Below are positions 1 to 64,000 of a stretch of DNA of 64,000 nt, piece after piece; within the stretch, counting starts at the first letter, position 1, and every line of letters starts with the position of its first letter. Both the position numbers and the translations under genes were made by a program. The notes under the pieces were generated by a model. It was not told the DNA's origin and ran no database searches. It worked only from the letters and a program-made list of their open reading frames with translations. The stretch covers positions 6,064-70,063 of the forward strand of contig JAFSHF010000031.1 of NCBI GenBank assembly GCA_017440465.1. The letters run 5' to 3'. This DNA comes from Clostridia bacterium. Lineage in GTDB: Bacteria; Bacillota; Clostridia; Oscillospirales; QAKW01.

Positions 1-1
1 A

Positions 2-505
2 ATGCTGAAGATTTTGCCCGACAGCGAGGAAGAGACCTTAGAGATCAGCAACAGTAAGAATTTCGTTGCCTTCCGTTTCGGCAACGTCAAATTGGTCTCC
101 CGCCTGCTGGAAGGGGAGTTTTTGGACTATAAGGCGGCATTGCCCAAGGAGCATAAATTCTATGTGGACGTCAATGTTCGGGAGTTTACCCATATCATTG
201 ATCGGGCGGCGCTGATGGCCAATTCCAATATCATCAGCCCCATCCGCTGTAACTTTGATTATGACCGCATCGAGATCAGCACCGTTTCCAATATCGGTAA
301 GTTTTCCGATACCATGCTGACCGAGACCTTCACCGAAAATATGGTGATCGGCTTTAACTATAAGTATATGCTGGCGGCACTCGCGGCCTGCGACGATGAA
401 GAGATCCGCATCGAGCTGCAAAGCAATTTGGCGCCCATCATTCTGCGCCCCAAGGATAAGGATGATTATCTCTTTTTGGTACTGCCTTTGAGAATGAAGG
501 AATAA
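2..505 (+). CDS. dnaN: DNA polymerase III beta sliding clamp, C-terminal portion (5' end lies left of the window)
   Basis: ORF open at the window edge; clamp C-terminal-domain-like sequence; canonical dnaN-yaaA-recF-remB-gyrB-gyrA order. Confidence 0.9.
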   Translation: MLKILPDSEEETLEISNSKNFVAFRFGNVKLVSRLLEGEFLDYKAALPKEHKFYVDVNVREFTHIIDRAALMANSNIISPIRCNFDYDRIEISTVSNIGKFSDTMLTETFTENMVIGFNYKYMLAALAACDDEEIRIELQSNLAPIILRPKDKDDYLFLVLPLRMKE

Positions 506-508
506 ACA

Positions 509-718
509 ATGAATAAATTATTGATCTATGATGAATATATCCGCCTTTGCGATGCGCTGAAGCTTTGCGGCGAGGCGGAGACCGGCGGGATGGCAAAGCT
601 GATGATCTTAAACGGCGATGTCACCGTCAACGACGAAGTCTGCACCATGAAGGGTAAAAAACTGCGTGCAGGCGACCGCTTTGCCTTCGACGGCATCGAA
701 TATTTGATCGTGCAATGA
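509..718 (+). CDS. yaaA: S4-domain RNA-binding protein, YaaA family
   Basis: 69-aa ORF between dnaN and recF with S4-like sequence (NGDVTVNDEV..KLRAGD); its stop overlaps the recF start. Confidence 0.75.
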   Translation: MNKLLIYDEYIRLCDALKLCGEAETGGMAKLMILNGDVTVNDEVCTMKGKKLRAGDRFAFDGIEYLIVQ

Positions 719-1827
719 AGATCCAATCGTTAAGGCTGGAAAATTTCAGAAATTTTAAGGACGAGACCTTTCTCTTTAGCGCAGGGACCAATATTTTGGC
801 GGGCAATAACGCCCAAGGTAAGACCAACTGCATCGAAGCGATCTATTTTTGCTCCTGCTTAAAGAGTTATCGCGTATTGCGGGAGGAGCAGTTGATCCGC
901 TTCGGGGAAGAGACCGCGACCGTTACCCTTACCTTTGGGGACGGTAATCGGCAGGAACAGCTTCAAATTATATTCCACCGCAATAAGCCCAAGGAATTTA
1001 GGTATAACGGGCTGGTGGTTTCCCGCCTGAGGGACCTTTTGGGTTGCTTTCATTCGGTGATCTTCACCCCCGACCATCTCAATCTTATTAAGGAAGGGCC
1101 CCATAAGCGACGCAACTTTTTGGATATGGCTCTTTGCTCACTGGACCTGACCTATACCGACCAATTATTAAACTATCAAAAGATCATTAAAAACCGCAAC
1201 GCTCTGCTGCGGCAATGCAAAGACCGCCCGGAACTGATCGATATGCTGGAGATCTGGGACGAAAAGCTGGCGCAGGCAGGCGCGTATATCGCCTTGGCGC
1301 GCCGCAATTATATCGATCGGCTCTCGACCTTTGCCAAAGGGTACTACAGCGATATCTCCGGCGGCGCGGAAAAACTGAAACTCATCTATTTAAACCAATT
1401 CACCAAGGATGCGGTGACCGAGGAAGATTACCGCCGCTTGATTTTAGATCGGCTCTATAAAATGCGGGAGACGGATCTCTCTATGGGGCAGACGATGAGC
1501 GGCATCCATAAGGATGATATATTAATACTGCTTTCGGGCAAGAGTATGAAATTCTTTGCCTCCCAAGGGCAGATCCGCTCGGCGGTGCTGGCGATCAAAT
1601 TGGCGGAAGCCGAATGTATCTCGGCGCAGCGGGAGACCGAGCCGGTGCTGTTGCTGGATGATATTTTATCGGAGCTGGACAGTAAGCGGCAAAAATTCAT
1701 CTTTGCGCGGATGGAAGGGCGGCAGACGGTGCTTTCCACCTGCGAGCTGGGCAAGATCCGCAAAAAAGGCGATAAGGTCTTCTTTATTAAAGACGGTGCG
1801 GTGCAAAGGATCCGAGAGAAGGAGTAA
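715..1827 (+). CDS. recF: DNA replication/repair protein RecF
   Basis: Walker A GNNAQGKTN, C-terminal LLLDDILSELD, conserved position. Confidence 0.95.
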   Translation: MKIQSLRLENFRNFKDETFLFSAGTNILAGNNAQGKTNCIEAIYFCSCLKSYRVLREEQLIRFGEETATVTLTFGDGNRQEQLQIIFHRNKPKEFRYNGLVVSRLRDLLGCFHSVIFTPDHLNLIKEGPHKRRNFLDMALCSLDLTYTDQLLNYQKIIKNRNALLRQCKDRPELIDMLEIWDEKLAQAGAYIALARRNYIDRLSTFAKGYYSDISGGAEKLKLIYLNQFTKDAVTEEDYRRLILDRLYKMRETDLSMGQTMSGIHKDDILILLSGKSMKFFASQGQIRSAVLAIKLAEAECISAQRETEPVLLLDDILSELDSKRQKFIFARMEGRQTVLSTCELGKIRKKGDKVFFIKDGAVQRIREKE

Positions 1828-1832
1828 AACGG

Positions 1833-2102
1833 ATGTATCTTCATTTAGGGCAGGATACCCTCATTAAAATCAAAGAGATCATCGGCATCTTCGATATGGA
1901 TAAAGCCACCGTCTCCAAGCGCAGCCGCAACTATCTTGCCGCCAAGGAAAAAGAAGGCAAGGTTTATAACGTTGCCACCGATCTTCCCAAATCCTTTATC
2001 GTATGCCATCGGGATGGGGAAGAAGTGGTCTATATATCGCAGCTTTCACCCCAAACATTGATGAAACGCTGCAAATTCATTCAAAAAATCAGTTACATTT
2101 AA
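1833..2102 (+). CDS. remB: DUF370 protein (RemB/YaaB family)
   Basis: 89-aa ORF between recF and gyrB; sequence typical of DUF370 (IIGIFD..SKRSR). Confidence 0.8.
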   Translation: MYLHLGQDTLIKIKEIIGIFDMDKATVSKRSRNYLAAKEKEGKVYNVATDLPKSFIVCHRDGEEVVYISQLSPQTLMKRCKFIQKISYI

Positions 2103-2120
2103 GATAAGGAGAAGAAGAAA

Positions 2121-4049
2121 ATGGATCAGCAAAAAGTCACCAATCAATACGACGAATCCTCGATTCAGGTATTGGAGGGGCTGGAAGCCGTTCGGAAGAG
2201 ACCGGGGATGTATATCGGATCGACCTCGATCCGCGGATTGCACCACCTGGTGTATGAAATTGTGGATAATTCCATCGACGAAGCGTTGGCGGGGCACTGC
2301 GATACCATCAAGGTATCCATCCTGCCCGGCAACATCATCGAGGTGGAGGATAACGGGCGGGGTATCCCTGTCGGTATCCATCCTAAAATGGGGATCCCGA
2401 CCGTCGAGGTGGTCTTTACCGTTCTGCACGCAGGCGGTAAATTCGGCGGCGGCGGATATAAGGTCTCCGGCGGTCTGCACGGGGTCGGTGCCTCGGTCGT
2501 CAACGCCCTTTCGGAATGGCTGGAAGTGGAGGTCAAGGACGGTCAGCATATCTATACCCAGCGGTATGAGCGGGGTCATAGCGGTTCCACCCTGAAAAAG
2601 ATCGGGGATACCACCGAAAAGGGGACCAAGGTGCGCTTTTTGGCGGATGATCAGATCTTCGAGACCTTGGAATATGAATACGATGTGCTCTTAAAGCGTC
2701 TGCGGGAGCAGGCGTTCCTCAATGCGGGCCTGAAAATCGTCTTTGAAGACCTGCGGGGGGAAGAGAAAAAGAGCAAGACGATGTGCTATGAGGGCGGTAT
2801 CAAGGAATTTGTTACCTACCTGAATAAAAATAAAGAGGCGTTGCACGAAGAGATCATCTATGTTTCGGGGATGAAAAATACCTCCATGGCGGAGATCGCT
2901 ATGCAGTATACCACCCGCTACGATGAAACATTGATCTCCTTTGCCAACGATATCAATACCACCGAAGGCGGTACCCACGAATCGGGCTTTAAGAGCGCGC
3001 TGACCCGCGTTATCAATAACTATGCCAGAAAGTATAACTATCTCAAAGAAAAGGACAGCAACCTTTCCAGCGAGGACGTCCGCGAGGGCTTGACGGTCAT
3101 CATCAGCGTCAAGGTGGAGGAAGCGCAGTTTGAAGGGCAGACCAAGACCAAGTTGGGCAATTCCGAGGTGCAGGGTCTGGTCAGCTCCATCGTTTCCGAT
3201 AAGCTGATGGAATTCTTTGAAGAAAATCCCAAGACCGCCAAGACCATCATCAGCAAGGCAGTCTCCGCTTCCCAAGCCCGCGAGGCGGCGAGAAAGGCGA
3301 GAGAGCACGCAAGAAAGAGCGCCCTTTCCACCTCTATGAGCCTGCCCGGTAAATTGGCAGACTGCCAGAGCAAGGATAATAAGTATACCGAGATCTATAT
3401 CGTCGAGGGGGACTCGGCGGGCGGTTCCGCCAAGGAGGGCCGCGATCGGAGATTTCAGGCGATTTTGTCCCTTTGGGGTAAGATGCTCAATGTGGAAAAA
3501 TCCCGCTTGGACAAGGTGTATAACAACGATAAATTGCAGCCGGTCATCGCCGCGCTGGGCACCAATATCGGTGCCGATTTCGATATCGAAAAACTCCGCT
3601 ACGGCAAAGTCATCATTATGGCGGATGCCGACGTGGACGGCGCCCATATCCGCACCCTGCTTTTGACCTTCTTCTTCCGCTTTATGCGCCCCTTGGTAGA
3701 GGGCGGCTATGTCTATACCGCAGTCCCGCCCCTGTATAAGCTGGTCAAGGGCAAGGAGACCCGTTATGCCTATTCCGATGCCGAACGGGATGCCATCTCC
3801 GCCGAACTGCGCGGGGAGGACGGCAAGGGTAAGGTAGAGATCAGCCGCAATAAGGGTCTTGGTGAAATGGACGCCACCGAGCTTTGGGCGACCACCATGG
3901 ACCCCGAAACCCGTACTTTGAAGCAATTTACTCTGGGCGATGCCATCGCCGCCGATGAGACCTTCTCCATCCTGATGGGTGAAAAGGTGGAGCCGCGGCG
4001 GTTGTTCATCGAGCAAAATGCAAAATATGTTAATAACTTGGATGTGTAA
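2121..4049 (+). CDS. gyrB: DNA gyrase subunit B
   Basis: GHKL ATPase N-terminus, TOPRIM EGDSAGG, PLYKL motif, 642 aa. Confidence 0.98.
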
Positions 4050-4066
4050 GGAGGTGCGTGTGAAAA

Positions 4067-6553
4067 ATGGCTAAATATGATCAATTTGATACCACAGCTT
4101 ATGAAAACCAGACCATTGTTCCGGTGGATCTGGAAAAAGAGATGAAGGAAGCCTATATCGACTATTCCATGTCGGTCATCGTCGGGCGCGCCCTGCCCGA
4201 TGTGCGGGACGGTTTGAAGCCGGTCCATCGCCGCATCCTTTATGCTATGTATGAAGATAATCTCACCAGCGATAAACCTTTCCGTAAGTCCGCCACCTGC
4301 GTCGGTGACGTGCTGGGCCGCTATCATCCCCACGGTGATGCGTCGGTCTATGATGCGCTGGTGCGCTTGGCGCAACCCTTCTCGTTGCGCTACCCCTTAG
4401 TGGAAGGCCACGGCAACTTCGGTTCCATTGACGGCGACCCCGCCGCGGCTTATCGGTATACCGAGGCAAGAATGAGTAAGATCTCCAATGAGATGCTCAA
4501 GGATATTGAAAAGGATACCATCGATTGGGATCCCAACTTTGATGAGACCCGCAAGGAGCCCCGCGCCCTGCCCTCCCGCTTCCCCAACCTGCTGGTCAAC
4601 GGCAGTACCGGTATCGCGGTGGGTATGGCGACGGATATTCCGCCCCATAACTTAAATGAGGTGGTGGAGGGCACCATCGCGGTGTTGGAAAACCCCGAAA
4701 TTGAAGTGGATGAACTCTGTGACATCATCAAAGGCCCCGATTTCCCCACCGGTGCCATCATTATGGGCCGCAGCGGCATCCGCAACGCTTACCGCACCGG
4801 CCGCGCCAAGATCTATGTCCGCGCCCGCGCCGAGATCGAGGAATGGAAGGATGATCGGTATAAGATCGTCGTCACCGAAATTCCCTATATGGTCCGCAAA
4901 GCCGCGTTGATCGAAAAGATCGCCGATGAGGTCAAGACCGGCCGCATCGAAGGCATCTCCGATATCCGCGACGAGACCGATAAGGACGGTCTGCGCTTTG
5001 TGGTAGAGCTTAAAAAAGAAGCCAATCCCCAAGTCATTCTGAACCAACTTTATAAATATACCGAAATGCAGGCCACCTGCTCCATCATTATGCTGGCGCT
5101 GGTCAATGGCGAGCCCAAGATCTTGAACCTCAAGCAGATGCTGGAGGAATACATCAAGCATCAAAAGGACGTTATCCGCCGCCGCACCGCCTTTGAAATT
5201 AAAAAGGCGGAGGCGAGAGCCCATATCTTGGAGGGCTTGCTCAAAGCCATCGACCATATCGATGAAGTTATCTCCATCATCCGCGGCAGTAAGCATATCG
5301 CCGATGCCAAGGAGCAGTTGATGAACCGCTTTGATCTGGATGAGATCCAAGCCCAAGCGATCGTCGAGATGCGGCTGGGTCAACTTTCCGGCTTGGAGCG
5401 GGAAAAATTGGAGACCGAATATAAGGAGATCACCGCCAAGATCGCCGATCTGAAGGATATTCTTGCCAACGATTATCGCGTGGTGGAGGTCTTAAAGACC
5501 GATCTTTCCGAGATCGCCCGCAAGTTCGGCGATGCCCGCCGCACCGAGATCGGCAACGGCGAGATCGGGCTGGAGGATGAAGACCTGATTCCGGTGGAGG
5601 ATTGCATCTTCACCATGACCGAAGCGGGCTATATCAAGCGTCAGCTGACCGATACCTATAAGGCGCAGCACCGCGGCGGCAGAGGCATTACCGGTATGAA
5701 GACCAAGGAAACGGATGTGGTCAAGAGCCTGTTTGCCGCCTCCACCCACGATACCATTCTGTTCTTCACCACCTTAGGGCGGGTCTATAAGCTCAAGGGC
5801 TATGAAGTCCCCGAAAGCTCCCGCACCGCCAAGGGCACCAATGTGGTCAACCTCTTGCCGCTGATGAGCGGCGAGAAGGTCAACGCCATGATCCGTGTGG
5901 AGAACTTCGACCAAGAGGGCTATCTTGTGATGGCGACCCGCAACGGTACCGTCAAAAAGACCGCCCTTGCCGATTATTCCAATATCCGCAAGAGCGGCGT
6001 GATCGCCATTTTGCTGGATGAGGGCGACGATCTGATCAGCGTCCACCTCACCTCCGGCGAGGACCATCTCGTTCTCGCTTCCCACGAAGGCAAGGCGATC
6101 CGCTTCCCCGAAAGCGATGTCCGCGCCATGGGCAGAGTCACCCGCGGTGTCCGCGGCATTAAGCTCAATGAGGGGGATTATCTGGTCGGGATGTGCTTAG
6201 AGCGGGAAGGCGCGCAGTTGCTGACCATCACCGAAAACGGTTACGGCAAGCGTACCCCCACCGAAGAATACCGCCTGCAGACCCGCGGCGGTAAGGGCAT
6301 CGGCAACTATAATATCACCGAAAAGACCGGTAAGATCGCCGCCATTTTGATGGCGGAAGAAGGGGAAGATCTGCTGCTGGTGACCAGCGGCGGCATCATC
6401 CTGCGTACCAAGATCGAGGAGATCTCCTCCCTCAGCCGTACCACCCAAGGGGTGCGTGTGGTCAAATTGGGCGAGGGGATCAAGGTCATCGATATTGCGT
6501 CTGCCGCGCGGGAAGAGGAAGAAGAAACTTCCGACCAACCCGAAGAGGAATAA
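4067..6553 (+). CDS. gyrA: DNA gyrase subunit A
   Basis: Catalytic region [11 protein letters not shown], beta-pinwheel C-terminal repeats, acidic tail, 828 aa. Confidence 0.98.
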
Positions 6554-6666
6554 GGACCAGTCCACAAATCGTGGAATAATTACAACATAAGGTTCTATTC
6601 AATCGAATACGCGTTTGTTATAATTTTATTATCTATAAATATCTGTTCTAAAGGGAGGACAATGAT

Positions 6667-9600
6667 ATGGCAAAGAAGTCGACCCGTGTGTTGAGCTTCA
6701 TCCTTTCGGCATTGCTGCTGGTATCGATGTTACCGGTGGTTTCTTTGGCGGAAGAAGCAAAGTTCTATACCTACGATGAAGCAGCGACCACAAAGAACTA
6801 CTATGATGATCTGGATTTTACCGCTCTGGTCGGCCCCGCAAATGAAAATGAGACAACAAATGTCTTTATTATCGATGCCGATTGGAATTATAAGGCAGGC
6901 GAGGAACCCAAGAGCGTCAGCTTTACGTTCCGCGATGAAAAGATCACCGAGACCTATAATGCAAATCGGCATATGTCGAGCATTTCCAATGCGGTAAATT
7001 ATGTCTCGGAAAACGGGATTAAAAAACCGGTCTTTATCTTCACCGAGGGTGTTTATTCCGATCCGCTGAAGATGGCAAACGGTTTTACTGTCTTAGGTCC
7101 CAAGGCGGGAATGAACCCCAACGTCCCCGATGCCGACCCCACCAAGGAATGGGCGCTGAGCAGCAAGCGTAAGCTCCCCACCAATACCAAGACCAACGGC
7201 GAGGCGGTCTTCCGCACCAACGAATCCGGCGAAGACGGAACCCACCTCATCAATGGCGATAATAACTCGGTCGGTACCCAGAACTATATCATCGACGGTG
7301 TGGTTTTCCAGGGCAACGGCTCCGGTGTGGCGGATGAAGCCTCTTCCGGTTCGGGTACAAGAAATTGGTATATCCAGAACTGCATCTTTGATGACTGCCA
7401 TTCCAAAGGCGGCCGCGGCAGCTCGGTCGGTATTGGTTTCGACCGTCGGTCAGGGCAGACCTACGCCAAAAACCTGTATGTCTGCAACAGCTATGTCATC
7501 AACCAAAATAACTATCCTCTCTATTCCGGTCACGCCACCTCGGTCCATTTCAACGGCGTATCGGTGCAGAAAAGTTCACGTTCTTTGTGTGGCAGGATTC
7601 AATGTCTGCAATGGCAAGGTCAAACCACGGAAGTGACCAACTGCCATTTCTGGAATGCGAAGGGTTCCGAACGTGAAGGCATCTATTTCCCGGTGACCTG
7701 GGATAATTATTGCAATTCCGGTGTCGGCACCGACGACGCGCTCTTTTCTGCCGTCTTCCGCAACAATTCCTTCTATCACATAAACAGAGGGGATGATCCG
7801 ATCATTCAATTTGGTGTGGCGGGCAATACCAATGTCACCATTGAAGAGAATATCTTTATCTCCGAAGAAGACGGAAAGGTCAGAGCTCCCATCAATGTAA
7901 GATACATTACCGTAAATGGTGAAGTCACCCATAACGGCATCGGCCAGACCGTCGACGATGTCCGCACCGTCGCTGTCGTAAGCAACGCCGGTGACTATAA
8001 GCTGACCAACGAGCAGGTGATGGTTCGTAACAACACCTTTATCGGCTCGGAATTTATGACCTTGCCCAACATCGGAACGAACATGAATAAAGAAACCAAG
8101 GTGGAGCTGCTCGGGAACCTCTATCTGAAGAAGCTGGGCGATACAAACGGTCAAATGATCGATCCCTATGTGGAAGGCGCAAAGATCTATAATAAGTGGG
8201 TCTGGTTGGATGCCGCCCGCACCAAGGCTTCTTCCGAGATCGTGGAGGAAGATATTTCCATTACCAGCGGCGGTCAGCCGATAGAAAAGAACGGTTATGA
8301 CCTCTATCTTTCTGCCGGAACAGAGTATGAAAAGCAGATCGAAGTTTCCTGCAACGCAGAAAACTATATCCGTGTGTATAAATCCGATGCATCCTGGTCC
8401 AAAGGTGCGCAGGTGGAAGGGAACAAAGGAACCTATACGCTGAATACCGCGGGGAGAAGCAACTACTACATTGTGACCATCACCTCGACGGATCAGCGGA
8501 CCGAGCTGAACTATAAGCTCACCATTGATCGTGATCCCAACCCGAATGCGCAGCTGAACGCGGTTCATCCGCAAAGCAATGTCCTTTCTTCCTTCAACGA
8601 TAAAGTCACCTATACCTATAGCGTTGGCTTTGATGTCGAAAACTTCGCCTTTAAGCTGGATACCTCTGCCAATGCCATCGTTTCTGTATGGAATGTGGAT
8701 GGAATTATCCGATCCGATGCCGATGGGGTCTATACCACCGGCAAGCTTGAAGCCGGAGCCGAAGAGACCTATGAGATCTGGGTCGTTGACCAAGCAAAAA
8801 ATGAGGAAGTCTACTATCTGAATATTTTCCGCGAGGAAAATTCCGCCACTGAGCTGCTGGGTGTTTCCGCGCCCGAGGCTTCGGCAATCACCGCGGCAGG
8901 CAAGACCTTCAATGTGAAGGTCCCCACCAATGCGGCCGCGTTGAATCTGACCCTTGCGCTCTCCGAAGGCGCGGCGGCGGAGATGACCGACCCGATCTAT
9001 CAGATGCCGATCATCCCGAAGAACGGTGTATTCACCATCAGCCCTGTTCTGGGCGGGAAGAACACCTATTCGGTCACCGTCTATTCGCAGGACGATGCGC
9101 ATCAAGAGGAATGGACGATCGTTGTTGAGCGTGAAGCCAAGAAAGGATGCGAACTGCTGGGCATCGCCGGAACCGAAAAGGTCGGCGATATGTATGTCGG
9201 CTATACCGCAAATAAAGTATTTTTGATCAGCGCAACCGTTTCGGAAGGCGCAACCTATAAGATCTATACCGATCCTGCCTGCACGCAGGCGGTCTCTTCT
9301 CCCAGAGTCGCGCTGACAGCCACGACCAATAACTTCTGGGTCAAGGTCTTTGCGGAGGATACGGCATATGTTTCCGAACCGGTCAAGGTTCTGATCAATA
9401 CCTATGCCGATACCACCGAGCCGGAGGATATCCCGGTCAAACTGCCGATGAACGATGACGGCATCCTCGGTGTCACCGGCGGTGAATTCAATAAGAATAC
9501 CGTAATCGTTCCTTTGGCACCCGAAACCGAGAAGTATACCTTCCGTGTTCAGGGCTTTGATGGTTATGTGGCGCGGGTCTATTCCGATAAGAGCGAAACC

Positions 9601-10341
9601 CCGATGCGCCCTGCCAATGCGGTCGATCTCACCTTGGATTCCGGCAGAACCACCCTTTATGTCACCGCCACCAAGGGAACCGGCGCAAATAAAATCGTCA
9701 AGGAATACACCGTCTATATCGTTGCCCCCAGAGTGTATACCTATACCGATAAGCAGGTCGATTGGGCGGCAGAGTATATCGCTGAGATCGGCACCAACGG
9801 CTGGGGTCTGATGAAGGGTTATCCCGATGGCTCCTTCGGCGGCGATAAGCAGCTGACCCGCTATGAAATGGCGGCATTGATGGTCCGCGTGTCCGGTGCC
9901 AATGTCCATCTCTATGCCGCGGCGCGGAATCCCTTCAGCGATTTCATCGCGGAATGGGCGCTGGGCTATGTCAAGGCCGCTTCCCGCATGGGGATGATCA
10001 ACGGCTATGAGGTTATAAACGACGAAGGTATTACCGTCTTTGAATTCCAAGGCGATAAGAAATCCACCCGAAGCGAATTCTTCCGTGTCTTTGCCAATGC
10101 CGTGCTGGGCAAGGATGTGGATGAGTATTATAAAGCCAATCAAAAGAAGATCGATAAGGCAGTCGAAGAACTGAACCTTGCCGATCTGAACGCGATCGCC
10201 GATTGGGCAAAGCCCGCGGTCTATACCGCCGTTTATTTGAAATTGGTGCAGGGCGACCATAATAAAAAGGTCAACCCCGAAAATAATATCACCAGAAACG
10301 AAGTTGCGGTGGTTCTGGGCAGATACTATAATACCCTTTAA
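6667..10341 (+). CDS. Large secreted surface protein with C-terminal S-layer-homology (SLH) repeats
   Basis: Signal peptide; beta-helix-like N-terminal region; C-terminal SLH-type repeats (DWAAEYI..GLMKGYPDGSFGGDKQLTRYEMAALMVR); SD AGGGAGGA upstream. Confidence 0.85.
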   Translation: MAKKSTRVLSFILSALLLVSMLPVVSLAEEAKFYTYDEAATTKNYYDDLDFTALVGPANENETTNVFIIDADWNYKAGEEPKSVSFTFRDEKITETYNANRHMSSISNAVNYVSENGIKKPVFIFTEGVYSDPLKMANGFTVLGPKAGMNPNVPDADPTKEWALSSKRKLPTNTKTNGEAVFRTNESGEDGTHLINGDNNSVGTQNYIIDGVVFQGNGSGVADEASSGSGTRNWYIQNCIFDDCHSKGGRGSSVGIGFDRRSGQTYAKNLYVCNSYVINQNNYPLYSGHATSVHFNGVSVQKSSRSLCGRIQCLQWQGQTTEVTNCHFWNAKGSEREGIYFPVTWDNYCNSGVGTDDALFSAVFRNNSFYHINRGDDPIIQFGVAGNTNVTIEENIFISEEDGKVRAPINVRYITVNGEVTHNGIGQTVDDVRTVAVVSNAGDYKLTNEQVMVRNNTFIGSEFMTLPNIGTNMNKETKVELLGNLYLKKLGDTNGQMIDPYVEGAKIYNKWVWLDAARTKASSEIVEEDISITSGGQPIEKNGYDLYLSAGTEYEKQIEVSCNAENYIRVYKSDASWSKGAQVEGNKGTYTLNTAGRSNYYIVTITSTDQRTELNYKLTIDRDPNPNAQLNAVHPQSNVLSSFNDKVTYTYSVGFDVENFAFKLDTSANAIVSVWNVDGIIRSDADGVYTTGKLEAGAEETYEIWVVDQAKNEEVYYLNIFREENSATELLGVSAPEASAITAAGKTFNVKVPTNAAALNLTLALSEGAAAEMTDPIYQMPIIPKNGVFTISPVLGGKNTYSVTVYSQDDAHQEEWTIVVEREAKKGCELLGIAGTEKVGDMYVGYTANKVFLISATVSEGATYKIYTDPACTQAVSSPRVALTATTNNFWVKVFAEDTAYVSEPVKVLINTYADTTEPEDIPVKLPMNDDGILGVTGGEFNKNTVIVPLAPETEKYTFRVQGFDGYVARVYSDKSETPMRPANAVDLTLDSGRTTLYVTATKGTGANKIVKEYTVYIVAPRVYTYTDKQVDWAAEYIAEIGTNGWGLMKGYPDGSFGGDKQLTRYEMAALMVRVSGANVHLYAAARNPFSDFIAEWALGYVKAASRMGMINGYEVINDEGITVFEFQGDKKSTRSEFFRVFANAVLGKDVDEYYKANQKKIDKAVEELNLADLNAIADWAKPAVYTAVYLKLVQGDHNKKVNPENNITRNEVAVVLGRYYNTL

Positions 10342-10369
10342 GGAACATCCTTTGGTATAAAACTTAATT

Positions 10370-10406
10370 AAAAGCAGTGTGGAAATTTTTCCACACTGCT
10401 TTTTTT
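10370..10406 (+). terminator. Intrinsic terminator after the 6667 SLH gene (first of two near-identical hairpins)
   Basis: GCAGTGTGGAAA/TTTCCACACTGC stem plus T-run; second copy at 10696-10730. Confidence 0.8.
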
Positions 10407-10575
10407 AGACGGTCAAAAAAGTCCCCGACCGCAGAAAAAGAAAAATTAAAAGCAGTGGAGACCAATTTATAAAGTTTTTCATAGAGAAGGGGTTATACTC
10501 TTTCTCTATGTTCTTTTATAAGGAAAAAATCCGCATAGCAATGCTTATTTTGATTGGATTTTTTCTGCTATCCGC

Positions 10576-10621
10576 CAAACCGCTCTCTACCGTACCTATG
10601 TACGCCGACGAGAACGGTTTG
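10576..10621. repeat. L-hairpin copy 1 (conserved loop TACCGTACCTATGTACGCCGAC, stem CAAACCGCTCTC/GAGAACGGTTTG)
   Basis: Read directly; flanks TTTTTCTGCTATCCGCC and GACGAATTC are shared with the other copies. Confidence 0.75.
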
Positions 10622-10811
10622 ACGAATTCGGAAACATTTTTGCTCCGTCTCCCCAGCGTGTCAAAGATCCAAAGATTTTTTCTTTGACACGCTGTAAAAG
10701 CAGAGTGGAAAAATTTCCACACTGCTTTTTATCGTTCTCCGGTTGCTTTTCTTTTTGAAAATTGTTATAATTAAAATGTATAGAGAAAAATAAAATAGGA
10801 AGGAACGTTTT

Positions 10812-13800
10812 ATGAAACGAATCATTTCTGCCGTTTTAATTTTGATAATGCTCATCCCCCCGATGGTCCTGCCCGCCGAGGCGGCGACCTTGGTGCAAGC
10901 CGATTCAGCGGTGCGTATTACCGCCGATAAGGCGGTGGCAGCGGTCGGAGAGACAGTGACCGTAACCGTAGCGTTTGAGAATATCCCTGCCTGCGGTGCG
11001 GTGGATTTTAATCTGGTCTATGATACGGAATATCTGCAGGCACCGGCGAAAAGTGATGTCTCGATGAATATTGGGGGGACGGTAAAAGATCGAAATCCCG
11101 CCTATAGTATCGACGAAAAGACGTCCGAAGAATATGCGGGGCGGCAAGCGGTGAAGGTGGTTGCCGCGGGTGATTCCAATTGCCTGAAGGGAAGCAGCGG
11201 AACGCTTTTCACAGTCAAATTCGTTGTGGCGAATGAAGCCCCGGCTCCGGGGATCCCTCTTGCGTTTTTCGGGACCTTTAGCGATCTCTACAGTAATCGG
11301 GATCTGCGTAATACCATCCAAGTGTTCAATACCCATATTGCCACCGCCGATCCGACCAAAGAGGTAACCGCGGTTGCTCTGAAGCAAGCGCCGACCAAGA
11401 CCGAATATGTGCAGGGGCAGGCGTTGAATTTGGAGGGCGGCCGCCTTTTGGTCAACTATGACGATAGTTCCTCTCAAGAGGTGTATCTATCCTTGGCGCA
11501 GATCACCCAATATGATTTTACCAAGCTTGGAACCCAGACCGTCAAGGCAGAGTATGCAGGCAAAGAGGTCTCTTTCGAGATCCAAACCGAAGCGTCCGTG
11601 CTCTCTTCCATCTCGGTCGGCCAGGTGCCGGCGACGGTCGAATATATCCAAGGAAAAACAGCTCAATTGGATCGTTCCGAAGGCGTCCTGCTGCTCCATT
11701 ATACCGGCGGCATTGTTAAGACCTTGGAGATGTCCGATGCGGAGGTCACCCTCTCCGGCTATGATAAGGATCAGTTGGGTGTTCAGAAGATCAAGGTGCA
11801 GTACGGCGGCTTTGAAACCGAATATAAGATTGCGGTAGTGAAAAAAGCCATCAGCGATATCGACGTCCGCACCCCGATGGTCTGCGATGCCTGCGGGAGC
11901 GAGTGGAGTGCTTTTGATTTAATTCAGGCGGCAGACGCAAGTGCCGATCCCTACTCGATGGACTTCAATGAGCGGCTGACTTATATCAAAAATACCGCCA
12001 ATAACGTCACCTGCCCTTCCGACACCTGCGCAGGCGCGACCTTTTCCACCAAAATGAAGATGGTCTATTTTGTCGGCGAAGACTTCGATGTGGGAAACGC
12101 CAAACTGTTTGTCACCTATTCCGGCGGTACCACCGAAGAGATCGATATGACCTTGGATATGGTGGAGTTCAAGAACACCTTTGCCACCACTCAAAACGTG
12201 GAGGTGGCGTATGGAGCGCAATGGATGTTGATCAAAAACGTCCAAACCAGAAAAAAAGAAGCCACCGCCATCACCGTCACCCGGAAGCCCAAGACCGAAT
12301 ATGTGAAAGGGCAGTCCTTCGACCGCACCGGCGGAATCATCCATGTGGAATATAATGACGGCTCGGAGGAAGACCTCCCGATGGAGCATGAGGATGTCCG
12401 AGTCCATTATAGTGGGATGGATGAGCTGGGCGAACATAGAGTCACCGTTTTTTATGAAAGCCAACAAGCCTACTTTTATATCAAAGTCATTGCGCGGGTG
12501 GTGAAATCCATCGCCGTTGATCCGGAAGCAACTTCGACCTATGTCCGAGGGCGGGAGCCGGACCCCGACACCAAATTGCTGGTAACCTATAACGACGATG
12601 AAACAGAGACCGCTTATCTTAGAAACGCAACCGTCGAAGGCTATAATTCCGAGCAGATCGGGCTGCAGGTGCTGACCATCACCTACGGCGGTGTGAATTG
12701 TAATTGGCCGGTCACGGTGGAAGAAAAAGTGGTGACCGCGCTGGAAGTGGTGGGTACTCTGCCTACCACCGTTTTGGAAGAAACAGAACTGAATTTAGAG
12801 GGTTGCACCCTCACCGCCACCTATAACGAAGGGAAGTTGGTGGAAGAAAATATCGCCATCACCCCCGATAGGATCAAGAACTTTGATAAAAGTCAGTGCG
12901 GTTTGCAGACCGTCACCATTGAGTTTGGAGAGGGGACCGTCACCTTTGAGATCACCGTCCTTGAAAAATCGCTGACTTCCATTGAGGTGGAGGGCGTCAA
13001 GGAGCAATATCTGCTGATGGATGCGTTGGACCGCTCGGTCGGCAAGATCAAGTTGATCTATAATAACGGTACCGTTGATTATATCGACTTCAGCGATGAA
13101 AACATTTCGGTGGAAGGCTTCCAAAGCGATGTCGCCGGAGAGCAATTGGTAACGGTGGAATATCAAGGGTTTACCGATACGTATCCGGTAACGGTCTACA
13201 TCGAGATCTTGAGCATCTCTGTTACCCCGCCCAAGAAAACCGCCTATATAGAAGGCGAACCGCTGGATCTGACCGAAGGGTTTCTTCATATCACCCAACC
13301 GAACGGAACGATCAATATACCCCTCTCCGAGGGGATGGTTTCGGGGTATGAAGCCGATCGTATCGGCGAGCAGACCCTCACCATCGAAGTGGGCGAGCAT
13401 ACCGCCGACTTCAAGGTTACAGTCAGAGAGAAGCAATTAACGGGCATTACCGTCAGCCCCGAAACCATCGATCATAACGAATGGGAAGAATTGGACTTCT
13501 CCCAAGTCGTCGTAACGGCGTGGTACGATAATAATACATCCAAGACGGTAACAGAAGAAGCAAGTAAAGCCGCGTACGATACTTATGTTATCTACACATA
13601 TGAGGGAAAAACCGCGACATTAAATGTAAATGTCATCAAACGAGCACCTATTTTCATCGAATGGGCAGAAGAACCTCAAAAGAGAACCTATTTTGCGGGC
13701 GAACCGTTGCTCAAAGACGGAACGATTCGGGTGCATTATAACGATCAGTCGAATGAGCAGCTCCCTTTGACCGATGAAAATGTATCGATCATCGGAGATA

Positions 13801-15140
13801 CCAATGTGGAAGGAGCGGAAACGGTCTATGTGAAATATAACGATTTAAGCCCCATTAGCTTTGAGATCACCGTCGTTCCGGTGGTGGTTGAGAAGATCGA
13901 GATTACTACCGAACCTGAGCGTAGCTATATTGAAGGGCAGCCTTTGAATGTGGCAGGCGGGATGATCCTCATCACCTATAATAATGAGGATACCGAGCCG
14001 CTGGCGATGGATGCCGCGGGGGTCACCCTTTCGGGCTATGATCCCAATAAGATCGGGGAGCAGACCGTCACCGTTACCTACGGCGGAAAAACCGCTACCT
14101 TTACCGTCAACGTTCGCGCCAGAAAGGCAGTAAGCATCCGTATATCGACTCGACCCAAGACGGAGTACTTAGAGGGCAAGGATACTGCGCTGAATTTAGC
14201 GGGCGGAAAACTGACCGTGTATTATGATAATAATACTTCGGCAACCATCAATCTTACTGACTCGCAGGTTACAGTAAGTGGTTTTAAAGCGACGCAGATC
14301 GGGGATCAAACGATCACAGTAAGCTACCCCGGCGTTTCATCTGCGACCTTTACTATTACGATGAATAAAAAAGCGGTGGAATCCATCGCCATCGCCGCGA
14401 TGCCGACCAAGATGATGTATCGGCAGGGCGTCGAAAAATTTGATCCCGCCGGCGGGTTGATTACGGTTTTTTATAATAACGATACCAAAGAGACCGTCCA
14501 TCTTTCCAAAGCAACCGTCAGCGGATTTTCCAATCTCTTTGCAGGGGATGTCACCGTCACCGCAGTCTATCAAGGCTCTGCGGTGGAGTTTAAGGTGCTG
14601 ATCCTTGCGGAAAATCCCTTTAAAGACGTCAAGGCGAACGAATATTATGAGACGCCGGTTCTTTGGGCGGTGACCAAGGAGATCACCAAAGGAACGGCAG
14701 AGGATACCTTCAGCCCCAACGATGAATGTACCCGCGGCCAGATCGTCACTTTCCTCTGGCGTGCCGCCGGGGAGCCCGCGACCGAAACCGCCAAAAATCC
14801 GTTTAAGGATGTCAAAAAAGGCGAATATCATTATAATGCCGTTCTTTGGGCGGTGGAAAACGGCATCACCAACGGGATGGATGCCACCCACTTTGCTCCC
14901 GATGCCTCTTGTACCCGCGGGCAGGTCGTCACCTTCCTTTGGCGGGCGGCAGGAGAGCCTGCGCCCGAAACCGCCAAAAATCCGTTTAAGGATATCAAAA
15001 AGAGCGAATATTATTATAACGCCGTTCTTTGGACGGTGGAAAACGGCATCACCAACGGAATGACCGACACGACCTTTGCGCCGAATTCAACCTGTACGCG
15101 CGGACATATAGTCACCTTCCTCTACCGCACCTATGACTAA
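10812..15140 (+). CDS. Giant surface protein: N-terminal cohesin-like domain, about 13 bacterial Ig-like repeats, three C-terminal SLH-like repeats
   Basis: Signal peptide MKRIISAVLIL; cohesin-like GETVTVTVAFENIPACGAVDFNLVYD; ~80-aa repeats (KTEYxxGxxLxLxGGxLxVxY..GxQxVTVxY); three near-identical NPFKDVK..WAVENGITNG..CTRGQVVTFLWRAAGEP units. Confidence 0.85.
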   Translation: MKRIISAVLILIMLIPPMVLPAEAATLVQADSAVRITADKAVAAVGETVTVTVAFENIPACGAVDFNLVYDTEYLQAPAKSDVSMNIGGTVKDRNPAYSIDEKTSEEYAGRQAVKVVAAGDSNCLKGSSGTLFTVKFVVANEAPAPGIPLAFFGTFSDLYSNRDLRNTIQVFNTHIATADPTKEVTAVALKQAPTKTEYVQGQALNLEGGRLLVNYDDSSSQEVYLSLAQITQYDFTKLGTQTVKAEYAGKEVSFEIQTEASVLSSISVGQVPATVEYIQGKTAQLDRSEGVLLLHYTGGIVKTLEMSDAEVTLSGYDKDQLGVQKIKVQYGGFETEYKIAVVKKAISDIDVRTPMVCDACGSEWSAFDLIQAADASADPYSMDFNERLTYIKNTANNVTCPSDTCAGATFSTKMKMVYFVGEDFDVGNAKLFVTYSGGTTEEIDMTLDMVEFKNTFATTQNVEVAYGAQWMLIKNVQTRKKEATAITVTRKPKTEYVKGQSFDRTGGIIHVEYNDGSEEDLPMEHEDVRVHYSGMDELGEHRVTVFYESQQAYFYIKVIARVVKSIAVDPEATSTYVRGREPDPDTKLLVTYNDDETETAYLRNATVEGYNSEQIGLQVLTITYGGVNCNWPVTVEEKVVTALEVVGTLPTTVLEETELNLEGCTLTATYNEGKLVEENIAITPDRIKNFDKSQCGLQTVTIEFGEGTVTFEITVLEKSLTSIEVEGVKEQYLLMDALDRSVGKIKLIYNNGTVDYIDFSDENISVEGFQSDVAGEQLVTVEYQGFTDTYPVTVYIEILSISVTPPKKTAYIEGEPLDLTEGFLHITQPNGTINIPLSEGMVSGYEADRIGEQTLTIEVGEHTADFKVTVREKQLTGITVSPETIDHNEWEELDFSQVVVTAWYDNNTSKTVTEEASKAAYDTYVIYTYEGKTATLNVNVIKRAPIFIEWAEEPQKRTYFAGEPLLKDGTIRVHYNDQSNEQLPLTDENVSIIGDTNVEGAETVYVKYNDLSPISFEITVVPVVVEKIEITTEPERSYIEGQPLNVAGGMILITYNNEDTEPLAMDAAGVTLSGYDPNKIGEQTVTVTYGGKTATFTVNVRARKAVSIRISTRPKTEYLEGKDTALNLAGGKLTVYYDNNTSATINLTDSQVTVSGFKATQIGDQTITVSYPGVSSATFTITMNKKAVESIAIAAMPTKMMYRQGVEKFDPAGGLITVFYNNDTKETVHLSKATVSGFSNLFAGDVTVTAVYQGSAVEFKVLILAENPFKDVKANEYYETPVLWAVTKEITKGTAEDTFSPNDECTRGQIVTFLWRAAGEPATETAKNPFKDVKKGEYHYNAVLWAVENGITNGMDATHFAPDASCTRGQVVTFLWRAAGEPAPETAKNPFKDIKKSEYYYNAVLWTVENGITNGMTDTTFAPNSTCTRGHIVTFLYRTYD

Positions 15141-15301
15141 ACCGTTGAAATGGGCGCATCTTCCGATTTTTTGCCCCTCGGCATATCATTATATAGCCGA
15201 GGGATCAAAGAAATCGAAACCTGCATCCCATTTGAACGGTTTCGACCGAGAGCAAAAATGAAATAAAAAATCGACCTTGAATTTCAAGGTCGATTCTTTT
15301 T
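15141..15301 (+). repeat. Module X copy 1: conserved leader, two hairpins and a terminator (candidate small RNA / 3'UTR element)
   Basis: Starts at the stop codon of the 10812 gene. Hairpin 1 is 15175-15203 (CCCTCGGC/GCCGAGGG, loop ATATCATTATATA). Hairpin 2 is 15214-15245. Terminator is 15271-15301. Confidence 0.6.
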
Positions 15302-16262
15302 GTAGGGAACAGGTTTTCCATCCCGCTATGATCCGTACCAAATGAATTGGTACGAAACAATCCAAACGATTTGGGTGTACCAAATGAATTGGTACGGAAG
15401 CATACAAATGATTTGTATATGCACAATTGAATTGTGGATCGAAACACAAATGATTTGGGGTACCAAATGATTTGTTAGGCACAGATATTTAATTAATTTG
15501 TAGGGGACGATTGTCTTCATCGTTCCGCTTTTGCCGTACCAAATGAATTGGTACGAAAGCATACAAATGATTTGTATGTGCACAATTGAATTGTGGATCG
15601 AAACACAAATGATTTGGGGTACCAAATGATTTGTTAGGCACAGATATTTAATTAATTTGTAGGGGAAGATTGTCTTCATCGTCCCGCTTTTGTCGTACCA
15701 AATGAATTGGTACGAAACAATCCAAACGATTTGGGTGTACCATATGAATTGGTACGAAAGCATACAAATGATTTGTATGTGCACAATTGAATTGTGCACG
15801 ATCCCTTTGCAACATCAAAAAATTCATCGCAAGCCGTTGTTTGCTCGATATTTTTTGTGTTGCGGCAGCTGCTAACCTGCTCCCTTCATCGTCCCGTTTG
15901 CAACATCAAAATATTCATCGCGCGGTGCGCTCGATATCTTTTGTGTTGCGGCACCTGCTAACCTGCTCCCTTCATCGTCCCGTTTGCAACATCAAAATAT
16001 TCATCGCGCGGTGCGCTCGATATCTTTTGTGTTGCGGCACCTGCTAACCTGCTCCCTTCATCTGCCACTGGCAGCGGTCGCAGTCGCAACCACAGGCAGC
16101 GGTCACAGTCGCAACCAAATGAATTGGCACGAAAAACACAAAAGATTTGTGTTTCATACCCCAAATGAATTGGGGGTACCAAATGATTTGGTAGGTGACC
16201 GCCCAAACGAATTGTGGACAAAAAAAAGAAGTGTGCATCGAAACACAAATGATTTGGGGGTT
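15302..16262. repeat. CAAWTGAWTTG palindrome mosaic, locus 1 (about 23 cores, in 159-198 bp higher-order units opened by GTAG hairpins)
   Basis: Examples: GTACCAAATGAATTGGTAC at 15335-53, 15377-95 and 15536-54; also CATACAAATGATTTGTATG, GCACAATTGAATTGTGC and CCCCAAATGAATTGGGG. GTAG hairpins at 15302, 15500 and 15659. Confidence 0.85.
15806..16062. repeat. Tandem repeat, 3 units of 91/86/~80 bp, embedded in locus 1
   Basis: Units start at 15806, 15897 and 15983. Units 2 and 3 are identical where both are present. Each unit can form a long hairpin GCAACATCAAAA...TTTTGTGTTGC. Confidence 0.85.
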
Positions 16263-16338
16263 AGTGACATTTTTCGCCATTGCTTTTTGGCAAAAGATTT
16301 GATATGATTATAGTATCAAGAGAAAGGAATTTTAGAGA

Positions 16339-17397
16339 ATGAAACGAATCATTTCTTGTTTACTGATTTTTGTAATGCTGATGGCCGCCATTCCCGCATC
16401 GGCGGCAGCGGATAAAACCGCGCGTTTGGTGCTGGATGCGCCGTATGGTGTGGTCGGTCAGGAGTTGGAAGTCCAAGTCCGTGTGGAAAACCTTGTCGAA
16501 TGTGCCGGGTTCACTATCGTTTTAGAATACGATCAGAACGTTTTGAAACCCTTAGATTTTAAAGAAGAGAAGCTCGGTGGATTGATGGCCTCCGAAGAAA
16601 AGGGAAAAGGAGTCTATGCATTAATATGGATAGGGTTTGATGATACCAAAAACGATATCGTAACGATTAAAGGCGATGTTGCTATCGGAACGTTTAAATT
16701 CAAAGTGCCTTCCATGCCTAAAAATGGAATGATTGCGATAGATATTAGAGAAGAAGATACAATGTTTGCCGATAATTCTCAAGAAACCGAAGAAATCGAT
16801 TATTCATTTGATCCTGTGTTCATTCCTATGTATAAAAACCATCCCTTTACCGATGTCACGGCTGATTGGTATAAGGAAGCGGTATTGTTTGCATACAATA
16901 ATAATTTGATGAACGGTATGGGCGAGAATAAGTTCAAGCCCGATGACGCCACCACCCGTGCGATGTTGACGACCATTCTTTACCGCTATGAGGGGGAACC
17001 CGATGTTTCGGCAAAAGCCCCCTTTACCGATCTGGAGCAGAATTGGTATAAAACCCCCATCAACTGGGCATACGAAAAAGGCGTTGTCAAGGGTATGACC
17101 AACACGACCTTCGCGCCGGAGGAAAAGGTTACCCGCGAGCAGATCGCGGTGATGATGTATCGTTATGCCGAGGGCAAGAAGCAGGATGTTTCTCAAAGAA
17201 AGAAGATCTCTTCTTTTTCCGATGCCAAAAAGGTTAGCTCTTGGGCAAAAGAAGCGATGGAGTGGGCGTATGCCGAGGGCTTAATCACCGGCAACTCCAT
17301 CAACGGCAAGGTACTGCTGGATCCTCAGGGCAACGCTACCCGCGCTCAGATCGCCACCATTCTGATGCGGTACATTAAGAACGCGGCCGAACAATAA
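16339..17397 (+). CDS. Cohesin-domain protein with three SLH repeats
   Basis: Signal peptide MKRIISCLLIF (first 18 nt identical to the 10812 gene); cohesin-like GQELEVQVRVENLVECAGFTIVLEYD; SLH repeats. Confidence 0.85.
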   Translation: MKRIISCLLIFVMLMAAIPASAAADKTARLVLDAPYGVVGQELEVQVRVENLVECAGFTIVLEYDQNVLKPLDFKEEKLGGLMASEEKGKGVYALIWIGFDDTKNDIVTIKGDVAIGTFKFKVPSMPKNGMIAIDIREEDTMFADNSQETEEIDYSFDPVFIPMYKNHPFTDVTADWYKEAVLFAYNNNLMNGMGENKFKPDDATTRAMLTTILYRYEGEPDVSAKAPFTDLEQNWYKTPINWAYEKGVVKGMTNTTFAPEEKVTREQIAVMMYRYAEGKKQDVSQRKKISSFSDAKKVSSWAKEAMEWAYAEGLITGNSINGKVLLDPQGNATRAQIATILMRYIKNAAEQ

Positions 17398-17398
17398 G

Positions 17399-18472
17399 AT
17401 GAAAAAAGTTTTCTCATTTATTTTAATTTTGACACTGCTTTTGGGCGGATGCGCCGAGCCGACACCGCCCGCACCGATCTATGAAGAAGCCCCCGCGGCG
17501 ACCGAAAAGGGCATCACCGTTGCGGGGTCGCCCCTTTCGGGTGTCTACAGCGACGGTGTGACCGAATATCTCCGCCTGCAGGAGTTTGCCGAGGCGCTGG
17601 GCGGTTCGGTGGAGATCACTCCGCAGGAGCAGACCTTTACCGCCACCTTGACCTTGGGGGATGCGACCCATTCCTTTGCCGAGGGTAAACGCTACGACGG
17701 CGAACAATGGTATCAACCCAAGGAAACTTTGATGCCGTTGCTGGAGGGCTATCATTCCTTTGAAGATACGGAAAAGAAGCACACCTACTATACCGCCTAT
17801 CCGATGGCAGACAATGTGGCGGAGGGGATCGATGTTCCGATTTTGATGTACCACGCGGTGAGCGATAACTGCTGGGGCATCCGGCAACTCTTTGTTTCCC
17901 CCAAATCGTTGGAGGAGCAGTTGCAGTATCTGCAGGAGAACGGCTATACCACCGTCACCTTTGAAGATTTTGATCGCCTTGGGGAGATCGAAAAGCCGGT
18001 GATGCTGACCTTCGATGATGGGTATAGCGATAACTATACCGAGCTGTTTCCGATCTTGCAAAAATATAATGCCAAAGCGACCATTTTTCTAATTTACAAT
18101 AAGCTGGACGAGTTGCCCTATTATCTCACTCGCGAGCAGGTGAAAGAGATGAACGCATCGGGGCTGGTCTCTTTCCAGAGCCATACCATGAGCCATCCCA
18201 ATTTAGATACTCTCAATGAGGAGCAGTTGCAGTACGAGCTGGGTCAATCCAAGCTGGAGCTGACGCGGCTGTTGGGCAAGGAAGTGTTTGCCGTCGCTTA
18301 TCCTTCGGGCAAATGGAGCGAGCAATCGCTGCAGGTGACGCAGGCGCACTATCAATTCGGTCTGCTCTCCCGCGGCGGCACCTATGAGAGCGGCGACCAC
18401 CCCGCCAAAGTCTCCCGCTACTATGTCCGCCGATCCACCACATTAAATGAATTTATCGATATGATCGATTAA
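17399..18472 (+). CDS. Lipoprotein with polysaccharide deacetylase (NodB-homology) domain
   Basis: Lipobox LLGGC; ILMYHAV and TFDDGYSDNY motifs. Confidence 0.85.
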   Translation: MKKVFSFILILTLLLGGCAEPTPPAPIYEEAPAATEKGITVAGSPLSGVYSDGVTEYLRLQEFAEALGGSVEITPQEQTFTATLTLGDATHSFAEGKRYDGEQWYQPKETLMPLLEGYHSFEDTEKKHTYYTAYPMADNVAEGIDVPILMYHAVSDNCWGIRQLFVSPKSLEEQLQYLQENGYTTVTFEDFDRLGEIEKPVMLTFDDGYSDNYTELFPILQKYNAKATIFLIYNKLDELPYYLTREQVKEMNASGLVSFQSHTMSHPNLDTLNEEQLQYELGQSKLELTRLLGKEVFAVAYPSGKWSEQSLQVTQAHYQFGLLSRGGTYESGDHPAKVSRYYVRRSTTLNEFIDMID

Positions 18473-18514
18473 CTCGTTATAAATCCTTTGGGAATTTATA
18501 TCATATTAAAAAAA

Positions 18515-18547
18515 ATCTCTCAACCTTACGGTTGAGAGATTTTAATT
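18515..18547. terminator. Bidirectional terminator between the deacetylase and DUF4234 genes
   Basis: ATCTCTCAACC/GGTTGAGAGAT stem flanked by an A-run and a T-run. Confidence 0.8.
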
Positions 18548-18562
18548 TTGATTGATTTTGAA

Positions 18563-18988
18563 TTAACCGTTTACATTGTAGTGGGCGTTCATTTGGTTGA
18601 CAGCCTTAAACAGCTTGTGCATATAAATGAACGGACCGACAACGATCAGGGCGCCCAATACATTCCAAAGCCAATAATCCGAAGCGCTGAAATTATAAGC
18701 AATGCCGCGTCTTTTCAGCTCTGCGCCGATACGGTTGGAGATTTTGTGGGACCAAACGATGCCTGCAATACCCATGGTAATGGGCGCGATGAGGAAGGTC
18801 AGCAAGCAATAGTGCATAGTTTTCTTGCCGTCGTATCTCGAAGCAACGATATTAATATCGTTCGAAACGGCAGACATAACAACCAAACCATAGATGCCGC
18901 AGGTGATGATCGAGAGCAGGATGGTTTTGAGCAAGCCTTTGTTTGTTTTGAGTTGACCAACGGGGGCAGTTACTACTGTGTTTTCCAT
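18563..18988 (-). CDS. DUF4234-like small membrane protein
   Basis: TM segments and CGIYG motif; start moved to the ATG at 18988, which has SD AAAGGAGA (track ORF begins at an upstream TTG). Confidence 0.6.
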   Translation of the reverse strand: MENTVVTAPVGQLKTNKGLLKTILLSIITCGIYGLVVMSAVSNDINIVASRYDGKKTMHYCLLTFLIAPITMGIAGIVWSHKISNRIGAELKRRGIAYNFSASDYWLWNVLGALIVVGPFIYMHKLFKAVNQMNAHYNVNG

Positions 18989-19071
18989 AAAATTCTCCTT
19001 TCTTTCGGTTAGCAATTATGAACAATTTGTGAACTAACCTAATTTCAGTATACATTAATGAGGGGCTTGTG

Positions 19072-20460
19072 TCAACAATTTTCGCCAAATCCTTTTTTCG
19101 CGCCGTGGAAAACTTGCTCAGCAAGACCCAAAAGCCCGATCAGGTTGGGGATCGCCATCAGGGCGCAGAAGATATCCGCCAAGTTCCAGACCGCCTCGGC
19201 GGTGAGAAAGGTGCCGCTAAAGAGCAGGAGCAAAAATAAAATCCGAAACCAACCGACGCAATGGTTCCGGCAGGGGAGCAGATACCGTAGGCTTTGCTCG
19301 CCGTAGAAACTCCAGCCGATGATGGAGCAAAACCCGAAAAAGAGCAGGCAGACCATATATAAAAAGGAAAGCAGCCCATCGGGGAGCGGCAGATGCCTTA
19401 GGGCATAAAGGGTGATGCCCGCGCCCGAAAGGGAGGGGATCTGCCAGGCATCGGTCAAAATCACCGCATAGCCGGTAAGGGTACACATTAAGACGGTATC
19501 CAAAAAGGGGCCCAGCATCGAGATCAATCCCTGCTTGGCAGGGTCGTCGGTGCGGGCGGAAGCGGCGGCGATGGGGTCGGAGCCCATCCCCGCTTCGTTG
19601 GAAAAGATGCCCCGCCCCAAGCCATAGCGGAGGGCTTTTTGCAGGGTGATACCCGCCGCCGCGCCCAAGGTCGCCTTCGGCATAAAAGCGGAATGGAGAA
19701 TCAGCGCGGTGGCGGCAGGCAACTGCCGCCAATGCAATAAGATCAGCCATAGGGTCAGCCCTGTATAGAGGATCGCCATAAAGGGCACCGCCAAGGTCGC
19801 CACCGAAGCGATGCGGCGGATGCCGCCCGCCAGCACCAAGCCCACCAAGGCGGTGGTCAGCGCGCCTGCGATCAGCGCAGGAATATTGACCGAGATGCCG
19901 AAAAGGGAGAGATTTTGCTGTTTTTGAGGGTCGAAAAAATCCTGCGCGGCATCCACAATGCCGTTGATCTGGGAGGTGGTGCCCATCGAGATGAGGCAGG
20001 TGATCACGCAGGAGAGGGCAAAGATCCGCGCTAAAAAAGGGCGTCTTAGCCCCAATTCCAAATAGAGAAAAGGCCCGCCCAAAAAGGCACCGTCGGGGTT
20101 GCGGCGGCGGTAGCGTACCGCCAAGTACCCTTCGGCATATTTGGTCGCCATCCCGAAAAAGGCGGCGACCATCATCCAAAACAGCGCGCCCGGCCCGCCG
20201 GCGGTGATGGCGGTCGCCACCCCGATGATGTTGCCGGTCCCTAAGGTCGCCGCTAAGGAGGTGCATAGCGCGCCCAGGGGCGAAACATCCCCTTGCCCCT
20301 CGCCTTCGCTGCTTAAAGCGGCTTGAAAGGCGGCTTTGAGCTTTCTCAGCGAAAGCCAGCGGGTGCCGACGGTGAAGTAGATCCCTGTTCCCAACACCAA
20401 AAGCAGCATCCAAGGCCCCCAAAGCAACTCTGCCGTTTTTTCTAAAAAGAATGCCATCAA
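19072..20460 (-). CDS. Alanine/glycine:cation (sodium) symporter, AGCS family
   Basis: 462-aa polytopic protein with AGCS-type N-terminus (GPWMLLLVLGTGIYFT..RWLSLRKL). Confidence 0.9.
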   Translation of the reverse strand: MMAFFLEKTAELLWGPWMLLLVLGTGIYFTVGTRWLSLRKLKAAFQAALSSEGEGQGDVSPLGALCTSLAATLGTGNIIGVATAITAGGPGALFWMMVAAFFGMATKYAEGYLAVRYRRRNPDGAFLGGPFLYLELGLRRPFLARIFALSCVITCLISMGTTSQINGIVDAAQDFFDPQKQQNLSLFGISVNIPALIAGALTTALVGLVLAGGIRRIASVATLAVPFMAILYTGLTLWLILLHWRQLPAATALILHSAFMPKATLGAAAGITLQKALRYGLGRGIFSNEAGMGSDPIAAASARTDDPAKQGLISMLGPFLDTVLMCTLTGYAVILTDAWQIPSLSGAGITLYALRHLPLPDGLLSFLYMVCLLFFGFCSIIGWSFYGEQSLRYLLPCRNHCVGWFRILFLLLLFSGTFLTAEAVWNLADIFCALMAIPNLIGLLGLAEQVFHGAKKGFGENC

Positions 20461-20610
20461 AAAATCCTTTCAAAAAGAATTCGATCATAAAAAATCCGCG
20501 TCTGCGGATTTTATCCATTGTTGCGCCATCGGCGCACATCGTTTTTGCCTATAGACAAAAAAATACCTATGAAAATACGTATATTTTCATAGGTATTATA
20601 CTTCTTGTAT

Positions 20611-21327
20611 TTAGATATACAGCCCGCCGTTGGGGGAAAGCACCTGTCCTGTGATCTGCTCCTGCTCGGCGAGAAAGAGGATTGCTTTGGCGATATCCAG
20701 CCCTGAGCAAAGTTTGCCGGTGGGGACCATCTTTTTGAGTTCTTCCCGATCGAGATCCTTGAGCATTTTGCTTTCCACAATGCCGGGGGAAACGCAGTTG
20801 ACGGTGATGCCCGAGGGTGCCAATTCTTTGGCAAGTGCCTTGGTAAAGCCGATCAAGCCCGCCTTGGCGGCGGAATAGGAGACTTCGCAGGCACCGCCGG
20901 TCTGCCCCCAGACCGAAGAGATATTGATGATCGCGCCGCTCTTTTTTTGGAGCAGATGGGGGAGCAGCAGGCGGGTCAGTGCCATATGGGAGAGTAGGTT
21001 GGTCTGCAGGACCTGCTCAATGGAGTCGGCAGACTCCTCTTGAAACTCTTGATAGTGCGCCGCGCCGAAATTATTGACCAGCAGGTCGATACTGCCGCAC
21101 TCTTCCAGCGCAAAATCGATCAGCTCTTTGCGGGTCTGCTCGATGCAAAGATCCCCTTGAAAGAGATGCACCCTGCCGCCCATCGCGGTAAGATCCTCTT
21201 GCAGGTTTTTTGCCGCCGTTTCGTTTGTATGATAGGCAAGCACCACCTGCCATCCTTGGCGCACCGCCCAATAGGCGGTCATACTGCCGATGGCACCGCT
21301 GCCGCCGGTAACGATCATTGTTTTCAA
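20611..21327 (-). CDS. SDR-family oxidoreductase (FabG-like)
   Basis: TGGSGAIG cofactor motif and YSAAK active site; start set at the TTG at 21327 (GGAAG 8 nt upstream); alternative ATG at 21318. Confidence 0.85.
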   Translation of the reverse strand: MKTMIVTGGSGAIGSMTAYWAVRQGWQVVLAYHTNETAAKNLQEDLTAMGGRVHLFQGDLCIEQTRKELIDFALEECGSIDLLVNNFGAAHYQEFQEESADSIEQVLQTNLLSHMALTRLLLPHLLQKKSGAIINISSVWGQTGGACEVSYSAAKAGLIGFTKALAKELAPSGITVNCVSPGIVESKMLKDLDREELKKMVPTGKLCSGLDIAKAILFLAEQEQITGQVLSPNGGLYI

Positions 21328-21447
21328 AAAAATCACTTCCTTATAGTTTATTCTAAACGATTTTACTTTAGAAGACAAGATTTAATTGAAAAATTGGTTG
21401 ATTTCGTGTATATTAGAAATAGAAATTAAAAAGAAAGGAGTTTTTAT

Positions 21448-23478
21448 ATGAATACACCCATCAAGCAGTTATACGGCATCGGTGCGACCCGCGAAAAACT
21501 CCTTTTGAAATTGGGGATCGAAACCTATGGGGATCTGCTCCGTTGCTATCCCCGCCGCTATGAAGATCGGTCGGTGGTGATCCCCATCGATGAAGCGTCG
21601 ATGCATATGGGGGAGCCCATCAGCATTGTCGCCACCGTGGTGGGCGTTCCCGAAGAACGCCGTATCCGCGGCGGGCGGATCTTGAGCCGTTTTTCGGTGG
21701 AGGACGATTCGGGGCTGATGACCCTGACCTATTTCAATAATCCTTATATTAAAGATAAACTCAAGGTGGGAAAGACCTTTAATTTCTATGGGGTCTGCGA
21801 CCCCAAGATGCTGCTGCATATGGTGGCGCCCCAAGCGGAAGAACTCAAAGCGGGGGAGCAACCCCGCATCCTGCCGGTCTATCCGCTGACTGCGGGGCTG
21901 AACCAGCCTCAGATGCGCCGCTGGGTGGGGCAGGCGATGGCGCGTCTTGCGGGCAAACTGCCCGATCCTCTGCCCGCGCGACTGCGGGAAAAATATGGAT
22001 TAATGGAACTCAATGATGCGTTGCAGGCGATCCACTTTCCCAAGGACCACGCCGCCATCGCGGCGGGGCGGCGGAGGCTGATTTTTGAAGAACTGCTGTA
22101 TTTCCAATTAGGGGTCAACCTTTTCTCCCGCAGGGAAAAGGACCAAAACCGCTTCCCCATCGGCAAGAGCGACGGCGGTTTTTTGGCGTTGCAACCCTTT
22201 ACCCCCACGCCCTCTCAGCAAACAGCGGTGGCAGAGATCCTGGCAGATATGCAGGGAGATTTTGCGATGAACCGCTTGCTGCAGGGCGATGTGGGCAGCG
22301 GCAAGACCTATGTGGCGGGCGAGGCGGCGTATGCCGCCCTTTCGGCAGGCTATCAGGTGGCGATGATGGCGCCCACCGAGATTTTGGCCCGCCAGCACGC
22401 AGACTATTTCCGCCCGCTCTTTGAACAGCTCGGGTATTCCACCGACCTTTTGGTGGGGTCGCTGACCGCCAAGCAAAAGCGGGAAGCCTATGCCCGCCTG
22501 CAAAGCGGCGAGACCCGCCTCATCATCGGCACCCACGCGTTGTTGCAGCAGAAGGTGGAATTTCAACAATTGGGCTTGGTGATCGCCGACGAACAGCATC
22601 GGTTCGGCGTCCGCCAGCGCGCCGCCTTGGCGGCAAAAGGGCAAAAGCCCCATATTTTAATTATGTCTGCCACCCCCATTCCGCGCACTATGGCGCTGAT
22701 GGTATGGGGCGATCTGGACCTTTCGGTGCTGGAGGGCTTGCCCTCAGGCAGAAAGCCCATCCAAAGCTTTTTGGTGGATTCCACCTATCAGGAGCGGTTG
22801 CTGGGCTTTATGGATAAGCAGATGGAAGAAGGCGGCCAGATCTATATCGTCTGCCCGCTGGTGGAGGAAAATCCCGAGGCGGATCTCCAGAGTGCCGAAG
22901 CGTTGTTTGAAGCATTGAAGGAGCAGTACGGCGATGCCGCCGATATGATCCACGGCAAGATGAAGGCCGCTAAAAAAGACGAAGCGATGGCAAAATTTGT
23001 GGCGGGGGAAACCAAAGTGCTGGTCTCTACCACCGTGATTGAAGTGGGCATCAACGTCCCCAATGCGACGATGATGGTCCTGATGAACGCCGAGCGGTTC
23101 GGGCTTTCCCAGCTCCATCAGCTGCGCGGGCGGGTCGGGCGTGGGGAGAAGCAATCCTATTGTATTTTGGTCTCCGACCATCAAAATCCAAAAACGCGGG
23201 AACGGCTGGATTATTTCTGCTCCACCACCGATGGCTTTGCCATTGCCGAAAAGGACCTGCAACTGCGCGGCCCCGGCGATTTCCTCGGCGATATGCAGCA
23301 TGGGATGCCCCAAATGCAGTTGGCGGGGCTGACGAGTGATATGGAACTGCTGACCCTTTCCAACCGTTGCGCCAAGCGGATGCTGGAATTTGATCCCGAC
23401 CTGCAGGCGCCCTATAATCAAGCCATCCGCCAAAAAGTGTTTGAACTTTTTAACGATCAAAGCATCATTTTTAATTGA
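21448..23478 (+). CDS. recG: ATP-dependent DNA helicase RecG
   Basis: Wedge domain plus SF2 helicase motifs GDVGSGKT, DEQHRFG, QLHQLRGRVGRG. Confidence 0.95.
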   Translation: MNTPIKQLYGIGATREKLLLKLGIETYGDLLRCYPRRYEDRSVVIPIDEASMHMGEPISIVATVVGVPEERRIRGGRILSRFSVEDDSGLMTLTYFNNPYIKDKLKVGKTFNFYGVCDPKMLLHMVAPQAEELKAGEQPRILPVYPLTAGLNQPQMRRWVGQAMARLAGKLPDPLPARLREKYGLMELNDALQAIHFPKDHAAIAAGRRRLIFEELLYFQLGVNLFSRREKDQNRFPIGKSDGGFLALQPFTPTPSQQTAVAEILADMQGDFAMNRLLQGDVGSGKTYVAGEAAYAALSAGYQVAMMAPTEILARQHADYFRPLFEQLGYSTDLLVGSLTAKQKREAYARLQSGETRLIIGTHALLQQKVEFQQLGLVIADEQHRFGVRQRAALAAKGQKPHILIMSATPIPRTMALMVWGDLDLSVLEGLPSGRKPIQSFLVDSTYQERLLGFMDKQMEEGGQIYIVCPLVEENPEADLQSAEALFEALKEQYGDAADMIHGKMKAAKKDEAMAKFVAGETKVLVSTTVIEVGINVPNATMMVLMNAERFGLSQLHQLRGRVGRGEKQSYCILVSDHQNPKTRERLDYFCSTTDGFAIAEKDLQLRGPGDFLGDMQHGMPQMQLAGLTSDMELLTLSNRCAKRMLEFDPDLQAPYNQAIRQKVFELFNDQSIIFN

Positions 23479-23579
23479 CAAAATTTGCTTGAATTATTTT
23501 CTCCCTTTGATCCAAAATAATTAGCGTAGACCGAAAAAACAACTTTTCGCTCTAACTCTAATAAGGAGGTGCTAATGAA

Positions 23580-23762
23580 ATGGATAAAGCTGTTAAGAGT
23601 AATGCAAAAGCAGGCCTTGATAAGATGAAGTTCGAGGTTGCCCGCGAGATCGGTGTTGATCTGAAGCAGGGTTATAACGGCGACTTGACTTCTGCTCAGG
23701 CCGGTCATATCGGTGGCCAGATGACCAAGAAGTTGGTTGAGCGTGCCGAACAATCCCTGTAA
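23580..23762 (+). CDS. Small acid-soluble spore protein, alpha/beta type
   Basis: KFEVAREIGV and GHIGGQMTKKLV signature blocks; strong SD AAGGAGG. Confidence 0.85.
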   Translation: MDKAVKSNAKAGLDKMKFEVAREIGVDLKQGYNGDLTSAQAGHIGGQMTKKLVERAEQSL

Positions 23763-23908
23763 GTAAAAGACTTGGATATTTGCGCAGACCGAAAAAGCAA
23801 AAAATAAAGAAAAAATAAATGCTTTAATCTCTGCGTAACCAAAAAATAGGAATAAAAGCGGCTCAAATGAGCCGCTTTTAATTTAAAATTTTTTGCTTTT
23901 TCTATCGC

Positions 23909-23956
23909 CGATCTCGGCGTCTACCGTACCGATGTACGCCGACGCCACCGAGATCG
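23909..23956. repeat. L-hairpin copy 2 (same loop, stem CGATCTCGG/CCGAGATCG)
   Basis: Read directly. Confidence 0.75.
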
Positions 23957-24158
23957 AAGATTCTGCATCAAATCTTCAAGTCTTTTACAGTTTCTGCTCC
24001 TACATAAGTCTGTGCGAAAAGGCGGATATTGGCGCAGACCGCAAAAAACAAAAAAGAAATAATATAGGTCTTTTCAGTTTATGCGAATGCGAAGAATAAG
24101 GAATAAAAGCGGCTCATTTGAGCCGCTTTTAATTTAACTTTTTGTTTTTTGCTATTTC

Positions 24159-24382
24159 CGATCTCGGTGCGGGGAAGCGGGGGTAATTTTGCCTTGCCGC
24201 AAAAAGCGGTCGAAGATTTTTAAAACAGACGAATTTCGGTTGAGCAAGGCAAAAGCGCAGGCAATACCGTCGTATTGCCGAGCATTTTAACGCAGCACAG
24301 GCGGAATTGGTCGGTTTAAAAACAAGGATAAAGTTACCCCCGCTTCCCCTTGTACCGATGTACGCCGACGCCACCGAGATCG
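24159..24382. repeat. L-hairpin copy 3, interrupted in its loop by element E1
   Basis: Left stem at 24159-67 and right stem at 24374-82; the loop remnant GTACCGATGTACGCCGAC follows E1. Confidence 0.7.
24171..24349. mobile_element. Foldback element E1 (179 bp, 16-bp perfect terminal inverted repeat GGGGAAGCGGGGGTAA)
   Basis: Present in one of two otherwise homologous L-hairpin loops; its internal core is homologous to E2. Confidence 0.45.
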
Positions 24383-24485
24383 AAAATTCTACATCCAATC
24401 TTCGCCTTTTTGGTGGTTCCTGCTTCTACATAAGTCTGTGCGTAAAAATGCGCAGACCGCAAAAAACAAATTTAATTTCATAGTG

Positions 24486-24955
24486 CTATAAAACTCGAAT
24501 GATTTTTTTGTGCTGTTTTATAGCGTAATCAAGGGCGATTTTGGTGCCGCTTTTGCGGGTGGTTGGGGTGCGCTGTTCATTGTAATAGACGATGCAAAAA
24601 TGGCTATGATCGATCATTTCATAATTGCGCTCGACATAAGATGCTTTTCCTGCGTTCAGTATCTTTTCGGGATAATAGGTGTCTTCATAAGTTTCAAGTA
24701 AGTAGTTTTTATAGTGCTCGCTTATATAAGGATATTCCGCTCGCACATAAACGCGCTTTATGTGTGGGTGTTTTTCTTTTATCTCAGACACGATTTCAAG
24801 GCACAAATTATTAAACCGGCTCTTACTTCCGAAAAGGAACGTATCAACTTTTCGTCTACGATCAGTTTTTCGATGACTTCAAAAAGGCACACTTTTAGTT
24901 CTGCGGTTTCGTTTATCGTTCTATGTCCAAAAAAGCAACATATATTGTTCTTCAT
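24486..24955 (-). pseudogene. SLOG/DUF1273-like protein gene interrupted by a single frameshift
   Basis: ATG at 24955 reads MKNNICCFFGHRTINETAELKVCLFEVIEKLIVDEK. The homology (VDTFLFGSKSRFNNLCLEIV...) then continues in another frame that joins track ORF 24486..24806. The switch lies at an A4 run near 24848-24853. Confidence 0.6.
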
Positions 24956-25061
24956 AGCACACCTCTTAAAAATAATAGATATACCATATATCCATTTTAA
25001 ACATTATAACACATAAAACATCTAAAATGAATATACAATATATTTATTATGAGGTGTATTT

Positions 25062-25262
25062 ATGGCAATCAAGAGTGTTTCAATAAGAATTGAAGAAGAA
25101 ATGTTGAATAAAATCGCACACATTGCTGAGTACGAAGGCAGAAGTGTAAACAGCCAAGTTCTTGTTTTAATAAGAGAAAATATTAAGGCTTTTGAAGATG
25201 CGAATGGTGCTATTGACGGCAACATTTCTCCGGCTTCAAATGTCAAACCGACTCGTAAGTAA
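25062..25262 (+). CDS. Ribbon-helix-helix (Arc/CopG-like) DNA-binding protein
   Basis: N-terminal beta-strand/helix pattern KSVSIRIEEEMLNKIAHIAEYEGRSVNSQVLVLI; followed by an intrinsic terminator. Confidence 0.55.
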   Translation: MAIKSVSIRIEEEMLNKIAHIAEYEGRSVNSQVLVLIRENIKAFEDANGAIDGNISPASNVKPTRK

Positions 25263-25265
25263 AAA

Positions 25266-25298
25266 AACACTCTGCTGAGTTTCAGCAGAGTGTTTTTT
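25266..25298 (+). terminator. Intrinsic terminator after the RHH gene
   Basis: CACTCTGCTG/CAGCAGAGTG stem plus T6. Confidence 0.8.
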
Positions 25299-25323
25299 GA
25301 TTGCAGAATTGGAGGGTTTCTTT

Positions 25324-25537
25324 GTAGGGGACGGGTTTCCCGTCCCGCTATGACCCGCAACCAAATGAATTGGTAGGGGTAACAAATGAATTGGTGGGGG
25401 GGTAACAAATGATTTGGTAGGGGGACATACAAATGATTTGTAGGCTTGCACAAATGATTTGTGCAAAGAACGTAGCAAATGAATTGGTACAGTAATGCAC
25501 AAATGAATTGTGCAACAGACCCCAAATCATTTGGGGT
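25324..25537. repeat. CAAWTGAWTTG palindrome array, locus 2 (8 cores, opened by a GTAG hairpin)
   Basis: GTAGGGGACGGGTTTCCCGTCCC at 25324, then 8 cores, ending with the inverted CCCCAAATCATTTGGGG next to the TTGACA -35. Confidence 0.85.
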
Positions 25538-25539
25538 AA

Positions 25540-25568
25540 TTGACATTTTTTTAGAAAAAGGCTATACT
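25540..25568 (+). promoter_or_regulatory. Promoter TTGACA-17-TATACT at the right end of locus 2
   Basis: Consensus hexamers with counted spacing. A homologous junction GGGGTTAGTGACATTTTT occurs at 16256-16275, at the end of locus 1. Confidence 0.55.
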
Positions 25569-25597
25569 GATGGCAGTAAATATGAAGGAGAATTCTT

Positions 25598-25771
25598 ATG
25601 CATAAGGTTATTAAAATTCTGCTTTGGGTGTTTGTGCCCATCTTTTTGGTGTTGTTTACATCCTCTGCGTTTATAGAATCTCAGGCGGTGCGGATCGCGG
25701 AATACATTGTGGATGCCATTTTGCTGGTATTGATCGGCATCGAATTGTTTTCATCCAAAAAGGAAAAATAA
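25598..25771 (+). CDS. 57-aa predicted two-TM membrane peptide (below the ORF-track size cut-off)
   Basis: Read by hand: MHKVIKILLWVFVPIFLVLFTSSAFIESQAVRIAEYIVDAILLVLIGIELFSSKKEK; SD GAAGGAG 7 nt upstream; TTGACA-17-TATACT promoter; terminator follows. Confidence 0.35.
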   Translation: MHKVIKILLWVFVPIFLVLFTSSAFIESQAVRIAEYIVDAILLVLIGIELFSSKKEK

Positions 25772-25821
25772 GAAAGGGGCTGTAAAAAAACGAATGTATT
25801 TTACAGCCCCTTTTTGTGCAG

Positions 25822-26000
25822 TTTTTGCTGTCGCAAAAGTGAAGTTGCTCGGGTTCCTTGCAGTGAAGTTTGGCTTTTCGCCAAGTGAAGTTGCTTCGCA
25901 GAGAATGAAAGGTTTGCCCTCTTCGCGAAGCGAAACTTCACTCTCCTTTTGGAGAACTTCACTTATTTATAAACTTCACTTGCCCATCGGGCAAACTTCG
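25822..26000. repeat. GTGAAGTT / AACTTCAC foldback array A
   Basis: GTGAAGTT at 25839, 25863 and 25885. AACTTCAC at 25934, 25955 and 25972, plus a degenerate AACTTCG. The motifs alternate with 4-7 bp-stem mini-hairpins. The array abuts the stop codon at 26003. Confidence 0.8.
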
Positions 26001-26002
26001 TT

Positions 26003-26563
26003 TTATGTTTGAGGGTAATAGACCACTTGAAAGAGATAATCGCCGACGCCGATCGCTTCGGCTAAGAGCATTACCAAAAAGGGAATGGCGATCATCAGCG
26101 GCAGCCAGATCCACCAATAGAATTTTTGGGGTTTTACCTGCGCTTTATACGCCATTTGCTCCTCGATGGAAAGGTCGGCGAAGATCTCGGCGCGTACCTC
26201 GCGGATCAGGGGATTGAGGCCGCGGTAGCCTTCCTTTTCCTCGGTATAGGCTTCTTTGAGTTCATGGCGAATGACAAAGAGGAACAAAACGGCTGTTGCC
26301 GCGGTCAGCGGCAGTGCCCATTGCCAATAGGCGACGCTGAAGATGCCGATATTGATCAGCAACGGCCAGACGGTATTGCCGATCAGCGCCAAGGTGCCGC
26401 GGCGCATCGACTTATTATATCGTTTGAAGATGGCTTCAAAGAGGCAATAGGCGATCAGCAATCCGCCTGCTACCGAGAGTATGTATCCTGCAGAGATCTG
26501 GTCGTACCAGGGCAGGATGGCATATTTTAGTTCCGGTGCATTGGGAAGAACAGAATTGGGCAT
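26003..26563 (-). CDS. Integral membrane protein of unknown function
   Basis: 186-aa ORF with about 4 hydrophobic segments, directly downstream of the GDPD gene. Confidence 0.6.
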   Translation of the reverse strand: MPNSVLPNAPELKYAILPWYDQISAGYILSVAGGLLIAYCLFEAIFKRYNKSMRRGTLALIGNTVWPLLINIGIFSVAYWQWALPLTAATAVLFLFVIRHELKEAYTEEKEGYRGLNPLIREVRAEIFADLSIEEQMAYKAQVKPQKFYWWIWLPLMIAIPFLVMLLAEAIGVGDYLFQVVYYPQT

Positions 26564-26566
26564 TTT

Positions 26567-27364
26567 TTAAACTCCTTGTTTTTCAAAAATGGGGGTGGCG
26601 CGTTGCTTTTCGGCAATCGCCTTGGCTTCTTTGGTGCGGATGGTCCAAAGGAAGATGGGTGCGCCGAAAAGGGCGCGGAACAGGTGATACGCCCAGCCGA
26701 ATTTCTGATAATCATAGGCAAGAAAATCGGGGCGGGAGATGCAATGGACCAGCAGGTGGCGCATCGCAAAATCGATATGCTTGCTTTGCTTTAAGTGATG
26801 GCCCGAAAGCTGACCGCGGACAATTTCGGGCGCGTTTTTGGCAAACCAGCCGACGGCGCGGGGATCGAAGGACTCGATGCAGAGATCGCCATCGTAGCCT
26901 TGGATGGCTTGATAGAGGGCGGCGGAGACGGCGTTATAATTCCCGCCGAAGACCTTGGCTTCGATCAGCAGCGGCACCTTGCCCTGCACCAGCTTGAAGA
27001 CCTCTTCCAACAGCGGCAGGGTCTCTTCGGTGCCTTCCAAGCGGAGATCTTGGATCTCGCTCCAACTGCAATCCTCGATGGGGCGGTCGATGCCGCAGGT
27101 GCGCAGGAGGGAATCATCGTGTTCCACCACCAGCTTGCCGTCCTTGGAAAGATGGACGTCCAGCTCTATCCCGAAGCCCTGCTCCACCGCCAAGCGGAAC
27201 GCCATAAGGGAATTTTCGGGGACGCCTTTTTCGATATCGTGCAAGCCCCGATGGGCAAAGCGGTAGGTCTGCAATTTTTTCAGCAGGGGCGGGCGATGGA
27301 GGCGCGGCGCCATCATAAAGATCCAGACCGCCGAAAGGGCGAGCAAAATCCATATAACAATCAT
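26567..27364 (-). CDS. Glycerophosphodiester phosphodiesterase (membrane-anchored)
   Basis: FAHRG, ENS..AF and GIELDVHLSKDG motifs. Confidence 0.9.
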   Translation of the reverse strand: MIVIWILLALSAVWIFMMAPRLHRPPLLKKLQTYRFAHRGLHDIEKGVPENSLMAFRLAVEQGFGIELDVHLSKDGKLVVEHDDSLLRTCGIDRPIEDCSWSEIQDLRLEGTEETLPLLEEVFKLVQGKVPLLIEAKVFGGNYNAVSAALYQAIQGYDGDLCIESFDPRAVGWFAKNAPEIVRGQLSGHHLKQSKHIDFAMRHLLVHCISRPDFLAYDYQKFGWAYHLFRALFGAPIFLWTIRTKEAKAIAEKQRATPIFEKQGV

Positions 27365-27367
27365 CGG

Positions 27368-28636
27368 TTAGTCCTCCACGTCAAAGGCTTCTAAGCCTTT
27401 GGCGGCATCGGGGCGGTTATCGCCGTGTTTGACAAACAGCATGGTGATAAATGCCAAAACAGAGAAGATCAGCGCGTAGGGGAACATCACCTTATAGCCC
27501 CAGGGCAGATTGGCAAAGAGATAGCCCGAAAGGATGGGGGTGAGGATCTGGGCAGACATAGAGAAGGTATAGTAAAGGCCGGTATATTTGCCCACATCGC
27601 TGCCGCGGCTCATCTCCACCACCATCGGATAGGAGTTGACGTTGATCGCCGCCCAGCCGATCCCGATGACCCCCATAATGACATACGCCATAATGCTGTA
27701 GTGGGGCAGAATGAAGCCGGTCAAAAATGCGGCTGCTAAAAGCGAAACGCCGATCAAAATCATCTTTTTGCGGCCCAATTTGGAGGAAAGGTGGCCCACA
27801 GGAATGAAGGCGGCGGTGGCGACCAGCATGGCGATGATCATCATCGTCGCGCCGGTGCTTTGGCTCTTGCCCCACACTTCCTGCACATAGCGGGAATAGG
27901 CGGTGTTGACCGCGTTATACGCCATAAACCAAAAGGCGACCGAGATCAGAATAAAGAACAGGCTCTTTTTGACGCCCTTTTCCATTGGTTTCTTTTCGCC
28001 GCTTTCGGTCTGCTCCTCTTCTTCGGGCGGCATCAGCGCGCGCAGTTTATTTTCATTGACCGTCAGCCCCAGAATGATGGCGCAGGCGACCATAAAGGCG
28101 GCGATGATAGCGTAGACATAGGTATAATTGCCCATATCGTTATCTTTGACAAAGAGGGCGATGATCAAAAAGGTCATAATCCCGCCCAGCGAGCCCATCA
28201 GATTGATTACCGCATTGCCCTTACTGCGCAGGGGCTTGGGGGTCACGTCCGGCATCAAGGCAACGGCGGGGGAGCGATAAGAGCCCATCACCACCAGAAG
28301 CAGACCCAAAATGATGACGAACAGGGGCAGGTTCTTGGTATTATTGGCAAAGGGAACCACCAGCATCAACACCGCCGCCAGGCAAGAGCCGAGGATGATA
28401 AAGGGCTTGCGCTTGCCAAAGCGGGTGGAAACCTTATCCGAAAGCGCACCGAAGAGCGGCAGTAAAAAGACCGCCAACACATTATCCGCCGCCATAATAT
28501 AGCCGCTGATATCGTCGGTCACCCCGAAGGTGTTTTTCAAAATCAGGGGGATGGCATTATCGTAGAGCTGCCAAAAGGCAGAGATCGCCATAAAGGCCAG
28601 CCCGATCAGAAAGGTGCGCTTATAATTTAACTTCAT
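27368..28636 (-). CDS. MFS transporter (SLC45/GPH-like)
   Basis: 12-TM-type sequence; GALSDK..FGKRKPF loop motif; operon with GDPD. Confidence 0.85.
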   Translation of the reverse strand: MKLNYKRTFLIGLAFMAISAFWQLYDNAIPLILKNTFGVTDDISGYIMAADNVLAVFLLPLFGALSDKVSTRFGKRKPFIILGSCLAAVLMLVVPFANNTKNLPLFVIILGLLLVVMGSYRSPAVALMPDVTPKPLRSKGNAVINLMGSLGGIMTFLIIALFVKDNDMGNYTYVYAIIAAFMVACAIILGLTVNENKLRALMPPEEEEQTESGEKKPMEKGVKKSLFFILISVAFWFMAYNAVNTAYSRYVQEVWGKSQSTGATMMIIAMLVATAAFIPVGHLSSKLGRKKMILIGVSLLAAAFLTGFILPHYSIMAYVIMGVIGIGWAAINVNSYPMVVEMSRGSDVGKYTGLYYTFSMSAQILTPILSGYLFANLPWGYKVMFPYALIFSVLAFITMLFVKHGDNRPDAAKGLEAFDVED

Positions 28637-28691
28637 AGGAGTGCTCCTTTATAGTTTAATACCTATATTTTAATAGAAAACGACCCTAAAG

Positions 28692-31070
28692 TCAATGGCG
28701 GATCAGGGCGGGATCAAAGAGATCGGCGGCGCAAAGCTCCCCTTGGGGCAGAGAGCCATCCAAAAGGCGGGCGGCAAGGGAACTGCTCAGTTCCTTTTCG
28801 ATCACCCGCCGCAACGCGCGTGCGCCATACCGCCGATCGTAGCCGCGGCGAACAACCTCTTCGCAGACATCGGCGGCAAACTCCACCTCCGCCCCTTGCT
28901 CCCGCAGTCGTTGCTGTAGTTGAAGCAGTTCCAACCGCGCGATCTGCAACAGTTGGTTCTGCTCCAGCGGGGCAAAGGGGATGATTTCGTCCAAACGGTT
29001 GACAAATTCGGGCTTTAAGGTGCGCAGAACCGTCTTTTTGATCTCCTTTTCGTAGCCTTCTTGCTTGCCCCCAAAGCCCAGCGGCTCTTGTTGCAAGAGA
29101 TTGCCGCCCAGATTGGAGGTCATCAGAATGACGGTGTTGCGAAAATCGGCAGTCTTGCCCTGCCCGTCGGTCAGCGTTCCTTCGTCTAAAATTCCTAAAA
29201 GAATGTTCAAAACCTCGGGGTGCGCCTTTTCGATCTCATCCAAAAGCAAAATGGCATAGGGGCGGCGGCGGATCCGATCCACCAGCCCGCTCCCTTGGTC
29301 AAAGCCCAAATACCCCGGCGGCGCACCGATCAGCCTTGCCACCGAATGGGGCTCCATATATTCGCTCATATCCAATTTGATGAGTGCCTCTTCTTTGCCG
29401 AACAGGTGCTTTGCCAAAAGCCGCGCCAGCCGCGTCTTGCCCACGCCCGTCGGTCCGCAGAATAAAAGAGAGCAAGCGGGCCGTTTGGGGTCGCCGAGCC
29501 CTGCGCGGGCGCGGAGCAGGGCTTGGTGGATGGCATCGATGGCTGCCTCCTGCCCGATCAGCTCTTGGCTGAGCCGTTCTTTAAGCTCTGTATAAAGGGC
29601 GTTGCCCTCGGGATCGTCGGCGCGCAGGGGGATGCCGGTCTTTTCGGCGATCAGCGCGGTGAGATCCTGCGGGGTGAGCGGGTGCTTTTGGGGCGGCGTC
29701 GGCTTCAAAAGCCGCAGTTGCTCCAATTCCTGATGGGTGGAAAGAGCCGCCGAAAATTGCCGCGCGCGCATCTGCTTTTCCAGATCCGCCTGCTTTTGCA
29801 AAATGGCACTCTCCCGATCCAGCCGCCCCTCCGCAAAGGCGCGCAGTTGGGCGCGCCCGCCCGCTTCGTCCAAAAGATCAATCGCTTTATCGGGCAGATA
29901 CCGATCTCCCAAATACCGCACCGATAGGTTTATGGCGGCTTTTAAGGTCTCGTCCGGCAGTTTCAGCCGATGATGCCTCTCCAATGCAGGGCGTAACCCT
30001 TGTAGAATCTCCAGCGTCTGCTCTTCGGTGGGCTCTTCAATATAAATAGGGGCGAACCGCCGCTCCAAAGCGCTGTCCTTTTCAATATGGCGGCGGTATT
30101 CCTCGGCGGTGGTGGCACCGATGACCTTTAATCTGCCCCGCGCTAAGGCGGGCTTTAAGATATTGGCGGCATCGATGGCACCCTCCGCCGCCCCTGCGCC
30201 CACCAGCATATGCAGTTCATCGATAAAAAGCACCAAGTTGGGGTCCTTTTCCGCTTCGTCGATCAGCGCGTGCAACCGCTCTTCAAATTCACCGCGGTAT
30301 TTGGTCCCCGCGATCAGCGCGGGCAGATCCAGCATTAAGATCCGAACATCTCTCAGCGGCGCGGGCACCTTGCCCAGAACAATGCGATGGGCAAGCCCTT
30401 CGGCAAGGGCGGTCTTGCCCACGCCTGCGGGCCCGATGAGGCAGGGGTTATTCTTGTTTTTGCGCATCAGTACCCCCATCATCGCCCCCAATTCCTGCTC
30501 CCGCCCGATCAGAACATTATCGCCGTTGCCGCGCACCGCCTGACCGATCAGATCGACGGTATATTTCAGCGGCTGTTTGGCGCGGGCCTTCCCCTTTTCC
30601 GATTGCAAGGGCAGGTCGGGCAGATCCATCCGATCGATGAGCTGGCGCGCCAGCTTTTTGGGCTCCAGGGAAAGGGCGGTGAGCATCCGATAGGCGTGGG
30701 ATTGGGGTTGCTCGCAAAGGGCGGCGAGCAGATGGTCGGTTCCCACCACCGAAAAGCCGTGTTTGCGGGCGATTTCTCCCGCTTTGGTCAGCGCTTGCTC
30801 CAAGCGCGGGGTCATATCGTTGACCGAAAGGGGAGAGGGGTCGTCGGCGGCGGGCAGGGCGGCAAGTTGCCGCAAGAGCTGTTCGGGGGTGACCCCTTTG
30901 GAGAGCAGCAACCGCGCCGCCACGCCGTCCGCCTCTTTGGCAAGCCCCGCCAGCAGATGCTCGGTCCCCAAATAATCGTGGCTTTGCTCCTCGGCGATCT
31001 GCAACGCCCGCTCCAGCGCGTGCGCCGCTAATTTGGAAAATCGTTCGATGATTATCGCTCCCTTCTGCAA
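28692..31070 (-). CDS. clpC: Clp/Hsp100 AAA+ ATPase, ClpC-like
   Basis: Two Clp_N repeats; two Walker A motifs (GPAGVGKT, GPTGVGKT); LGF ClpP-binding loop; exact start uncertain (TTG at 31070). Confidence 0.9.
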   Translation of the reverse strand: MQKGAIIIERFSKLAAHALERALQIAEEQSHDYLGTEHLLAGLAKEADGVAARLLLSKGVTPEQLLRQLAALPAADDPSPLSVNDMTPRLEQALTKAGEIARKHGFSVVGTDHLLAALCEQPQSHAYRMLTALSLEPKKLARQLIDRMDLPDLPLQSEKGKARAKQPLKYTVDLIGQAVRGNGDNVLIGREQELGAMMGVLMRKNKNNPCLIGPAGVGKTALAEGLAHRIVLGKVPAPLRDVRILMLDLPALIAGTKYRGEFEERLHALIDEAEKDPNLVLFIDELHMLVGAGAAEGAIDAANILKPALARGRLKVIGATTAEEYRRHIEKDSALERRFAPIYIEEPTEEQTLEILQGLRPALERHHRLKLPDETLKAAINLSVRYLGDRYLPDKAIDLLDEAGGRAQLRAFAEGRLDRESAILQKQADLEKQMRARQFSAALSTHQELEQLRLLKPTPPQKHPLTPQDLTALIAEKTGIPLRADDPEGNALYTELKERLSQELIGQEAAIDAIHQALLRARAGLGDPKRPACSLLFCGPTGVGKTRLARLLAKHLFGKEEALIKLDMSEYMEPHSVARLIGAPPGYLGFDQGSGLVDRIRRRPYAILLLDEIEKAHPEVLNILLGILDEGTLTDGQGKTADFRNTVILMTSNLGGNLLQQEPLGFGGKQEGYEKEIKKTVLRTLKPEFVNRLDEIIPFAPLEQNQLLQIARLELLQLQQRLREQGAEVEFAADVCEEVVRRGYDRRYGARALRRVIEKELSSSLAARLLDGSLPQGELCAADLFDPALIRH

Positions 31071-31177
31071 GGTGTTTAAAAGAATAGTATCATCATTGTT
31101 GACATCTTTTCTTTATTATATGATTGAAATGCCGAAGAAAATATGATATCATTTTTGGAAAAGGACGTGATTTAAAA

Positions 31178-31672
31178 GTGATCCATATCGTATTGATGGA
31201 GCCGGAGATCCCGCAAAACACCGGCAATATCTCCCGCACCTGCGCCGCCACCGGATGCCATCTGCATCTGATCGAGCCGCTGGGCTTTGATATCAGCGAA
31301 AAGGCGGTCCGCCGCGCAGGGCTGGATTATTGGAAATACTTAAGACGGACGGTGCATAAAAGCTTTGAAGAATTTGAGCAGACCGCCCGCGGCAGAATGT
31401 ATTTTTGCACCACCAAAGCGGCGCATACCTATAGCGATATCGATTATCGCACCGAGGAAGATCTTTATTTTATATTCGGTAGGGAATCCTTCGGTCTTCC
31501 CGAGCGGATCTTAAAGCAGCACCCCGAAGAATGTATCCGCATCCCGATGATCGATGAAGCCCGCAGCCTGAACCTATCCAATGCGGTGGCGGTCATCGCC
31601 TACGAAGCCTTGCGCCAGCAAGAATTCGGCGCACTGCAAAAGATCGGGCATCTCACCGGAAGAATAGATTAA
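31178..31672 (+). CDS. trmL: tRNA (cytidine/uridine-2'-O)-methyltransferase TrmL (SpoU/TrmH family)
   Basis: N-terminus IHIVLMEPEIPQNTGNISRTCAATG; start set at the GTG at 31178 inside track ORF 31124..31672. Confidence 0.85.
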   Translation: MIHIVLMEPEIPQNTGNISRTCAATGCHLHLIEPLGFDISEKAVRRAGLDYWKYLRRTVHKSFEEFEQTARGRMYFCTTKAAHTYSDIDYRTEEDLYFIFGRESFGLPERILKQHPEECIRIPMIDEARSLNLSNAVAVIAYEALRQQEFGALQKIGHLTGRID

Positions 31673-31698
31673 ACAATTTCTGCCATAATAAAGGCAAG

Positions 31699-32790
31699 AT
31701 GAAAAATTTTGCCTTATTGATTACCGCCCAGGGATGCTCTCTGACCGGCGGATATATTCAGACCTTGGTGCTTTCCTGGATCGCCGCCAAGCAGAGTGGA
31801 GGTGTGCCGCTGGCGTGGTATATGATCGCCTGCTATCTGCCGGTGGCGGTGCTCTCCTACCCGCTGGGGCGGTTTTTGGACGGAAAACACCTAAAGCCTT
31901 GGCTGATCTCCAGCGAGATCGGGTTGGCGGCTCTGTCGCTGTTGCTTTGGCTGGCGGCGGTGTTTGAATGGTTGAGTTTCCCTTTTCTGCTGGTGTTTGG
32001 CGGGGTGTGGGGATGCGTTCGCGCTCTGCAGACGCCCATCTACCAAAGCCTGCCCAAGCGGCTTGCCAAGGACCTCAAAAAAGGAACGGCGCTGTTGACC
32101 GCCGTCACCTACGCCGCCCGCGGCCTCGGGCCCATATTAGGCGGGCTTCTTTATGCCAAGTGGGGCGCGGCGGTGCCGTTTTCGGTCAATTTCGCCTCGT
32201 TCATCCCCTCGGTGGCCTTGCTCTGCTTTTTGAAAATTCCCCAAGGGGAGCGGGGGCAAAAGCCGCGGCTGAAGGGTTGGATCTCTCCGCTCTTGCGCAT
32301 TTTTGCGGTGGGATTTTTCGGGGTGCAATATAACGTCACCTTTGTATCCCTCATCAAAGAGGCGGGCAAGGGCAGTGCCGCCTACGGCATTGCGCTGGGG
32401 CTGCTGGGGCTGGGTGCCTTGGCGGGCTTTTTGATCAAGACCCGCTTCAAAAAAGAACTCCCCCGCTTTGTTGCTGTCGGCGGGATGGGGGTTTTGAACC
32501 TGCTGCTGTTGTTGCGGTGGGGGATGGTCTGGCAGAGTGCTTGCATTTTGCTCTACGGCAGTTTGGATTTTTGGTTTTTCGCCCAAAGCAGTTATCAGCT
32601 TTCCCGCGCCGCCAAGGAGCGGGAGTTGACGGCGGTGATGGGGTTATATACGATCGCTACCGTCGGCGCGATGCCGCTGGGCGCGTTGCTTTGGAGTTGG
32701 GTCTCCAAGGCGGCAGGGCTTTCGGCAACGTTTTCTGCCATCGGCGGCGCACTATTGATTTTGGCTATTATTGAAAAAAGGAGAAGGTGA
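31699..32790 (+). CDS. MFS transporter
   Basis: 363-aa polytopic ORF; its stop codon lies inside the left arm of foldback element E2. Confidence 0.8.
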   Translation: MKNFALLITAQGCSLTGGYIQTLVLSWIAAKQSGGVPLAWYMIACYLPVAVLSYPLGRFLDGKHLKPWLISSEIGLAALSLLLWLAAVFEWLSFPFLLVFGGVWGCVRALQTPIYQSLPKRLAKDLKKGTALLTAVTYAARGLGPILGGLLYAKWGAAVPFSVNFASFIPSVALLCFLKIPQGERGQKPRLKGWISPLLRIFAVGFFGVQYNVTFVSLIKEAGKGSAAYGIALGLLGLGALAGFLIKTRFKKELPRFVAVGGMGVLNLLLLLRWGMVWQSACILLYGSLDFWFFAQSSYQLSRAAKERELTAVMGLYTIATVGAMPLGALLWSWVSKAAGLSATFSAIGGALLILAIIEKRRR

Positions 32791-33058
32791 CAAGAATAAT
32801 CCGAATCTGCCTCAAAGCAGGACATTTCGGTGCTTTTCGCCCATTTTTCCTTGATAGGCGCCGGCCTATCTGCAAAAAAGATGAACAAAAATCCCACGAA
32901 ATCTCCGTGCTTTGTGGTCGAAGATTTTAAAAAGAGCGGATTTTTGTTTCATCAAGGCATAAAACACAGCCAATGCCGGCGCATTGGCGAGTATTTTAAC
33001 GAGGAGGAAACGGAAATCCGCCTTTTTAAAACAAGGTTCGGATTATTCTTGTCACCTT
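32784..33058. mobile_element. Foldback element E2 (275 bp, 22-bp perfect terminal inverted repeat AAGGTGACAAGAATAATCCGAA)
   Basis: The left arm contains the TGA stop of the MFS gene. The right arm ends 4 nt before the pepD ATG. The core (GGTCGAAGATTTTAAAAAG..hairpin..GAGTATTTTAACG..TTTTTAAAACAAGG) is shared with E1. Confidence 0.45.
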
Positions 33059-33062
33059 AAGT

Positions 33063-34448
33063 ATGAACAGAGTATTTGAAATTTTTGAAGAACTTTCCGC
33101 CATTCCCAGAGAATCGGGCAATGTCAAAGCAGTGTCCGATTGGTGCGCCGCCTATGCGAAAAAGCGGGGATTTGAAGCGGTGCAGGATGCGCACCGGAAC
33201 TGCCTCATCCGCGTCCCCGCCTCCAAGGGCAAGGAAGATCATCCCATCGTCATTTTGCAGGGGCATTTAGATATGGTCTGCGAAAAGGAGGAGGGCAACC
33301 CCCATAATTTTGAGACCGACCCCATCCAAGTGAAAAAGGACGGCGATTGGCTGACCGCCAACGGCACCACCCTGGGCGGGGATAACGGCATCGCCATCGC
33401 CTATTGCTTAGCGTTGCTGGATGAAACCGAAGTTTCCCATCCCGCGCTGGAACTGTTTTTCACCGCCGATGAAGAGACGGGGATGTTCGGCGCGTTCGGG
33501 TTCGACCCCGCGCTTCTTAAGGGGCGGCGGCTGTTGAATTTAGATTCGGAAGAAGAAGGGGCCATCTATGTCTCCTGCGCGGGCGGCAAAAAGGTCGACG
33601 GGCGGATGAAACTGACTTGGGAAGAATGTGATAAACCCGCCTGCACCATCACCGTTTCGGGCTTGCAGGGCGGTCATAGCGGCGCCGAGATCCATCAAGG
33701 CAGAGCCAATGCCAATATTCTGCTGGGTAAGATTTTGGCGGGTCTAAATTGCCGATTGATCTCCATCGATGGCGGCAAAAAGGCGAACGCCATCCCCCGC
33801 TCCGCCACCGCGGTGGTCGCCACCGAGCAGGCGTTGGAGAGCGAAACGCTGACCGCGCTCTTTCAAAGAGAATATGGGGCAAAGGACCCCGATGTTAAGG
33901 TAGAAGTGGCGCATACCACCGCCAAAAAGATGATGACCAAGGACTGCTCCGATGGGGTGATCCGCCTGCTTTCCGCCCTGCCCGATGGGGTGCGGGAATG
34001 GAGCACCGAGATCGAGGGCTTGGTGGAGACCTCCCTCAACTGCGGCATTATCGAAACAAGCGAGGAAGAACTGTTTGCCCTCACCTCCATCCGCAGTATG
34101 AAAAACGCCAAGCGGGATGCGCTGGCGGAGCAGGTGGTAACGCTGATGCAGGACTGCGGCTTTGCCGCCAAGGCGGATGGCGAATATCCCGCCTGGGAAT
34201 ACCGCGCCGACTCCCCCCTGCGGGAGGCGGTCGCCGAGGGCTGGAAAAAGATCAGCGGCAAAGAGCCCAAGATCATCGCCATCCACGCAGGGCTGGAGTG
34301 CGGTCTGTTTGACCAAAAACTCGAAGGGCTGGACGCGGTGTCCATCGGCCCCAATATGCAGGATATCCATACCCCGCGGGAGCGGCTTTCCATTGCTTCA
34401 AGCGTGCGGGTCTGGGAATGGCTGTGTAAAGTGCTGGAAACACTTTAA
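33063..34448 (+). CDS. pepD: Aminoacyl-histidine dipeptidase (M20C, PepD)
   Basis: N-terminal IFEELSAIPRESG; HLDMV and TADEETGM metal-binding motifs; 461 aa. Confidence 0.9.
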   Translation: MNRVFEIFEELSAIPRESGNVKAVSDWCAAYAKKRGFEAVQDAHRNCLIRVPASKGKEDHPIVILQGHLDMVCEKEEGNPHNFETDPIQVKKDGDWLTANGTTLGGDNGIAIAYCLALLDETEVSHPALELFFTADEETGMFGAFGFDPALLKGRRLLNLDSEEEGAIYVSCAGGKKVDGRMKLTWEECDKPACTITVSGLQGGHSGAEIHQGRANANILLGKILAGLNCRLISIDGGKKANAIPRSATAVVATEQALESETLTALFQREYGAKDPDVKVEVAHTTAKKMMTKDCSDGVIRLLSALPDGVREWSTEIEGLVETSLNCGIIETSEEELFALTSIRSMKNAKRDALAEQVVTLMQDCGFAAKADGEYPAWEYRADSPLREAVAEGWKKISGKEPKIIAIHAGLECGLFDQKLEGLDAVSIGPNMQDIHTPRERLSIASSVRVWEWLCKVLETL

Positions 34449-34449
34449 T

Positions 34450-34528
34450 ATGATGTTTGCCTTTGGCAGATGATGTCGGCAAGCCGAATGATGTTGCGCG
34501 TTGCGCAAATGATGTTTGCTTCGCAAAA
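34450..34528. repeat. Four tandem ATGATGT plus mini-hairpin units
   Basis: ATGATGT at 34450, 34470, 34488 and 34509. Each is followed by TGCCtttGGCA, CGGCaaGCCG, TGCGCgttGCGCA or TTGCttcGCAA. The array starts 2 nt after the pepD stop. Confidence 0.8.
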
Positions 34529-34536
34529 TTAAGGAA

Positions 34537-34566
34537 AAAATCCGCTTCGTAAGAAGCGGATTTTTG
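34537..34566. terminator. Bidirectional intrinsic terminator between pepD and the ECF-S gene
   Basis: ATCCGCTTC/GAAGCGGAT stem flanked by an A-run and a T-run. Confidence 0.8.
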
Positions 34567-34581
34567 TTGATTTAAATGCTT

Positions 34582-35094
34582 TTATCTCGGCAAGATTTTT
34601 GCCAAGATTTTTGCTAAAGGATGGTAGATCAAAAGTACCAGCGCAATATTGCTGATGCAATGGACCAGATCAAAGGGGATCCCTTGGATAATATATCCGA
34701 TCCCTGCGCCGATGCCGCCGGTCAGGAAATAGGGGAGGGAACAAAGGGTGCCGAAAAACAGCCCGAAGGCTCCCGCCACCACCGCCCAAAGGAGCGGATG
34801 ACTCCACCGCCGCAAACCCCAAACGATCAGTACCAGCAGCGGCCAGACATAAAGGTAGTTGATCCACCAGATATGAAACCCATAGATCAGCCCTTCCACC
34901 AAAACAAAGGCGAAGACCGCCAAGAGCGATTTGGGGCCCATAAAGACGGTGGCTAAAATGATCAGCAGGGAAACGAGCTCGATGTTCGGCAGTTGCGCCA
35001 TCGCCACCTGCAGGGCGATCATCAAGGCGGCAAACACCGCCAGTGCCGCCAGCTCCCGCAGCTTAATAGGTGCTGATGGTGTAGGTCGCTTCAT
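34582..35094 (-). CDS. ECF-transporter S-component-like membrane protein (putative cobalamin-related)
   Basis: 170-aa, about 5-6 TM; second gene behind a cobalamin riboswitch. Confidence 0.6.
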   Translation of the reverse strand: MKRPTPSAPIKLRELAALAVFAALMIALQVAMAQLPNIELVSLLIILATVFMGPKSLLAVFAFVLVEGLIYGFHIWWINYLYVWPLLVLIVWGLRRWSHPLLWAVVAGAFGLFFGTLCSLPYFLTGGIGAGIGYIIQGIPFDLVHCISNIALVLLIYHPLAKILAKILPR

Positions 35095-35461
35095 AATGAC
35101 CTCCGTCGGTGATGGCGATGTCGTTCATTCCAACGCCCGCATCTTCGTCGTTGACGGTGATCCACCAGAACGCTTTGTCCGCCTCCCAGCTTGCCTCAAT
35201 GCCGTCGATGACGGTATACATCCCGTCCTTGGCGTAGTCCACCAAGCCCTCTTCCACCAAGGCGTCGGCCAAAAACTCCGCGTCGGTGGCTATTTCGTGC
35301 TCCTTGGAGGTGCCGTCTTTTTGCACCACCTCAAAGACAATCGCTTTGTTTCCTTCGTTGGGATCGGCAGAAGATCCTTTCCAAAGAAACACCGCGCCGA
35401 TGATCAGCCCGACCAAAAGAACCGCGCTGATCGCAATCAAAAACAGTTGCTTTTTCTTCAT
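35063..35461 (-). CDS. DUF4430-domain secreted/anchored protein
   Basis: Start set at MKKKQLFLIAIS (ATG at 35461, SD AAAGGAGA); the upstream part of track ORF 35063..35659 is riboswitch leader. Confidence 0.7.
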   Translation of the reverse strand: MKKKQLFLIAISAVLLVGLIIGAVFLWKGSSADPNEGNKAIVFEVVQKDGTSKEHEIATDAEFLADALVEEGLVDYAKDGMYTVIDGIEASWEADKAFWWITVNDEDAGVGMNDIAITDGGHYEATYTISTY

Positions 35462-35604
35462 TGCGTGTTTTCTCCTTTTATAAAGTTGTTTTTTCTCCGT
35501 GATCGAAACACCTTTTTTTGCACACCCCACCGTTCGTTGCATCCTTCTGCCCGATGCACAAACGATGAAATGTGGCCATTCATCGTGACGAGCATATTGA
35601 TCTT

Positions 35605-35750
35605 CTGCGCGGAAAGTATTCCGGCTCGCAACTAAAACGCATCCGCTTCGCCTTCCCATTTTTTAAAAAACAGTGGCATAATGAAGCCTCGCTCGTTGCA
35701 CACGGCGGCGGGACCGCGGGGGCATCGCACCCCTCTTCCATCCCGCGCAG
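35605..35750 (-). promoter_or_regulatory. Cobalamin (B12) riboswitch aptamer
   Basis: Minus strand: P1 CTGCGCGG (35743-35750) pairs with CCGCGCAG (35605-12); GGAUGGAAGAGGGGUGCGAUGCCCCCGCGGUCCCGCCGCCGUGU core; B12 box GCCACUG (35671-77) followed by GGGAAGGC. Confidence 0.75.
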
Positions 35751-35769
35751 ATTGGAGATCTTGACTAAT

Positions 35770-35798
35770 ACTATAACAAAAAAAGGTCGCTCTTGCAA
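35770..35798 (-). promoter_or_regulatory. Sigma-A-type promoter for the riboswitch operon (TTGCAA-17-TATAGT)
   Basis: -35 lies in the loop of the pgsA terminator; 17-nt spacer counted. Confidence 0.5.
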
Positions 35799-35808
35799 GA
35801 GCGACCTT
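35777..35808 (-). terminator. Intrinsic terminator downstream of pgsA
   Basis: AAGGTCGCTCTT/AAGAGCGACCTT stem followed by a T-run on the minus strand. Confidence 0.8.
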
Positions 35809-35844
35809 GGGTTTTTGCTGTTTTTTGTTGGAAATTAGGGTTGA

Positions 35845-36426
35845 TTATTTCCGATAATCGATAAATTCCCAATTTTGCACCAAGTATTGGATGCCCGAGA
35901 CGATGGTGAGGATCACTGCGGCCCAAAGGAAGACGGTGCCCAGCGGGGCATAGTTAAACCACGCAAGCAGGTTGCTTTGGGGGGCGATCCAATGGTAGAT
36001 CACCGGCTCCACCATCAGCAGCAGGGTGGCGACCATCTGGGTGACGGTCTTGGCTTTGCCCATCCAGCCGGCGGCGATGACCTTGCCCGCCGAAGAGGCG
36101 GCGATGAGGCGGATGGAGGTGACCATCAGTTCGCGGGCGATGATGATGACGGTGAAGAGCGGCGGGATCATCCCGAAGTGTTGCAACAGTACCAAGGCGG
36201 TGATGACCAGCATTTTATCCGCCAAGGGGTCCAAAAATTTGCCGAAGTCGGTGACTTCGTTGTTCTTGCGGGCGAGGTGTCCGTCGATCGCGTCGGTGGC
36301 GGAGGCGATACCGTAGACCGCCGCGCCCACCAGCGCACTCCAAGGGAAGGGCAGGAGCAACATTGCCGCAATATACAAGGGAATCATCAAAACACGCAAA
36401 ATAGTTAATTTATTGGGGGTATTCAT
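35845..36426 (-). CDS. pgsA: CDP-diacylglycerol--glycerol-3-phosphate 3-phosphatidyltransferase
   Basis: CDP-alcohol phosphatidyltransferase motif DAIDGHLAR..G..LDPLADK. Confidence 0.9.
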   Translation of the reverse strand: MNTPNKLTILRVLMIPLYIAAMLLLPFPWSALVGAAVYGIASATDAIDGHLARKNNEVTDFGKFLDPLADKMLVITALVLLQHFGMIPPLFTVIIIARELMVTSIRLIAASSAGKVIAAGWMGKAKTVTQMVATLLLMVEPVIYHWIAPQSNLLAWFNYAPLGTVFLWAAVILTIVSGIQYLVQNWEFIDYRK

Positions 36427-37772
36427 TCTTCAATCCTCCGTCCGATCAAGTCAAAATCCATCGTCTCTTCAATCTCGATCTCCAAAATGTCGCCGGCGGC
36501 GATGGTGCCTTCGCCGGTGAAAAAGATCTTGCCGTCGATATCCGGCGCTTCCATATAACTGCGCCCATACCAACATTCCGCCCAGCGGTCAAAGCCCTCG
36601 ACCAGAACCTTTAGCCGCTTGCCCAGCAAGCCTGCCTGCTTTTGCTCCACGATATCCGCCTGGATGGTCTCCAGAACATCGCAGCGCTTTTCCTTGACTT
36701 CGTCTTCGATCTGGTCGGGCATCTCGTAGGCGGGGGTGCCCTCTTCGGGGGAGAAGCAGAAGATGCCCAGCTTATCAAACTGCGCCTTGCGGACAAAGCG
36801 GCAAAGGGCGTCAAACTCCTCTTCCGTCTCGCCGGGGAACCCGACGATGAGGGTGGTGCGAATGACCACATTCGGGATCCGCGCCCGCAGGGTTTGAAGC
36901 AGTTTCAAAAGGCTTTCTTCGTCGCCGGGGCGGTTCATTCGTTTGAGGACACTGCCGACCGCGTGCTGGATCGGCATCTCGATATAGGGAAGCAGTTTAT
37001 TTTCCTGCTCAAACAGTTCGATCAATTCTTCATCGATCTTATCGGGATAGAGGTAGAGCAACCGCAACCACTCGATCCCCTTCACCTGCAGGACCTTACG
37101 GATCAACTCGGGCAGGCAACGCTTGCCATAGAGGTCGATGCCGTAGTTGGTGGTATCCTGCGCGATCAAGATCAGTTCCTTACAGCCCTCGGCAGAGAGT
37201 TTTTCCGCCTCGGCAATAATATTCTCCATCGGGCGGCTATGGAACCCGCCGCGAATTTCGGGAATACAGCAATAGGCGCAACGGTTATTGCACCCATCGG
37301 CAATTTTGAGGTAGGCGGTCTCCCGCGGGGAGGTCCGCACCCGATCGCCTTCTAACTGCAGATCCTTGGCATCATCAAACCAAGCGATCCGCTCGCCTGC
37401 GATCACTCGCTCCAGCGCGTCGCCGATCCGCTGAAAACTGCCGACGCCCAAAAACCCATCGACTTCGGGCAGTTCCGCGGCGATCTCCGCTTGGTACCGC
37501 TGGGGCAGGCATCCCGCAACGATGATCTTCCCGACTTTGCCTTCGTTTTTCAAAGCGACCACCTCGAAGATGGTCTCGATGGCCTCCTGCTTTGCCGATT
37601 CAATGAATCCGCAGGTGTTGATCACCACCGCGGCGCAGTCCTCCATCTCGGCGACCAGTGCATAGCCGCGCGCCTGCGCGGCGGCCATCATCTTTTCGGT
37701 GTTGACGGTATTCTTTTCACAGCCGAGGCCGATAAATCCAATTCGTTTACTCACAGTCACATTCCTCAACAT
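36423..37772 (-). CDS. rimO: Ribosomal protein S12 methylthiotransferase RimO
   Basis: MTTase N-domain, radical-SAM CNNRCAYCCIP, C-terminal TRAM domain. Confidence 0.93.
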   Translation of the reverse strand: MLRNVTVSKRIGFIGLGCEKNTVNTEKMMAAAQARGYALVAEMEDCAAVVINTCGFIESAKQEAIETIFEVVALKNEGKVGKIIVAGCLPQRYQAEIAAELPEVDGFLGVGSFQRIGDALERVIAGERIAWFDDAKDLQLEGDRVRTSPRETAYLKIADGCNNRCAYCCIPEIRGGFHSRPMENIIAEAEKLSAEGCKELILIAQDTTNYGIDLYGKRCLPELIRKVLQVKGIEWLRLLYLYPDKIDEELIELFEQENKLLPYIEMPIQHAVGSVLKRMNRPGDEESLLKLLQTLRARIPNVVIRTTLIVGFPGETEEEFDALCRFVRKAQFDKLGIFCFSPEEGTPAYEMPDQIEDEVKEKRCDVLETIQADIVEQKQAGLLGKRLKVLVEGFDRWAECWYGRSYMEAPDIDGKIFFTGEGTIAAGDILEIEIEETMDFDLIGRRIEE

Positions 37773-38397
37773 TTAATGCTTCGCGGGCGGTCTCAAAATC
37801 AAAGCCCAGCCGCAACAATCCTTGGAACGCACGGTCCCGCTCTTTGCGGTCGGCGCGGTTGATGCGGCGGTATTTGGTCTCCATATGGTAGCGCGCCGAT
37901 TCTGAAAAATCCGTCTCCAACGCGTCCACCGCCTCTTTGGCAAGGGCAGGGTCGATCCCCTTTTGGATGATCTCGGGCAGGATCCGCCGCGGGCCCCAAT
38001 GCTTTGTATTAGCATATTTTTCCGCCAGCTTATAGGCAAGGGCTTCATCGTCGATAAAGCCCTTTTGCTCCATCTTGCTGCAGGTCGCATCCGCCACCTG
38101 CGGCTCGATGCCGAAGCGGGTCAGCTTTTCGTAAAGCTTTTTGCGGGAAAGGTCACCGTAGCCTAAATATTGATAGGCCTTTTCGGTGGCGGGAATTAAC
38201 TTGACCGCCAAAAGAAGCGCGTCCTGCTCCTCTTCTCCGAAGGGATCGCCGCAATGGAGATCCTGCGCCATCAAAAGTTCCAAGGGGAAGGTCATATAAA
38301 ATTCCCCATCCACAAAAAGATCCCGCTTGGCAGGATCTTTTTGGTTGGGTATGATATTGGTTATGATCGGTTTATTCAAAGTCGTCTGCCGATACAT
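37747..38397 (-). CDS. recX: Regulatory protein RecX
   Basis: Three-repeat helical RecX-like sequence immediately downstream of, and overlapping, recA. Confidence 0.85.
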
Positions 38398-39481
38398 CCA
38401 GCGAGACCGCAGGCGCCGCGGGCTTTTCCGCCGCAGGTGCTGCCGCGGGAGCGGCGGCTGCCTTTTTGGGCTTGCTGACCTTGCTGTCCATCTCTCTTAA
38501 AGTGTCGAAATTCTCGCGGATGGCTTGCTCTAATTCATTATAAATGTCGGCATTTTCCCGCAGGAACTCTTTGGCTTTATCTCTGCCCTGACCGATGCGG
38601 ATATCCTTATAGGAGAACCAGGCGCCGCTCTTTTTGACCAGCTTGAGTTTTTCGCCCAGATCCAGCAGTTCGCCTTCCTTGGAGATGCCCTCGCCATACA
38701 TAATGTCGAAGGTAGCGATCTTGAAGGGGGGCGCAACTTTATTCTTAACGACCTTGACCTTGGTCGCACTGCCGATCATCTCGGTGCCCGCTTTCAAGGT
38801 TTCGGTGCGGCGCACGTCCATACGAACGGAGGAATAGAATTTCAGCGCGTTACCGCCGGTGGTGGTTTCGGGGTTGCCATACATCACACCGATCTTCATC
38901 CGCAACTGGTTGATAAAGATCGCCACGCAGTTGGTCTTGGCAAGAACACCGGTCAGTTTCCGCAACGCCTGGCTCATCAAGCGCGCCTGCAGACCCACAT
39001 GGGAATCGCCCATCTCGCCCTCGATCTCGGTGCGGGGAGTCAGCGCGGCGACCGAGTCGACGATGACCAGATCGATGGCACCCGAGCGCACCAACTGCTC
39101 GGTGATCTCCAATGCCTGCTCGCCGTAGTCGGGCTGGGAAACCAAAAGGTTATCCACATCCACGCCCAAGGCAGAAGCATAGACCGGATCCAACGCGTGC
39201 TCCGCATCGATAAAGGCAACGGTTCCGCCCGCCTTTTGCGCCTCGGCGGCAATGTGCAAGGCGACGGTGGTCTTACCGGAAGATTCGGGACCGTAAATTT
39301 CGACGATACGTCCCTTGGGTACACCGCCGATCCCCAACGCTAAATCCAGCGAAAGCGAACCGGTGGGAATCACCCCAACGTTCATATGGGTATTATCCCC
39401 CAGCTTCATAACCGCCCCTTCGCCAAACTGCTTTTCAATCTGCTCTAAGGCCTTTGCCAAGGCATCTTTTTTATCAGCCAT
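38372..39481 (-). CDS. recA: Recombinase RecA (with Ala/Pro-rich C-terminal extension)
   Basis: GPESSGKTT Walker A; L1/L2 regions; near-universal RecA sequence. Confidence 0.98.
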
Positions 39482-39527
39482 CGTGCTTCTCCTTTATATG
39501 TAAACGTATTTTTAAACCCATATAGTA

Positions 39528-39556
39528 ATTATATAATAACCGAATGGATAAATCAA
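39528..39556 (-). promoter_or_regulatory. recA promoter TTGATT-17-TATAAT
   Basis: -35 at 39551-39556 and -10 at 39528-39533 (minus strand); spacer counted as 17. Confidence 0.55.
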
Positions 39557-39619
39557 GAGATTTATCTCTTTTGACCGTCATTATCATACCACGGCGTTTG
39601 TCCGATAAACAGGACACGA

Positions 39620-39652
39620 AATAAAAAATCCGCTTCGGTTGAAGCGGATTTT
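39620..39652 (-). terminator. Intrinsic terminator downstream of the SPFH gene
   Basis: AATCCGCTTC/GAAGCGGATT stem plus T-run on the minus strand. Confidence 0.8.
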
Positions 39653-39708
39653 CAGTTTAGAGTTATGAATTTGCCTTGCGGCAAATGTTATGAGATGCGT
39701 TTTGCGCA

Positions 39709-40647
39709 TCAATCGCAGCAAGGGTCTTTTTTGGTCGGCTTTTTGGCTTCGGGGGCGGGGGCGGTGGTATCGCCCAGACCGGTGGTTTCGGCAAACGCCA
39801 CATTCGCCTTGGTCATCTCCACCATATCGGTGGGGACGATGATCTTGGCGGCTTTCCCATCGGCCATACGGACCATGGCCTCATATTTTTTCAGCTCTAA
39901 AACGGCGGCATCGGCACCTGCCTTCTTTAAAGCGGCCAGACCGTCGGCCTCCGCCTGCTTTGCCAAAAGGATCGCCTTGGCTTCGCCTTCGGCGCGGGCG
40001 ATGCGGGCATCCCGCTCACCTTCGGCGGCAAGGATCATCGCCTGCTTATCGCCCTCGGCGCGGGTGATGACCGCCGCCTTATGACCTTCCGCTTCCAGCA
40101 GAGTCTCGCGGCGGTCGCGCTCGGCTTTCATCTGCTTTTCCATCGCGTTTTGGATCTCGGCGGGCGGGATGATGTTCTTCAGCTCCACGCGGTTGACCTT
40201 GATGCCCCATTGGTCGGTGGCGCAGTCTAAGATCTCAGTCATTTTACCGTTGATGGTATCGCGGGAAGTCAACGTATCGTCCAGCTCCAGCTCGCCGACG
40301 ATGTTCCGCAGGGTGGTGGCGGTCAGGTTGGAAAGGGCACTGATGGGATTGACGGCACCATAGGTGAAGAGATTGGCATCGAAGACCTTGAAATAAACCA
40401 CCGTATCGATCTGCATGGTGACGTTATCCTTGGTGATGACCGGTTGGGGCGGAGAATCCAGCACCTGCTCTTTCAGGGTAACCTTATTGGCGACCCGATC
40501 GATGATGGGGATCAAAAGGTGCAGGCCGGCACCCCAAGTGGTCTGGTATTTCCCCAGCCGCTCAATGACATATTCGGTCGCTTGCGGGACCACCCGCAGG
40601 CAGAGAATAACTAAAACAACAAGCGCAATAATAATTCCTAAAATCAT
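39709..40647 (-). CDS. SPFH/band-7 (stomatin/prohibitin-like) membrane protein
   Basis: N-terminal TM, SPFH core, Ala/Glu-rich coiled C-terminus. Confidence 0.9.
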   Translation of the reverse strand: MILGIIIALVVLVILCLRVVPQATEYVIERLGKYQTTWGAGLHLLIPIIDRVANKVTLKEQVLDSPPQPVITKDNVTMQIDTVVYFKVFDANLFTYGAVNPISALSNLTATTLRNIVGELELDDTLTSRDTINGKMTEILDCATDQWGIKVNRVELKNIIPPAEIQNAMEKQMKAERDRRETLLEAEGHKAAVITRAEGDKQAMILAAEGERDARIARAEGEAKAILLAKQAEADGLAALKKAGADAAVLELKKYEAMVRMADGKAAKIIVPTDMVEMTKANVAFAETTGLGDTTAPAPEAKKPTKKDPCCD

Positions 40648-40673
40648 AATTAAAATCCTTTCTTACATTTAAA

Positions 40674-41669
40674 TTATATCTTTAATCGCCGCTTTAATGC
40701 GGCGAGATATTCATCTTTTAATTCGGCGGGGGCATCCAAGGTGACCTGCGCGCCCAGCGAGAAGAGCCAGCCGTAGAAATGGGAGCTGGGGATGACCTCT
40801 GCGCGGGTCTGCAACCGCCCTTCTGCAATGCGTGTGAGGTTTAGTTCCTTGCCGAAGCGGTCGATCATGGCATCCAGCAGATGATCGGGGAAAGAGAGGG
40901 TGACCATTTGGCTTTTGCCGCCAAACATCCCAAAAACGCGGGCGGTATAGTCCTCCATCCGAATCGCCTTGAAGGCATCGTCCCCTTGGCGGGGTTGGTC
41001 TGCAATCCGAATGTCGCCCATCCGATCGACACGGTAATGGTGGATGGATTGGGATTTATGGTCAAAGGCGATGAGATAATAATATTCATCCTCCCAAAGC
41101 AACTGCCAAGGGGAAGCCTCATAGAGCGCGCCGTCGTGTCGCGGGCGGCGGACCAGCCGCCCCTGCTGATACACCCATTCATAGTAGCGGAAGGTGATGG
41201 CGCGGTTTTCGCGGATGGCGCGGTTGAGATCGTCCACCAGATAAAAGATGGTCTCGTTCATATTTTTAATTCGGCTCGCCACATGGACGCTCCGCTTGAG
41301 TTGCCCGCCTTGATAACGGCTGGCCAACGCCGAAAGCTTTTGGAGCAGTTGGTCGGATTTTTTGGCGGTGATGAACCGCGAGGATGCCACCGCATCCGCC
41401 AGCAGCCGCAGTTCGGCGGTCTCAAATTCCCGCGATGCCAGATAATAATAGCTTTGGTGCCCCTGCTTTTCGGCAAGGATATCCATCCCGCATTGGTTTA
41501 AGGTCTCGATGTTCTCATAGATGCTCTTGCGCTCGGCGTGGATGCCGAAACCCTCCAGCATCGCTAAGATCTCCGCCATGGTGATGCCGTGGTCTTCATC
41601 CGTCTCCTGCAGGAAGATCTGCATCAGCCGCAGCAGTTTTTGGTTCTGGTGGGCAGACTTTGCCATCAT
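40674..41669 (-). CDS. HTH-WYL-domain transcriptional regulator
   Basis: N-terminal wHTH; central WYL-type beta domain (WQLLWEDEYYYLIAFD..HHYRVDRM); C-terminal extension. Confidence 0.85.
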   Translation of the reverse strand: MMAKSAHQNQKLLRLMQIFLQETDEDHGITMAEILAMLEGFGIHAERKSIYENIETLNQCGMDILAEKQGHQSYYYLASREFETAELRLLADAVASSRFITAKKSDQLLQKLSALASRYQGGQLKRSVHVASRIKNMNETIFYLVDDLNRAIRENRAITFRYYEWVYQQGRLVRRPRHDGALYEASPWQLLWEDEYYYLIAFDHKSQSIHHYRVDRMGDIRIADQPRQGDDAFKAIRMEDYTARVFGMFGGKSQMVTLSFPDHLLDAMIDRFGKELNLTRIAEGRLQTRAEVIPSSHFYGWLFSLGAQVTLDAPAELKDEYLAALKRRLKI

Positions 41670-42670
41670 TATACCTCCAAGCCCGAAAGATATTCATTGA
41701 TATGGAAGGGAATTTGAGGAACTTCGTCTAAATAAAATAATTGATAGGTATAGGTGATTGCGCAGGGCTTGCCGCCGTCGCGGGTGCGGGTGGCGGAGCG
41801 GGGAAGATTCTCGGAATCATAGGTAAATTCGGTGACATCGTAGTCGGTATCCACCTTGATGCACCGCCCCTGCTCGTCGTATTCAAAGATGGTTTCGGAA
41901 GAATAGCCGTCGTTATCGGTATGGGCAAGGCGGGTGGGCAGGTTCAGAGAATTATATTCGACCGTGTTGGTGAAAATGCCGCTGGCGCCGGTGTTCTCTT
42001 CGGCTTTGGTGCAAAGCCCCTGCTCGTTATAGGAATAGGTGACGGTGGATTGATGGTAGGCTTCATCCGTCTCATAGGCGGCGGTGTCGGTGCCGAGATA
42101 GGAACGGACGGTGGCGGTCTTTCTCAAGCCCTTTTCATAAGTAAAGAGCGTAATTCCGCCCACATTGGCACCGTTGGTATAGCCGACCTCTTTGATGCAT
42201 TGCCCTTGCTCGTTGTATTCATAGGTGATGACCGATTCGCCCGCTTCGCTTATGGCTTCGGTGCGGAGCAGTTTGCCCTCTTTATCGTAGGTATGCTCTT
42301 CGGAATAGCCGGGGCCTTCTTCTTTGGTATAGGAGCCCTCGCCTTGGAGCAGACGCCCCTTTTCATCATAGGAATAGGTGGTCTTATAATACGCCATCTC
42401 CTCGCCGAAGCCGTCGTCCTGCGCCAAGATCTCGGTGGGCAGGTAGGTAAATTTGGAGGCGTGCAGGGCGCTGTCTTTATAATCGCCCAAGTTCAAAAAG
42501 AGCGGATAGGCCTCCTCCAATTTGCCCTCTTTCAAAAGGTCGCAGGCCTTTTGGTAGGTGGGTTGCAGATCGGCATCCTCCTGCGGAAGAAAGGCAATTC
42601 GATCGCATCCGCTGCAAAGCAGCAGGCAGAAAATCGAAAGAACAGCAAACAAGCGTTTCATAAAAGACAC
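41669..42670 (-). CDS. Lipoprotein with YD/RHS-like repeats
   Basis: Lipobox LLCSGC; repeated YxYDxxGxL-type units (YSYDEKGRLL, HTYDKEGKLL, YEYNEQGQCI, FEYDEQGRCI). Confidence 0.7.
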   Translation of the reverse strand: MSFMKRLFAVLSIFCLLLCSGCDRIAFLPQEDADLQPTYQKACDLLKEGKLEEAYPLFLNLGDYKDSALHASKFTYLPTEILAQDDGFGEEMAYYKTTYSYDEKGRLLQGEGSYTKEEGPGYSEEHTYDKEGKLLRTEAISEAGESVITYEYNEQGQCIKEVGYTNGANVGGITLFTYEKGLRKTATVRSYLGTDTAAYETDEAYHQSTVTYSYNEQGLCTKAEENTGASGIFTNTVEYNSLNLPTRLAHTDNDGYSSETIFEYDEQGRCIKVDTDYDVTEFTYDSENLPRSATRTRDGGKPCAITYTYQLFYLDEVPQIPFHINEYLSGLEV

Positions 42671-42751
42671 CCCCTTTAAATTCAGTATATACGAATTTTA
42701 AGAAATTTGCAATAAAAAATGTGCGAGGAAGGCACCTCGCACATTTTTAAA

Positions 42752-43609
42752 TCAAGTGGTTTTTAAGTATTGGCCGTTGCCCGAAACGGTGCAGGGGAAT
42801 TGGGGCGGGAGCAGGATGCTTTGCCCCTCGGCGGCGGTGATGGTCTCTTCGCCGTAGGTCAGGGTCAGCGCGCCCTCGGTCACCAGAATGGCGCAAAGCT
42901 TTTCCGCCTCCAAGGGTTGGGGTTCGGCGGTCAGCGCCGCTTTTTCCACGCGGAATTTATCGCAGTCTGCCAAAACATCCCCTTGGGGTTGACCGTAAGG
43001 AACGGTGGCGGGAACGCGGTCGGTCACCTCCAGTGCCTTTTCAATGTGCAGGGGGCGTTTGTTGCCTTGGGCATCGGTGCGGTCATAGTCCCACACCCGA
43101 TAGGTAACATCGGAGCTTTGCTGGATCTCGGCGATCTTCAGCCCCGCGCCGATGGCGTGGAGGGTGCCGGCGGGGATAAAGAAGACATCCCCTTTCTGCA
43201 CCGGAACGGTGCAGACCGCCTCGCCCAAGGTGCCGTTTTTGATATGTTGCTCAAATTCCTCTAAAGAGAGGGGCTGATTAAAACCGTAGATCAGCGAGGC
43301 ACCCTCGTCGGCATCCAAAATGTACCACATTTCGGTCTTGCCCTGCTGGTTTTCCACCCGCGCGGCATAGGCATCGTCGGGATGCACCTGCACCGAGAGG
43401 GGATTTTTGGCGTTGATGATCTTGATCAGCCAAGGGAAGGGGTTGGTATAGCCCCAATCAGCAAGAACTTCGGTCAGCGGTCTGCCTGCTTCGGCACCGT
43501 TGACCACTTCGCAGGTCCCTGCAGGGTGGCAGGAAAGGCTCCAAAGCTCGCTGCCCCAGATGTAAGGCTTATCCAACGGTTGCAACAGCAACGGATATTT
43601 TTTGTTCAT
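42752..43609 (-). CDS. manA: Class I mannose-6-phosphate isomerase
   Basis: WGSELW, SVQVHPDD and cupin motifs; start set at the ATG at 43609 with GGAGG 8 nt upstream. Confidence 0.85.
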   Translation of the reverse strand: MNKKYPLLLQPLDKPYIWGSELWSLSCHPAGTCEVVNGAEAGRPLTEVLADWGYTNPFPWLIKIINAKNPLSVQVHPDDAYAARVENQQGKTEMWYILDADEGASLIYGFNQPLSLEEFEQHIKNGTLGEAVCTVPVQKGDVFFIPAGTLHAIGAGLKIAEIQQSSDVTYRVWDYDRTDAQGNKRPLHIEKALEVTDRVPATVPYGQPQGDVLADCDKFRVEKAALTAEPQPLEAEKLCAILVTEGALTLTYGEETITAAEGQSILLPPQFPCTVSGNGQYLKTT

Positions 43610-43828
43610 GGTGGATTCCTCCGTTTTTATATTCATATGTTCAGTATAACATAAATGTAAAAAACTGACAATAGAAACTTTTTTGCGGAAACAGTCGTTA
43701 AATTTTACCTAAAATTTTAGATTGACAATATCCTAAAATCAAAAGAAATAGAAAAAAGCAGACCCATCGGTCTGCTTTCTTATTCTGCCGAAGCCAGCAT
43801 TTTTTCGGTGAAGATGCCGTAACCAAAT

Positions 43829-44107
43829 TTATTTTTCCTTACTTCCAAACAATGCTCCGTAATGATACATACGATAGGCAATTTTTTCTTGGATCCGTAG
43901 CAGAGAGGAGATAATGATTTCCACATCATCGTCTTCGTCTTGAACGCCCAATCGTTCGCAAACACGCATATAGGCATCATACATATCGGAATACCATTGT
44001 TCACAGGGTTTTCCATCTTCAAATAAGTTTTCAACATCGTCAAGCGGATCAATGAGCATTCCTGACAAAGAGTAATAGACTTCTTCTTCAAAATCCATAA
44101 TAAACAC
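43829..44107 (-). CDS. Hypothetical acidic 92-aa protein
   Basis: ORF with a plausible start; no recognisable domain. Confidence 0.45.
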   Translation of the reverse strand: MFIMDFEEEVYYSLSGMLIDPLDDVENLFEDGKPCEQWYSDMYDAYMRVCERLGVQDEDDDVEIIISSLLRIQEKIAYRMYHYGALFGSKEK

Positions 44108-44202
44108 CTCCGAGAGTGTCCTTATACGAACACTACCATTTTCTTTATTTTATGGCGATAATAAAATAAAGTCAAGAAAAATTTCGGGGGGGTGAAGAGC
44201 GG

Positions 44203-44415
44203 ATGATTCGATATGACCGTTTATGGCAGACGATGAAGAAAAAAGGAATTACCCAATACGATCTTTATACCCACCATAACATTAACCGCTCTCAGCTGGA
44301 TCGGTTAAGAAAGAATAAAAACGTGGAAGTCAACACCATCGATAAGCTTTGCAACATTTTGCAATGCCGTGTAGAGGATATTATGGAGCATATTCCCGAT
44401 AACAATGTATTTTAA
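44203..44415 (+). CDS. XRE/Cro-type HTH protein
   Basis: HTH pattern KKKGITQYDLYTHHNINRSQLDRL..TIDKLCNIL. Confidence 0.8.
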   Translation: MIRYDRLWQTMKKKGITQYDLYTHHNINRSQLDRLRKNKNVEVNTIDKLCNILQCRVEDIMEHIPDNNVF

Positions 44416-44451
44416 AAGCAGGTCGCAAGACCTGCTTTTTCTATTATTGTA

Positions 44452-44739
44452 TCATTGATCTTGAGGATCTTGGTTTTTGGTAGGATACTCGCCGAGATTT
44501 GGACGTGGATGGGTGGCGGACGAGGGGTGCACACTCTGTGCCTTGTCGGGCAATGCGATCACCAAAAGATATCCTACGATTCCGCAAAAGAAACATATCC
44601 AAAAGTATTTGCTTTGTGGATGTCCTTTCAATGTTGCTGCCTGATGAAACTCGCCGGCAATCCAGAGACTGAAGAGCGTAACCAAGGCTATGATGATGAT
44701 TCCGACGAGACCCGATCCGAATAATTGAGTTGATTCCAT
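44452..44739 (-). CDS. Small two-TM membrane protein
   Basis: Two hydrophobic segments and a polar Pro/Gln-rich tail. Confidence 0.5.
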   Translation of the reverse strand: MESTQLFGSGLVGIIIIALVTLFSLWIAGEFHQAATLKGHPQSKYFWICFFCGIVGYLLVIALPDKAQSVHPSSATHPRPNLGEYPTKNQDPQDQ

Positions 44740-44859
44740 AGTTCCTCCTAATAAATGAATAATTTAATAAGTTTCTTATCTTTAACACAATTATAGGGCA
44801 AAAATATGTTAATGTCAAGAAAAATGCAAATCTTTAGCATATTTTTTGGGGGTATAGTT

Positions 44860-45102
44860 GTGAAGATCTATGATTATAACGGAAAGAAAAACATTTGCGG
44901 GGAGCGGGTGCACGAAGCGCGGTGTAGGCTTCGGCTGACCCAGAGCGATCTTGCGGCGCAGTTGCAGGTGGCGGGGATCATTGTTGAGCGGGACAGCATT
45001 TCCCGCATCGAGATCGGCACCCGCTTTGTGGCAGATTATGAAATTCGTGCATTGGCAAAGATCTTAAAGGTTTCCGTGGATTGGTTGCTTGGGATCGAAT
45101 AA
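44860..45102 (+). CDS. XRE-family HTH transcriptional regulator
   Basis: GERVHEARCRLRLTQSDLAAQL..ISRIEIG; start set at the GTG at 44860 (GGGGG 7 nt upstream). Confidence 0.8.
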   Translation: MKIYDYNGKKNICGERVHEARCRLRLTQSDLAAQLQVAGIIVERDSISRIEIGTRFVADYEIRALAKILKVSVDWLLGIE

Positions 45103-45141
45103 ATGAAAAAGCAGACCGATGGGTCTGCTTTTTCTATGTGA

Positions 45142-45729
45142 TTATTTCAATTCATTTTTGAATATTTCATATAAATGATCCGTTACACCATTTGCCGCCT
45201 GAATGGTGGCGGTCATTAGGGCAGATGGGTCGATATTGGAAAAATCGAATTGATAACCATTATACTCAATTAGTTTGGCAATAAAGATTCGTTGGGTGCG
45301 ACCGTTTCCCTCCCGAAAGGGATGCAATAGATTGGTGGTGCAATAAAAATCCACCAATTCTTCGATAAACGCTTCTTTAGAAAGTGCTTTAAAATAGTTG
45401 GCTTTTTTGAGGCGGTCAAAGCAGGCATTACAAAGAGTTTCCAACTGATTTGCAGGGCAAAAGGTGGTTCCTTTTTTAGAAATGTCAACGGTACGCAGTT
45501 GACCTGCCCAATCATAGAGATCTTCGAACAAAAAGCGATGGATGGCTTTGTAATAATCAAAATCCAAGGGCAACTTGGCAGGTTGGCTTTCCAAAAGGGT
45601 TGTCTTGGCGTGGGTGATGGTAGCTTCAAGGGTCATCAACTGTTCTTCGTTTTGCACATCAAACTTATTAATAAGGCAGGTAGTTCCCTCATAACAGTTT
45701 GCAGAAATCGAATCGATACTGTAGCCCAT
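45142..45729 (-). CDS. Fic/DOC-family protein (class I Fic toxin)
   Basis: Canonical Fic motif HPFREGNGRTQR; start ATG at 45729 overlaps the antitoxin stop (TAATG). Confidence 0.9.
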   Translation of the reverse strand: MGYSIDSISANCYEGTTCLINKFDVQNEEQLMTLEATITHAKTTLLESQPAKLPLDFDYYKAIHRFLFEDLYDWAGQLRTVDISKKGTTFCPANQLETLCNACFDRLKKANYFKALSKEAFIEELVDFYCTTNLLHPFREGNGRTQRIFIAKLIEYNGYQFDFSNIDPSALMTATIQAANGVTDHLYEIFKNELK

Positions 45730-45902
45730 TATGCGGTAACACCTGCCTTTACTTTTGCCAACGCAATATATTCTTCCATAGAAATCTCTTTGTTTAAGAG
45801 CTTGCGGCACCATTCTTTGGTTTGCTCATCCACCGAAAACCCTTCCATTTCCAAGGAGAATGTGGCGTTTTTGATGCAACGTTCCATTTGTTTTTCGCTC
45901 AT
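45729..45902 (-). CDS. VbhA-type antitoxin
   Basis: Inhibitory (S/T)xxxE(G/N) motif as SLEMEG; translationally coupled to Fic; start set at the ATG at 45902. Confidence 0.8.
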   Translation of the reverse strand: MSEKQMERCIKNATFSLEMEGFSVDEQTKEWCRKLLNKEISMEEYIALAKVKAGVTA

Positions 45903-45925
45903 GCAAAACACCTGCCTTTATGTAG

Positions 45926-45954
45926 AGTATACCACACCGAAGGGTGTGGTGCAA
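45926..45954 (-). promoter_or_regulatory. Promoter TTGCAC-17-TATACT for vbhA-fic, embedded in a hairpin just after the spoIVB stop
   Basis: Minus strand: -35 at 45949-54 and -10 at 45926-31; spacer counted as 17. Confidence 0.45.
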
Positions 45955-45961
45955 CTCTTTT

Positions 45962-47104
45962 TTATTCTGCCGAGGCGAGCATTTTTTCGATGAAGATGCC
46001 GTAGCCGGCGGTGGGGTCGCTGATCAGCACGTGGGTGACGGCGCCGATGATCTTGCCGTTTTGCAGGATCGGGCTGCCGCTCATCCCCTGCACAATGCCG
46101 CCGGTCTCTTTCAGCAATCGTTCGTCGGTGACCTGAATACAGAGGTTTTTTAATTCCGATAAGTTATTATTGATCTTGGTTATACGGATCGTATAGGCTT
46201 TTGGGGTGGTCCCTGAAAGAGTGCAGAGGATCTGCGCCTCGCCCTCCTGCACCTCGTCCTTGAGGCCGACGGGGTAGCGCACCCCTTCAAATTTGCGGTC
46301 GGTGGTGCCGAAAAGGCCGGTCTCGTTGTTGGTGGTCACCTTGCCGAAGGTTTGGTTGGAAAGGGTGCCCAGCAGTTCGCCGGGGTTGCCCTTTTCGCCC
46401 GCCCGAATGCCTTTGACCTCGGCGGTGACCAAGGTGCCGCTTTCCACCGGCATGGTCAGCCCTGTATCCACATCCGAGATGGAGTGGCCCAGCCCTGCCA
46501 CCGCGTTGGTTTGGGGATCATAATAGGTCAGCGTACCCAGCCCTGCGGTACTGTCCCGCACCCAAAGACCGATGACATAGCCCTCTTCCGTTTCGGTGGG
46601 GGTAACCCAAAGGGTCTGGGTGCGTTGATTGCGCAGTAGGGTCACCTTTTGCTTTTTGCCTTGGCAAAGCTGTACCTGCGCCCGCAGTTCTTCGTTGGAG
46701 CGCACCACTTGATCGTTATAGGAAAGAATAATATCACCCACTTGGATGCCCGCCGCGATGCCTGCGCTGCCCTCTTCCGCATCAATAACGATAACACCCT
46801 TGGTATAGAGTTTGACCCCAAAGGGCGTCCCCAACACTACCAGACTTTTTTGGGTGATGCGGTGGACGGTGGCGTCCTTGATGGGCAACAGCCCAAACAG
46901 CTTGACCTTGGCGGTATAGTGATCGGCTTCCTGCTGCTGCGCCGCGGGCGACTCCGCCTCCAATGTATAAAGAGAGGAAACTGCGGGCGGCTGATCGGGA
47001 TAGCAAGTATATTCGGTAGGGATTCGGTAAAAATAAAGGCAGAGTAAGGCTGCCGCGGTGGCAAACGCCACCGGAATTTTGATGATTTTCAAAAATTTTT
47101 TCAT
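45962..47104 (-). CDS. spoIVB: SpoIVB peptidase (S55)
   Basis: PDZ domain (GDIILSYNDQ); S55 motifs GTLTYYDP..GLGH and GMSGSPILQNGKIIGAVTHV. Confidence 0.9.
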   Translation of the reverse strand: MKKFLKIIKIPVAFATAAALLCLYFYRIPTEYTCYPDQPPAVSSLYTLEAESPAAQQQEADHYTAKVKLFGLLPIKDATVHRITQKSLVVLGTPFGVKLYTKGVIVIDAEEGSAGIAAGIQVGDIILSYNDQVVRSNEELRAQVQLCQGKKQKVTLLRNQRTQTLWVTPTETEEGYVIGLWVRDSTAGLGTLTYYDPQTNAVAGLGHSISDVDTGLTMPVESGTLVTAEVKGIRAGEKGNPGELLGTLSNQTFGKVTTNNETGLFGTTDRKFEGVRYPVGLKDEVQEGEAQILCTLSGTTPKAYTIRITKINNNLSELKNLCIQVTDERLLKETGGIVQGMSGSPILQNGKIIGAVTHVLISDPTAGYGIFIEKMLASAE

Positions 47105-47164
47105 GGAAACACCTCGTTCTTGCTTAGTGTTTGCCGATGAAAAAAATCTATGCTACGTAGTTTT

Positions 47165-47203
47165 TGGAAAAAAGAAACGGACTGAAAAAATCAGTCCGTT
47201 TTT
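47165..47203 (-). terminator. Intrinsic terminator after the sigma/anti-sigma operon
   Basis: AACGGACTGA/TCAGTCCGTT stem plus T-run on the minus strand. Confidence 0.75.
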
Positions 47204-47205
47204 GA

Positions 47206-48288
47206 TTAATCGTAAGTCATTTCTACTAATCCGTTTTGCACCGTATAGCGGGCAAAATCCAAGGTAGTCAGCAGCGGGGAAGCCTGCTCCATCGGGACCG
47301 CCTTGCCGTCGATGGTGGTGACGGTGACGATGGCTTTATCGTAGTTGCCGAAATAATAGATCCATTGATTTTTGGTCTTTTTCAAAGGTTTTTTCTCTTC
47401 GCCGACCCCTTGGACCCGCAGCTGGAGGTCCCGCTGGGTTCGGGGCTGGGTGGCACTGACCGCCACGTTGAGGAAATAGGATTCGCTCTCGCCTGCCAAC
47501 AGATAAGAATAGGTATAGCCGCCGTTGGAATAGGCGTAGAGCTGACGGAAGCGGGCGGTGGTGGGTAGCCATGTGGGGACGATCACCAGCGGCTCTTCCA
47601 TCAGATAGTTGGTCTTATAGCCGATCGTCTTTTTGGCGGCGACGGCATCTAAATATGTGCGGAGCGAACGATAGGTCTCGGTCTTTTTATCGGTGATCTC
47701 CACCGGTGCTTTGGGATCGACCGCCTCGGCAGGGGGCGTGGATTGGGAAGCATCGCTTTCGGACTGCTCGGGGGCAGGCTCTTCAACCTTTTCGTCCTCG
47801 GGCGTTTTTTCGGGGTCGGAAGCGGTTCCCTTGTTTTCGTCGGGCGCATCCGTGTTATTGCCATCCCCCTTGGTGTTTTCCGCATGGGAGGAGGAATTGC
47901 CCTGCTGCGGATCGGCAGGGGCGGAGCTATCTGCATCGTTGGTGGCTTTATCGTCGGTGCTGGAATCATTCGAAGCGGCATTGTCGGCGCCGATCTCGTC
48001 GGAGATAAAAGAGTCGCCCGCCTGCAAAAAGAGTTCATTATAGGGATCGCCCATCATGTCGTTAAATTTTTCGGGGCGGGCAAACCAAAACGCTAAGCCG
48101 ACCGTCAAAGCCAGCATCGCCGCCGCACCGCTGACGCAGACCGGCAGGACCCAGCGTTGCTTTTGGGGCTTGGCGGGCTTTGAAAGGGGATGGGCTTGGG
48201 CTTCTTTCATCAGCGCCAAGGTCTCTTCGTTGAGGGCGGGGGAGGGAGCGATCTCGTCAAATTGCTTATTATATTCGTCTTTAAACAA
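47206..48288 (-). CDS. Putative anti-sigma factor (single TM, acidic low-complexity linker, C-terminal globular domain)
   Basis: Overlaps the ECF sigma gene by 8 nt; TM at WVLPVCVSGAAAMLALTVGLAFWF. Confidence 0.6.
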   Translation of the reverse strand: MFKDEYNKQFDEIAPSPALNEETLALMKEAQAHPLSKPAKPQKQRWVLPVCVSGAAAMLALTVGLAFWFARPEKFNDMMGDPYNELFLQAGDSFISDEIGADNAASNDSSTDDKATNDADSSAPADPQQGNSSSHAENTKGDGNNTDAPDENKGTASDPEKTPEDEKVEEPAPEQSESDASQSTPPAEAVDPKAPVEITDKKTETYRSLRTYLDAVAAKKTIGYKTNYLMEEPLVIVPTWLPTTARFRQLYAYSNGGYTYSYLLAGESESYFLNVAVSATQPRTQRDLQLRVQGVGEEKKPLKKTKNQWIYYFGNYDKAIVTVTTIDGKAVPMEQASPLLTTLDFARYTVQNGLVEMTYD

Positions 48289-48763
48289 TGTCGTCCTCTC
48301 CTTCCGTCATAAAATCTTTGAGTTTCCCACGCGCACGCTTGAGCTTAGAGCGTACGGTGGAGGGGTTCATCGCCAGCAGGGTGCCGATCTCCTCGGAGGT
48401 ATAGCCTTCATAATAATATAAATGCACCAAGGTCCGCGCCTGCTCCGATAAGCGCCCTAAGGCTTCGCGGAGCGCAAAGCGGTCGGGATCCTCCGAACGC
48501 GGCTCCATCTCCTCTAAGGGCAGATCGCGGCGGGATGCCTTTTTCAGCCGATCCTTGCAGCAGTTGATGGTCACCCGAATGAACCACGCTTTTTGGTGGG
48601 TGGGGTTTTCAAACTGCGGCTGATGGCGGATCAGCTTTAAAAAAACATCCTGATATGTATCGTCGGCATCCTCGCGGTGACGCAACTGCGCCATCGCAAG
48701 GCGATAGACCGTCGGTCCGTATTCTGCAATCAATTGTTGCATTTGGGTATCGGTATAGGCCAT
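48281..48763 (-). CDS. ECF-type RNA polymerase sigma-70 factor
   Basis: Region 2 (DDTYQDVFLKL) and region 4 (YYYEGYTSEEIGTLL); start at the ATG at 48763 with SD AAAGGGGA. Confidence 0.85.
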   Translation of the reverse strand: MAYTDTQMQQLIAEYGPTVYRLAMAQLRHREDADDTYQDVFLKLIRHQPQFENPTHQKAWFIRVTINCCKDRLKKASRRDLPLEEMEPRSEDPDRFALREALGRLSEQARTLVHLYYYEGYTSEEIGTLLAMNPSTVRSKLKRARGKLKDFMTEGEDDIV

Positions 48764-48866
48764 AATTTTCCCCTTTATATATGATAAAACGAACTTAATA
48801 TCCAATCTGTTGCAAAATTTTCAAAAAAAGACACAGAATGAACTGTGCCTTTTTTATTCTGATTTC

Positions 48867-48972
48867 AAAACGGTTGCAAAAGCGAGATAGATTTTGCCGA
48901 GGCGATCCCGACGGCGTATGTGATACGCCGAGCGGTCGGATCGGCGGAATATAGCCGCTTTTTAACCGTTTT
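48867..48972. repeat. Nested ~105 bp foldback abutting the proS stop codon (possibly a distant E-family member)
   Basis: Paired arms AAAACGGTT/AACCGTTTT, AAAAGCG/CGCTTTT and GGCGTAT/ATACGCC; motifs GCAAAAGCG, GAGC and GGCGGAAT resemble E1. Confidence 0.5.
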
Positions 48973-50412
48973 TTAGTATGCTTTGCCCCAGTAGACTAAT
49001 TTCTTGGCGGGCTTTCCGCAGCAAACGCAAACATCGCTGACCTGCTCCTGATCCTCAAAGGGCATACAGCGGGAGCTGATCTCTGCTTCGTCCTTGAGTT
49101 GCACCTCGCAGGCTTCATCCCCGCACCACATGGCGCGGATAAAGCCGGGCTTGGTGGCGGCGATCTCTTTGATCTGATCAAGGTTGCGGGCGGTATGGGT
49201 CATTGCCAGGCGGCGATCCAATGCGCGCTGATACATATTTTCGTGGATCTCCTTGAGCAGAGCGGGGATGGTTTCGGTCAACTTCTCCAGCTCCACAGTG
49301 ATCTTCTCGCCGGTATCGCGGCGGGAGAGGATGCAGACGCCGTTTTCGATATCGCGGGGGCCCAGCTCCAAGCGGAGGGGAACGCCCTTCATTTCATATT
49401 CGGCAAATTTCCAGCCGGGGCTGTTGGAGGATGCGTCCATCTTGACGCGGCAGACGGCTTTCAGCTCGTTCATCACTTCTTCTGCCTTTTCCAGAACGCC
49501 CTCCTTATGCTGGGCGACCGGGACGATCATCACCTGAGTGGGCGCGATATAGGGCGGGATGACCAAGCCGTTATCGTCGCCGTGGGTCATGATCACCGCG
49601 CCGATCAGGCGGGTGGTGCAGCCCCAGGAGGTCTGGTGGGGATAGGCAAGCTTATTATCCTTATCGGTAAAGGTGACGTCAAAGGCGCGGGAGAAGCCAT
49701 CACCAAAGTAATGGGAGGTACCGCTCTGCAACGCCTTACCGTCGTGCATCAGCGCTTCGATGGTATAGGTGGCTTCGGCACCTGCAAATTTTTCTTTATC
49801 GGTCTTTTTGCCCTGCACCACGGGGATCGCCAGATACTCTCTGCAGAATTTGGCGTAGGTCTCCAGCATCTGAATGGTCTCTTTTTCCGCTTCTTCTTGG
49901 GTAGCGTGCAGGGTATGACCCTCCTGCCATAAGAATTCGCGGGTACGCAGGAAGGGGCGGGTGGTCTTTTCCCAGCGCACTACCGAGACCCATTGGTTAT
50001 ACAGCAGCGGCAGATCTCTCCAGGATTGGACTACGTCCTTAAAATGATCGCAGAACAAGGTCTCGGAGGTGGGGCGGATGCAGAACCGCTCCTCCAGCTT
50101 CTCGCTGCCGCCGAAGGTGACCCAGGCCACCTCGGGCGCAAACCCTTCCACGTGGTCTTTTTCTTTATTCAAAAGGCTCTCGGGGATCAGCATCGGCATA
50201 CAAATGTTTTCATGCCCTAAGTCCTTGAACATTTTATCCAAAGCACCCTGCATCAGTTCCCACATCGCAAAGCCGTAGGGGCGGATGATCATAAAGCCCT
50301 TCACATTGGAATAGGCGGCAAGATCCGCTTTCTTGACAATGTCGGTATACCATTGGGCGAAATCCACATCCATCGATGTGATCTCTTTTACCATTTTCTT
50401 ATTATCGCTCAC
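48973..50412 (-). CDS. proS: Proline--tRNA ligase (archaeal/eukaryote-like type)
   Basis: 479 aa; class II aaRS motifs; C-terminal zinc-binding-type domain ending WGKAY. Confidence 0.95.
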
Positions 50413-50527
50413 GTTTTTTCAACTCCTGCTATGCATAATTATAATAATTATATCTATTTTTCTATTCAATGTCAATCCATTTGACTTTTAAGAGTAAAAA
50501 ATATAGAATATAAACGAGGTGAAATGA

Positions 50528-51541
50528 ATGAAACTTTTGGCCACCGCCGATCTACATATCCGCAAGCAGGAAGATGCCGCCCTTTTGGCGCGCATTTTGC
50601 AGGCGGCGAAGGAAAATGATGCCGAGGCGCTGCTGATCGGCGGCGATCTTTTGGATCGCCCCTTTTTGGAGCCGACCGCCGAGGATGCGGTCCGCCGCCT
50701 TTTGAGCGGGGCGGGCCTGCCCATCTTTTTGGTCGCGGGCAACCACGATCCTGCGGCGGTGACCGCATTATATCAGAACCTGCCCGAGGGGGTCTATCTC
50801 TTCCCCGAAACGGTGGCAGGGGTCACTATTGGCGAAAATATCCGTCTTTGGGGCTATTCTGCCGCCCGCGAGCAAGGGGGCGGCAATCCGTTGCAAGGGT
50901 TTAGCGCGCCTTCCGATGGCATCAACATCCTTTTGGGTCACGGTCAGGTGGATGGCGGCAGCGAAAGTTTCTGCCCCATTTCTTCCGAGTCCCTTGCAAA
51001 CAGCGGATTGGATTTAGCGATCATAGGGCATATTCATAAGGGCGAGCAACGCCGCATCGGCGGTTGCCGCCTGCTCATCCCCGGTATTCCCGAAGGGAAA
51101 GGCTTTGACGAGCTGGGCGAAAAATTTGTGTACTTCATTGATACTGCATCGATGCAGATCGAGCCGATGGCGGTGGCAGAGAAGATCTGGCGGGAATACC
51201 CGGTCGATCTTTCGGGCTGTGCCGAGGATGCCGCGATCTTAGAGCGGCTGATGGCGGTGGAGATCCCCGCCAATACCGTGGGGCGGTTGATCTTGCAGGG
51301 CGCACCCTCCGCCGATCCCGCGGCGGCCGCCGCCATCTATACCGAACGGACGGGGCGGGAGGTCAAGGACCGCACCGATCCTTCCCTTTCGGTGGATGTA
51401 TTAAAAAAGCAAAATACCCTGCAGGGTGCCTTTGTTCGCCGCGCGATGGCGGAGATCCAAGCCGCCGACGCGGCAGACCGCCCGCGGCTGGAAGAAGCCT
51501 TGCGGTTAGGATTGCAAGCTTTAAAGGAGGCGCGGTTATGA
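50528..51541 (+). CDS. Metallophosphoesterase, SbcD/YhaO-like DNA repair exonuclease
   Basis: ADLH, GGDLLD, GNHD and GHIH motifs. Confidence 0.8.
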   Translation: MKLLATADLHIRKQEDAALLARILQAAKENDAEALLIGGDLLDRPFLEPTAEDAVRRLLSGAGLPIFLVAGNHDPAAVTALYQNLPEGVYLFPETVAGVTIGENIRLWGYSAAREQGGGNPLQGFSAPSDGINILLGHGQVDGGSESFCPISSESLANSGLDLAIIGHIHKGEQRRIGGCRLLIPGIPEGKGFDELGEKFVYFIDTASMQIEPMAVAEKIWREYPVDLSGCAEDAAILERLMAVEIPANTVGRLILQGAPSADPAAAAAIYTERTGREVKDRTDPSLSVDVLKKQNTLQGAFVRRAMAEIQAADAADRPRLEEALRLGLQALKEARL

Positions 51542-53463
51542 GAATTTTAAATATCTCGGTCGGTGCCTTCGGCAAACTCAAGGACTTTTCTTTGCAACCC
51601 CAAGCGGGGCTGAACCGCTACCTGCAACCCAATGAGTTTGGCAAGACCACGCTGATCTATTTCATTTACTATATGCTCTACGGTTATGACACCAAACTGC
51701 TCAAGACCTATCTGCCCTGGAGCGGGGAGGATCTTGCGGGCAGTTTGGATCTGGAACTGCAGGGCAAGACCTGGCGGATCACCCGCCGACGTCCCGCAGG
51801 GCGGGGGATGGAAAAACGGCAGATCCTCTGCTTGGAGAACGGGGAAGAGTTGATCCTTGCCAATAAGGAGCAACCGGGCAATCGGTTTTTGGGGCTGGAT
51901 GGGGAGACCTTTTTGCGCTCCTTCTGCATCACCCAGGGCGACCTGCTCTTTTCCCGCACCGATGGGCTGGATGTGGCACTCAAAAATATGGCCGCCACCG
52001 GCGATGAGAACGTTTCTTATCCGCTGGCGGAAGAATATCTGAATAAATTACATACCCAATATAAGCACCGCACCCGCAACGCAGGGCACCTGGTGGAGCA
52101 AAAGGAAGCGTTGGCTCTGGGCAAGGAGCGGGAGCAACAGTTGCGCGCCGCGGCAGAGCGGCGGCTTTCTGAGCGGGAGCAATGGCAGGCATTGGAAGAG
52201 AAGCTTGCCCAAAAGGAGCAGGAGATCGAAGCCCTGCGGCAACGGCTTTCCGCCGCCGAGGGCAGTGATGCGCTGAAGTTATTGCAACGCTTGGATGCCC
52301 TCAAAAATCTGCCCCGCGCCGAAAAACCGCGGTTGGAAAAAGCGGCGCTTTCGGCATTGGAGCAAGCCTTTGAGAATGCCGAGCGGACCCAAGGGGATTT
52401 GCAGGCGGCGCAGTCTGCGCTGGACCGCGCCCAAGCCGAATGGGATCGGATGAAGGAGGTCAAGGGCGGTGCGTTGCCGCTGATCTTGTTGGTGGCAGGC
52501 GCAGTCGCGGGCATTTTGGCCGCCGCGCTGGCGGTCTGGTCGCTCTATTTGGTATTGGGCGGGCTTTGGATCGCCGCCGCCGTTTTGATGCTGACTAAGA
52601 ATACCGCCCGCCGCGCCGAGCGGGCAGGCTTGGAGCGCAATCTGCAAGCCGATCGGCAGGCGCAGCAGCAGGCAAAGGAGCTTGCCGATGCCGCCGCCGA
52701 AACATTAGAGAAACTGCGGCAACAATACCGCATCTTCACCAAGGAAGAGGTGCGGGATCTGCAGATCGCCTGGGGAGTTTATGAAAGCGGCGCGGGGGAA
52801 GAATCTGTCGCGTTGCAGGAGCAGGCGATCTTGGCGGGCAAGACCCGCGCGGAATTGGAAATGCTGGCGGTCAATGCGGTGGAGATCGAAGAGACTGCCG
52901 CGCAGGTGCAGGAACTTCTGCGCCGCGAAGAACTGCAGAGGGAAGATCTGCGGCGGCAAAAGGATGCGTTGGACCCGCGGGAACTGCGGCAGGCGTGGGA
53001 GCGGCTGGAGGAATGTGCCGCCCAAAATGCCCTGCTGGAGCAGGAAATTTCCGAGGGGGAAGAGCGACTCTTAGCTATTCAGCAGAGTCTCTCTTGGCTG
53101 AAAGAAGCCAACGAAGAGATGAACACCCGCTTTGCCCCCAAACTTTGCGAAGCGGCGGGCAAGTATTTGGCACTGCTGACCGACGGTAAGTACCGCGGGC
53201 TGATGATGGACGATGGATTTTCCATCCGCTTGGAGACCGCCGAGGGCAGTTTCCCCGCCGAGCAATTTTCGGCGGGCACGCGGGATGCGGTGTATTTTGC
53301 TTTCCGCTTGGCGGCAAGCGAAATGCTCAGCGCGGAAGCTCTGCCGATGGTGCTGGACGACCCCTTTACCAACTTAGATGAGACCCGCCGCGCCGCCGCC
53401 GAATCGCTGTTGCAAAAGGCGGCATCCAACCGCCAGATTCTCTATTTCAGCTGTAGAATTTGA
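51538..53463 (+). CDS. AAA/SMC-like ATPase, YhaN/SbcC-like
   Basis: Walker A NEFGKTT; long coiled-coil with two central TM-like segments; Walker B LPMVLDDPFTNLD; overlaps the upstream gene. Confidence 0.8.
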   Translation: MRILNISVGAFGKLKDFSLQPQAGLNRYLQPNEFGKTTLIYFIYYMLYGYDTKLLKTYLPWSGEDLAGSLDLELQGKTWRITRRRPAGRGMEKRQILCLENGEELILANKEQPGNRFLGLDGETFLRSFCITQGDLLFSRTDGLDVALKNMAATGDENVSYPLAEEYLNKLHTQYKHRTRNAGHLVEQKEALALGKEREQQLRAAAERRLSEREQWQALEEKLAQKEQEIEALRQRLSAAEGSDALKLLQRLDALKNLPRAEKPRLEKAALSALEQAFENAERTQGDLQAAQSALDRAQAEWDRMKEVKGGALPLILLVAGAVAGILAAALAVWSLYLVLGGLWIAAAVLMLTKNTARRAERAGLERNLQADRQAQQQAKELADAAAETLEKLRQQYRIFTKEEVRDLQIAWGVYESGAGEESVALQEQAILAGKTRAELEMLAVNAVEIEETAAQVQELLRREELQREDLRRQKDALDPRELRQAWERLEECAAQNALLEQEISEGEERLLAIQQSLSWLKEANEEMNTRFAPKLCEAAGKYLALLTDGKYRGLMMDDGFSIRLETAEGSFPAEQFSAGTRDAVYFAFRLAASEMLSAEALPMVLDDPFTNLDETRRAAAESLLQKAASNRQILYFSCRI

Positions 53464-53481
53464 CAACGCAACAAAAAACTA

Positions 53482-53510
53482 TTGTAATTTCGGCAAAAAT
53501 AATATATAAT
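53482..53510 (+). promoter_or_regulatory. Promoter TTGTAA-17-TATAAT
   Basis: Counted spacing; upstream of the Asp23-family gene. Confidence 0.5.
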
Positions 53511-53544
53511 AAAGGATGATATACTTTAAAAGGAGGTTTCTGCT

Positions 53545-53892
53545 ATGACGATCGATAATCATAACGGAAGCATTAACATTACCGAAACTGTGTTTGCAAA
53601 TATCGTCGGCCATGTGGCCAATTCCTGCTACGGTGTGGTCGGTATGGCCGCCAAATCCGCTACCGACGGCTTGGTGTCCCTGCTGAAAAAGGACCATTAT
53701 GAAAAGGGTGTCCAGATCCTGCAGGAAGAGGATGGCGTTGTGGTCGAAATGCATATCGTGGTTCTCTACGGTGTCAATCTGCCTGCCGTGACCCGCAGTA
53801 TCGCCAAGGAGATCAAATATAATGTGGAGCAGATGACCGGCTTTAACGTCAAGAAGGTCAATGTCCATATCGACGGGATCAAAACCGTATAA
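53545..53892 (+). CDS. yloU: Asp23/Gls24-family envelope stress protein
   Basis: Typical Asp23 sequence; paired with a DAK2-domain gene. Confidence 0.9.
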   Translation: MTIDNHNGSINITETVFANIVGHVANSCYGVVGMAAKSATDGLVSLLKKDHYEKGVQILQEEDGVVVEMHIVVLYGVNLPAVTRSIAKEIKYNVEQMTGFNVKKVNVHIDGIKTV

Positions 53893-53912
53893 TTTGAAGG
53901 AGAGATCAATCT

Positions 53913-55553
53913 ATGATAACAGGTAAGCAGTATTGCGAGATGGTCATCTCCGGATGCAATCATATCAGCAACCAGAAAGCAGCCATCAATGCATTGAACG
54001 TGTTCCCGGTCCCCGATGGGGATACCGGTACCAATATGTCCCTGACCATCTCTGCCGCCGCACGCGAACTGCAGAATTTGGGGGATTGCACCATCGCCCA
54101 GGCATCGGATCGTGCCGCAGGCGCGATGCTCAAGGGCGCGCGGGGCAACAGCGGTGTTATTTTGTCCTTGCTCTTCCGTGGTATTTCCAAGGGCTTGAAG
54201 GATAAAGAGACCGCCAACGCCGCCGATTTTTCCGCAGCGTTGCATCTGGGTGTCAAAGCCGCCTATCGCGCGGTAATGAAGCCCACCGAGGGTACGGTGC
54301 TGACCGTTTCCCGCGTGGCGGCGGAAAACCTTTCCAAATATTTAGAGAATGCCCCCGAAACCACCGCCGAGCAGGCGTTGGCTTATTATGTGGAGCAGGC
54401 AAACGACGTTTTGCAGCAGACCCCCGAAATGCTGCCTCAGTTGAAGCAAGCAGGGGTGGTCGATGCGGGCGGTAAGGGCTTTGCCGTTGTGATGGAGGGT
54501 ATGCTCTCCGCACTGCGCGGTCAACCCATCGAGCCGCAGGAAGCACCCGAAGCGGTTGCTGATTCGGTGGTGGATGAACTGCCGATGCGGGAAGAGGACA
54601 TCACCTTTACCTATTGCACCGAGTATATCGTCACTGTGGATGAGACCGCCAAGAAGGATAACCCCGCCGATCTGCGCTCCTACTTGGAATCCATCGGTGA
54701 TAGCGTGGTCTGCGTACCCGATAACGAGATCATCAAGGTCCATGTCCATACCAACCACCCCGGTCGCGCCATCGAAGAAGCGCTCCGCTACGGTTCGTTG
54801 GTCAATTTGAAGATCGATAATATGAAGGAAGAGTTCCGCGCCCGCCAAAAGAGCGCACCCGCCGAACCCGAAAATGCCTTGGCAGAGCCTACCAAAAAGT
54901 ATGGCTTTGTCTCGGTCGTTGCCGGCGCCGGTCTGGCGGCGGTCTGCAAGGATCTGGGTGTCGATACCGTTGTGGAAGGCGGTCAGACCATGAACCCCTC
55001 CACCGCCGATATCCTGGCGGCGGTCAACCGCACCCCCAGCGAAGTCGTCTTCGTTCTTCCCAATAATAAAAATATCATTATGGCGGCAGAGCAGGCAAAA
55101 GAGCTCTCCACCGCAAAAGAAGTGGTGGTCATCCCCAGCAAGACCGTGCCCCAAGGCATCACCGCCATGCTTGGCTTTGATGAGACCTTGGAGACCGAGG
55201 CTCTTGCCGAAGCAATGACCGCCATGCTGGAGACTGTCAAGACCGCGCAGGTCACCTATGCCGCCCGCGACTCTGTTTTCGATGAAAAGGAGATCAAGGA
55301 AGGCCAACTGCTGGGCTTGATGGAGACCAAAGTCACCTTTGTGGAAGATCAGATGGAAGACGTTGTCCGCAAGCTCTTTGAAGAGCTGGGTAAGGACGGC
55401 GGCTCCTATATCAATGTCTACTATGGTGAGGATGTCACCGAAGAGCAGGCCGAGGCCATCACCGCGCAGATCCAAGCGCAGATGCCTCAGGCGGAGGTAA
55501 TGTGTTTGCCCGGAGGGCAACCGGTGTACCATTATATCTTTTCTGTGGAATAA
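53913..55553 (+). CDS. yloV: DAK2-domain fusion protein YloV
   Basis: N-terminal DAK2 (DGDTGTNM) plus C-terminal DegV-like region, 546 aa. Confidence 0.9.
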   Translation: MITGKQYCEMVISGCNHISNQKAAINALNVFPVPDGDTGTNMSLTISAAARELQNLGDCTIAQASDRAAGAMLKGARGNSGVILSLLFRGISKGLKDKETANAADFSAALHLGVKAAYRAVMKPTEGTVLTVSRVAAENLSKYLENAPETTAEQALAYYVEQANDVLQQTPEMLPQLKQAGVVDAGGKGFAVVMEGMLSALRGQPIEPQEAPEAVADSVVDELPMREEDITFTYCTEYIVTVDETAKKDNPADLRSYLESIGDSVVCVPDNEIIKVHVHTNHPGRAIEEALRYGSLVNLKIDNMKEEFRARQKSAPAEPENALAEPTKKYGFVSVVAGAGLAAVCKDLGVDTVVEGGQTMNPSTADILAAVNRTPSEVVFVLPNNKNIIMAAEQAKELSTAKEVVVIPSKTVPQGITAMLGFDETLETEALAEAMTAMLETVKTAQVTYAARDSVFDEKEIKEGQLLGLMETKVTFVEDQMEDVVRKLFEELGKDGGSYINVYYGEDVTEEQAEAITAQIQAQMPQAEVMCLPGGQPVYHYIFSVE

Positions 55554-55769
55554 CCGTTGAAATCGGCGCAGACCGACAGGAATAAGGAAAGAACCTGCCT
55601 TGGCAGGTTCTTTTTTATGTCTTTTCCGTTTTTTCACCTTCGGCATATCATTATATAGCCGAAGGATGAAAGAAACGAAAATCTGCATCCAATTTGAACG
55701 GTTTTAGGGAAGAGATTTAAAAAGAATGAAAAAGAACCGACCTTGAAAGGTCGGTTCTTCTATTTTTTT
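55554..55769 (+). repeat. Module X copy 2
   Basis: Starts at the stop codon of yloV with the same CCGTTGAAATSGGCGCA leader. Hairpin 1 is 55637-55665 (CCTTCGGC/GCCGAAGG, identical loop). Hairpin 2 is 55676-55707. Terminator is 55734-55769. Confidence 0.6.
55591..55616 (+). terminator. Intrinsic terminator of yloV
   Basis: GAACCTGCC/GGCAGGTTC stem plus T6. Confidence 0.8.
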
Positions 55770-55777
55770 AAGGGGCT

Positions 55778-55980
55778 GTACCAAATGAATTGGGAGGTAC
55801 CAAATGATTTGTTAGGAAGGCGAATAAATGAATTATGCATAGAGCGTACCAAAAGAATTGGTACGGAAACATACAAATGATTTGTATATACCCCAAATGA
55901 ATTGGGGGGGGTACCAAATGAATTGTATATACCCCAAATGAATTGGGGGGACCAAATGATTTGTTAGGAAGGTGCACAAA
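55778..55980. repeat. CAAWTGAWTTG palindrome array, locus 3 (9-10 cores)
   Basis: GTACCAAATGAATTGGGA, CATACAAATGATTTGTAT, ACCCCAAATGAATTGGGGGG (twice), GTACCAAAAGAATTGGTAC and others. Confidence 0.8.
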
Positions 55981-56168
55981 TTCGACCTCTACATGTTATT
56001 TATAATTCGTCTGCGAGGCAGACACCGAAATTATTCATTATTCATCAGCGTAAGCGACTTCATTATTCATTGAAAATTCTGTCGAATGAATGATGAATAT
56101 TGAATAATGAAAAATGAATAATACAAAACAAAAATCCCATCGACTTGCAGTCGACAGGATTTTCGTTT

Positions 56169-56256
56169 TGGCGGAGGAGAAGGGATTCGAACCCTTGTGC
56201 CTTTTGGGCAAACGGTTTTCAAGACCGCCTCGTTATGACCACTTCGATACTCCTCC
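56169..56256 (-). tRNA. tRNA-Ser (anticodon UGA) with encoded CCA
   Basis: Hand-folded: acceptor GGAGGAG/CTCCTCC, anticodon stem GCGGT/ACCGT with loop CTTGAAA, long variable arm TGCC/GGCA, T-arm AAGGG-TTCGAAT-CCCTT, 3' GCCA. Confidence 0.9.
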
Positions 56257-56269
56257 GTATCGGTTTTCT

Positions 56270-56298
56270 ATTATACCCATATTTTAAAAGAATGTCAA
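56270..56298 (-). promoter_or_regulatory. tRNA-Ser promoter TTGACA-17-TATAAT
   Basis: Consensus hexamers on the minus strand; spacer counted as 17. Confidence 0.6.
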
Positions 56299-56353
56299 GG
56301 CGCAGGTAAAAAATCGTAGGGGATGGGCAAGATAACAGAAAGAGGTGAATCTT

Positions 56354-57247
56354 ATGTGCACAGCGATTTTATGGAAGCATTATTTCGGCAGGACCTTGGA
56401 TTATGAACTTTCTTTTGGGGAGCAGGTGGTTTTGGTACCGCGGCGGATGCCGCTGGAGTTTTGTATCAAGCCGCCCCTCAAAAGTCATTACGCCATCTTA
56501 GGGATGGCGTCGGTACAGCAAGGGGTGCCGCTCTTTTTTGATGGGATGAACGAGCGGGGGCTGGCGATGGCGGGGCTGCAGTTTGCAGAGTTCGCCGATT
56601 ATTCCAAAGGCGGGACCCTTGCGCCCTTTGAGCTGATTCCTTGGGTTTTGGGGCAATGCGCCGATCTGGCGCAGGCGCGGCGGCTTTTGCGTGGGCAGGA
56701 GCTTTGCGATATTTCCTTTGCGAAAGACTTGCCCAACGCACCGCTCCATTGGATGATCGCCGATGGGAGCGGCGCGCTGATCTTAGAGCCGACGGCGGAG
56801 GGGTTGCGGATGTATGAAGCCACCGAGGGGGTGATGACCAACAGCCCGCCCTATCCCTATCACAAACTGCGATACGAAGAACTGCGGCATCTTTCAGCAG
56901 AGCCTGCGCCCCATTCAGCGCGGCGGGGGCTCCAAGCGGTGGGGTTGCCGGGGGATTATTCCTCCGCCTCCCGCTTTATTCGGGCGGCATTTATCCGCGC
57001 CCATTTGCGGGGAGAGGGGGAAGGAGCCTTCTATTCTATGACCGATAACATCTCCGTTCCCCGCGGGTGCATTCGCCTGCCCCAAGGGGATGCTTTTACC
57101 CGCTATACCTGTTGTTGCGATCTTAAAGGCGGCATCTATTCCTATACCACCCATCAAACCCGCGCGCCCATCGCTTTTTCCTTTGCCGAGCGGGATTTGG
57201 ACGGCGATCAAATTTTTTGTTGCAAATTGGAAAAAACTATGATATGA
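56354..57247 (+). CDS. Choloylglycine hydrolase-family (linear amide C-N, Ntn) hydrolase
   Basis: Met-Cys N-terminus (MCTAI) giving the Cys nucleophile; start set at the ATG at 56354 with SD GAGGTG. Confidence 0.85.
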   Translation: MCTAILWKHYFGRTLDYELSFGEQVVLVPRRMPLEFCIKPPLKSHYAILGMASVQQGVPLFFDGMNERGLAMAGLQFAEFADYSKGGTLAPFELIPWVLGQCADLAQARRLLRGQELCDISFAKDLPNAPLHWMIADGSGALILEPTAEGLRMYEATEGVMTNSPPYPYHKLRYEELRHLSAEPAPHSARRGLQAVGLPGDYSSASRFIRAAFIRAHLRGEGEGAFYSMTDNISVPRGCIRLPQGDAFTRYTCCCDLKGGIYSYTTHQTRAPIAFSFAERDLDGDQIFCCKLEKTMI

Positions 57248-57256
57248 TAGAGAACA

Positions 57257-57358
57257 TCAGAGTAGATCATTATGGGTTAAGTGCTTGAAGGACGGGGAGT
57301 TGCCTTCGGGACGAAGAAAGGCGGATGCCTTTTGCCGTATGGTGATCGCATCCCGCTG
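57257..57358 (+). promoter_or_regulatory. THF (tetrahydrofolate) riboswitch
   Basis: AGAGUAGAUCAUU..GGGUUAAGUG..GACGAAG..GGUGAUCGCAUCCCGCUG resembles the THF-I consensus as I recall it; followed by an SD-sequestering hairpin ACCTCCT/AGGAGGT plus T-run; upstream of folT. Confidence 0.7.
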
Positions 57359-57420
57359 CCGAAAAAGATAGGACGATACCTCCTGATTTTCGAAGTGGAA
57401 TGAAGGAGGTATTTTTTATT

Positions 57421-57957
57421 ATGAATAGCAAAAAACTCAGATTGTTGTGCCTTACCGCGGTGATGGCGGCGGTCTATGTGGGGCTGGATTTCCTTTCGGA
57501 AAGTGCCAGCGCGGTGTTCGGCGGGTCGATGAAAATTTCGCTGAGCGGCTTGCCGGTGGTCATCGTTGCCATCGTTGCAGGGCCCCTTTGGGGCGCGGTG
57601 ACGGGATTTATCGGCGAGCTTGTTGTCCAATTATGGATCTATGGGCTGATGCCGACCACCCTGCTTTGGGTATTGCCCGCGATGGCGCGGGGGCTTGTGA
57701 TGGGCTGGTTGTTCCGCGCTTTTAAAAAGAGCACCCATCCTGCCATCCTTGCGGTGGAAACGGTGCTTTCTTCGGTGGTGGTGACGCTGCTCAATACCGT
57801 CGGCATCCTGATCGACCAGACCATCTACGGCTATTCCACCTATATTGCCACTTTGGTCAAGATCCCCCTGCGGATCGCCACCGGCGCGGTCTCCGCCATC
57901 ATTTTTGCGTTGATCCTGCCGATCGTTCTGCGGTCGTTGAAAAAGTACATCAGATGA
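57421..57957 (+). CDS. folT: Folate-family ECF transporter S component
   Basis: About 6-TM, 178-aa protein behind the THF riboswitch; start at the ATG at 57421, inside track ORF 57400..57957. Confidence 0.8.
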   Translation: MNSKKLRLLCLTAVMAAVYVGLDFLSESASAVFGGSMKISLSGLPVVIVAIVAGPLWGAVTGFIGELVVQLWIYGLMPTTLLWVLPAMARGLVMGWLFRAFKKSTHPAILAVETVLSSVVVTLLNTVGILIDQTIYGYSTYIATLVKIPLRIATGAVSAIIFALILPIVLRSLKKYIR

Positions 57958-58028
57958 CAAAAATCTCTTAAAAGCGAAACTTGCAATAAAACAGCAGAAA
58001 AAATAATTATTCTTCTGCCCGTAAAAAA

Positions 58029-58066
58029 GCACCACAGACTCATTTTTGAATCTGTGGTGCTTTTTT
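58029..58066 (+). terminator. Intrinsic terminator of folT
   Basis: GCACCACAGA/TCTGTGGTGC stem plus T6. Confidence 0.8.
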
Positions 58067-58071
58067 GTTTA

Positions 58072-58240
58072 GTGAAGTATTTTGCCGAAAGCAAAATGTG
58101 AAGTTATGGCTTTCGCCATAGTGAAGTTTTGCTCTACGCAAAGTGAAGTTAAGTTTGCTCACTACGCCGATAGGTGTAACTTCACTACGAAGGAACTTCA
58201 CTGCCATCGGCAACTTCACTTGCCCGTAAGGGCAAACTTA
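58072..58240. repeat. GTGAAGTT / AACTTCAC foldback array B
   Basis: GTGAAGT(T) at 58072, 58098, 58121 and 58143. AACTTCAC at 58178, 58194 and 58212, plus a degenerate AACTTA. The last unit TTGCCCGTAAGGGCAA parallels TTGCCCATCGGGCAA in array A. Confidence 0.8.
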
Positions 58241-58293
58241 GTCTTAGCGTGATTTGTCCGTTAAGGACATCACGCTAACGATCGAGAGATTTT

Positions 58294-59001
58294 TTAATCA
58301 TCCAACTTGGGTTTTGTTAAATTAAAGTGCCCGCTTTCCACCATCGAGATGGCGTTGGTGCCGCAGACAACGACATGGTCCAGCAGGGCGATCCCGCCGG
58401 TCAGCAGGGTGGCGCGGGCGGTGCTTGTGACCGAAATATCCTCCAGCGAGGGGGTGGCGTCGGTAAAATGGTTGTGCGCTAACACCACATAGCGGCAACC
58501 TCTCTTTTTCGCCTCTTGCAACAGGGTGGGCGCGTGGAGATGAACGGTGTTATTATATCCTTGGCCGATGGGTGCGTAGTCGATCAACTGCTTGGTCTCG
58601 TCCAGAAAAGCGGCGAGGATACATTCGTTCTTATACCCGATAAAGCGGGGAATAAAGAAGGAAATGCATTGCTCTGGATTCATCAGCCGCGGTTTCGGGT
58701 CCGCCAACTGCTCATAATAGCGGCGGGTGATATCGGGGAGCATCGAAAGGAAGAAGGCGGTGGTGGGCCCCACTAAGTTGACCCGCTCCAGCTTTTCTTC
58801 GCCCGCCTCCAAAACACCGCGCAGGCTGCCGAATTGCTCGATCAGCCGATGGGCGATGGGGTTGGTATCTTTTTGCAGGATGGTATAACCCAAAAGAAGC
58901 TCCAAGATCTCGTGGTCAGTGAAATGATCCAATCCCGCTTCACGATAGCGCGCCCGCAACCGCTCGCGGTGGCCGGCGTGGATGGAATTTTTCGCTTCCA
59001 T
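58294..59001 (-). CDS. radC: RadC-family JAB/MPN-domain protein
   Basis: HhH N-terminus; JAMM-like HNHFTDATPSLED motif. Confidence 0.85.
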   Translation of the reverse strand: MEAKNSIHAGHRERLRARYREAGLDHFTDHEILELLLGYTILQKDTNPIAHRLIEQFGSLRGVLEAGEEKLERVNLVGPTTAFFLSMLPDITRRYYEQLADPKPRLMNPEQCISFFIPRFIGYKNECILAAFLDETKQLIDYAPIGQGYNNTVHLHAPTLLQEAKKRGCRYVVLAHNHFTDATPSLEDISVTSTARATLLTGGIALLDHVVVCGTNAISMVESGHFNLTKPKLDD

Positions 59002-59030
59002 GGGGAAACCTCCTTTTTAGTGGATTGATC

Positions 59031-59870
59031 TCATATAAACCGTATGGTACGGCGGATATAGTAGGATTTTCGTTGGCTTTTCATCAACTTGAGCTTGACC
59101 GAAAGGGTACCGTGCTTGGTGGGCAGAAGGCACTCGGCATTTTTTTCGTCGATGGGAGTAAAGGCAGGGACAGTCAGCTTCTCGCCGCAGATGGGGCAGA
59201 GCAGGGTTTTAAGTTTGGGGTCTGCCAACGCCTTTTCGGGGGTGCGGAAGGTGGGGAAGAAATCCTTGGTGCTATGCATACTATGCCATAAAATGCCGTT
59301 GAGCTCGGCATAGTTGCGCACCCCTTCCTTCAGGTCCAACGCACCCGCCACTCTTGCGGTATAGATGGCATCGTTGAAGGCGTTATGCACCTGCAGATTG
59401 GGGACGATCCCTAATTTATCCATTGCAAATTCCAGCGAAAATTGGCGATTTTCCTTGGCAATCTGATGGTTGAAGATGCCCTGCAGGTTGAAGCAGGGGG
59501 GCAGCCAATCTTCGTCCAGATCGTGCATCAAGAGGTTGTCCCGCAGCATTTGAATGTCATCGTAGCCCCAGGAGAGCAGGACGCAATCCTCCCCGCACCA
59601 TTTTTTGAAATCCTCGATGGCGGCTTTAAATTTCTTCTGCCCCTGCAGCATCTCGCGGGAGATGCCGGTCATCTTTCGGATGCGGTGGTGCAGTTTGCGG
59701 TAGAAGGTGGGGGCGATCAGCAGGTCAATGCAATCGATCGCCGCGCCCTGCGCATTCAGCTTGATGGCACCGATCTGGATGATCTCGCCCGATAGATAGA
59801 TGGGGGATTGGATCGCCGTCTCCTTGGAGAAGGGTTGATTCCATTCCATATCAAAAACAATGTAGGTCAT
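59031..59870 (-). CDS. DEDD-family 3'-5' exonuclease domain protein
   Basis: ExoI motif FDMEWN, later DD..ML and HNAFNDA motifs; C-terminal CPICG zinc-ribbon-like tail. Confidence 0.8.
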   Translation of the reverse strand: MTYIVFDMEWNQPFSKETAIQSPIYLSGEIIQIGAIKLNAQGAAIDCIDLLIAPTFYRKLHHRIRKMTGISREMLQGQKKFKAAIEDFKKWCGEDCVLLSWGYDDIQMLRDNLLMHDLDEDWLPPCFNLQGIFNHQIAKENRQFSLEFAMDKLGIVPNLQVHNAFNDAIYTARVAGALDLKEGVRNYAELNGILWHSMHSTKDFFPTFRTPEKALADPKLKTLLCPICGEKLTVPAFTPIDEKNAECLLPTKHGTLSVKLKLMKSQRKSYYIRRTIRFI

Positions 59871-59963
59871 AAAATTATATACCTTATTTTACGAATTTGG
59901 TTTTTTTCGAGACGGGATAGATCTGCAGAGCAGATTTATATCGCTGAAATCAACGCGTTGGCG

Positions 59964-60659
59964 TTATACGCTCAACGATTTGATTTCAGGATGTTCATCC
60001 ATAAACTTCAGTACGTCACTAAAACGGATATTATTCTTCATCCGCACCTGCAGGACCATATTGAGGGTGTTATCGGCGCAGGTGGTGATGCGGGAGGAAA
60101 CGATGGTGATACCAAGTTCCTTTTGCTTTTCCTTTAAAATCTTGCGGATCTCGGGGGTATCCACTAAAGTGATGCGGATCTCGCCGTTGGAATAGGCGTC
60201 GTAGCCCACGTTGAAGTGGTGCATCAGCAACTGCACGCCGATGATCAGAACGGTCATAAAGAGGCAGACCCAATATAAACCGCTTCCGCACGCCATACCC
60301 ACAGCGGCGGTCGCCCAGATGCCTGCGGCGGTGGTCAGCCCCTTGACGGTGCTGCCGTTTTTATAGATAACACCGGCACCCAGGAAGGAGATACCGGTCA
60401 CCACCTGCGCAGCAATACGCGCGGGATCGGCGCCGCGGGAGCCTTCGATCATTGCCATATCGGCAAAGCCGTATTTGGAGATGATCATAAAGAGTGCCGC
60501 CGCGCCCGCAATGATGCAGTGGGTACGGATGCCCGCTTCCTTGGAACGCTTGGTACGCTCCAGACCGATGAAGGCACCGCAAAGGGTAGCCAGCAGCATA
60601 CGCAGCAGGTAGACAAAGATGGGATATGTATGGAAAAATTCTTTGATAGAGTCAAACAT
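59964..60659 (-). CDS. MgtC/SapB-family membrane protein
   Basis: GLERTKRSKEAGIRTH motif; ACT-like C-terminus. Confidence 0.85.
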   Translation of the reverse strand: MFDSIKEFFHTYPIFVYLLRMLLATLCGAFIGLERTKRSKEAGIRTHCIIAGAAALFMIISKYGFADMAMIEGSRGADPARIAAQVVTGISFLGAGVIYKNGSTVKGLTTAAGIWATAAVGMACGSGLYWVCLFMTVLIIGVQLLMHHFNVGYDAYSNGEIRITLVDTPEIRKILKEKQKELGITIVSSRITTCADNTLNMVLQVRMKNNIRFSDVLKFMDEHPEIKSLSV

Positions 60660-60674
60660 AATTAAAATCTCCTT

Positions 60675-61379
60675 TTAGATCGAAATATCTTTCACTTCCG
60701 GATGGGTATCCAGAAAACGGACGGTATCTTCAAATCGGATCGTTTTTTGGGAGCGGATCTGCATCTGCACCTGCACCGTTCCTTCCTCGTCCGAGCGGGA
60801 ATAGCGGGCAGAGATCAGCTGAACGCCGTAGTCTTTCTGCGCTTGCCTGAGCAGTTGCCGCACCTGCGCGTTGTTTGCCACAGTGATCTTTAGGGTACGC
60901 AGCGGCATGATCTGCACCCCGCGTAAGGAGAGGATCCAATGGTTGAGCAGCAAGAGCAGGGTACACAAAATGCCCAAAAGCTCCAGCCCGCAACCGCACG
61001 CCATACCGATGGCGGCGGTCGCCCAGATGTTGGCGGCGGAGGTCATTCCGGTGATAATGTCCCCCTCGGGTCTGCTGCAGATGATGCCTGCGCAGAGAAA
61101 GCCCGAACCGTCGATGATGAACCCTGCGACCAGCGTGGGATCAAAGCCCTGCGACCAGGCGGGCAGGCCCAGATCCAAAAAGCCGTATTTGGAGATGATC
61201 ATAAAGAGCGCCGCACTGCTTGCCAAGATCGCGTGGGTACGAATGCCGGCGTCCTTGGAACGAAAGGTTCGTTCGGCACCGAGAATTACCCCGCAAAGAA
61301 GCGCGATCAGCAACCGAAGGCAATAGATCCATTGCGGCGCAAGGTCGAGATATTCAGTTAAGCCAAGCAGATCCATCAC
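60675..61379 (-). CDS. MgtC/SapB-family membrane protein (tandem paralogue)
   Basis: GAERTFRSKDAGIRTH motif; same architecture as the neighbouring gene. Confidence 0.85.
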   Translation of the reverse strand: MMDLLGLTEYLDLAPQWIYCLRLLIALLCGVILGAERTFRSKDAGIRTHAILASSAALFMIISKYGFLDLGLPAWSQGFDPTLVAGFIIDGSGFLCAGIICSRPEGDIITGMTSAANIWATAAIGMACGCGLELLGILCTLLLLLNHWILSLRGVQIMPLRTLKITVANNAQVRQLLRQAQKDYGVQLISARYSRSDEEGTVQVQMQIRSQKTIRFEDTVRFLDTHPEVKDISI

Positions 61380-61487
61380 CCCCTTAAAAAGAAGTATATA
61401 TGTTAAATATATATTATATATCGTTTTAAAGTAAATGTCAAATCCGAAAAGATTTCAAAAAAGGGTTCATATAATTTCGGAGAGGTA

Positions 61488-61516
61488 TTGAAATTTGCAA
61501 AAAAAGGGAGTATAAT
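61488..61516 (+). promoter_or_regulatory. Promoter TTGAAA-17-TATAAT
   Basis: Counted spacing; upstream of the signal-peptidase-like gene. Confidence 0.5.
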
Positions 61517-61570
61517 GTATGTCCTATTAATATATATTTTTTTATTTATTATTATTAAGGAGGCGCAGAG

Positions 61571-62098
61571 ATGAAAGCGGGAAGCAAACATTTGAAGAAA
61601 AATGCAAAGCTGCAGGCGCAATGGCTGCGCTCCACAGGGCTGATCATCGTGGTGGTCCTTTTGGCAACCTCGTTGCTTTTAAATCTATTCCAAATGGTAT
61701 TTCCGGTGGTGAAATATTATGGAACCGGAATGGAACCTTCCTTAAAGGACGGGCAGATCCTTATTGTAAACAAATTGGCAAAGATCAAAAAAGGAGATAT
61801 CGTTGCATTCTATTTCAATAATAAAGTGTTGGTCCGCCGAGTGATTGCGGCGGAAGGAGACGAAGTCTCCATCGATATGTTCGGGGCGGTTTCGGTCAAC
61901 GGCAAGGTGCTGGAAGAGCCCTACGCGTCCGAAAAGACCTTGGGTCAATGCAATTTGAAGTTTCCCTATACCGTTCCTGCCCACCATTATTTTGTTCTGG
62001 GGGATCAGCGGCAGGTGGCGATGGACAGCCGATTAAAAGAGATCGGCTCGGTGGATCGGGATCGAATGATCGGAAAGGTATTCTTCACATTAAACTGA
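61571..62098 (+). CDS. S26 signal peptidase I homologue lacking both catalytic residues (pseudo-peptidase)
   Basis: Box B reads GTGMEPSL (Gly where the Ser nucleophile is expected, codon 61727-29). Box D reads VRRVIA (Arg at the Lys/His position, codon 61835-37). Box E GDQRQVAMDSR is retained. Confidence 0.85.
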   Translation: MKAGSKHLKKNAKLQAQWLRSTGLIIVVVLLATSLLLNLFQMVFPVVKYYGTGMEPSLKDGQILIVNKLAKIKKGDIVAFYFNNKVLVRRVIAAEGDEVSIDMFGAVSVNGKVLEEPYASEKTLGQCNLKFPYTVPAHHYFVLGDQRQVAMDSRLKEIGSVDRDRMIGKVFFTLN

Positions 62099-62099
62099 C

Positions 62100-64000
62100 A
62101 TGAGCAAAGCGACCCAAATAAAACTGAATATCGGGCGCATTCTGCTTTGGTTTTGGGCAGGGCTGCTCTGCATCGGGCTGGGCATCGGCGTTTTTTACCG
62201 GGGGATGTTGCCTGCGGTGGCGCTGGAGCAGGAGCTGCGGTGCGGCATCGCGGAGCACGTACATACCGACGAATGTTATCAAGGCGATTTTCTGCAATGC
62301 GAAAAGACCGCCCATTCCCATAATGAGAACTGCTATATCGTTCTGCTGGAAGATAATAATATCGATGGCGTTTTCGGGATGATGGAAGAAGGGCAATCGC
62401 TGGAGGGTGTTATCGACAGCACCGTTTCCGGCGCATTGATCTTTAACGAAGATCTCAATGCTCCCACCGCCGAGGGCGGAATGGAGCAGCAAACGGTGGC
62501 GGCGCTCAATGCGACCATCGCCGAAGAAGAAACGCTGCCGGATATCGTTCTCAACGAAGAGTTGAACAATCTTTCCACAGTGCAACAAGAGCAGCCGCAG
62601 ACGGAAGGATTTATCGAGCTGGAGCAAAGCAATCCGCTTCTTAGCGGCAGCGCTTCTACCTATGCGGTGGGGAGCGAGCCGGATACCACCGCGAATAAAG
62701 CAAACATTTATGTTTATATCGACGGCTCCTGGCAATGCATCGGCACCCTGCCTTTTACAACGAGCAGCAGCTCCAGCGGAACCAATAATCGCTACGATGG
62801 ATATGTGCAGACAGCGGACCTATTGCAGATGGTCAATCAATCGTTGGGCACTTCGTATACCGCAGGTAACTTCGGCATTGTTTCCTCCACATCCCGAACC
62901 ACCGGCTATTCCGGATCATCGCTGAATATCGGAGCAACCACCGCCCGAATCTTCTATAACGCGCGCTCCAATGCGCGCACCAGCACCCGCTATGTCCGGC
63001 TGGTTCCCGCCGGCTATACCTCGTCCACAACGTCCTTTGGCTTTTATAGCGTAACGCTGGAATACCCCGAAGGATATGTCGATACCCATTATGTTCGGAC
63101 AAACAGCACCTTTACCTTCCCTGCGGAAAATTATGAATGGTCCAATGCCGCAGGCACCCAAACCTATCAGGCAGGGGAGAGCGTTACGGTCCGAAGCAAA
63201 TCCACCTACTACGGTACTAAGCTGGGTCCCATTACCGAGGTGACGGTGCACTACGATGTCAACTTCCCCACATTGAATTCTGCGACGGTTTCGACCAAGC
63301 CTACCTTGGCAGGAACAGCGGTTACCACCCTTTCTGATCTTTATAGTGAAGGCGCATCCGCAACGCTTCATAATATTTCGCAGCAAACGGTTGCGGGCCA
63401 GGTGAACAACAACAATACCGGCCTTTCCCGCGTGGCGCAGTTTAAGGGCTGGCGGATCGAAGGAACGGATATCATCCTTGCCGCCAATACCACGCTGGTC
63501 TGGGAAGAATTGTTGCAATATCAGACCAAAGGAACGATTTCGCTGGAAGGCGTTTGGGACCACGGCGAAAAGGTTACCGCCTCCTTCTTTGTTCGATTCG
63601 ATTCGGTGGCGGTGGATTCCGGCGGCAATGTTACCGGGCAGGATTCGAATAAATATACCAAAGAAATATTCGTTACCTATGTGGGCGGGATCGATACCAC
63701 CCAGAGCGTTTCCGCTCTGCATACGATGCATTATATCGACGGTGAATCGGCGGAGAACTCTTATGCTGTCGATAAAGAGATCCGCAACCTTTATGGCGGC
63801 GTTGGCAGAAACGGTGCCTGGCTGGCCGGCTTCCCCGGTGATGAATTTGTCTTTCAGGAATTGGTGCAATATGCCGAGACCGGCTATCTTTCGGTGGAAG
63901 GGGAGCCGGTGGCGGTGGAGCGGCTGAACGCGCAAAACTATGCGATCCGCTGGTATGTCTTCAAGGCGCAGGACGATGCCTGGCATATCGATGGCAGGCT
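62100..64000 (+). CDS. Large membrane-anchored surface protein, N-terminal 633 codons (3' end beyond the window); absent from the ORF track
   Basis: Hand translation finds no in-frame stop from the ATG at 62100 to the window end. N-terminal TM is ILLWFWAGLLCIGLGIGVF. The ATG lies 1 nt after the upstream stop. The long antisense ORFs 62085..62735 and 62916..63986 look like its shadows. Confidence 0.65.
   Translation, partial: MSKATQIKLNIGRILLWFWAGLLCIGLGIGVFYRGMLPAVALEQELRCGIAEHVHTDECYQGDFLQCEKTAHSHNENCYIVLLEDNNIDGVFGMMEEGQSLEGVIDSTVSGALIFNEDLNAPTAEGGMEQQTVAALNATIAEEETLPDIVLNEELNNLSTVQQEQPQTEGFIELEQSNPLLSGSASTYAVGSEPDTTANKANIYVYIDGSWQCIGTLPFTTSSSSSGTNNRYDGYVQTADLLQMVNQSLGTSYTAGNFGIVSSTSRTTGYSGSSLNIGATTARIFYNARSNARTSTRYVRLVPAGYTSSTTSFGFYSVTLEYPEGYVDTHYVRTNSTFTFPAENYEWSNAAGTQTYQAGESVTVRSKSTYYGTKLGPITEVTVHYDVNFPTLNSATVSTKPTLAGTAVTTLSDLYSEGASATLHNISQQTVAGQVNNNNTGLSRVAQFKGWRIEGTDIILAANTTLVWEELLQYQTKGTISLEGVWDHGEKVTASFFVRFDSVAVDSGGNVTGQDSNKYTKEIFVTYVGGIDTTQSVSALHTMHYIDGESAENSYAVDKEIRNLYGGVGRNGAWLAGFPGDEFVFQELVQYAETGYLSVEGEPVAVERLNAQNYAIRWYVFKAQDDAWHIDGR

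Follow-up and report, generated by a model that had tools for sequence, protein, structure and literature searches.

A 179-bp foldback element behind a spore-protein gene: a probable diverged member of a MITE-like repeat family in gut Clostridia

Introduction

RUP of Streptococcus pneumoniae, Correia/NEMIS of Neisseria, and ERIC/IRU of enterobacteria are TA-flanked bacterial MITEs that are transcribed within mRNAs (summarized in part in PMC3049150). S. pneumoniae also harbors BOX, a group of strain-variable modular foldback repeats that form stable RNA structures in the 5' and 3' adducts of operons and can alter the expression of downstream genes (PMC3049150). Here, we analyzed a foldback element, E1, in a 64,000-nucleotide stretch of DNA from a Clostridia bacterium (the window; contig JAFSHF010000031.1), together with the repeats that share its core, the E family. 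Like RUP, Correia, and ERIC, the members of this family are small, non-coding, and TA-flanked, have terminal inverted repeats (TIRs), form a long RNA hairpin, are dispersed in intergenic transcribed DNA, and are present or absent depending on the strain; orientation-dependent effects would be a further likeness. Unlike these systems, however, E-family elements have a Y shape with two arms of ~105 nt and a core that covaries on one strand, the subfamilies share this core and differ in their termini, and copies are concentrated at the spacer from SD to start codon or within it. E1 itself departs further, having neither TA nor a target-site duplication (TSD) and being single-copy. With BOX, the family has in common that it is a modular foldback repeat with a stable RNA structure and varies between strains. 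BOX differs in being built of boxA, boxB, and boxC modules with a variable number of boxB, in lacking sequence similarity, and in having no reported preference for the SD-ATG spacer.

A hairpin of two inverted copies of a smaller palindromic module, in which the structure rather than the sequence is constrained, is also found in the REPIN/RAYT system. However, REPs measure 20 to 40 nt, have a conserved 5' tetranucleotide and no long TIRs, flank a RAYT gene, and lie mostly at the 3' ends of genes. The E modules are ~107 nt long, the TIRs are long and conserved, and no Y1 transposase is encoded in the window, and membership in REP/REPIN-RAYT was therefore rejected. Miniature elements derived from IS200/IS605 (PATEs) share with the E family only the one-strand signature: they have no TIRs, carry subterminal hairpins at both ends on one strand, and have a fixed 4- to 5-nt target 5' of the left end, whereas TIRs are present in the E family and the left flanks share no common tetranucleotide. 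Tn3-derived miniature elements (TIME/MIC) have ~38-bp inverted repeats that start with GGGG and end with TAAG, and a 5-bp TSD. The arm of E1 also starts with GGGG, but it has no TAAG at positions 35 to 38 and no TSD, and this assignment was rejected as well. Finally, genes 38 and 25 of phage T4 have split ribosome-binding sites, in which an RNA helix brings the SD and the AUG to working distance. At least seven full-size (E2-type) copies occupy exactly that position between SD and AUG; the T4 hairpins are nevertheless short and not mobile repeats, and the comparison does not apply to E1. No IS with TIRs matching the E family was identified among the window ORFs or the fetched loci.

Results

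Genomic setting of E1

The window starts with the C-terminal part of dnaN followed by recF, gyrB, and gyrA (positions 1 to 6553), and its GC skew climbs steadily, which places it beside oriC with the plus strand leading. E1 (24171 to 24349, plus strand) lies downstream of recG and of a gene for a 60-aa SASP (23580 to 23762, plus strand), whose transcript contigs end at a terminator hairpin before E1. Behind the SASP gene there are two units of ~250 bp, here called L-units. Each is a Y-shaped foldback with a closing stem and two arms, one ending in a bidirectional terminator hairpin and the other being the L-hairpin (z -13). Unit 1 (23763 to 23988, plus strand) is of type A and intact, with its L-hairpin at 23904 to 23961. 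Unit 2 (24013 to 24440, plus strand) is of type B, has its terminator hairpin at 24104 to 24131, and harbors E1 in an arm of its L-hairpin. According to inverted repeats and orthologous loci, the 5' arm of this host hairpin (24154 to 24170) is the left flank of E1; a TT filler, an apical mini-stem, and the 3' arm follow on the other side (24350 to 24387). An earlier note on this DNA, made from the sequence alone, had read the L-hairpin at 23904 to 23961 as uninterrupted and the one at 24154 to 24387 as interrupted, and both readings are present in the sequence. It had placed E1 in the loop of the latter; E1 does lie within an L-hairpin copy, but on the 5' side of its small apical stem and not in the loop.

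The spacer as a whole (23763 to 24440; ~3184 to 3900 in L001 to L010, the loci from other assemblies being numbered with an L) is a tandem array of such ~250-bp foldback units of two subtypes, and the number of units varies among strains from one truncated unit up to three. Each unit opens with GCGCAGACCG, which repeats the beginning of the SASP 5' UTR, and the loop of the terminator hairpin is inverted between strains (AAAT/ATTT).

Sequence and fold of E1

The TIR GGGGAAGCGGGGGTAA at 24171 to 24186 recurs as its exact reverse complement at 24334 to 24349 (16/16), and the inverted repeat reaches 20 nt with 19 matches (95%). The plus-strand RNA folds at -88.7 kcal/mol (z -9.9), which no shuffle equals, the minus strand folds at -75.1 kcal/mol, and E1 folded as DNA gives -52.5 kcal/mol (z -8.4). 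In this fold, a ~26-bp closing stem with one bulge (5' arm, 24171 to 24196, of which the outer 16 nt are the perfect TIR; 3' arm, 24323 to 24349) encloses a 13-nt mini-hairpin (CCGCAAAAAGCGG, 24197 to 24209), an unpaired junction TCGAAGA (24210 to 24216), and an irregular hairpin of ~106 nt (24217 to 24322), all on the plus strand. This last hairpin, the right arm, is the core that E1 shares with a second element of the window, E2, and 39 other copies (162 bits with covariance model R1); its apical module spans 24243 to 24297. Alignment with E2-type copies identifies the mini-hairpin as the stump of the ~105-nt left arm of full-size members, and the junction is conserved in the alignments, where it is partly fixed by the search pattern.

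The 179-bp foldback with perfect 16-bp TIRs reported in the earlier note was thus confirmed by the inverted-repeat and fold analysis. The note was also right that E1 has no coding capacity, as the only ORFs across it are spurious palindrome-spanning artefacts, and that there is no clear target duplication: the junctions, with GGTGC on the left and TTGTACC on the right, show no direct repeat. Of the nested stems that it described in the interior, the pairing TTTTGCCTTGC/GCAAGGCAAAA does exist, but it was rejected as the main fold because compensated changes in the copy from L019 back the closing stem instead. This copy, at the same locus in a lineage that is 88% identical in recG-SASP, is the only other E1-type copy found. 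It is 84.5% identical to E1, with flanks at 89 to 90%, and among 65 predicted pairs 6 are compensated (5 of them in the closing stem), 2 are wobbles, and none is broken.

At gathering scores, an Rfam 15 scan of the window found only a THF riboswitch, a cobalamin riboswitch, and one tRNA (listed at 57256 to 57360, plus strand; 35594 to 35762, minus strand; and 56172 to 56256, minus strand) and nothing at E1 or E2, for which permissive scans gave only sub-threshold chance matches. Similarly, scans for promoters and terminators covering E1, E2, and their surroundings gave nothing above the shuffle expectation apart from the bidirectional terminator hairpins already known. Ribozyme classes, 6S RNA, retron ncRNA, integron attC sites, Tn3-type ends, and IS110 bridge RNA were dropped as candidates because there was no Rfam signal, no partner gene, or the defining ends were absent.

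Filled and empty alleles

An exact look-up of the SASP protein yielded ten orthologous loci from independent assemblies. The type-B site is empty in L001, L002, and L007, which read ...CCGATCTCGGTGC-CTACC-GTACCGATG... and have flanks identical to those of the filled site (CGGTGC-CTACC-GTACCG). It is filled in the window, L005, L006, and L009, which read ...CCGATCTCGGTGC-[E1]-TT-GTACCGATG..., and in L003, which has AT where the others have TT. The event was imprecise: the 5 bp CTACC were swapped for the 181 bp of E1 plus TT, with no target duplication. Since the flanks are otherwise nearly identical, these alleles represent a true empty/filled pair, and since CTACC is missing from the filled allele, the empty one cannot be derived from it by deletion. 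Furthermore, the type-B units of the outgroup lineages L004 and L008 (84 to 86% identical over recG-SASP) are also empty, with the same CTACC, which makes the insertion the derived state. E1 is a derived insertion into a type-B L-unit downstream of the SASP gene.

The earlier note had likened the two L-hairpin copies of the window to an empty and a filled site. The uninterrupted copy (its copy 2) belongs to a paralogous unit of the other subtype and is not the true empty allele; true empty alleles came from other strains. The insertion itself is well supported and withstood the objections that the note had named, as relatives differ at the orthologous site, a deletion does not explain the empty state, and the core of E1 belongs to a dispersed, strain-polymorphic repeat family. 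On the recG-SASP tree, the empty alleles are nested within the filled ones. The SASP spacer is, however, more conserved than the neighboring RecG-SASP region, so that recombination has probably decoupled its history from the gene tree. A second look-up via the 57-aa downstream gene gave only additional contigs of the same strain, and identical E1 sequences occur in independent ENA, NCBI, and Logan assemblies.

E1 is an old element and present as a single copy. In four gut metagenomes containing the window's strain, its arms occur at the depth of the flanks (7.5x), indicating a single copy, and no other contigs there match them at ≥80%. In contrast, the apical 55 nt (24243 to 24297) reach 100 to 176x in gut metagenomes and come from contigs with different stems; judged by these matches, the apical module appears to be common to a much wider family than E. 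An E1-type-specific 21-mer had a single match in a scan of the metagenome collection, a chance one within a QueD-like coding sequence. E1 is invariant (0/179 sites) in four alleles of the window clade, while the flanks vary at 31/270 sites, which fits either a recent spread by recombination or constraint.

The E family

E2 (32784 to 33060, plus strand) is a canonical, full-size member located between the SD (AAGGAG) and the ATG of a gene for a PepD-like M20 peptidase. It shares with E1 a covarying core of ~125 nt (32904 to 33044 in E2) with 10 compensated pairs, which bears out the homology between the two interiors that the earlier note had proposed. The same note had suggested a genome search for the core. 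A three-block core pattern run against a genome collection (one genome per species, 8-kb flanks) gave 36 loci, with up to 7 per MAG, and all but one of these 36 stretches come from uncultured Clostridia, Eubacteriales, or Acutalibacteraceae MAGs from animal guts. The covariance model raised the number of copies to 41 (uncultured Acutalibacteraceae/Eubacteriales MAGs). Plasmid, phage, and viral-contig collections searched with E2 or the core pattern gave no match, a literature search with the element sequences retrieved no paper, and keyword searches retrieved only general MITE and RNA papers. The E family appears to be a previously undescribed group of ~278-bp mobile foldback repeats in uncultured gut Clostridia. 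In public gene calls, a 76-aa ORF that is almost certainly spurious has been placed within E2 (L048, 1268 to 1498; L049, 1086 to 1316).

Canonical elements are 277 to 279 bp long and Y-shaped, with a closing stem and two long arms of ~105 nt. Their 26-bp TIRs are conserved, reading TAAGGTGAC-(variable 7 to 8)-ATCCGAACCT with TA at the outer ends, although several copies lack the TA (E2 of the window, L019, and L016). L015 fits a TA duplication inside AAAGGTTAATATGG exactly, but because TA is palindromic, such a duplication is indistinguishable from an extension of the TIR. The left arm is a diverged inverted copy of the core, matched by the model on the opposite strand at ~35 bits, which makes the element a doublet held together by the 26-bp closing stem. 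Indels of 1 nt and compensated changes in the stems distinguish the copies, the one in L022 is truncated, and another subfamily (L035, 1976 to 2115) also has different termini.

Tabulating termini and flanks, as the earlier note had proposed, set E1 apart from the canonical copies. The termini of E1 match the family TIR at only ~12/26 positions, mostly through A-to-G changes that are mirrored in the other arm, so that a transposase moving E2-type copies is not expected to move E1. E1 has preserved its closing stem at full length as well as the junction, the core, and the two basal base pairs of the left arm; ~90 nt of that arm are lost.

Strain differences that speak for mobility are also seen in the 120-bp divergent spacer between recG and an SDR gene, where we observed three independent E2-type events. 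In L019, a copy (3302 to 3576) separates the SD of the SDR gene from its start, in L010, which is 97% identical to L019, a copy abuts the SD of recG instead (1 to 100), L003 and L009 have a 19-bp solo-TIR footprint (~800 to 830), and the spacer is empty in all other strains (21379 to 21447 in the window). The cognate transposase or recombinase that the earlier note suggested looking for was not found: according to Pfam, none of the 50 ORFs of the window encodes a transposase, integrase, or site-specific recombinase, and no Y1 transposase or RAYT is among them. The fetched loci contain no long TIR pairs.

Constraint on one strand of the core

We assessed covariation on 39 distinct core sequences, in an alignment fitted to the model. 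Paired cells made up 97.4% of the core, compared to 90.4% after shuffling (0/500 shuffles were as good), changes occurred on both sides in 24 of 43 pairs, and all slid controls dropped to 40 to 51% paired. The non-Watson-Crick cells comprised 135 G·T and 3 A·C, over 19 and 3 pair columns, respectively. As the mismatches would fall on the opposite strand, the constraint acts on one strand only; many of the G·T cells are inherited rather than independent and the alignment is model-fitted, which leaves the size of the effect uncertain but not its direction. In the TIR stem, by comparison, mismatches are strand-symmetric (37 G·T, 30 A·C), and this terminal stem behaves like ordinary double-stranded TIRs decaying symmetrically. 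Unpaired blocks are also common to E1, E2, and other subfamilies, an invariance that is partly circular because three blocks were imposed by the search pattern.

Position at ribosome-binding sites and transcription

In about 22 of the 31 canonical copies, the end lies -2 to 35 nt upstream of a start codon on the same strand, and 5 of the 31 abut the SD of a divergent gene at their other end. At least seven copies lie exactly between SD and ATG, with the SD on the left flank and the start codon after or overlapping the last bases of the element (...CCTTA/TG). These are the copies upstream of CoaE (L015), SDR (L019), TrmK-like (L021), PflA (L029), and PBP (L037) genes, the copy in L046, and the one before the PepD-like gene of the window. 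Since the N termini are normal for those protein families, the 278-nt element sits within the ribosome-binding site. The genes downstream of copies are functionally unrelated (CoaE, DnaB, BipA, MscL, SmpB, MurI, PflA, PepD, and others). Of the two TIRs, the left (UAAGGUGA) is SD-like and the right (UCACCUUA) is similar to the 3' end of 16S rRNA, a likeness that could underlie a preference for SD-like targets.

The core strand is on the G-rich (leading-like) strand in 29 of 40 copies and on the opposite one in 11, and both E1 and E2 are on the leading strand beside oriC. Orientation correlates with gene direction as well as with GC skew; nine cases are discordant, of which six follow the gene and three the skew. 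As for transcription, which the earlier note had proposed to check, family sequences do occur in RNA libraries, including one contig that spans an entire element and both flanks, with DNA carry-over being possible. Metatranscriptome contigs cover the SASP mRNA up to the terminator hairpin and none lies over E1; these data are assembled contigs, which cannot show absence.

Other features of the window

Next to the L-units, a low-GC (39.5%) island at 24450 to 26000 is found in the window, in L006, and partly in L009, and is absent from L001 and L007. It holds a split YpsA-like ORF pair, a gene for an Arc-like ribbon-helix-helix protein (25062 to 25262), and four or five iteron-like repeats of 21 to 24 bp (25355 to 25491), and it looks like the remnant of a small integrated replicon. 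A palindromic motif (CCAAATGAATTGG / ACAAATGATTTGT) occurs at least 9 times in the 900-bp spacer at 15334 to 16256, which also contains 86-bp tandem repeats (15843 to 16100); the motif recurs in the low-GC island (25355 to 25462) and in tandem in L019 (1 to 200). The region from 6667 to 17397 encodes very large surface proteins with cohesin, Big_3, and SLH domains (1224 and 1442 aa) along with a smaller protein of the cohesin-SLH type, which suggests a cellulosome-like system on the cell surface. Finally, at 40674 to 42670 and 45142 to 45813, a WYL-domain regulator adjoins an RHS-repeat protein and a Fic/DOC gene lies in a second low-GC patch (44 to 46 kb).

Discussion

We consider it probable (about 0.6) that E1 is a non-coding, non-autonomous foldback repeat, namely a diverged, internally deleted, single-copy member of the dispersed MITE-like E family. 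As judged by analogy, bacterial MITE-like foldback repeats of the RUP/Correia/ERIC kind would be the most economical reading of that family. E1 is small (<~600 bp) and non-coding, has TIRs, and is polymorphic for insertion at orthologous sites. It has no TSD, while most E2-type copies have TA on both sides, and its arms occur at single-copy depth, the family as a whole amounting to 41 copies with up to 7 per MAG. The canonical copies would have been moved in trans by a TA-duplicating DDE transposase of the kind that mobilizes RUP, Correia, and ERIC, and may last only at sites where the complete element becomes a self-contained fold in the transcript, so that translation initiation still works. 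E1 is probably not mobile any more. It would be an immobile relic that has lost the family termini and most of one arm and that lies behind a terminator, outside any 5' UTR; its hairpin may be kept by selection against an unpaired palindrome or by templated repair from arm to arm. It probably adds a stable stem-loop to an already hairpin-rich spacer, and nothing more. Several observations do not sit well with this reading. E1 lacks a TSD and its termini depart from the family TIR, no autonomous element or transposase is found among the 50 ORFs of the window, the TA of the canonical copies may equally be an extension of the TIR and is missing from several of them, and the invariance of E1 in four alleles is not predicted for a neutral relic unless it spread recently by recombination.

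This invariance, together with the absence of broken pairs relative to the L019 copy, could be accounted for if the core were a functional structured RNA, that is, a cis-acting 5'-UTR module that binds a protein or a ligand or organizes translation initiation, spread or recruited upstream of many genes, with E1 a variant retained because of its own function. A functional RNA, rather than a relic, would be predicted to show such a one-strand signature and conserved unpaired nucleotides, and the covarying stems with almost no A·C mismatches, the unpaired blocks common to E1, E2, and other subfamilies, the bias toward sense orientation at or inside ribosome-binding sites, and the retention of the apical module in many other elements with different stems all point in this direction. 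We nevertheless hold this explanation to be unlikely. The downstream genes are unrelated, which is a poor fit to a ligand-specific riboswitch, copies appear and disappear among strains that are 97% identical, with footprints left behind, Rfam has no match, and the conservation of the three unpaired blocks is partly imposed by the search pattern. E1, moreover, is located behind two terminators, not in a 5' UTR, and is not seen in RNA contigs. In a related proposal, which we regard as speculative and rather doubtful, the core would define a novel class of structured RNA that travels on a mobile element and enables it to persist within ribosome-binding sites. Its Y-fold would join SD and start codon up to 278 nt apart in the DNA, its unpaired nucleotides would bind a cellular factor that tunes the translation of dozens of unrelated genes, and E1, a version retained with a single arm, would have a role of its own among the hairpins behind the spore-protein gene.

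If the family moved as single-stranded DNA via an HUH/Y1 enzyme, in a REPIN/RAYT- or IS200/IS605-like manner, the replication strand rather than transcription could lie behind both the one-strand signature and the orientation bias. G·T-rich and A·C-poor stems would fit a hairpin read on one DNA strand, E2-type elements combine two inverted ~110-nt hairpin modules, much as a REPIN combines two REPs, the core is on the leading-like strand in 29 of 40 copies and on the leading strand beside oriC in E1 and E2, and E1 has no TSD. This is quite improbable, however, given that IS200/IS605 and REP elements lack long conserved TIRs bounded by TA on both sides such as those of the canonical copies, that six of the nine discordant cases follow the gene and three the skew, with the L019 copy, which follows a lagging-strand SDR gene, as one example, and that the window has no Y1 or RAYT gene. 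More improbable still is that E1 was original to the type-B unit and that the empty alleles arose by excision or deletion, with no insertion. On the RecG-SASP tree, the filled alleles of the closest clade (L005, window/L006, L003, and L009) are indeed paraphyletic and the empty ones (L001, L002, and L007) form one tight nested cluster, but deletion cannot create CTACC, strains with one unit lack a donor for gene conversion, the type-B units of the more distant L004 and L008 are likewise empty and contain CTACC, the core is homologous to a dispersed family, and recombination in the more conserved spacer probably uncouples its history from that tree. As for a chance palindrome or an assembly artefact, only the general tendency of assemblers to mis-join repeats speaks for it, and the agreement between independent assemblies, a fold z of about -10, and a diverged L019 orthologue that keeps the fold make it negligible.

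Taken as a diverged member of a MITE-like family, E1 alone is minor, one stranded repeat in a non-coding spacer, but it leads to an apparently undescribed family in abundant uncultured ruminant-gut Clostridia. Full-size members of this family lie at the SD-to-start-codon spacer of housekeeping genes, and at least seven independent ones lie within it. They change place between 97%-identical strains and bear the sequence mark of selection on a single-stranded fold. The family also matters for gene prediction in these MAGs, in which spurious ORFs of 76 aa have already been called within the element. If the genes concerned are still translated, they would represent a natural system in which RNA folding neutralizes a 278-nt insertion inside a ribosome-binding site, and such bridged ribosome-binding sites would help to explore how large the distance between an SD and a start codon can become.

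Follow-up and report, generated by a model that had tools for sequence, protein, structure and literature searches.

Palindrome arrays ahead of a native membrane-peptide promoter as putative operators of a small SinR-like XRE family in uncultured Clostridia

The individual parts of the system described here are known: XRE autoregulators with palindromic operators, the SinR-like protein architecture, and mosaic repeat clusters of the REP/BIME type. What appears to differ, judging from the sequences compared below, is that the putative operator of a small regulator family has been multiplied into many variable chromosomal arrays, where it is mixed with GTAG REPs. Repeat arrays that are bound by the product of an adjacent gene are familiar from the plasmid centromeres parC (R1) and sopC (F), where 10-12 repeats, with periods of about 43 bp and an inverted repeat in each unit, lie upstream of the binding protein's gene and overlap its promoter region, a layout that the arrays here resemble. 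The arrays reported here are unlike these centromeres in lying in a chromosomal housekeeping context (cysS, CCA-adding enzyme, rsmI), in occurring many times per genome and in lacking a ParA or ParM partner. In length (about 100-110 aa), in its N-terminal XRE helix-turn-helix and, going by the predicted structure, in a two-helix C-terminal tail, which serves multimerisation in SinR, the XRE protein of this study resembles SinR of Bacillus subtilis (PDB 1B0N, 3ZKC). The short sites that SinR binds come in groups ahead of its target promoters, much like the arrays here. However, the two proteins are only some 25-30% identical in sequence, and where SinR reads GTTCTYT, the putative site here is a palindrome of 15-17 bp with a CAAWTNAWTTG core. 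The arrays reach up to 22 copies and are scattered genome-wide, and nothing resembling SinI was identified as a partner.

In sequence and in fold, the XRE DNA-binding domain is matched best by controller (C) proteins of restriction-modification systems (C.AhdI, C.BclI, C.PvuII). These are small autoregulators with palindromic operators just upstream of their own -35 box, and occupancy of the distal site activates transcription (PMC2275141, PMC2175313). Unlike in those systems, no restriction-modification genes lie nearby here, and where C-box operators consist of two sites the arrays consist of many, also at many unrelated loci. The REP/BIME clusters of E. coli and the GTAG-tagged REPs mobilised by RAYT transposases (PMC2817692, PMC3733652) share with the arrays the layout of extragenic, mosaic clusters of short palindromes downstream of genes, as well as GTAG-tagged GC-rich hairpins and inverted doublets. 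In contrast to REP/BIME clusters, the dominant unit here is AT-rich and carries no GTAG tag, and unlike RAYT-linked REPs the units track an XRE regulator family, with no RAYT in this genome or in its relative G024.

The window, i.e., the whole stretch of DNA analysed, comprises 64,000 nucleotides (C24:6064-70063) of a 1.17-Mb metagenome-assembled genome (MAG) that is 65% complete. It contains 49 matches to the core motif against an expectation of 0.84, a number that none of 100 shuffles reached. At the second of its arrays, locus 2, an earlier note had described a GTAG hairpin followed by eight cores, the last of them the only inverted one and 3 nt away from a TTGACA-17-TATACT promoter ahead of a 57-aa membrane peptide ORF. 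This description proved accurate in each of its parts: eight CAAATSAWTTG palindromes were mapped, only the core at 25523 has a C centre on the plus strand, the last palindrome ends at 25536 while the -35 box begins at 25540, and an RBS, a two-helix ORF and a terminator all follow (Table 1).

The promoter matches 11 of the 12 consensus positions, and the transcription start predicted from its sequence lies near 25575. The centre of the promoter-proximal palindrome, at 25528, is 12 nt ahead of the first -35 base and at about -47 from the predicted start. The seven units with a G centre follow each other at 21-25 bp from centre to centre, with mixed arm types (AACC, TAAC, ATAC, TGCAC). Upstream, the terminator of the RHH (Arc-like) gene forms the boundary of a presumably non-transcribed spacer, which measures 240 bp from this terminator to the promoter and holds the REP-like GTAG hairpin together with the eight palindromes of 15-17 bp. 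The terminator hairpin is kept after RHH orthologs in L013, L014, L017 and L018. By the criterion of an extragenic GTAG tag with a GC-rich palindrome after it, only the hairpin at 25324-25346 is REP-like, the eight AT-rich palindromes having no GTAG. L029 and L071 carry an inverted, REPIN-like doublet of the same GTAG hairpin at the equivalent position.

Table 1. Mapped features of locus 2 and of the locus 1 junction, in window coordinates, and palindromes found ahead of the promoter in orthologous loci.
Feature	Position	Strand	Details
Intrinsic terminator of RHH (Arc-like) gene	25267..25299	+	11-12 bp stem ACACTCTGCTGA/TCAGCAGAGTGT, then T-run
GTAG-tagged GC-rich hairpin, REP-like singlet	25324..25346	+	GTAG 25324-25327; GGGACGGG-TTT-CCCGTCCC 25328-25346
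Seven G-centre palindromic units	25357..25514	+	cores 25362, 25383, 25406, 25430, 25451, 25476, 25500
Promoter-proximal palindrome CCCCAAATCATTTGGGG	25520..25536	+	core 25523, C centre at 25528
Sigma-A/sigma-70-type promoter TTGACA-17-TATACT	25540..25568	+	TTGACA 25540-25545, TATACT 25563-25568
RBS AAGGAG	25585-25590	+	7 nt ahead of ATG at 25598
57-aa membrane peptide gene	25598-25771	+	two hydrophobic helices
Intrinsic terminator of peptide gene	25776..25816	+	hairpin GGGGCTGTAAAA...TTTTACAGCCCC, then TTTTT
Last locus 1 core and string GGGGGTTAGTGACATTTTT (16256-16274)	16243..16274	+	resembles locus 2 junction, not a promoter
Likely cohesin/SLH gene promoter TTGGCA-16-TATAGT	16287..16314	+	TATAGT 16309-16314; only promoter-like site there
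Palindromes ahead of promoter	L066, L067		none
Palindromes ahead of promoter	L068		1
Palindromes ahead of promoter	L027, L029		2 each
Palindromes ahead of promoter	L071		7, plus CCCC unit identical to that of the window
Palindromes ahead of promoter	L030		about 10
Palindromes ahead of promoter	L069		at least 11

To whom the promoter belongs can be read from orthologous loci. Homologs of the 57-aa peptide form 33 clusters, with identities of 67-100%. The gene found no match among the species representatives of the genus; metagenome assemblies supplied the orthologs, and ten orthologous loci were fetched (L027-L030, L066-L071). Nine of these are syntenic with locus 2, with the peptide gene upstream of convergent 186-aa and GDPD genes and with RecG-SASP upstream wherever the fetched stretch extends there; the gene sits between RecG/SASP on one side and the 186-aa/GDPD/MFS genes on the other. 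The tenth locus, L027, has the RecG-SASP side in common with locus 2, and on its other side two co-directional genes are followed by a convergent 186-residue gene at the end of the stretch, with no GDPD or MFS gene called within the fetched stretch.

In an alignment of the window with L027, L029 and L030 (A1), TTGACA, the 17-nt spacing and TATACT are invariant while the array part diverges. The same promoter recurs in L066, L067, L068, L069 and L071, and in all eight of these loci both the promoter and the 5' UTR are kept with the peptide gene. In L028 there is one more small ORF, which has a different promoter. The number of palindromes ahead of the promoter varies widely (Table 1), and so does their placement. 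In L071 the proximal unit has the C centre and the 12-nt distance of the window, in L027 a TGCAC-type unit is centred 11 nt before the -35 box, and in L029 a decayed unit lies about 10 nt before it, so that a palindrome or its decayed remnant, with its centre 10-12 nt upstream, stands against the -35 box in the window and these three loci. The distance is not constant among orthologs, being 24-25 nt in L068 and L069 and more than 100 nt in L030. Because the promoter is conserved with the gene while the array varies, we regard the promoter as the gene's own and the array as its variable partner. By these alignments, TTGACA-17-TATACT is native to the conserved 57-aa peptide gene and was not brought by the array.

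Some features around the peptide gene vary as well. The gene overlaps or abuts a downstream gene of 172-183 aa in L027, L028, L030 and L069, the first codons of which resemble a lipoprotein signal (LMAGC lipobox) in L027 and L028. This gene is missing from the window, where a terminator and repeats are found instead. The GTGAAGTT/AACTTCAC repeats downstream of the peptide gene (25861-26003) give sub-threshold Rfam matches to Gut-1 RNA (RF01706), at 34.9 bits and an E of 5.6e-5 on the minus strand (25930-26003) and more weakly on the plus strand (25861-25916). A repeat of the GTGAAGTT/AACTTCAC type is also found directly upstream of the peptide promoter in L066.

The earlier note had seen the same junction at the end of locus 1, upstream of a gene that Pfam assigns as cohesin/SLH. 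The shared string is indeed present, as ATTTGGGG(G)T.A.TGACATTTTT at both loci (16252-16274 at locus 1), but the GTGACA of the locus 1 string GTGACATTTTT has no -10 hexamer 16-18 nt downstream, and hence the likeness of the junctions is one of partial sequence, the promoter itself having no second copy there. Upstream of the TTGGCA-16-TATAGT site, the last core is centred at a distance of 36 nt. With 28 copies, TTGACATTT is how strong promoters usually look in this genome, so that part of the resemblance between the two loci is generic. TGACATTTTT has eight copies in the genome, two of them at array ends, which may be taken as a weak hint of shared ancestry.

The neighbour named among the candidate binders of the palindromes, the product of the RHH gene at 25062-25262, has a Pfam match to Arc. 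The gene forms a two-gene module with a divergent YpsA-like gene (window 24486-25262). Within the orthologous loci this module is found in the window and L028 only, and in L027, L029, L068 and L071 SASP and the peptide gene have no such module between them. RHH orthologs with 88-98% identity in six genomes of the genus have unrelated downstream contexts, none with an array downstream. We read the pair beside the array as an insertion, and to judge from these contexts the module looks mobile.

Arrays of this kind are not confined to the window. The genome holds at least 16 of them, in which the arms beyond the 11-nt core vary yet remain self-complementary, and GTAG hairpins and inverted doublets are interspersed with the palindromes. 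Three contigs begin or end inside arrays (C3:1-1560, C7:29180-29487, C18:1-700). Because arrays break the assembly, both the number of arrays and the number of XRE paralogs in this genome are lower bounds. A search with the paired-core pattern found the motif in genomes of the same genus only, while 16 other genera of the order gave no match. Rfam searches at gathering and permissive thresholds returned no family at the array, only spurious microRNA matches, and a literature search on the core sequence only matches to 16S primers. Elsewhere in the genome, arrays end ahead of promoters unrelated to this one, by distances that vary, or they lie in convergent spacers, which contain no promoter. 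The latter account for at least 4-5 of the 16 arrays, and because there is no promoter to regulate there, regulation cannot account for all arrays; those in convergent spacers may be by-products of repeat proliferation, or titration sites. We also considered an orientation rule, in which the G centre would be on the sense strand of the upstream gene, but it fails at C8:9507 and L069.

A RAYT/Y1 transposase was considered as the driver of the arrays and rejected. The domain (PF01797) has no match in this genome, 65% complete as it is; among 30 genomes of the genus it is present in 12 and uncorrelated with arrays, and the close relative G024, which is 98% complete, has arrays but no Y1/RAYT.

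Two further repeated sequences accompany the arrays. An insert of about 115 nt (GGTTGCGACTGCGACCGCTGCC...GATGAAGGGAGCAGGTTAGCAGGTGCCGCAACACAAAAGATATCGAGCG...TTTTGATGTTGCAAACGG) occurs within arrays, always between palindrome cores, in either orientation and sometimes in tandem (window 15800-16115, G000 C8:30950-31200, C18 about 300-420, L028, L032, L033); this may be a small element with the palindrome as its target. A conserved module, AAACCGTTGAAATCGGCGCAGACCG ... CTGCATCCAATTTGAACGGTTT, starts where the gene upstream of it ends, directly at the stop codon; its terminal inverted repeats, about 20 nt long, are imperfect, and there is often a terminator inside it. It is found at 15139-15243 and 55552-55704 of the window and at no fewer than 8 other loci of the genome. 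Arrays usually start just past this module, and the C13:6866 array is flanked by it at both ends.

Some arrays stand in front of regulator genes. Two genes of a small XRE subfamily were found in this genome, C18:751-1062 (104 aa) and C18:7491-7697 (69 aa), and each is immediately preceded by a homogeneous array. The 104-aa protein has Pfam matches to HTH_3 and HTH_19, and its nearest solved sequences are 9sf2 (a transcriptional regulator, listed as phage Phi106 repressor), C.BclI, C.AhdI and SinR. An AlphaFold model (25 homologs, pLDDT 88) predicts a five-helix XRE domain followed by C-terminal helices at residues 73-82 and 87-103. The top Foldseek matches to the model are C.BclI and C.AhdI, with an rmsd of 1.2-1.3 Å over 62-65 columns, and the comparison with full-length SinR (1b0n_A) aligns 101 columns with an rmsd of 8.9. 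The 69-aa paralog is without the C-terminal tail. Their neighbours on C18 are housekeeping genes (CCA-adding enzyme, cysE, cysS, rsmI), and neither partition nor restriction genes lie near them. The family is small, about 30 clusters, annotated merely as helix-turn-helix regulators of Clostridia.

The 104-aa protein served as query against the genus, and we inspected the sequence ahead of the genes found. Such sequence was available for 23 subfamily genes (47-100% identity, 19 genomes); every one of them has between 3 and 22 CAAWTNAWTTG palindromes directly upstream, and with L030 and L070 added this holds for 25 of 25, while three more distant XRE genes, at 40% identity or less, have no upstream palindromes (0/3). 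From the last palindrome centre to the first base of the best -35 box the distance at the XRE genes is 13-17 nt in 12 of the 25 cases and 27-29 nt in another five, as compared with 12 nt at locus 2 and 11 nt in L027. Three of the XRE arrays (G017, G004, G007) have an inverted promoter-proximal unit, as at locus 2.

When the units of orthologous arrays are aligned, high information content is confined to positions from about -8 to +8 relative to the centre; the spacers are low in information and drift. The constrained footprint is 15-17 bp, and this limited constraint is as expected for a helix-turn-helix dimer. The arms at positions ±6 to ±8 are specific to the ortholog group, e.g., GCC...GGC, AAC...GTT, GTAC...GTAC or ACA...TGT. 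The positional orthologs G000_B and G044_64, which have the same downstream gene and are 64% identical, carry GTCC and GTACC arms respectively. Dispersed arrays in G005 and G020 share their arms with the arrays that front the XRE genes of the same genome. In the genome studied here the two XRE paralogs have GTCC and AACC arms in their own arrays, and most locus 2 units carry other arms, for most of which no cognate paralog turned up in this 65%-complete genome. We also compared recognition-helix residues with arm type by eye, and discarded the one candidate correspondence, of a Lys at the start of helix 3 with C at ±6, as unclean and confounded by phylogeny.

The link extends to whole genomes. 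With presence of the subfamily defined by an E of 1e-25 or lower in 30 genomes of the genus, the 19 genomes that have it all contain 13-237 cores; 9 of the 11 genomes that do not have it contain 8 or fewer, and the remaining two at least 13 (Fisher p = 3.8e-6, Mann-Whitney p = 2.4e-4). The two exceptions, G009 and G015, with many cores and no subfamily member detected, come from assemblies that are only 80% and 85% complete.

The XRE gene is not adjacent to locus 2 in the window, but it does adjoin the peptide gene in two orthologous loci. In L070 it lies 22 nt upstream of the peptide gene in a co-transcribed layout, and the array ahead of both has its last centre 15 nt from the TTGACA; in L030 it is divergent from the peptide gene, with the array between them. 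Ahead of the peptide promoter of L069 stands an XRE-A-type array whose period is 44 bp. Elsewhere, a gene with its own promoter follows the XRE gene in L034, L036, L037 and L041 (G020, G018, G006 and G005). In these four species it begins M(S/A)KKI(T/S)T(K/Q)E(M/I)T, a start that we presume to resemble that of a MATE efflux protein, and it may be a conserved neighbour or a target.

Our best explanation, to which we give a better than even chance, is that the promoter of locus 2 is native and that the palindromes are putative operators of genus-specific small XRE/Cro regulators that modulate it. The palindromes would serve as double-stranded DNA operators for small XRE/Cro-type regulators consisting of an N-terminal helix-turn-helix and a SinR-like two-helix C-terminal tail. 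Dimers of these proteins, or tetramers mediated by the tail, would occupy the palindromes, and the SinR-like tail would permit higher-order assemblies along the arrays. From the site at about -47, contact would be made with RNA polymerase at the -35/UP region, modulating initiation, and array length, which would shift fast through tandem duplication and loss, may tune the output. We infer both the direct binding of XRE proteins to the palindromes and the effect of the array on the peptide promoter. All of the sites are upstream of the -35 box, where a repressor would not classically be placed; in C-protein and lambda-type systems, sites in that position are more often activating. The earlier note had offered two roles for the repeat block. 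As a regulatory binding field it gains comparative support, with the XRE/SinR-like family in place of the RHH protein as the candidate binder, but as a promoter-delivering element it does not survive the comparison, the promoter persisting in the array-free L066 and L067 and other arrays ending at unrelated promoters or none.

The alternatives differ in what they make of the array. In the one that competes most seriously, to which we would give perhaps one chance in four, the array is a neutral or selfish cluster of the REP/BIME type that fills free spacers past terminators, and its contact with the promoter is incidental and of no regulatory consequence even if the units are bound by protein. 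The GTAG hairpins and REPIN-like doublets mixed in with the palindromes would fit such a cluster, as would the filling of convergent spacers, the range from 0 to at least 11 copies among orthologous loci in which gene and promoter persist, the variation from 12 to 36 nt in the distance between last palindrome and promoter at non-XRE genes, and the breaking of several contigs within arrays. However, Y1/RAYT was found neither in this 65%-complete genome nor in the 98%-complete, array-bearing G024, a palindrome or its remnant is found against the -35 box in 4 of 10 orthologous loci, and function is argued for by three further points: the tie between arrays and XRE genes, the fixed phasing at the promoters of these genes and a sequence constraint limited to the sites. 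That the units act as hairpins in single-stranded RNA or lagging-strand DNA, and not as duplex sites, would explain the complementary arms, which co-vary so as to preserve 7-10 bp of self-complementarity, and most units within an array do share a single orientation. We nevertheless consider this quite improbable: orientation relative to the flanking genes is inconstant (C8:9507, L069), Rfam offers no family, and arm type tracks the XRE ortholog group, as expected for the symmetric contacts of a homodimer. Moreover, the array lies between a strong terminator and a promoter, where it should be poorly transcribed, which makes a role at the DNA level more plausible than one in RNA.

The remaining two alternatives are both very hard to sustain. 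If the repeat block were an IS/MITE-like mobile element with an outward promoter, which supplied TTGACA-17-TATACT here and a copy to locus 1, the gap of just 3 nt between palindrome and -35 box and the two of eight TGACATTTTT copies at array ends would follow naturally. Yet the promoter is kept both where there is no array (L066, L067) and next to different terminal units (L027, L068, L069), the string at locus 1 has no -10 partner, and arrays elsewhere end at promoters of other kinds or at none. Binding of the palindromes by the adjacent Arc-like protein, which the earlier note had placed among its candidates, is suggested by the position of its gene next to the array and by the habit of RHH proteins of binding repeated short sites. 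It is hardly tenable given that arrays occur genome-wide and the RHH gene is a single local one, that its orthologs in six genomes have no palindromes downstream, and that an array is found at the orthologous position in L027, L029, L068 and L071 without YpsA-RHH.

If the palindromes are operators for XRE regulators, the mosaic composition of the arrays could be read further, as a combinatorial operator code. Paralogous SinR-like XREs would each read their own arms (GTCC, AACC, GTACC, CCCC, ATAC, GCAC and others), and mixed arrays would integrate several regulators at one promoter. This extension is speculative, and we think it rather unlikely. If it were true, the rapid gain and loss of units would lead to heritable tuning of surface and membrane genes, and an operator would have turned into a proliferating genomic repeat.

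The promoter of locus 2 is itself ordinary and native, and the interest of the locus lies in the link between arrays and XRE genes. The analysis provides a concrete candidate for the binder, a small SinR-like XRE family whose genes are always fronted by arrays. If the binding is true, this would be a natural case of a transcription-factor operator multiplied into dozens of variable arrays in a Gram-positive genome. It would then bear on the origin of repeat clusters of the REP/BIME type, and on regulator titration, cooperative binding and rapid promoter tuning in uncultured Clostridia of the rumen and gut.

Follow-up and report, generated by a model that had tools for sequence, protein, structure and literature searches.

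A TA-inserting family with the hallmarks of a MITE in gut Oscillospirales, and a copy lodged between the Shine-Dalgarno sequence and the start codon of pepD

E2, the element found between the stop codon of an MFS transporter gene and the start codon of pepD in the window (the whole stretch of 64,000 nucleotides analyzed here), very probably belongs, as a canonical copy, to a family of non-autonomous DNA transposons, or MITEs, that insert at TA; its terminal helix would maintain the translation of pepD, and two other elements, E1 and E3, are probably immobile derivatives. The repeat family to which E2 belongs is widespread in gut Oscillospirales and, for the gut Clostridia, apparently undescribed. 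We regard E2 as a canonical MITE because its termini are those of the family at large and because it inserted at a single TA where no palindrome pre-existed. The features concerned, in positions of the window, are as follows.

24171..24349, + strand: E1, a single-module relative (alignment, fold, profile)
24208-24323: R module of E1
31699..32790, + strand: MFS transporter gene (open reading frame; Pfam MFS_1/MFS_3)
32778..32783, + strand: ancestral Shine-Dalgarno sequence of pepD, AAGGAG (comparison with empty sites)
32783..32784, no strand: target-site duplication, left TA, which now reads GA (family flanks and empty-site comparison)
32784-33058: E2, the whole element, between the MFS stop and the pepD start
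32785..32808, + strand: left terminal inverted repeat, AGGTGACAAGAATAATCCGAATCT
32809..32915, + strand: left hairpin domain (L module), whose apical stem GATAGGC/GCCTATC shows covariation among the copies (minimum free energy fold; helices 2-4)
32916..32924, + strand: unpaired inter-domain junction, GGTCGAAGA
32925..33031, + strand: right hairpin domain (R module), the "core" in common with E1 (alignment, fold, helices 5-6)
32969-32988, + strand: apical hairpin of the R module
33034..33057, + strand: right terminal inverted repeat, AGGTTCGGATTATTCTTGTCACCT
33058..33059, no strand: right copy of the TA target-site duplication
33063..34448, + strand: pepD, intact, coding for an aminoacyl-histidine dipeptidase of the M20 family (open reading frame, domain match)

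A scan of the genome collection returned at least 119 loci, about 110 of them true copies, in about 85 species-level MAGs among the matches listed; the hosts are gut Oscillospirales (Acutalibacteraceae, Faecousia and relatives), and the scan pattern was based on the right module, E1- and E3-type derivatives lying outside its reach. Delimited by their own inverted repeat, the copies are uniform in length (272-283 nt as delimited, for an element of 270-276 nt) and have a common terminal consensus, TA/RGGTGAC-n6-WAATCCGAAC ... GTTCGGATT-n6-GTCACCY/TA (71 distinct copies were used for the consensus and for covariation, and 69 for the flank count). Each end is an inverted repeat of about 23-25 bp, made of two conserved blocks (RGGTGAC and WAATCCGAAC) with a variable hexamer between them; over about 85 species, canonical copies keep the sequence of the blocks GGTGAC and AATCCGAA. 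The arms of E2 (32784-32808 and 33034-33058) are 96% complementary over 25 nt, the outer 22 nt being perfect, exactly as had been read from the sequence alone, and its termini are the family consensus, common to more than 70 further copies at unrelated loci. Copies at other loci of a sister species are 97.8% and 96.3% identical to E2, and near-identical copies recur within single MAGs, at least seven in CALEII01 and at least four each in JAZNQF01 and CALGEL01. The family conserves its interior as well as its termini. The sequence-only reading had proposed that the termini vary around a conserved core, in a reversal of MITE logic, and had itself named the sharing of these termini by other copies as the observation that would count against it; with more than 70 such copies the proposal falls. 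It is E1, and not E2, that is the outlier, with the right module only, a private helix and no TA duplication.

The E2 family has terminal inverted repeats, a target duplication, a small non-coding body, multiple and polymorphic copies and a predicted stem-loop closed by the termini, all properties of the MITE class as defined elsewhere (PMC2229807; PMC10969869). Its size is somewhat above the 100-200 bp typical of that class, and it carries neither a transposase nor a conserved open reading frame. A small protein encoded by the element was considered and rejected, the frame of a 76-aa open reading frame being open in only 5 of the 71 copies. Gene callers label the element as a hypothetical protein of 60-76 aa.

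The family inserts at a TA dinucleotide and duplicates it. TA stands at both flanks in 50 of the 69 copies; in the flank profile, the left side has T (-2) in 62/71 and A (-1) in 64/71, and the right side T in 66/71 and A in 60/71, the preferred target context being T-TA-A, often beside a ribosome-binding site. At a first pair of filled and empty sites, pepD orthologs (91, 88, 85 and 74% identity) that lack the element read ATTATTGAAAAAAGGA-TA-AATAAAC-ATG. The empty MFS-pepD junctions hold a single TA (AAAAGGA-TA-AATAAAC-ATG), and no palindrome, no inverted copy of the flank and nothing like either arm of E2 was found in the orthologous ones. At a second, TA/element/TA precedes recG at locus L135, against a lone TA in the window. 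The SDR-recG spacer received two independent insertions, in two lineages, and presence or absence of the element at pepD, recG and SDR is polymorphic between relatives. In the lineage of the window, the target of E2 was the TA of AAAGGA-TA-AAT, which lay between the pepD start codon and its Shine-Dalgarno sequence; the insertion replaced the last MFS residues and broke an ancestral MFS/pepD overlap. The MFS stop codon TGA (32788-32790) does lie within the left arm, as had been noted from the sequence; it is supplied by the GGTGA of the repeat, and the protein ends in ...IIEKRRR here versus ...IIEKRINKHEQRI in relatives. The junction was altered after the insertion of E2, since the left duplication copy is GA and not TA, by a T-to-G change that turns AAGGAT into AAGGAG, and since the closest empty sites have a right spacer longer by 4 nt. 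Both pepD and E2 are 100% identical and intact in four independent assemblies.

E1 and E2 have a common core of about 120 nt, as the sequence-only reading recognized. The motif GGTCGAAGATTTT.AAAA occurs only at 24208 and 32916 (0.04 chance matches expected), the block GAG.ATTTTAACG is confirmed in both elements, and the kinship is also seen in a pairwise alignment and in an nhmmer match on the E1 core (76 bits, E = 1.6e-21). The compensatory replacement reported for the central hairpin is likewise evident in the alignment (GGCAATAC/GTATTGCC versus GCCAATGC/GCATTGGC), and the same columns covary across the 71 copies. The arms of E1 (GGGGAAGCGGGGGTAA and TTACCCCCGCTTCCCC) form a private outer helix of about 26 bp and, in line with the earlier claim that they are unrelated to those of E2, their derivation from a diverged canonical repeat is unsupported (permutation p = 0.57; 8/21 in register, p = 0.15). 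E1 retains a basal remnant of the L domain (CCTTGCCGCAAAAAGCGG), has no TA duplication, and lies within a hairpin downstream of recG-SASP, that of the second of the "U" repeat units (CCGATCTCGG...CCGAGATCG). The idea that E1 entered a pre-existing hairpin is thus borne out as to its location, but the hairpin does not supply the arms; five empty U units (L135-L139) and the empty unit 1 of the window hold no sequence like them. A metagenome scan for the left junction of E1 type (GCCGCA-n4-GCGGTYGAARATTTT) gave four matches, all by chance in GC-rich coding DNA, so E1-type copies are rare. Homoplasy in the distribution of E1 was not demonstrable, the three closest lineages being nearly equidistant (RecG 93-95%).

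A third type, E3, is found in relatives, keeps the left module only and is located at the aptamer/platform junction of a riboswitch (cobalamin aptamer). Its arms are a paired but diverged canonical repeat (14/24 in register, p = 0.002), and the empty E3 site in the window has no E3-arm-like sequence. A second repeat type shared by E1 and E3, suspected by eye (GGGRA..TGGCAAG), is unsupported (all p > 0.28). E1 and E3 are probably older immobile deletion derivatives, each having kept one module, whose outer helices have drifted while staying paired.

The predicted fold of E2 (-123 kcal/mol; z = -12.6 versus shuffled controls, with z = -10.5 for E1) is a three-helix junction, comprising the terminal helix and two independently folding hairpin domains. 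Nothing in Rfam 15 reached gathering score on E1 or E2, where only sub-threshold noise appeared at E up to 10. Across the 71 copies, 88.9% of cells are paired versus 37-54% with slid partners, and covariation analysis, which the sequence-only reading had suggested, found double changes in 67 of the 106 pairs, the observed values being reached by 0 of 500 shuffles. Pairs with double changes number 14, 4 and 6 in helices 2-4 (L domain) and 17 and 4 in helices 5-6 (R domain); the variable hexamer of the repeat also covaries (columns 7-13, up to 40/71 double changes), while the invariance of the junction GGTCGAAGA is by construction in this sample, the junction having formed part of the search pattern. 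G.U and A.C cells are equally frequent in the outer helix (69 vs 66), which is what a DNA-level repeat would be expected to show. The inner domains show a mirrored strand asymmetry and a weak homology of the left domain to the reverse complement of the right. Because the + strand gives the better fold for the R domain (57/71) and the - strand for the L domain (68/71), the G.U excess is mirrored and not strand-wide, and the idea that the inner structure belongs to one RNA strand was rejected. The covariation of the internal stems and the conserved internal loops (CAAGGCA..AAAAC and GAGTATTTTAACG in the R module) are not needed by a substrate of a DDE transposase; they imply an additional constraint, from RNA, ssDNA or protein binding, which is outside what the MITE model explains. 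Nor does the MITE model account for the orientation bias of the copies, given the near-symmetric ends of the element: a Shine-Dalgarno sequence with start codon lies beyond the right end of 23/69 copies and beyond the left end of 3/69.

E2 ends at 33058, 4 nt before the ATG of pepD at 33063, as first read, and no Shine-Dalgarno sequence lies in between, because the ancestral one is now on the other side of the element, 280 nt 5' of the ATG in linear sequence. The earlier statement that E2 must supply or mask the expression signals of pepD was half right: the gap exists, and the ancestral AAGGAG lies 5' of the element. A hybrid promoter-like site also occurs at 32771-32800. In the fold predicted with flanks, the Shine-Dalgarno sequence is unpaired and abuts the helix, the 25-bp terminal helix being immediately preceded by GGAG (32780-32783) and followed after 4 nt by the AUG. 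Possibly, the terminal repeats pair in the mRNA, so that the helix closes off the 273-nt insert; closure would then set GGAG and AUG at the two feet of the helix, in a hairpin-bridged "split" ribosome-binding site through which, we infer, pepD is still translated. The spacing proper to a split site, with Shine-Dalgarno sequence and AUG within about 5-11 nt of each other via the helix, is found in the predicted fold only. Three more copies in forward orientation lie between an SD-like motif and an ATG, at the genes for CoaE, an SDR and a HATPase protein. The gene coaE is normally essential, and the CoaE encoded next to the family copy has a Pfam match from residue 1. In genes 38 and 25 of phage T4, structure brings the Shine-Dalgarno sequence and AUG from 22 to 5 nt and from 27 to 11 nt, respectively, and mutations that destabilize the structure lower initiation (PMC3014915). 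E2 likewise separates the two signals by an intervening structure; the T4 inserts, however, are short hairpins evolved in place, whereas E2 is a 273-nt transposon whose effect we infer.

It is conceivable, if somewhat doubtful, that helix closure renders these elements "topologically silent" within compact functional RNA, that host selection keeps their pairing and not their sequence, and that immobile copies lose modules and drift, E3 and then E1. The 25-bp stem would begin exactly at the ends of the insert and so leave the flanks unseparated, whether between Shine-Dalgarno sequence and AUG (pepD, coaE, the SDR gene and the HATPase gene), between cobalamin aptamer and expression platform (E3) or within another hairpin (E1). 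Once an element had lodged, selection at the level of the host on the interrupted signal would keep the helix paired.

Selection of the outer helix for base pairing only, as RNA or ssDNA structure and irrespective of its sequence, is a related reading that we consider tentative at best. The covarying hexamer, with its up to 40/71 double changes, agrees with it, as do the arms of E3, which differ from those of E2 at 10/24 positions yet are 26/28 complementary, and the helix of two E1 orthologs, whose differences comprise five compensatory pairs, two wobble changes and one disruption; moreover, closure would matter at the sites of all three elements, E1, E2 and E3 (hairpin, ribosome-binding site and riboswitch aptamer/platform junction). 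With the private helix of E1 and the diverged but paired arms of E3, a helix kept for pairing and not for sequence, as the sequence-only reading had envisaged, is reasonable for these derivatives, but canonical copies keep the sequence of the repeat: the conservation of GGTGAC and AATCCGAA and the parity of G.U and A.C fit the recognition of duplex DNA ends by a protein. Two ends co-evolving with one transposase would also yield "covariation". Template-switch correction of quasipalindromes during replication could also maintain complementary arms in the absence of selection. That E2 is primarily a structured regulatory RNA encoded by the host, a leader or riboregulator of pepD, and is not mobile, is very unlikely. 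Its strong fold (z = -12.6) and covariation, its place in a 5' leader and the orientation bias relative to downstream genes would suit such an RNA, but it matches no Rfam family, is missing from the pepD leader in every close relative, and stands beside unrelated genes in about 85 genomes, in several copies per genome and with TA duplications. Regulatory RNA as the sole explanation is already contradicted; an RNA-level role may be layered on the mobility of E2.

Even less can be said for a mobile core that inserts into pre-existing hairpins, or makes palindromic flanks by inverted duplication of its target, so that the arms are specific to each site, as had been proposed from the sequence; we regard this as extremely improbable in general and already refuted for E2. 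The position of E1 inside the hairpin of a U unit, and the departure of the E1 and E3 arms from the canonical repeat, speak for it. The empty MFS-pepD sites, however, have a single TA and neither a palindrome nor E2-arm-like sequence, the arms of E2 recur at unrelated loci in more than 70 copies, the empty U units and the empty E3 site are equally devoid of arm-like sequence, and the E3 arm shows in-register homology with the canonical repeat and none with its flank. We give almost no credence to a hairpin-dependent system without the logic of repeat and duplication, be it a PATE of IS200/IS605 type, REP/REPIN with a RAYT, or a retron msr-msd. The outer helix, internal hairpins and conserved unpaired motifs do resemble a retron ncRNA or the subterminal hairpins of IS605, but the E2 family combines a 2-bp duplication with long terminal inverted repeats, both of which, to our knowledge, are lacking in the IS200/IS605 family. 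Moreover, the neighbours of E2 are MFS and pepD, with no gene for a reverse transcriptase, TnpA or TnpB, and there is no match in Rfam, which includes HEARO and related families.

As for the origin of the MITE, the L and R domains, weakly recognizable as inverted copies of each other, could derive from the two ends of a parent IS fused by internal deletion, each parental end then consisting of the repeat and a subterminal hairpin. A DDE transposase acting in trans and recognizing the conserved blocks of the repeat would move the element. This enzyme was probably IS630-like; the IS630/Tc1-mariner type is the likeliest because it is the classical TA-duplicating family, the assignment being made from the TA duplication alone. 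An autonomous partner was not found: in about 1 Mb of loci, matching ends did not occur as a second pair and no end had a transposase next to it, and searches by regex and HMM for additional or single ends recovered only truncated relics (L026, L064, L066, L067 and L097) and no interval of transposase length. E2 had no blastn match among plasmid and phage records. In viral contigs the core pattern gave one chance match, and the repeat pattern 47 matches, none of which has an inverted partner with fewer than 6/22 mismatches; most represent one recurring phage coding sequence. We likewise know of no enzyme that mobilizes the TA-duplicating Correia elements of Neisseria.

The closest known systems share part of this design. 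RUP, the repeat unit of pneumococcus, is a Firmicutes MITE mobilized by IS630-Spn1; it duplicates the TA at which it inserts, occurs in multiple intergenic copies, and has stops in all frames and a transcript forming a long stem-loop (PMC2229807). The E2 family resembles it in its terminal inverted repeats, TA insertion and duplication, and multiple copies; compared by description, however, RUP measures 107 bp and has contiguous 9-bp repeats matching a known IS, whereas the E2 family has about 275 nt, repeats of 23-25 bp, two covarying hairpin domains and no identified parent IS. Correia/NEMIS elements have inverted repeats of about 24 bp, TA termini and duplication, and size variants formed by internal deletion; they are co-transcribed with neighbouring genes, and their RNA hairpin affects the fate of the mRNA (PMC2229807). 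They differ in belonging to another phylum, in their smaller size (107-155 bp), in an IHF site and in a single foldback stem, in contrast to the three-helix junction of the E2 family. For the CIR elements of Caulobacter and Brucella, which are conserved across species, the RNA model consists of two long arms that fold independently and are joined by a linker (PMC2229807), but CIR has a GANTC methylation motif and neither terminal inverted repeats nor a clear duplication, unlike the E2 family with its repeats and TA duplication.

The family has the classical hallmarks of a MITE and, in three helices, an unusually strong covariation, and resides in abundant but uncultured gut Oscillospirales, where a covariance model of it would clean up many MAG annotations. 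The series E2, E3, E1 offers a dated sequence of the decay of transposon ends when only pairing still matters. Intact genes, coaE among them, repeatedly have a copy between Shine-Dalgarno sequence and start codon. Should the terminal helix rebuild the ribosome-binding site, these copies would be a clean natural test of split-site initiation and would explain how a transposon is tolerated within the most sensitive nucleotides of a compact genome. If the elements are indeed topologically silent, they would represent a transposon family adapted to insertion near ribosome-binding sites, and natural, transposon-derived expansion domains in bacterial leaders.

E2 is a TA-duplicating MITE, a known class of element. 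Its perfect 22-bp terminal inverted repeat, its span from the MFS stop codon to 4 nt before the pepD ATG and the lack of an SD between its right arm and that ATG are as the sequence-only reading had described them:

31699–32790, MFS open reading frame, with the TGA stop (32788–32790) within the E2 left arm
32778–32783, ancestral pepD SD (AAGGAG), in which the final G derives by mutation from a T of the left duplication copy
32784–32808 and 33034–33058, E2 arms, 25 nt, 96% complementary, outer 22 nt perfect
33063, pepD start, 4 nt past the E2 right arm

The same reading held that E2 reverses the logic of a MITE, with a conserved core and unrelated termini, but these termini turn out to be the consensus across copies. 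Termini shared with other copies were the outcome that this reading had itself named as its refutation, and the proposed reversal is not supported. A scan with the pattern GGTCGAAGATTTT-N50-80-TTTTAACG, using one genome per species, returned at least 119 loci; among the matches listed, about 110 are true copies, found in about 85 MAGs labelled Acutalibacteraceae, Faecousia, Oscillospiraceae, Eubacteriales or Clostridia and derived from ruminant and human guts. The invariance of GGTCGAAGATTTT and TTTTAACG in the alignment is an artefact of the use of this search pattern. With the ends of each copy set by its best terminal inverted repeat, copy length is uniform (272–283 nt, flanking TA counted in) and the end consensus is T(T)A/RGGTGAC-n6-WAATCCGAAC(C) ... 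GGTTCGGATT-n6-GTCACCY/TA(A), where slashes mark the boundaries. Moreover, 71 distinct copies can be aligned over their entire 270–276 nt, including the left half that is absent in E1, the smaller relative of E2. The E2 arms thus represent the family consensus, and E1 is the exception. Copies at unrelated loci in a sister species match E2 at 97.8% and 96.3% identity, and the median copy matches it at about 68%. In one MAG the element is present in at least seven near-identical copies. The copies share no conserved reading frame. Public gene calls place hypothetical proteins of 60–76 aa inside some of them (a 76-aa ORF in L120–L122, a 68-aa ORF at L135:2107–2313), but we consider these calls spurious because the frame is open in only 5 of the 71 copies. 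The features seen in this family are those that define a bacterial MITE (PMC2229807, PMC10969869).

TA is present at both flanks of 50 of 69 copies, with the flank profile T-TA/.../TA-A. E2 is present and identical in all strains that share an identical pepD, and pepD orthologs at 91, 88, 85 and 74% identity have an empty junction, ATTATTGAAAAAAGGA-TA-AATAAAC-ATG, at which MFS and pepD overlap by 17–26 nt; the filled junction in the window reads ...AAAAGGA-GA-[element]-TA-AGT-ATG. The empty junctions, at all four ortholog identities, contain no palindrome and no arm-like sequence, which does not support a scenario in which the core inserts into, or generates, palindromic flanks at E2. A second filled and empty pair is clean: locus L135 has TA/element/TA just 5′ of the recG RBS, at a position occupied in the window by a single TA. 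This copy (L135:2211–2477) and that at L110:3303–3575 are two independent insertions of one MITE subfamily in the ~130-bp SDR–recG divergent spacer of two sister lineages, the former before the recG RBS and the latter between the SD and ATG of the SDR gene, adjoining its start codon; the window (21330–21450) is empty at both sites. Because TA is duplicated, we infer that an IS630/Tc1-mariner-type transposase is the mover; no autonomous partner IS was found in about 1 Mb of fetched loci, plasmid and phage records, and viral contigs.

Folding energies relative to shuffled controls gave z = −12.6 for E2 and −10.5 for E1, and neither matches an Rfam family. RNAalifold returned a three-helix junction with compensatory changes in 43 of 59 pairs and, when the E2 MFE structure was projected onto the 71-copy alignment, 88.9% of cells were paired (37–54% with slid partners) and 67 of 106 pairs showed double changes, with none of 500 shuffles reaching any observed measure. 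The outer helix consists of conserved blocks and a covarying hexamer, contains G.U and A.C cells equally often (69 vs 66), and behaves like a DNA-level repeat. The right domain (32925–33031) is stabler on the plus strand in 57 of the 71 copies and the left domain (32809–32915) on the minus strand in 68, so that at each end the favoured folding strand has its 3′ end toward the terminus. This mirrored preference, together with a weak match between the left half and the reverse complement of the right half (E = 3e-5), suggests that one kind of end, a "repeat plus subterminal hairpin", is present twice in the element, as inverted copies that have diverged. For a simple DDE substrate, neither the covariation nor the conserved internal loops (CAAGGCA, AAAAC, GAGTATTTTAACG) would be required.

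Two further forms, E1 and the left-module-only E3, depart from the canonical repeat (the family terminal inverted repeat):

24171–24349, E1, arms GGGGAAGCGGGGGTAA / TTACCCCCGCTTCCCC
L127:4538–4712 and L126:4433–4605, E3, 175 nt, left hairpin only

The common core of E1 and E2 noted from the sequence is not due to chance, because a shared 19-mer occurs in the window only at these two sites (0.04 expected); the pairwise alignment, which also bears out two compensatory pair differences in the central hairpin, and the family HMM (76 bits for E1) concur. E1 interrupts a tandem duplication in the window whose first unit lacks it, and it is likewise an insertion with respect to five orthologous recG–SASP loci (RecG identity 95–79%); among the compared lineages, only CALGEL01 (RecG 93%) has it at the same site. 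It lacks a TA duplication (empty site CGGCGT-CTACC-GTACC, filled CGGCGT-[E1]-TT-GTACC). Since E1 retains the left-domain base CCTTGCCGCAAAAAGCGG, it is an internal-deletion derivative; no relation was found between its outer ~20 bp and the canonical repeat. Comparison of the two E1 orthologs shows 15 differing positions in the ~52-nt helix, with five compensatory pairs among them. E3, which came to light during retrieval of pepD orthologs, has a left module 84–85% identical to that of E2, enclosed by a 28-bp helix, GGGAATGGCAAGACAAAACATAACCTTT / AAAGGTTCTGTTTTGTCTTACCATTCCC. It separates a cobalamin riboswitch aptamer from the expression platform, lying 1–2 nt from the 3′ end of the former; this site is empty in the window (35440–35600). 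The L126 and L127 arms show one compensatory pair difference. In register, the E3 left arm matches that of E2 at 14 of 24 positions (p = 0.002) and that of the L135 copy at 14 of 21 (p = 0.0007), so that the E3 helix is a diverged canonical repeat with about ten positions altered on both arms; no relationship was found between E1 and E3 arms.

Possibly, immobilised copies shed one module and their repeat sequence but retain the helix, and the series from canonical copies through E3 to E1 is consistent with such decay. The weaker proposal, that an outer helix can be kept for pairing and not for sequence, survives for E1 and E3. The decayed helices could stay paired because the helix preserves an interrupted host signal; alternatively, template switching during replication could keep quasipalindromes symmetric.

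The duplication around E1 consists of a ~250-nt "U" unit 3′ of recG–SASP (23841–24091 and 24092–24520). Both copies of the unit contain a terminator-like hairpin that is bidirectional, AAAAGCGGCTC...GAGCCGCTTTT, a conserved hairpin, CCGATCTCGG...CCGAGATCG, and the motif GCGCAGACCGCAAAAAACAA; the six related lineages that were compared (L110, L135–L139) all conserve one or two such units. The unit has no Rfam match and may be a small RNA or a 3′-UTR element. Other features of the window are:

15334–16235, 25363–25511 and 55776–55989, arrays of a short palindromic unit (GTACCAAATGAATTGGTAC, variants such as CAAATGATTTG), 13 copies in three clusters, a repeat family distinct from E
15167–15242 and 55629–55704, 76-nt dispersed repeat, 87% identical, with hairpin GCCCCTCGGCATATCATTATATAGCCGAGGG, adjoining palindromic-unit clusters
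14611–15092, three 183-nt tandem repeats, 71–83% identical, apparently a coding repeat
15843–16100, three 86-nt tandem repeats, 69–98% identical
35594–35762, minus strand, cobalamin riboswitch, above the Rfam gathering score
57256–57360, plus strand, THF riboswitch, above the Rfam gathering score
56172–56256, minus strand, tRNA, above the Rfam gathering score

E2 inserted at a TA immediately 3′ of the ancestral pepD SD, and 280 nt of linear sequence now separate that SD from the AUG. In the fold predicted with flanks, the SD is unpaired and directly adjoins the terminal helix on the 5′ side, with the AUG 4 nt beyond the helix on the 3′ side. In this predicted layout, with SD and AUG on either side of a helix, E2/pepD resembles phage T4 genes 38 and 25, in which a hairpin bridges a split RBS and hairpin-destabilising mutations cut initiation (PMC3014915). 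Four of 69 copies, all in forward orientation, separate an SD-like motif from the ATG of an ORF of at least 183 aa: pepD, CoaE (whose Pfam match begins at residue 1), an SDR and a HATPase-domain protein. A start codon with its SD is found no more than 30 nt from the right end in 23 of 69 copies and from the left end in 3; a possible source of this orientation bias is the polarity of terminator-like hairpins on the opposite strand. A promoter-like site (32771–32800; TTGAAA, 18 nt, AATAAT; 10 of 12 positions match) also spans the left junction, with its −35 in the MFS 3′ end and its −10 in the E2 left repeat; as a promoter, this hybrid site would owe its existence to the insertion and would read into E2 and pepD. 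The repeated splitting of SD and AUG, and the helix-closed derivatives inside regulatory leaders, are the features of this family that merit experiment.

Follow-up and report, generated by a model that had tools for sequence, protein, structure and literature searches.

How a signal peptidase homologue that lacks its catalytic residues might serve a sortase-assembled pilus is the question raised by the locus described here, which lies near the end of a 64-kb stretch of DNA (64,000 nucleotides, hereafter the window) from an uncultured gut Clostridia bacterium. In Streptococcus pyogenes, the signal peptidase homologue SipA keeps the peptide-binding cleft without the Ser and Lys; it shows no peptidase activity, and pili do not polymerise without it (PMC4049620; PMC7900414). 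Direct in vitro evidence that SipA binds pilin signal peptides or sorting motifs was not obtained (PMC7900414), so that the way in which it is assumed to act is unproven in the model system itself. The initial annotation of the window proposed that a gene at 61571–62098 encodes a signal peptidase homologue with a similar non-proteolytic role. Here we ask what the protein is, which genes accompany it, how its relatives are built, and which function best fits.

Active-site columns of the S26 homologue

The gene encodes a 175-residue protein, hereafter the pseudo-peptidase, that is matched over residues 26–173 by the Pfam profile Peptidase_S26 (PF10502; E 8e-29) and scores 112 bits against a cut-off of 47 with the NCBIfam equivalog TIGR02227 (sigpep_I_bact). 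Boxes B, D, and E occur in order, as expected of an S26 homologue. Among PDB entries, the protein matches Staphylococcus aureus SpsB (E 7e-13; profile E 2e-15) and S. pyogenes SipA/LepA (E 9e-12). The Pfam, NCBIfam, and PDB alignments bear out the initial reading of an S26 homologue with both catalytic residues replaced. The features of the gene are as follows.

61488–61516, plus strand: promoter-like TTGAAA-17 nt-TATAAT (11 of 12 consensus positions; a consensus match only)
61558–61564, plus strand: Shine-Dalgarno sequence AAGGAGG, read directly, 6 nt 5′ of the pseudo-peptidase ATG
61571–62098, plus strand: pseudo-peptidase gene, a 175-aa S26 signal peptidase homologue with an ATG start, first gene of its operon
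61631–61702, plus strand: N-terminal hydrophobic membrane anchor, residues 21–44, STGLIIVVVLLATSLLLNLFQMVF, from the sequence and from an AlphaFold helix at residues 7–43
61727–61729, plus strand: Gly53, codon GGA (read directly), aligned to the nucleophile Ser column in box B GTGMEPSL
61835–61837, plus strand: Arg89, codon CGC (read directly), aligned to the general-base Lys column in box D VRRVIA
62000–62032, plus strand: box E GDQRQVAMDSR, by alignment, with Ala150 at 62018–62020
62096–62102, plus strand: stop/start junction TGAcATG, read directly, between the pseudo-peptidase and tip-protein genes

Single-sequence and profile alignments with SpsB place GESMDPTL on GTGMEPSL, with the nucleophile Ser on Gly53, and YVKRVIG on LVRRVIA, with the Lys on Arg89. 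Both codons, GGA at 61727–61729 and CGC at 61835–61837, are as originally assigned. Box E, which had been described as retained, is so only in part: the motif is recognisable, while the Lys-positioning Ser has given way to Ala150 (SpsB reads GDNREVSKDSR) and the Asn of GDN is Gln, with the Gly of GDN kept. The equivalent residue in E. coli, Ser278, hydrogen-bonds and positions the catalytic Lys (PMC4049620). The protein thus departs from an active S26 enzyme at three columns, the nucleophile Ser, the general base (Lys, or His in ER/SipW-type enzymes), and the box-E Ser, which here read Gly/Arg/Ala. The only conserved Ser or Lys near the site is Lys85, which aligns with Asp in SpsB. Neither a further S26 open reading frame nor an alternative Ser/Lys dyad was found within the 64-kb window, the profile alignments are unambiguous on this point, and the window holds no canonical lepB.

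The N-terminal membrane anchor noted initially is present as a hydrophobic segment (residues 21–44) within a predicted helix (residues 7–43), with block-mean pLDDT values of 93 for residues 21–30 and 85 for residues 31–40, consistent with a transmembrane anchor and with a domain predicted to lie outside the membrane. The AlphaFold2 model as a whole, built from a 30-sequence alignment, reaches a pLDDT of 54, and a Foldseek search with it, topped by SpsB and SipA at a TM-score of about 0.2, carries no weight. Since the model is poor, the case for an intact substrate-binding groove is made by sequence conservation, on which the groove would be retained.

The pilus operon and its surroundings

The stop codon of the pseudo-peptidase gene (TGA, 62096–62098) lies one base from the ATG of the next gene at 62100, as first annotated. 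That gene runs off the end of the window and was completed, together with the genes behind it, from a near-identical contig that extends past the window end (locus L001; 1 mismatch in 12,430 shared bases). The order is pseudo-peptidase, tip protein, backbone pilin, class C sortase, basal pilin, small sortase, and terminator, and the six genes span L001 10001–18164.

62100–64000, plus strand: tip-protein gene, first 633 codons, cut by the window end (open reading frame, domains, and L001)
L001 10530–14042: tip-protein gene at full length in the L001 open reading frame, 1170 aa, with SpaA and Cna_B domains and LPESG
L001: backbone pilin, 582 aa, with a GramPos_pilinBB domain, E-box YTLKETKAPDGY, LPGTG, and a SpaH/EbpB match
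L001: class C sortase, 260 bits with NF033745 (cut-off 160), TLVTC motif
L001: basal pilin, 284 aa, with Cna_B and LPQTG
L001 17616–18164: second, small sortase, 182 aa, TLFTC motif, conserved in 27 loci
L001: terminator, a strong bidirectional hairpin with a 15-bp stem, directly 3′ of the small sortase

The giant surface protein to which the gene had been thought coupled is the 1170-aa LPESG tip protein, and the genes beyond position 64,000, where sortases and pilins had been suggested as worth seeking, include two sortases, an LPGTG backbone pilin, and an LPQTG basal pilin. After each of the LPESG, LPGTG, and LPQTG tails come a hydrophobic stretch and basic residues, and the backbone and basal pilins carry ordinary signal peptides. 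The pilin-motif region of the backbone reads TLKAYRP, without the canonical YPKN. The class C sortase segment TLVTCTPYGVNSHRLLVRG is conserved in 29 sequences, and the sortase carries the TLxTC signature. The small sortase, which reaches no NCBIfam class cut-off (best class C, 41 bits against 160), may be a dedicated anchoring sortase. Pilins, E-box, and class C sortase together mark a sortase-dependent LPXTG pilus operon. As L001 supplies the remaining genes and the MgtC genes upstream lie on the opposite strand, the pseudo-peptidase gene is, as read from the gene order, the first gene of a complete six-gene sortase-pilus operon. Its promoter-like site sits in the AT-rich intergenic region 5′ of the operon.

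The neighbouring MgtC-family genes are a tandem pair (231 and 234 aa; 59964–61379, minus strand) divergent from the pilus operon. The intergenic region that holds the pilus promoter-like site also contains a minus-strand one (61441–61413) that fits the consensus perfectly. Farther upstream, the window carries a THF riboswitch (57256–57360, plus strand, 76 bits) directly 5′ of a gene for an ECF-transporter S-component (57400–57957; Pfam ECF-ribofla_trS), a tRNA gene (56172–56256, minus strand) between a FakA-like gene and a CBAH-family gene, and a cobalamin riboswitch (35594–35762, minus strand, 72 bits).

Streptococcal counterparts, Clostridia relatives, and the tip protein

The pseudo-peptidase resembles S. 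pyogenes SipA/LepA (FCT-2/3/4; PDB 4N31, 4K8W) in its S26 homology and N-terminal membrane anchor, in the replacement of both catalytic residues and of the Ser278 equivalent, in being encoded inside a sortase-pilus operon, and in its likely function as a non-proteolytic assembly factor. The two differ in other respects. At 32% identity to SipA, the query is no closer to it than to active SpsB. The three columns read Asp/Gly/Arg in SipA (PMC4049620) and Gly/Arg/Ala here, and the Gly of GDN that is kept here is Asn in SipA. SipA operons have a class B sortase and FctA-type pilins without YPKN (PMC4049620; PMC7900414 for the sortase class), whereas the present operon, in a gut Clostridia bacterium, is headed by the pseudo-peptidase gene and combines a class C sortase and a multi-domain backbone pilin like SpaH/EbpB. 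Pili built by class C sortases normally assemble without a SipA-like factor (PMC4049620). The protein is not an ortholog of streptococcal SipA, and because it is 45% identical to an intact pilus-linked peptidase of Clostridia against 32% to SipA, its inactivation is independent of the streptococcal one.

Signal peptidase genes are found in other pilus loci as well. Lep of the Streptococcus agalactiae PI-2b islet likewise opens an operon with three pilin and two sortase genes (PMC5249243), as does the signal peptidase homologue of the Streptococcus suis srtF cluster. Both, which were compared by description only, differ from the pseudo-peptidase in that their dyad is reported to be intact (PMC4049620), and in this they resemble instead the Ser/Lys/Ser sister clade introduced below. 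The PI-2 SipA of Streptococcus pneumoniae and the mitis group is also a signal peptidase homologue encoded in a pilus islet and needed for pilus formation (PMC7900414), from another lineage and another operon. Among the canonical Gram-positive type I signal peptidases, which include SpsB (PDB 4WVG/4WVH) and the Bacillus subtilis SipS type, SpsB is the best overall match and shares boxes B, D, and E and the membrane anchor, but its Ser, Lys, and box-E Ser are all replaced in the pseudo-peptidase, whose gene stands in a pilus rather than a housekeeping context, one base 5′ of a tip gene. The Clostridium perfringens VR-10B locus (CnaA/FimA/FimB) is a Clostridia pilus operon with a signal peptidase gene, although its sortase is of class B and the locus is similar to those of streptococci (PMC8088525). 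A literature search found nothing specific on a pilus-linked dead signal peptidase of Clostridia.

Relatives of the pseudo-peptidase are numerous, with 753 protein clusters at E below 1e-5 and more than 576 loci among species-representative genomes, nearly all from uncultured Clostridia of the gut or rumen (Acutalibacteraceae, Oscillospiraceae, Lachnospiraceae, and Ruminococcus, including R. bicirculans). A Eubacteriales metagenome-assembled genome (MAG) encodes the closest, at 93% identity. Essentially every locus of sufficient length, across dozens of MAGs of Clostridia from gut and rumen, preserves the six-gene order. When 82 genomic copies were sorted by their three active-site residues, 35 had Ser/Arg/Ala, 21 had Ser/Lys/Ser, 12 had Gly/Arg/Ala, the class of the query, 7 had Ser/Arg/Ser, 5 had Gly/Arg/Ser, one had Ala/Arg/Ser, and one was an outlier. 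In a neighbour-joining tree, which is rough, the Arg-bearing sequences form one clade of 61 tips with a single Lys-to-Arg event. Arg occupies the Lys column in 61 of 61 clade loci and in all 120 of the closest protein clusters. Within this Arg clade the Ser column shows at least five changes among Ser, Gly, and Ala, of uncertain direction, against none in the 21 relatives that keep Lys. Flips of the Ser column that occur only after loss of the Lys are the pattern expected had loss of the base left the nucleophile without a function.

The Ser/Lys/Ser sister clade is also linked to pili. At least 13 of 20 loci place the gene directly 5′ of an LPXTG protein of 600–3200 aa, behind which genes for a backbone pilin and a class C sortase usually come. 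Intact Ser/Lys/Ser genes head sortase-pilus operons in many MAGs of Lachnospiraceae, Oscillospiraceae, and Ruminococcus (L063–L086), and for that reason a pilus-dedicated signal peptidase seems to be common in gut Clostridia. One Ruminococcus sp. MAG (L078, 6173–10426) has a cluster of three S26 paralogues, a homologue of class C sortases, and an LPESG protein of 2913 aa. Farther afield, the 150 nearest representatives of the whole protein universe, clustered at 50% identity, comprise 122 with Ser/Lys/Ser and 28 with assorted other replacements, on which basis loss of catalytic residues seems to be recurrent in this S26 branch. The 28 include Ser/Gly, Asn/Lys, Gly/Lys, Glu/Lys, Tyr/Lys, Thr/Arg, and Asn/Arg (among proteins P0135–P0284), and many are 300–730 aa long with the S26 domain C-terminal after a long N-terminal extension.

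The gene downstream of the pseudo-peptidase gene begins with two conserved elements.

62136–62234, plus strand: tip signal/anchor segment (residues 13–33) and junction P-A-V-A/L-E-Q-E (residues 38–45; the slash marks the junction), from the sequence and homologues
62241–62336, plus strand: Cys4His4 module C-x4-HxHxxxCY-x6-C-x4-HxHxxxCY, tip residues 48–79, from motif conservation

Of about 50 homologues, at least 80% keep the ALEQ of the junction. Tip proteins of the Arg clade start with a basic stretch, a hydrophobic segment of ~20–25 residues, and an AxA-like junction with the consensus [AST]-V-A-L-E-Q-E, and their module follows the consensus R-C-G-x2-E-H-x-H-x3-C-Y ... C-x4-H-x-H-x2-N-C-Y. 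Such a tip homologue with the junction follows all 56 Arg-clade genes that have a readable downstream open reading frame, and in each of the 56 the motif HxHxxxC[YFCW] occurs exactly twice. The same motif is present two to seven times in 6 of 19 downstream proteins of the sister clade, whose tips have a similar junction, P-A-I-[ST]-M-E. The six carriers, giant LPXTG proteins, are the downstream open reading frames of L071, L074, L076, L078, L082, and L086, with CGIEEHTHTDECY as an example. Among 2668 six-frame open reading frames of the loci, only three others contain the motif, such that 62 of 65 carriers directly follow S26 or S26-like genes. The module has no Pfam match even at permissive thresholds and may be a metal site. 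The model of the 633 N-terminal tip residues has a pLDDT of 50, with residues about 190–375 alone moderately confident, and its Foldseek matches, weak ones to tandem beta-grasp (ubiquitin-like) domains, are unreliable owing to the low confidence of the model. The moderately confident part corresponds to window positions 62670–63225, with pLDDT 70–89.

A candidate pilus assembly factor and its alternatives

S26 homology, loss of three active-site residues, operon membership, selection, co-occurrence with the tip protein, and the SipA precedent lead us to regard the pseudo-peptidase as a probable non-proteolytic, SipA/LepA-like pilus assembly factor, with a probability of about 0.65. The analysis in this way supports the SipA-like role suggested at the outset. 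Given the lost residues and the surrounding operon, we infer that the protein would lack peptidase activity and would be needed for pilus assembly. In the mechanism that we propose, the pseudo-peptidase would be anchored at the outer face of the cell membrane, and its retained signal peptidase groove would bind a stretch of a pilus precursor in extended form. The likeliest such stretch would be the AVA/LEQE junction after the tip signal/anchor segment, whereby the tip precursor would be kept joinable to the backbone pilin by the class C sortase. The identity of the tip junction as the bound ligand is a tentative suggestion that may well prove wrong. Against an assembly factor stand the usual independence of class C sortase pili from such a factor and the fact that most members of the clade keep the Ser and all keep the Arg, which could reflect residual or altered chemistry instead of binding alone.

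A more specific and speculative scheme, which we consider unlikely to hold in full, would make the Arg clade an independent and widespread set of pilus-dedicated pseudo-signal-peptidases that have co-evolved with one tip family. These would clamp the AVA/LEQE junction next to the membrane-proximal Cys4His4 metal-binding module and time the removal of the N-terminal anchor, so that assembly would start from a membrane-held tip. If so, the series Ser/Lys/Ser, Ser/Arg, and Gly/Arg would represent a stepwise conversion of a peptidase into a binding protein.

An improbable alternative to the assembly factor is an antagonist of the housekeeping signal peptidase. By occupying the tip junction or the class C sortase's signal-anchor, the pseudo-peptidase would block cleavage and keep the shielded protein tethered to the membrane until the sortase acts. 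The tip junction does have the look of a true AxA cleavage site and shows unusually strong conservation, the N terminus of the class C sortase is very conserved, and a dead enzyme with an intact groove would be a natural competitive binder. A protective role is also known from Actinomyces, where SafA is reported to shield the sortase from LepB2 (PMC9282373). SafA, however, is an unrelated small protein, and sister-clade loci of the same architecture and with similar junctions nevertheless encode an intact Ser/Lys/Ser enzyme, which an antagonist would leave unexplained.

A dedicated pilus-precursor peptidase with non-canonical residues, using Ser/Arg in the relatives and another nucleophile here, is far less credible. 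The strict conservation of the Arg, the Ser that is kept in about 70–90% of the clade (109 Ser and 11 Gly in the 120 closest clusters), the retained Gly of GDN next to the base column, and a sister clade that looks like active pilus-dedicated peptidases would all suit such an enzyme. In the query, however, the nucleophile column holds Gly, and no conserved Ser, Thr, or Cys adjoins it, the adjoining position varying among T, N, S, D, and E. In the clade at large, the Ser column has switched residue repeatedly, and Ala mostly replaces the Ser that positions the Lys. E. coli leader peptidase is inactivated by replacement of its Lys with Arg, which also counts against this possibility, and a search of the literature on LexA K156R for the competence of a Lys-to-Arg enzyme yielded nothing usable. 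Residual peptidase activity is accordingly unlikely in the pseudo-peptidase, which has no nucleophile, whereas the Ser/Arg relatives may retain some.

The loss of three catalytic residues is also what a pseudogene could show, but a decaying, functionless remnant or a set of assembly errors is negligibly probable given an intact reading frame with a Shine-Dalgarno sequence, the same protein on many contigs, a low dN/dS, and a position kept in dozens of species. The identical protein is encoded on 11 contigs, and four runs from as many independent studies, of gut, faecal, and goat-gut metagenomes, yield contigs that span it at a depth of about 8–10x with no variant at either key codon. A look for RNA runs that carry the gene found none. 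Relatives encode the same residues by different synonymous codons, with all six Arg codons used at the Arg column and all four Gly codons at the Gly column. Sequencing error, one of the refuting possibilities named with the initial annotation, is excluded by these contigs, the variant-free coverage, and the synonymous codons. Between the pseudo-peptidase and its closest relative (L007), dN/dS is 0.088 at a dS of 0.40. In addition, 58 columns are invariant across relatives that are 58–91% identical to the query, and variation is almost absent from the box B strand PVVKYYG.M, VRRV, and box E. The pseudo-peptidase is under strong purifying selection, and the intact frame, dN/dS, and conservation rule out a pseudogene.

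With a non-proteolytic assembly factor as the preferred reading, the locus bears on how SipA-type dead peptidases aid Gram-positive pili, a question that more than fifteen years of work have left without an answer, since no binding partner of the streptococcal proteins emerged in vitro. The score of the pseudo-peptidase, far above the NCBIfam equivalog cut-off for signal peptidase I, leads pipelines to call it an active enzyme, as its source names show. SipA-type dead pilus peptidases are known as such; what is new is a class-C-sortase-linked, independently evolved, and widespread Clostridia counterpart. With the Arg clade, abundant Clostridia of gut and rumen would have arrived at this solution a second time and independently, alongside the commoner machinery of a class C sortase. 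The tip-protein junction supplies a candidate ligand that is very conserved, and the intermediates found in nature, from the intact dyad through Ser/Arg to Gly/Arg, could be exchanged for one another in experiments.
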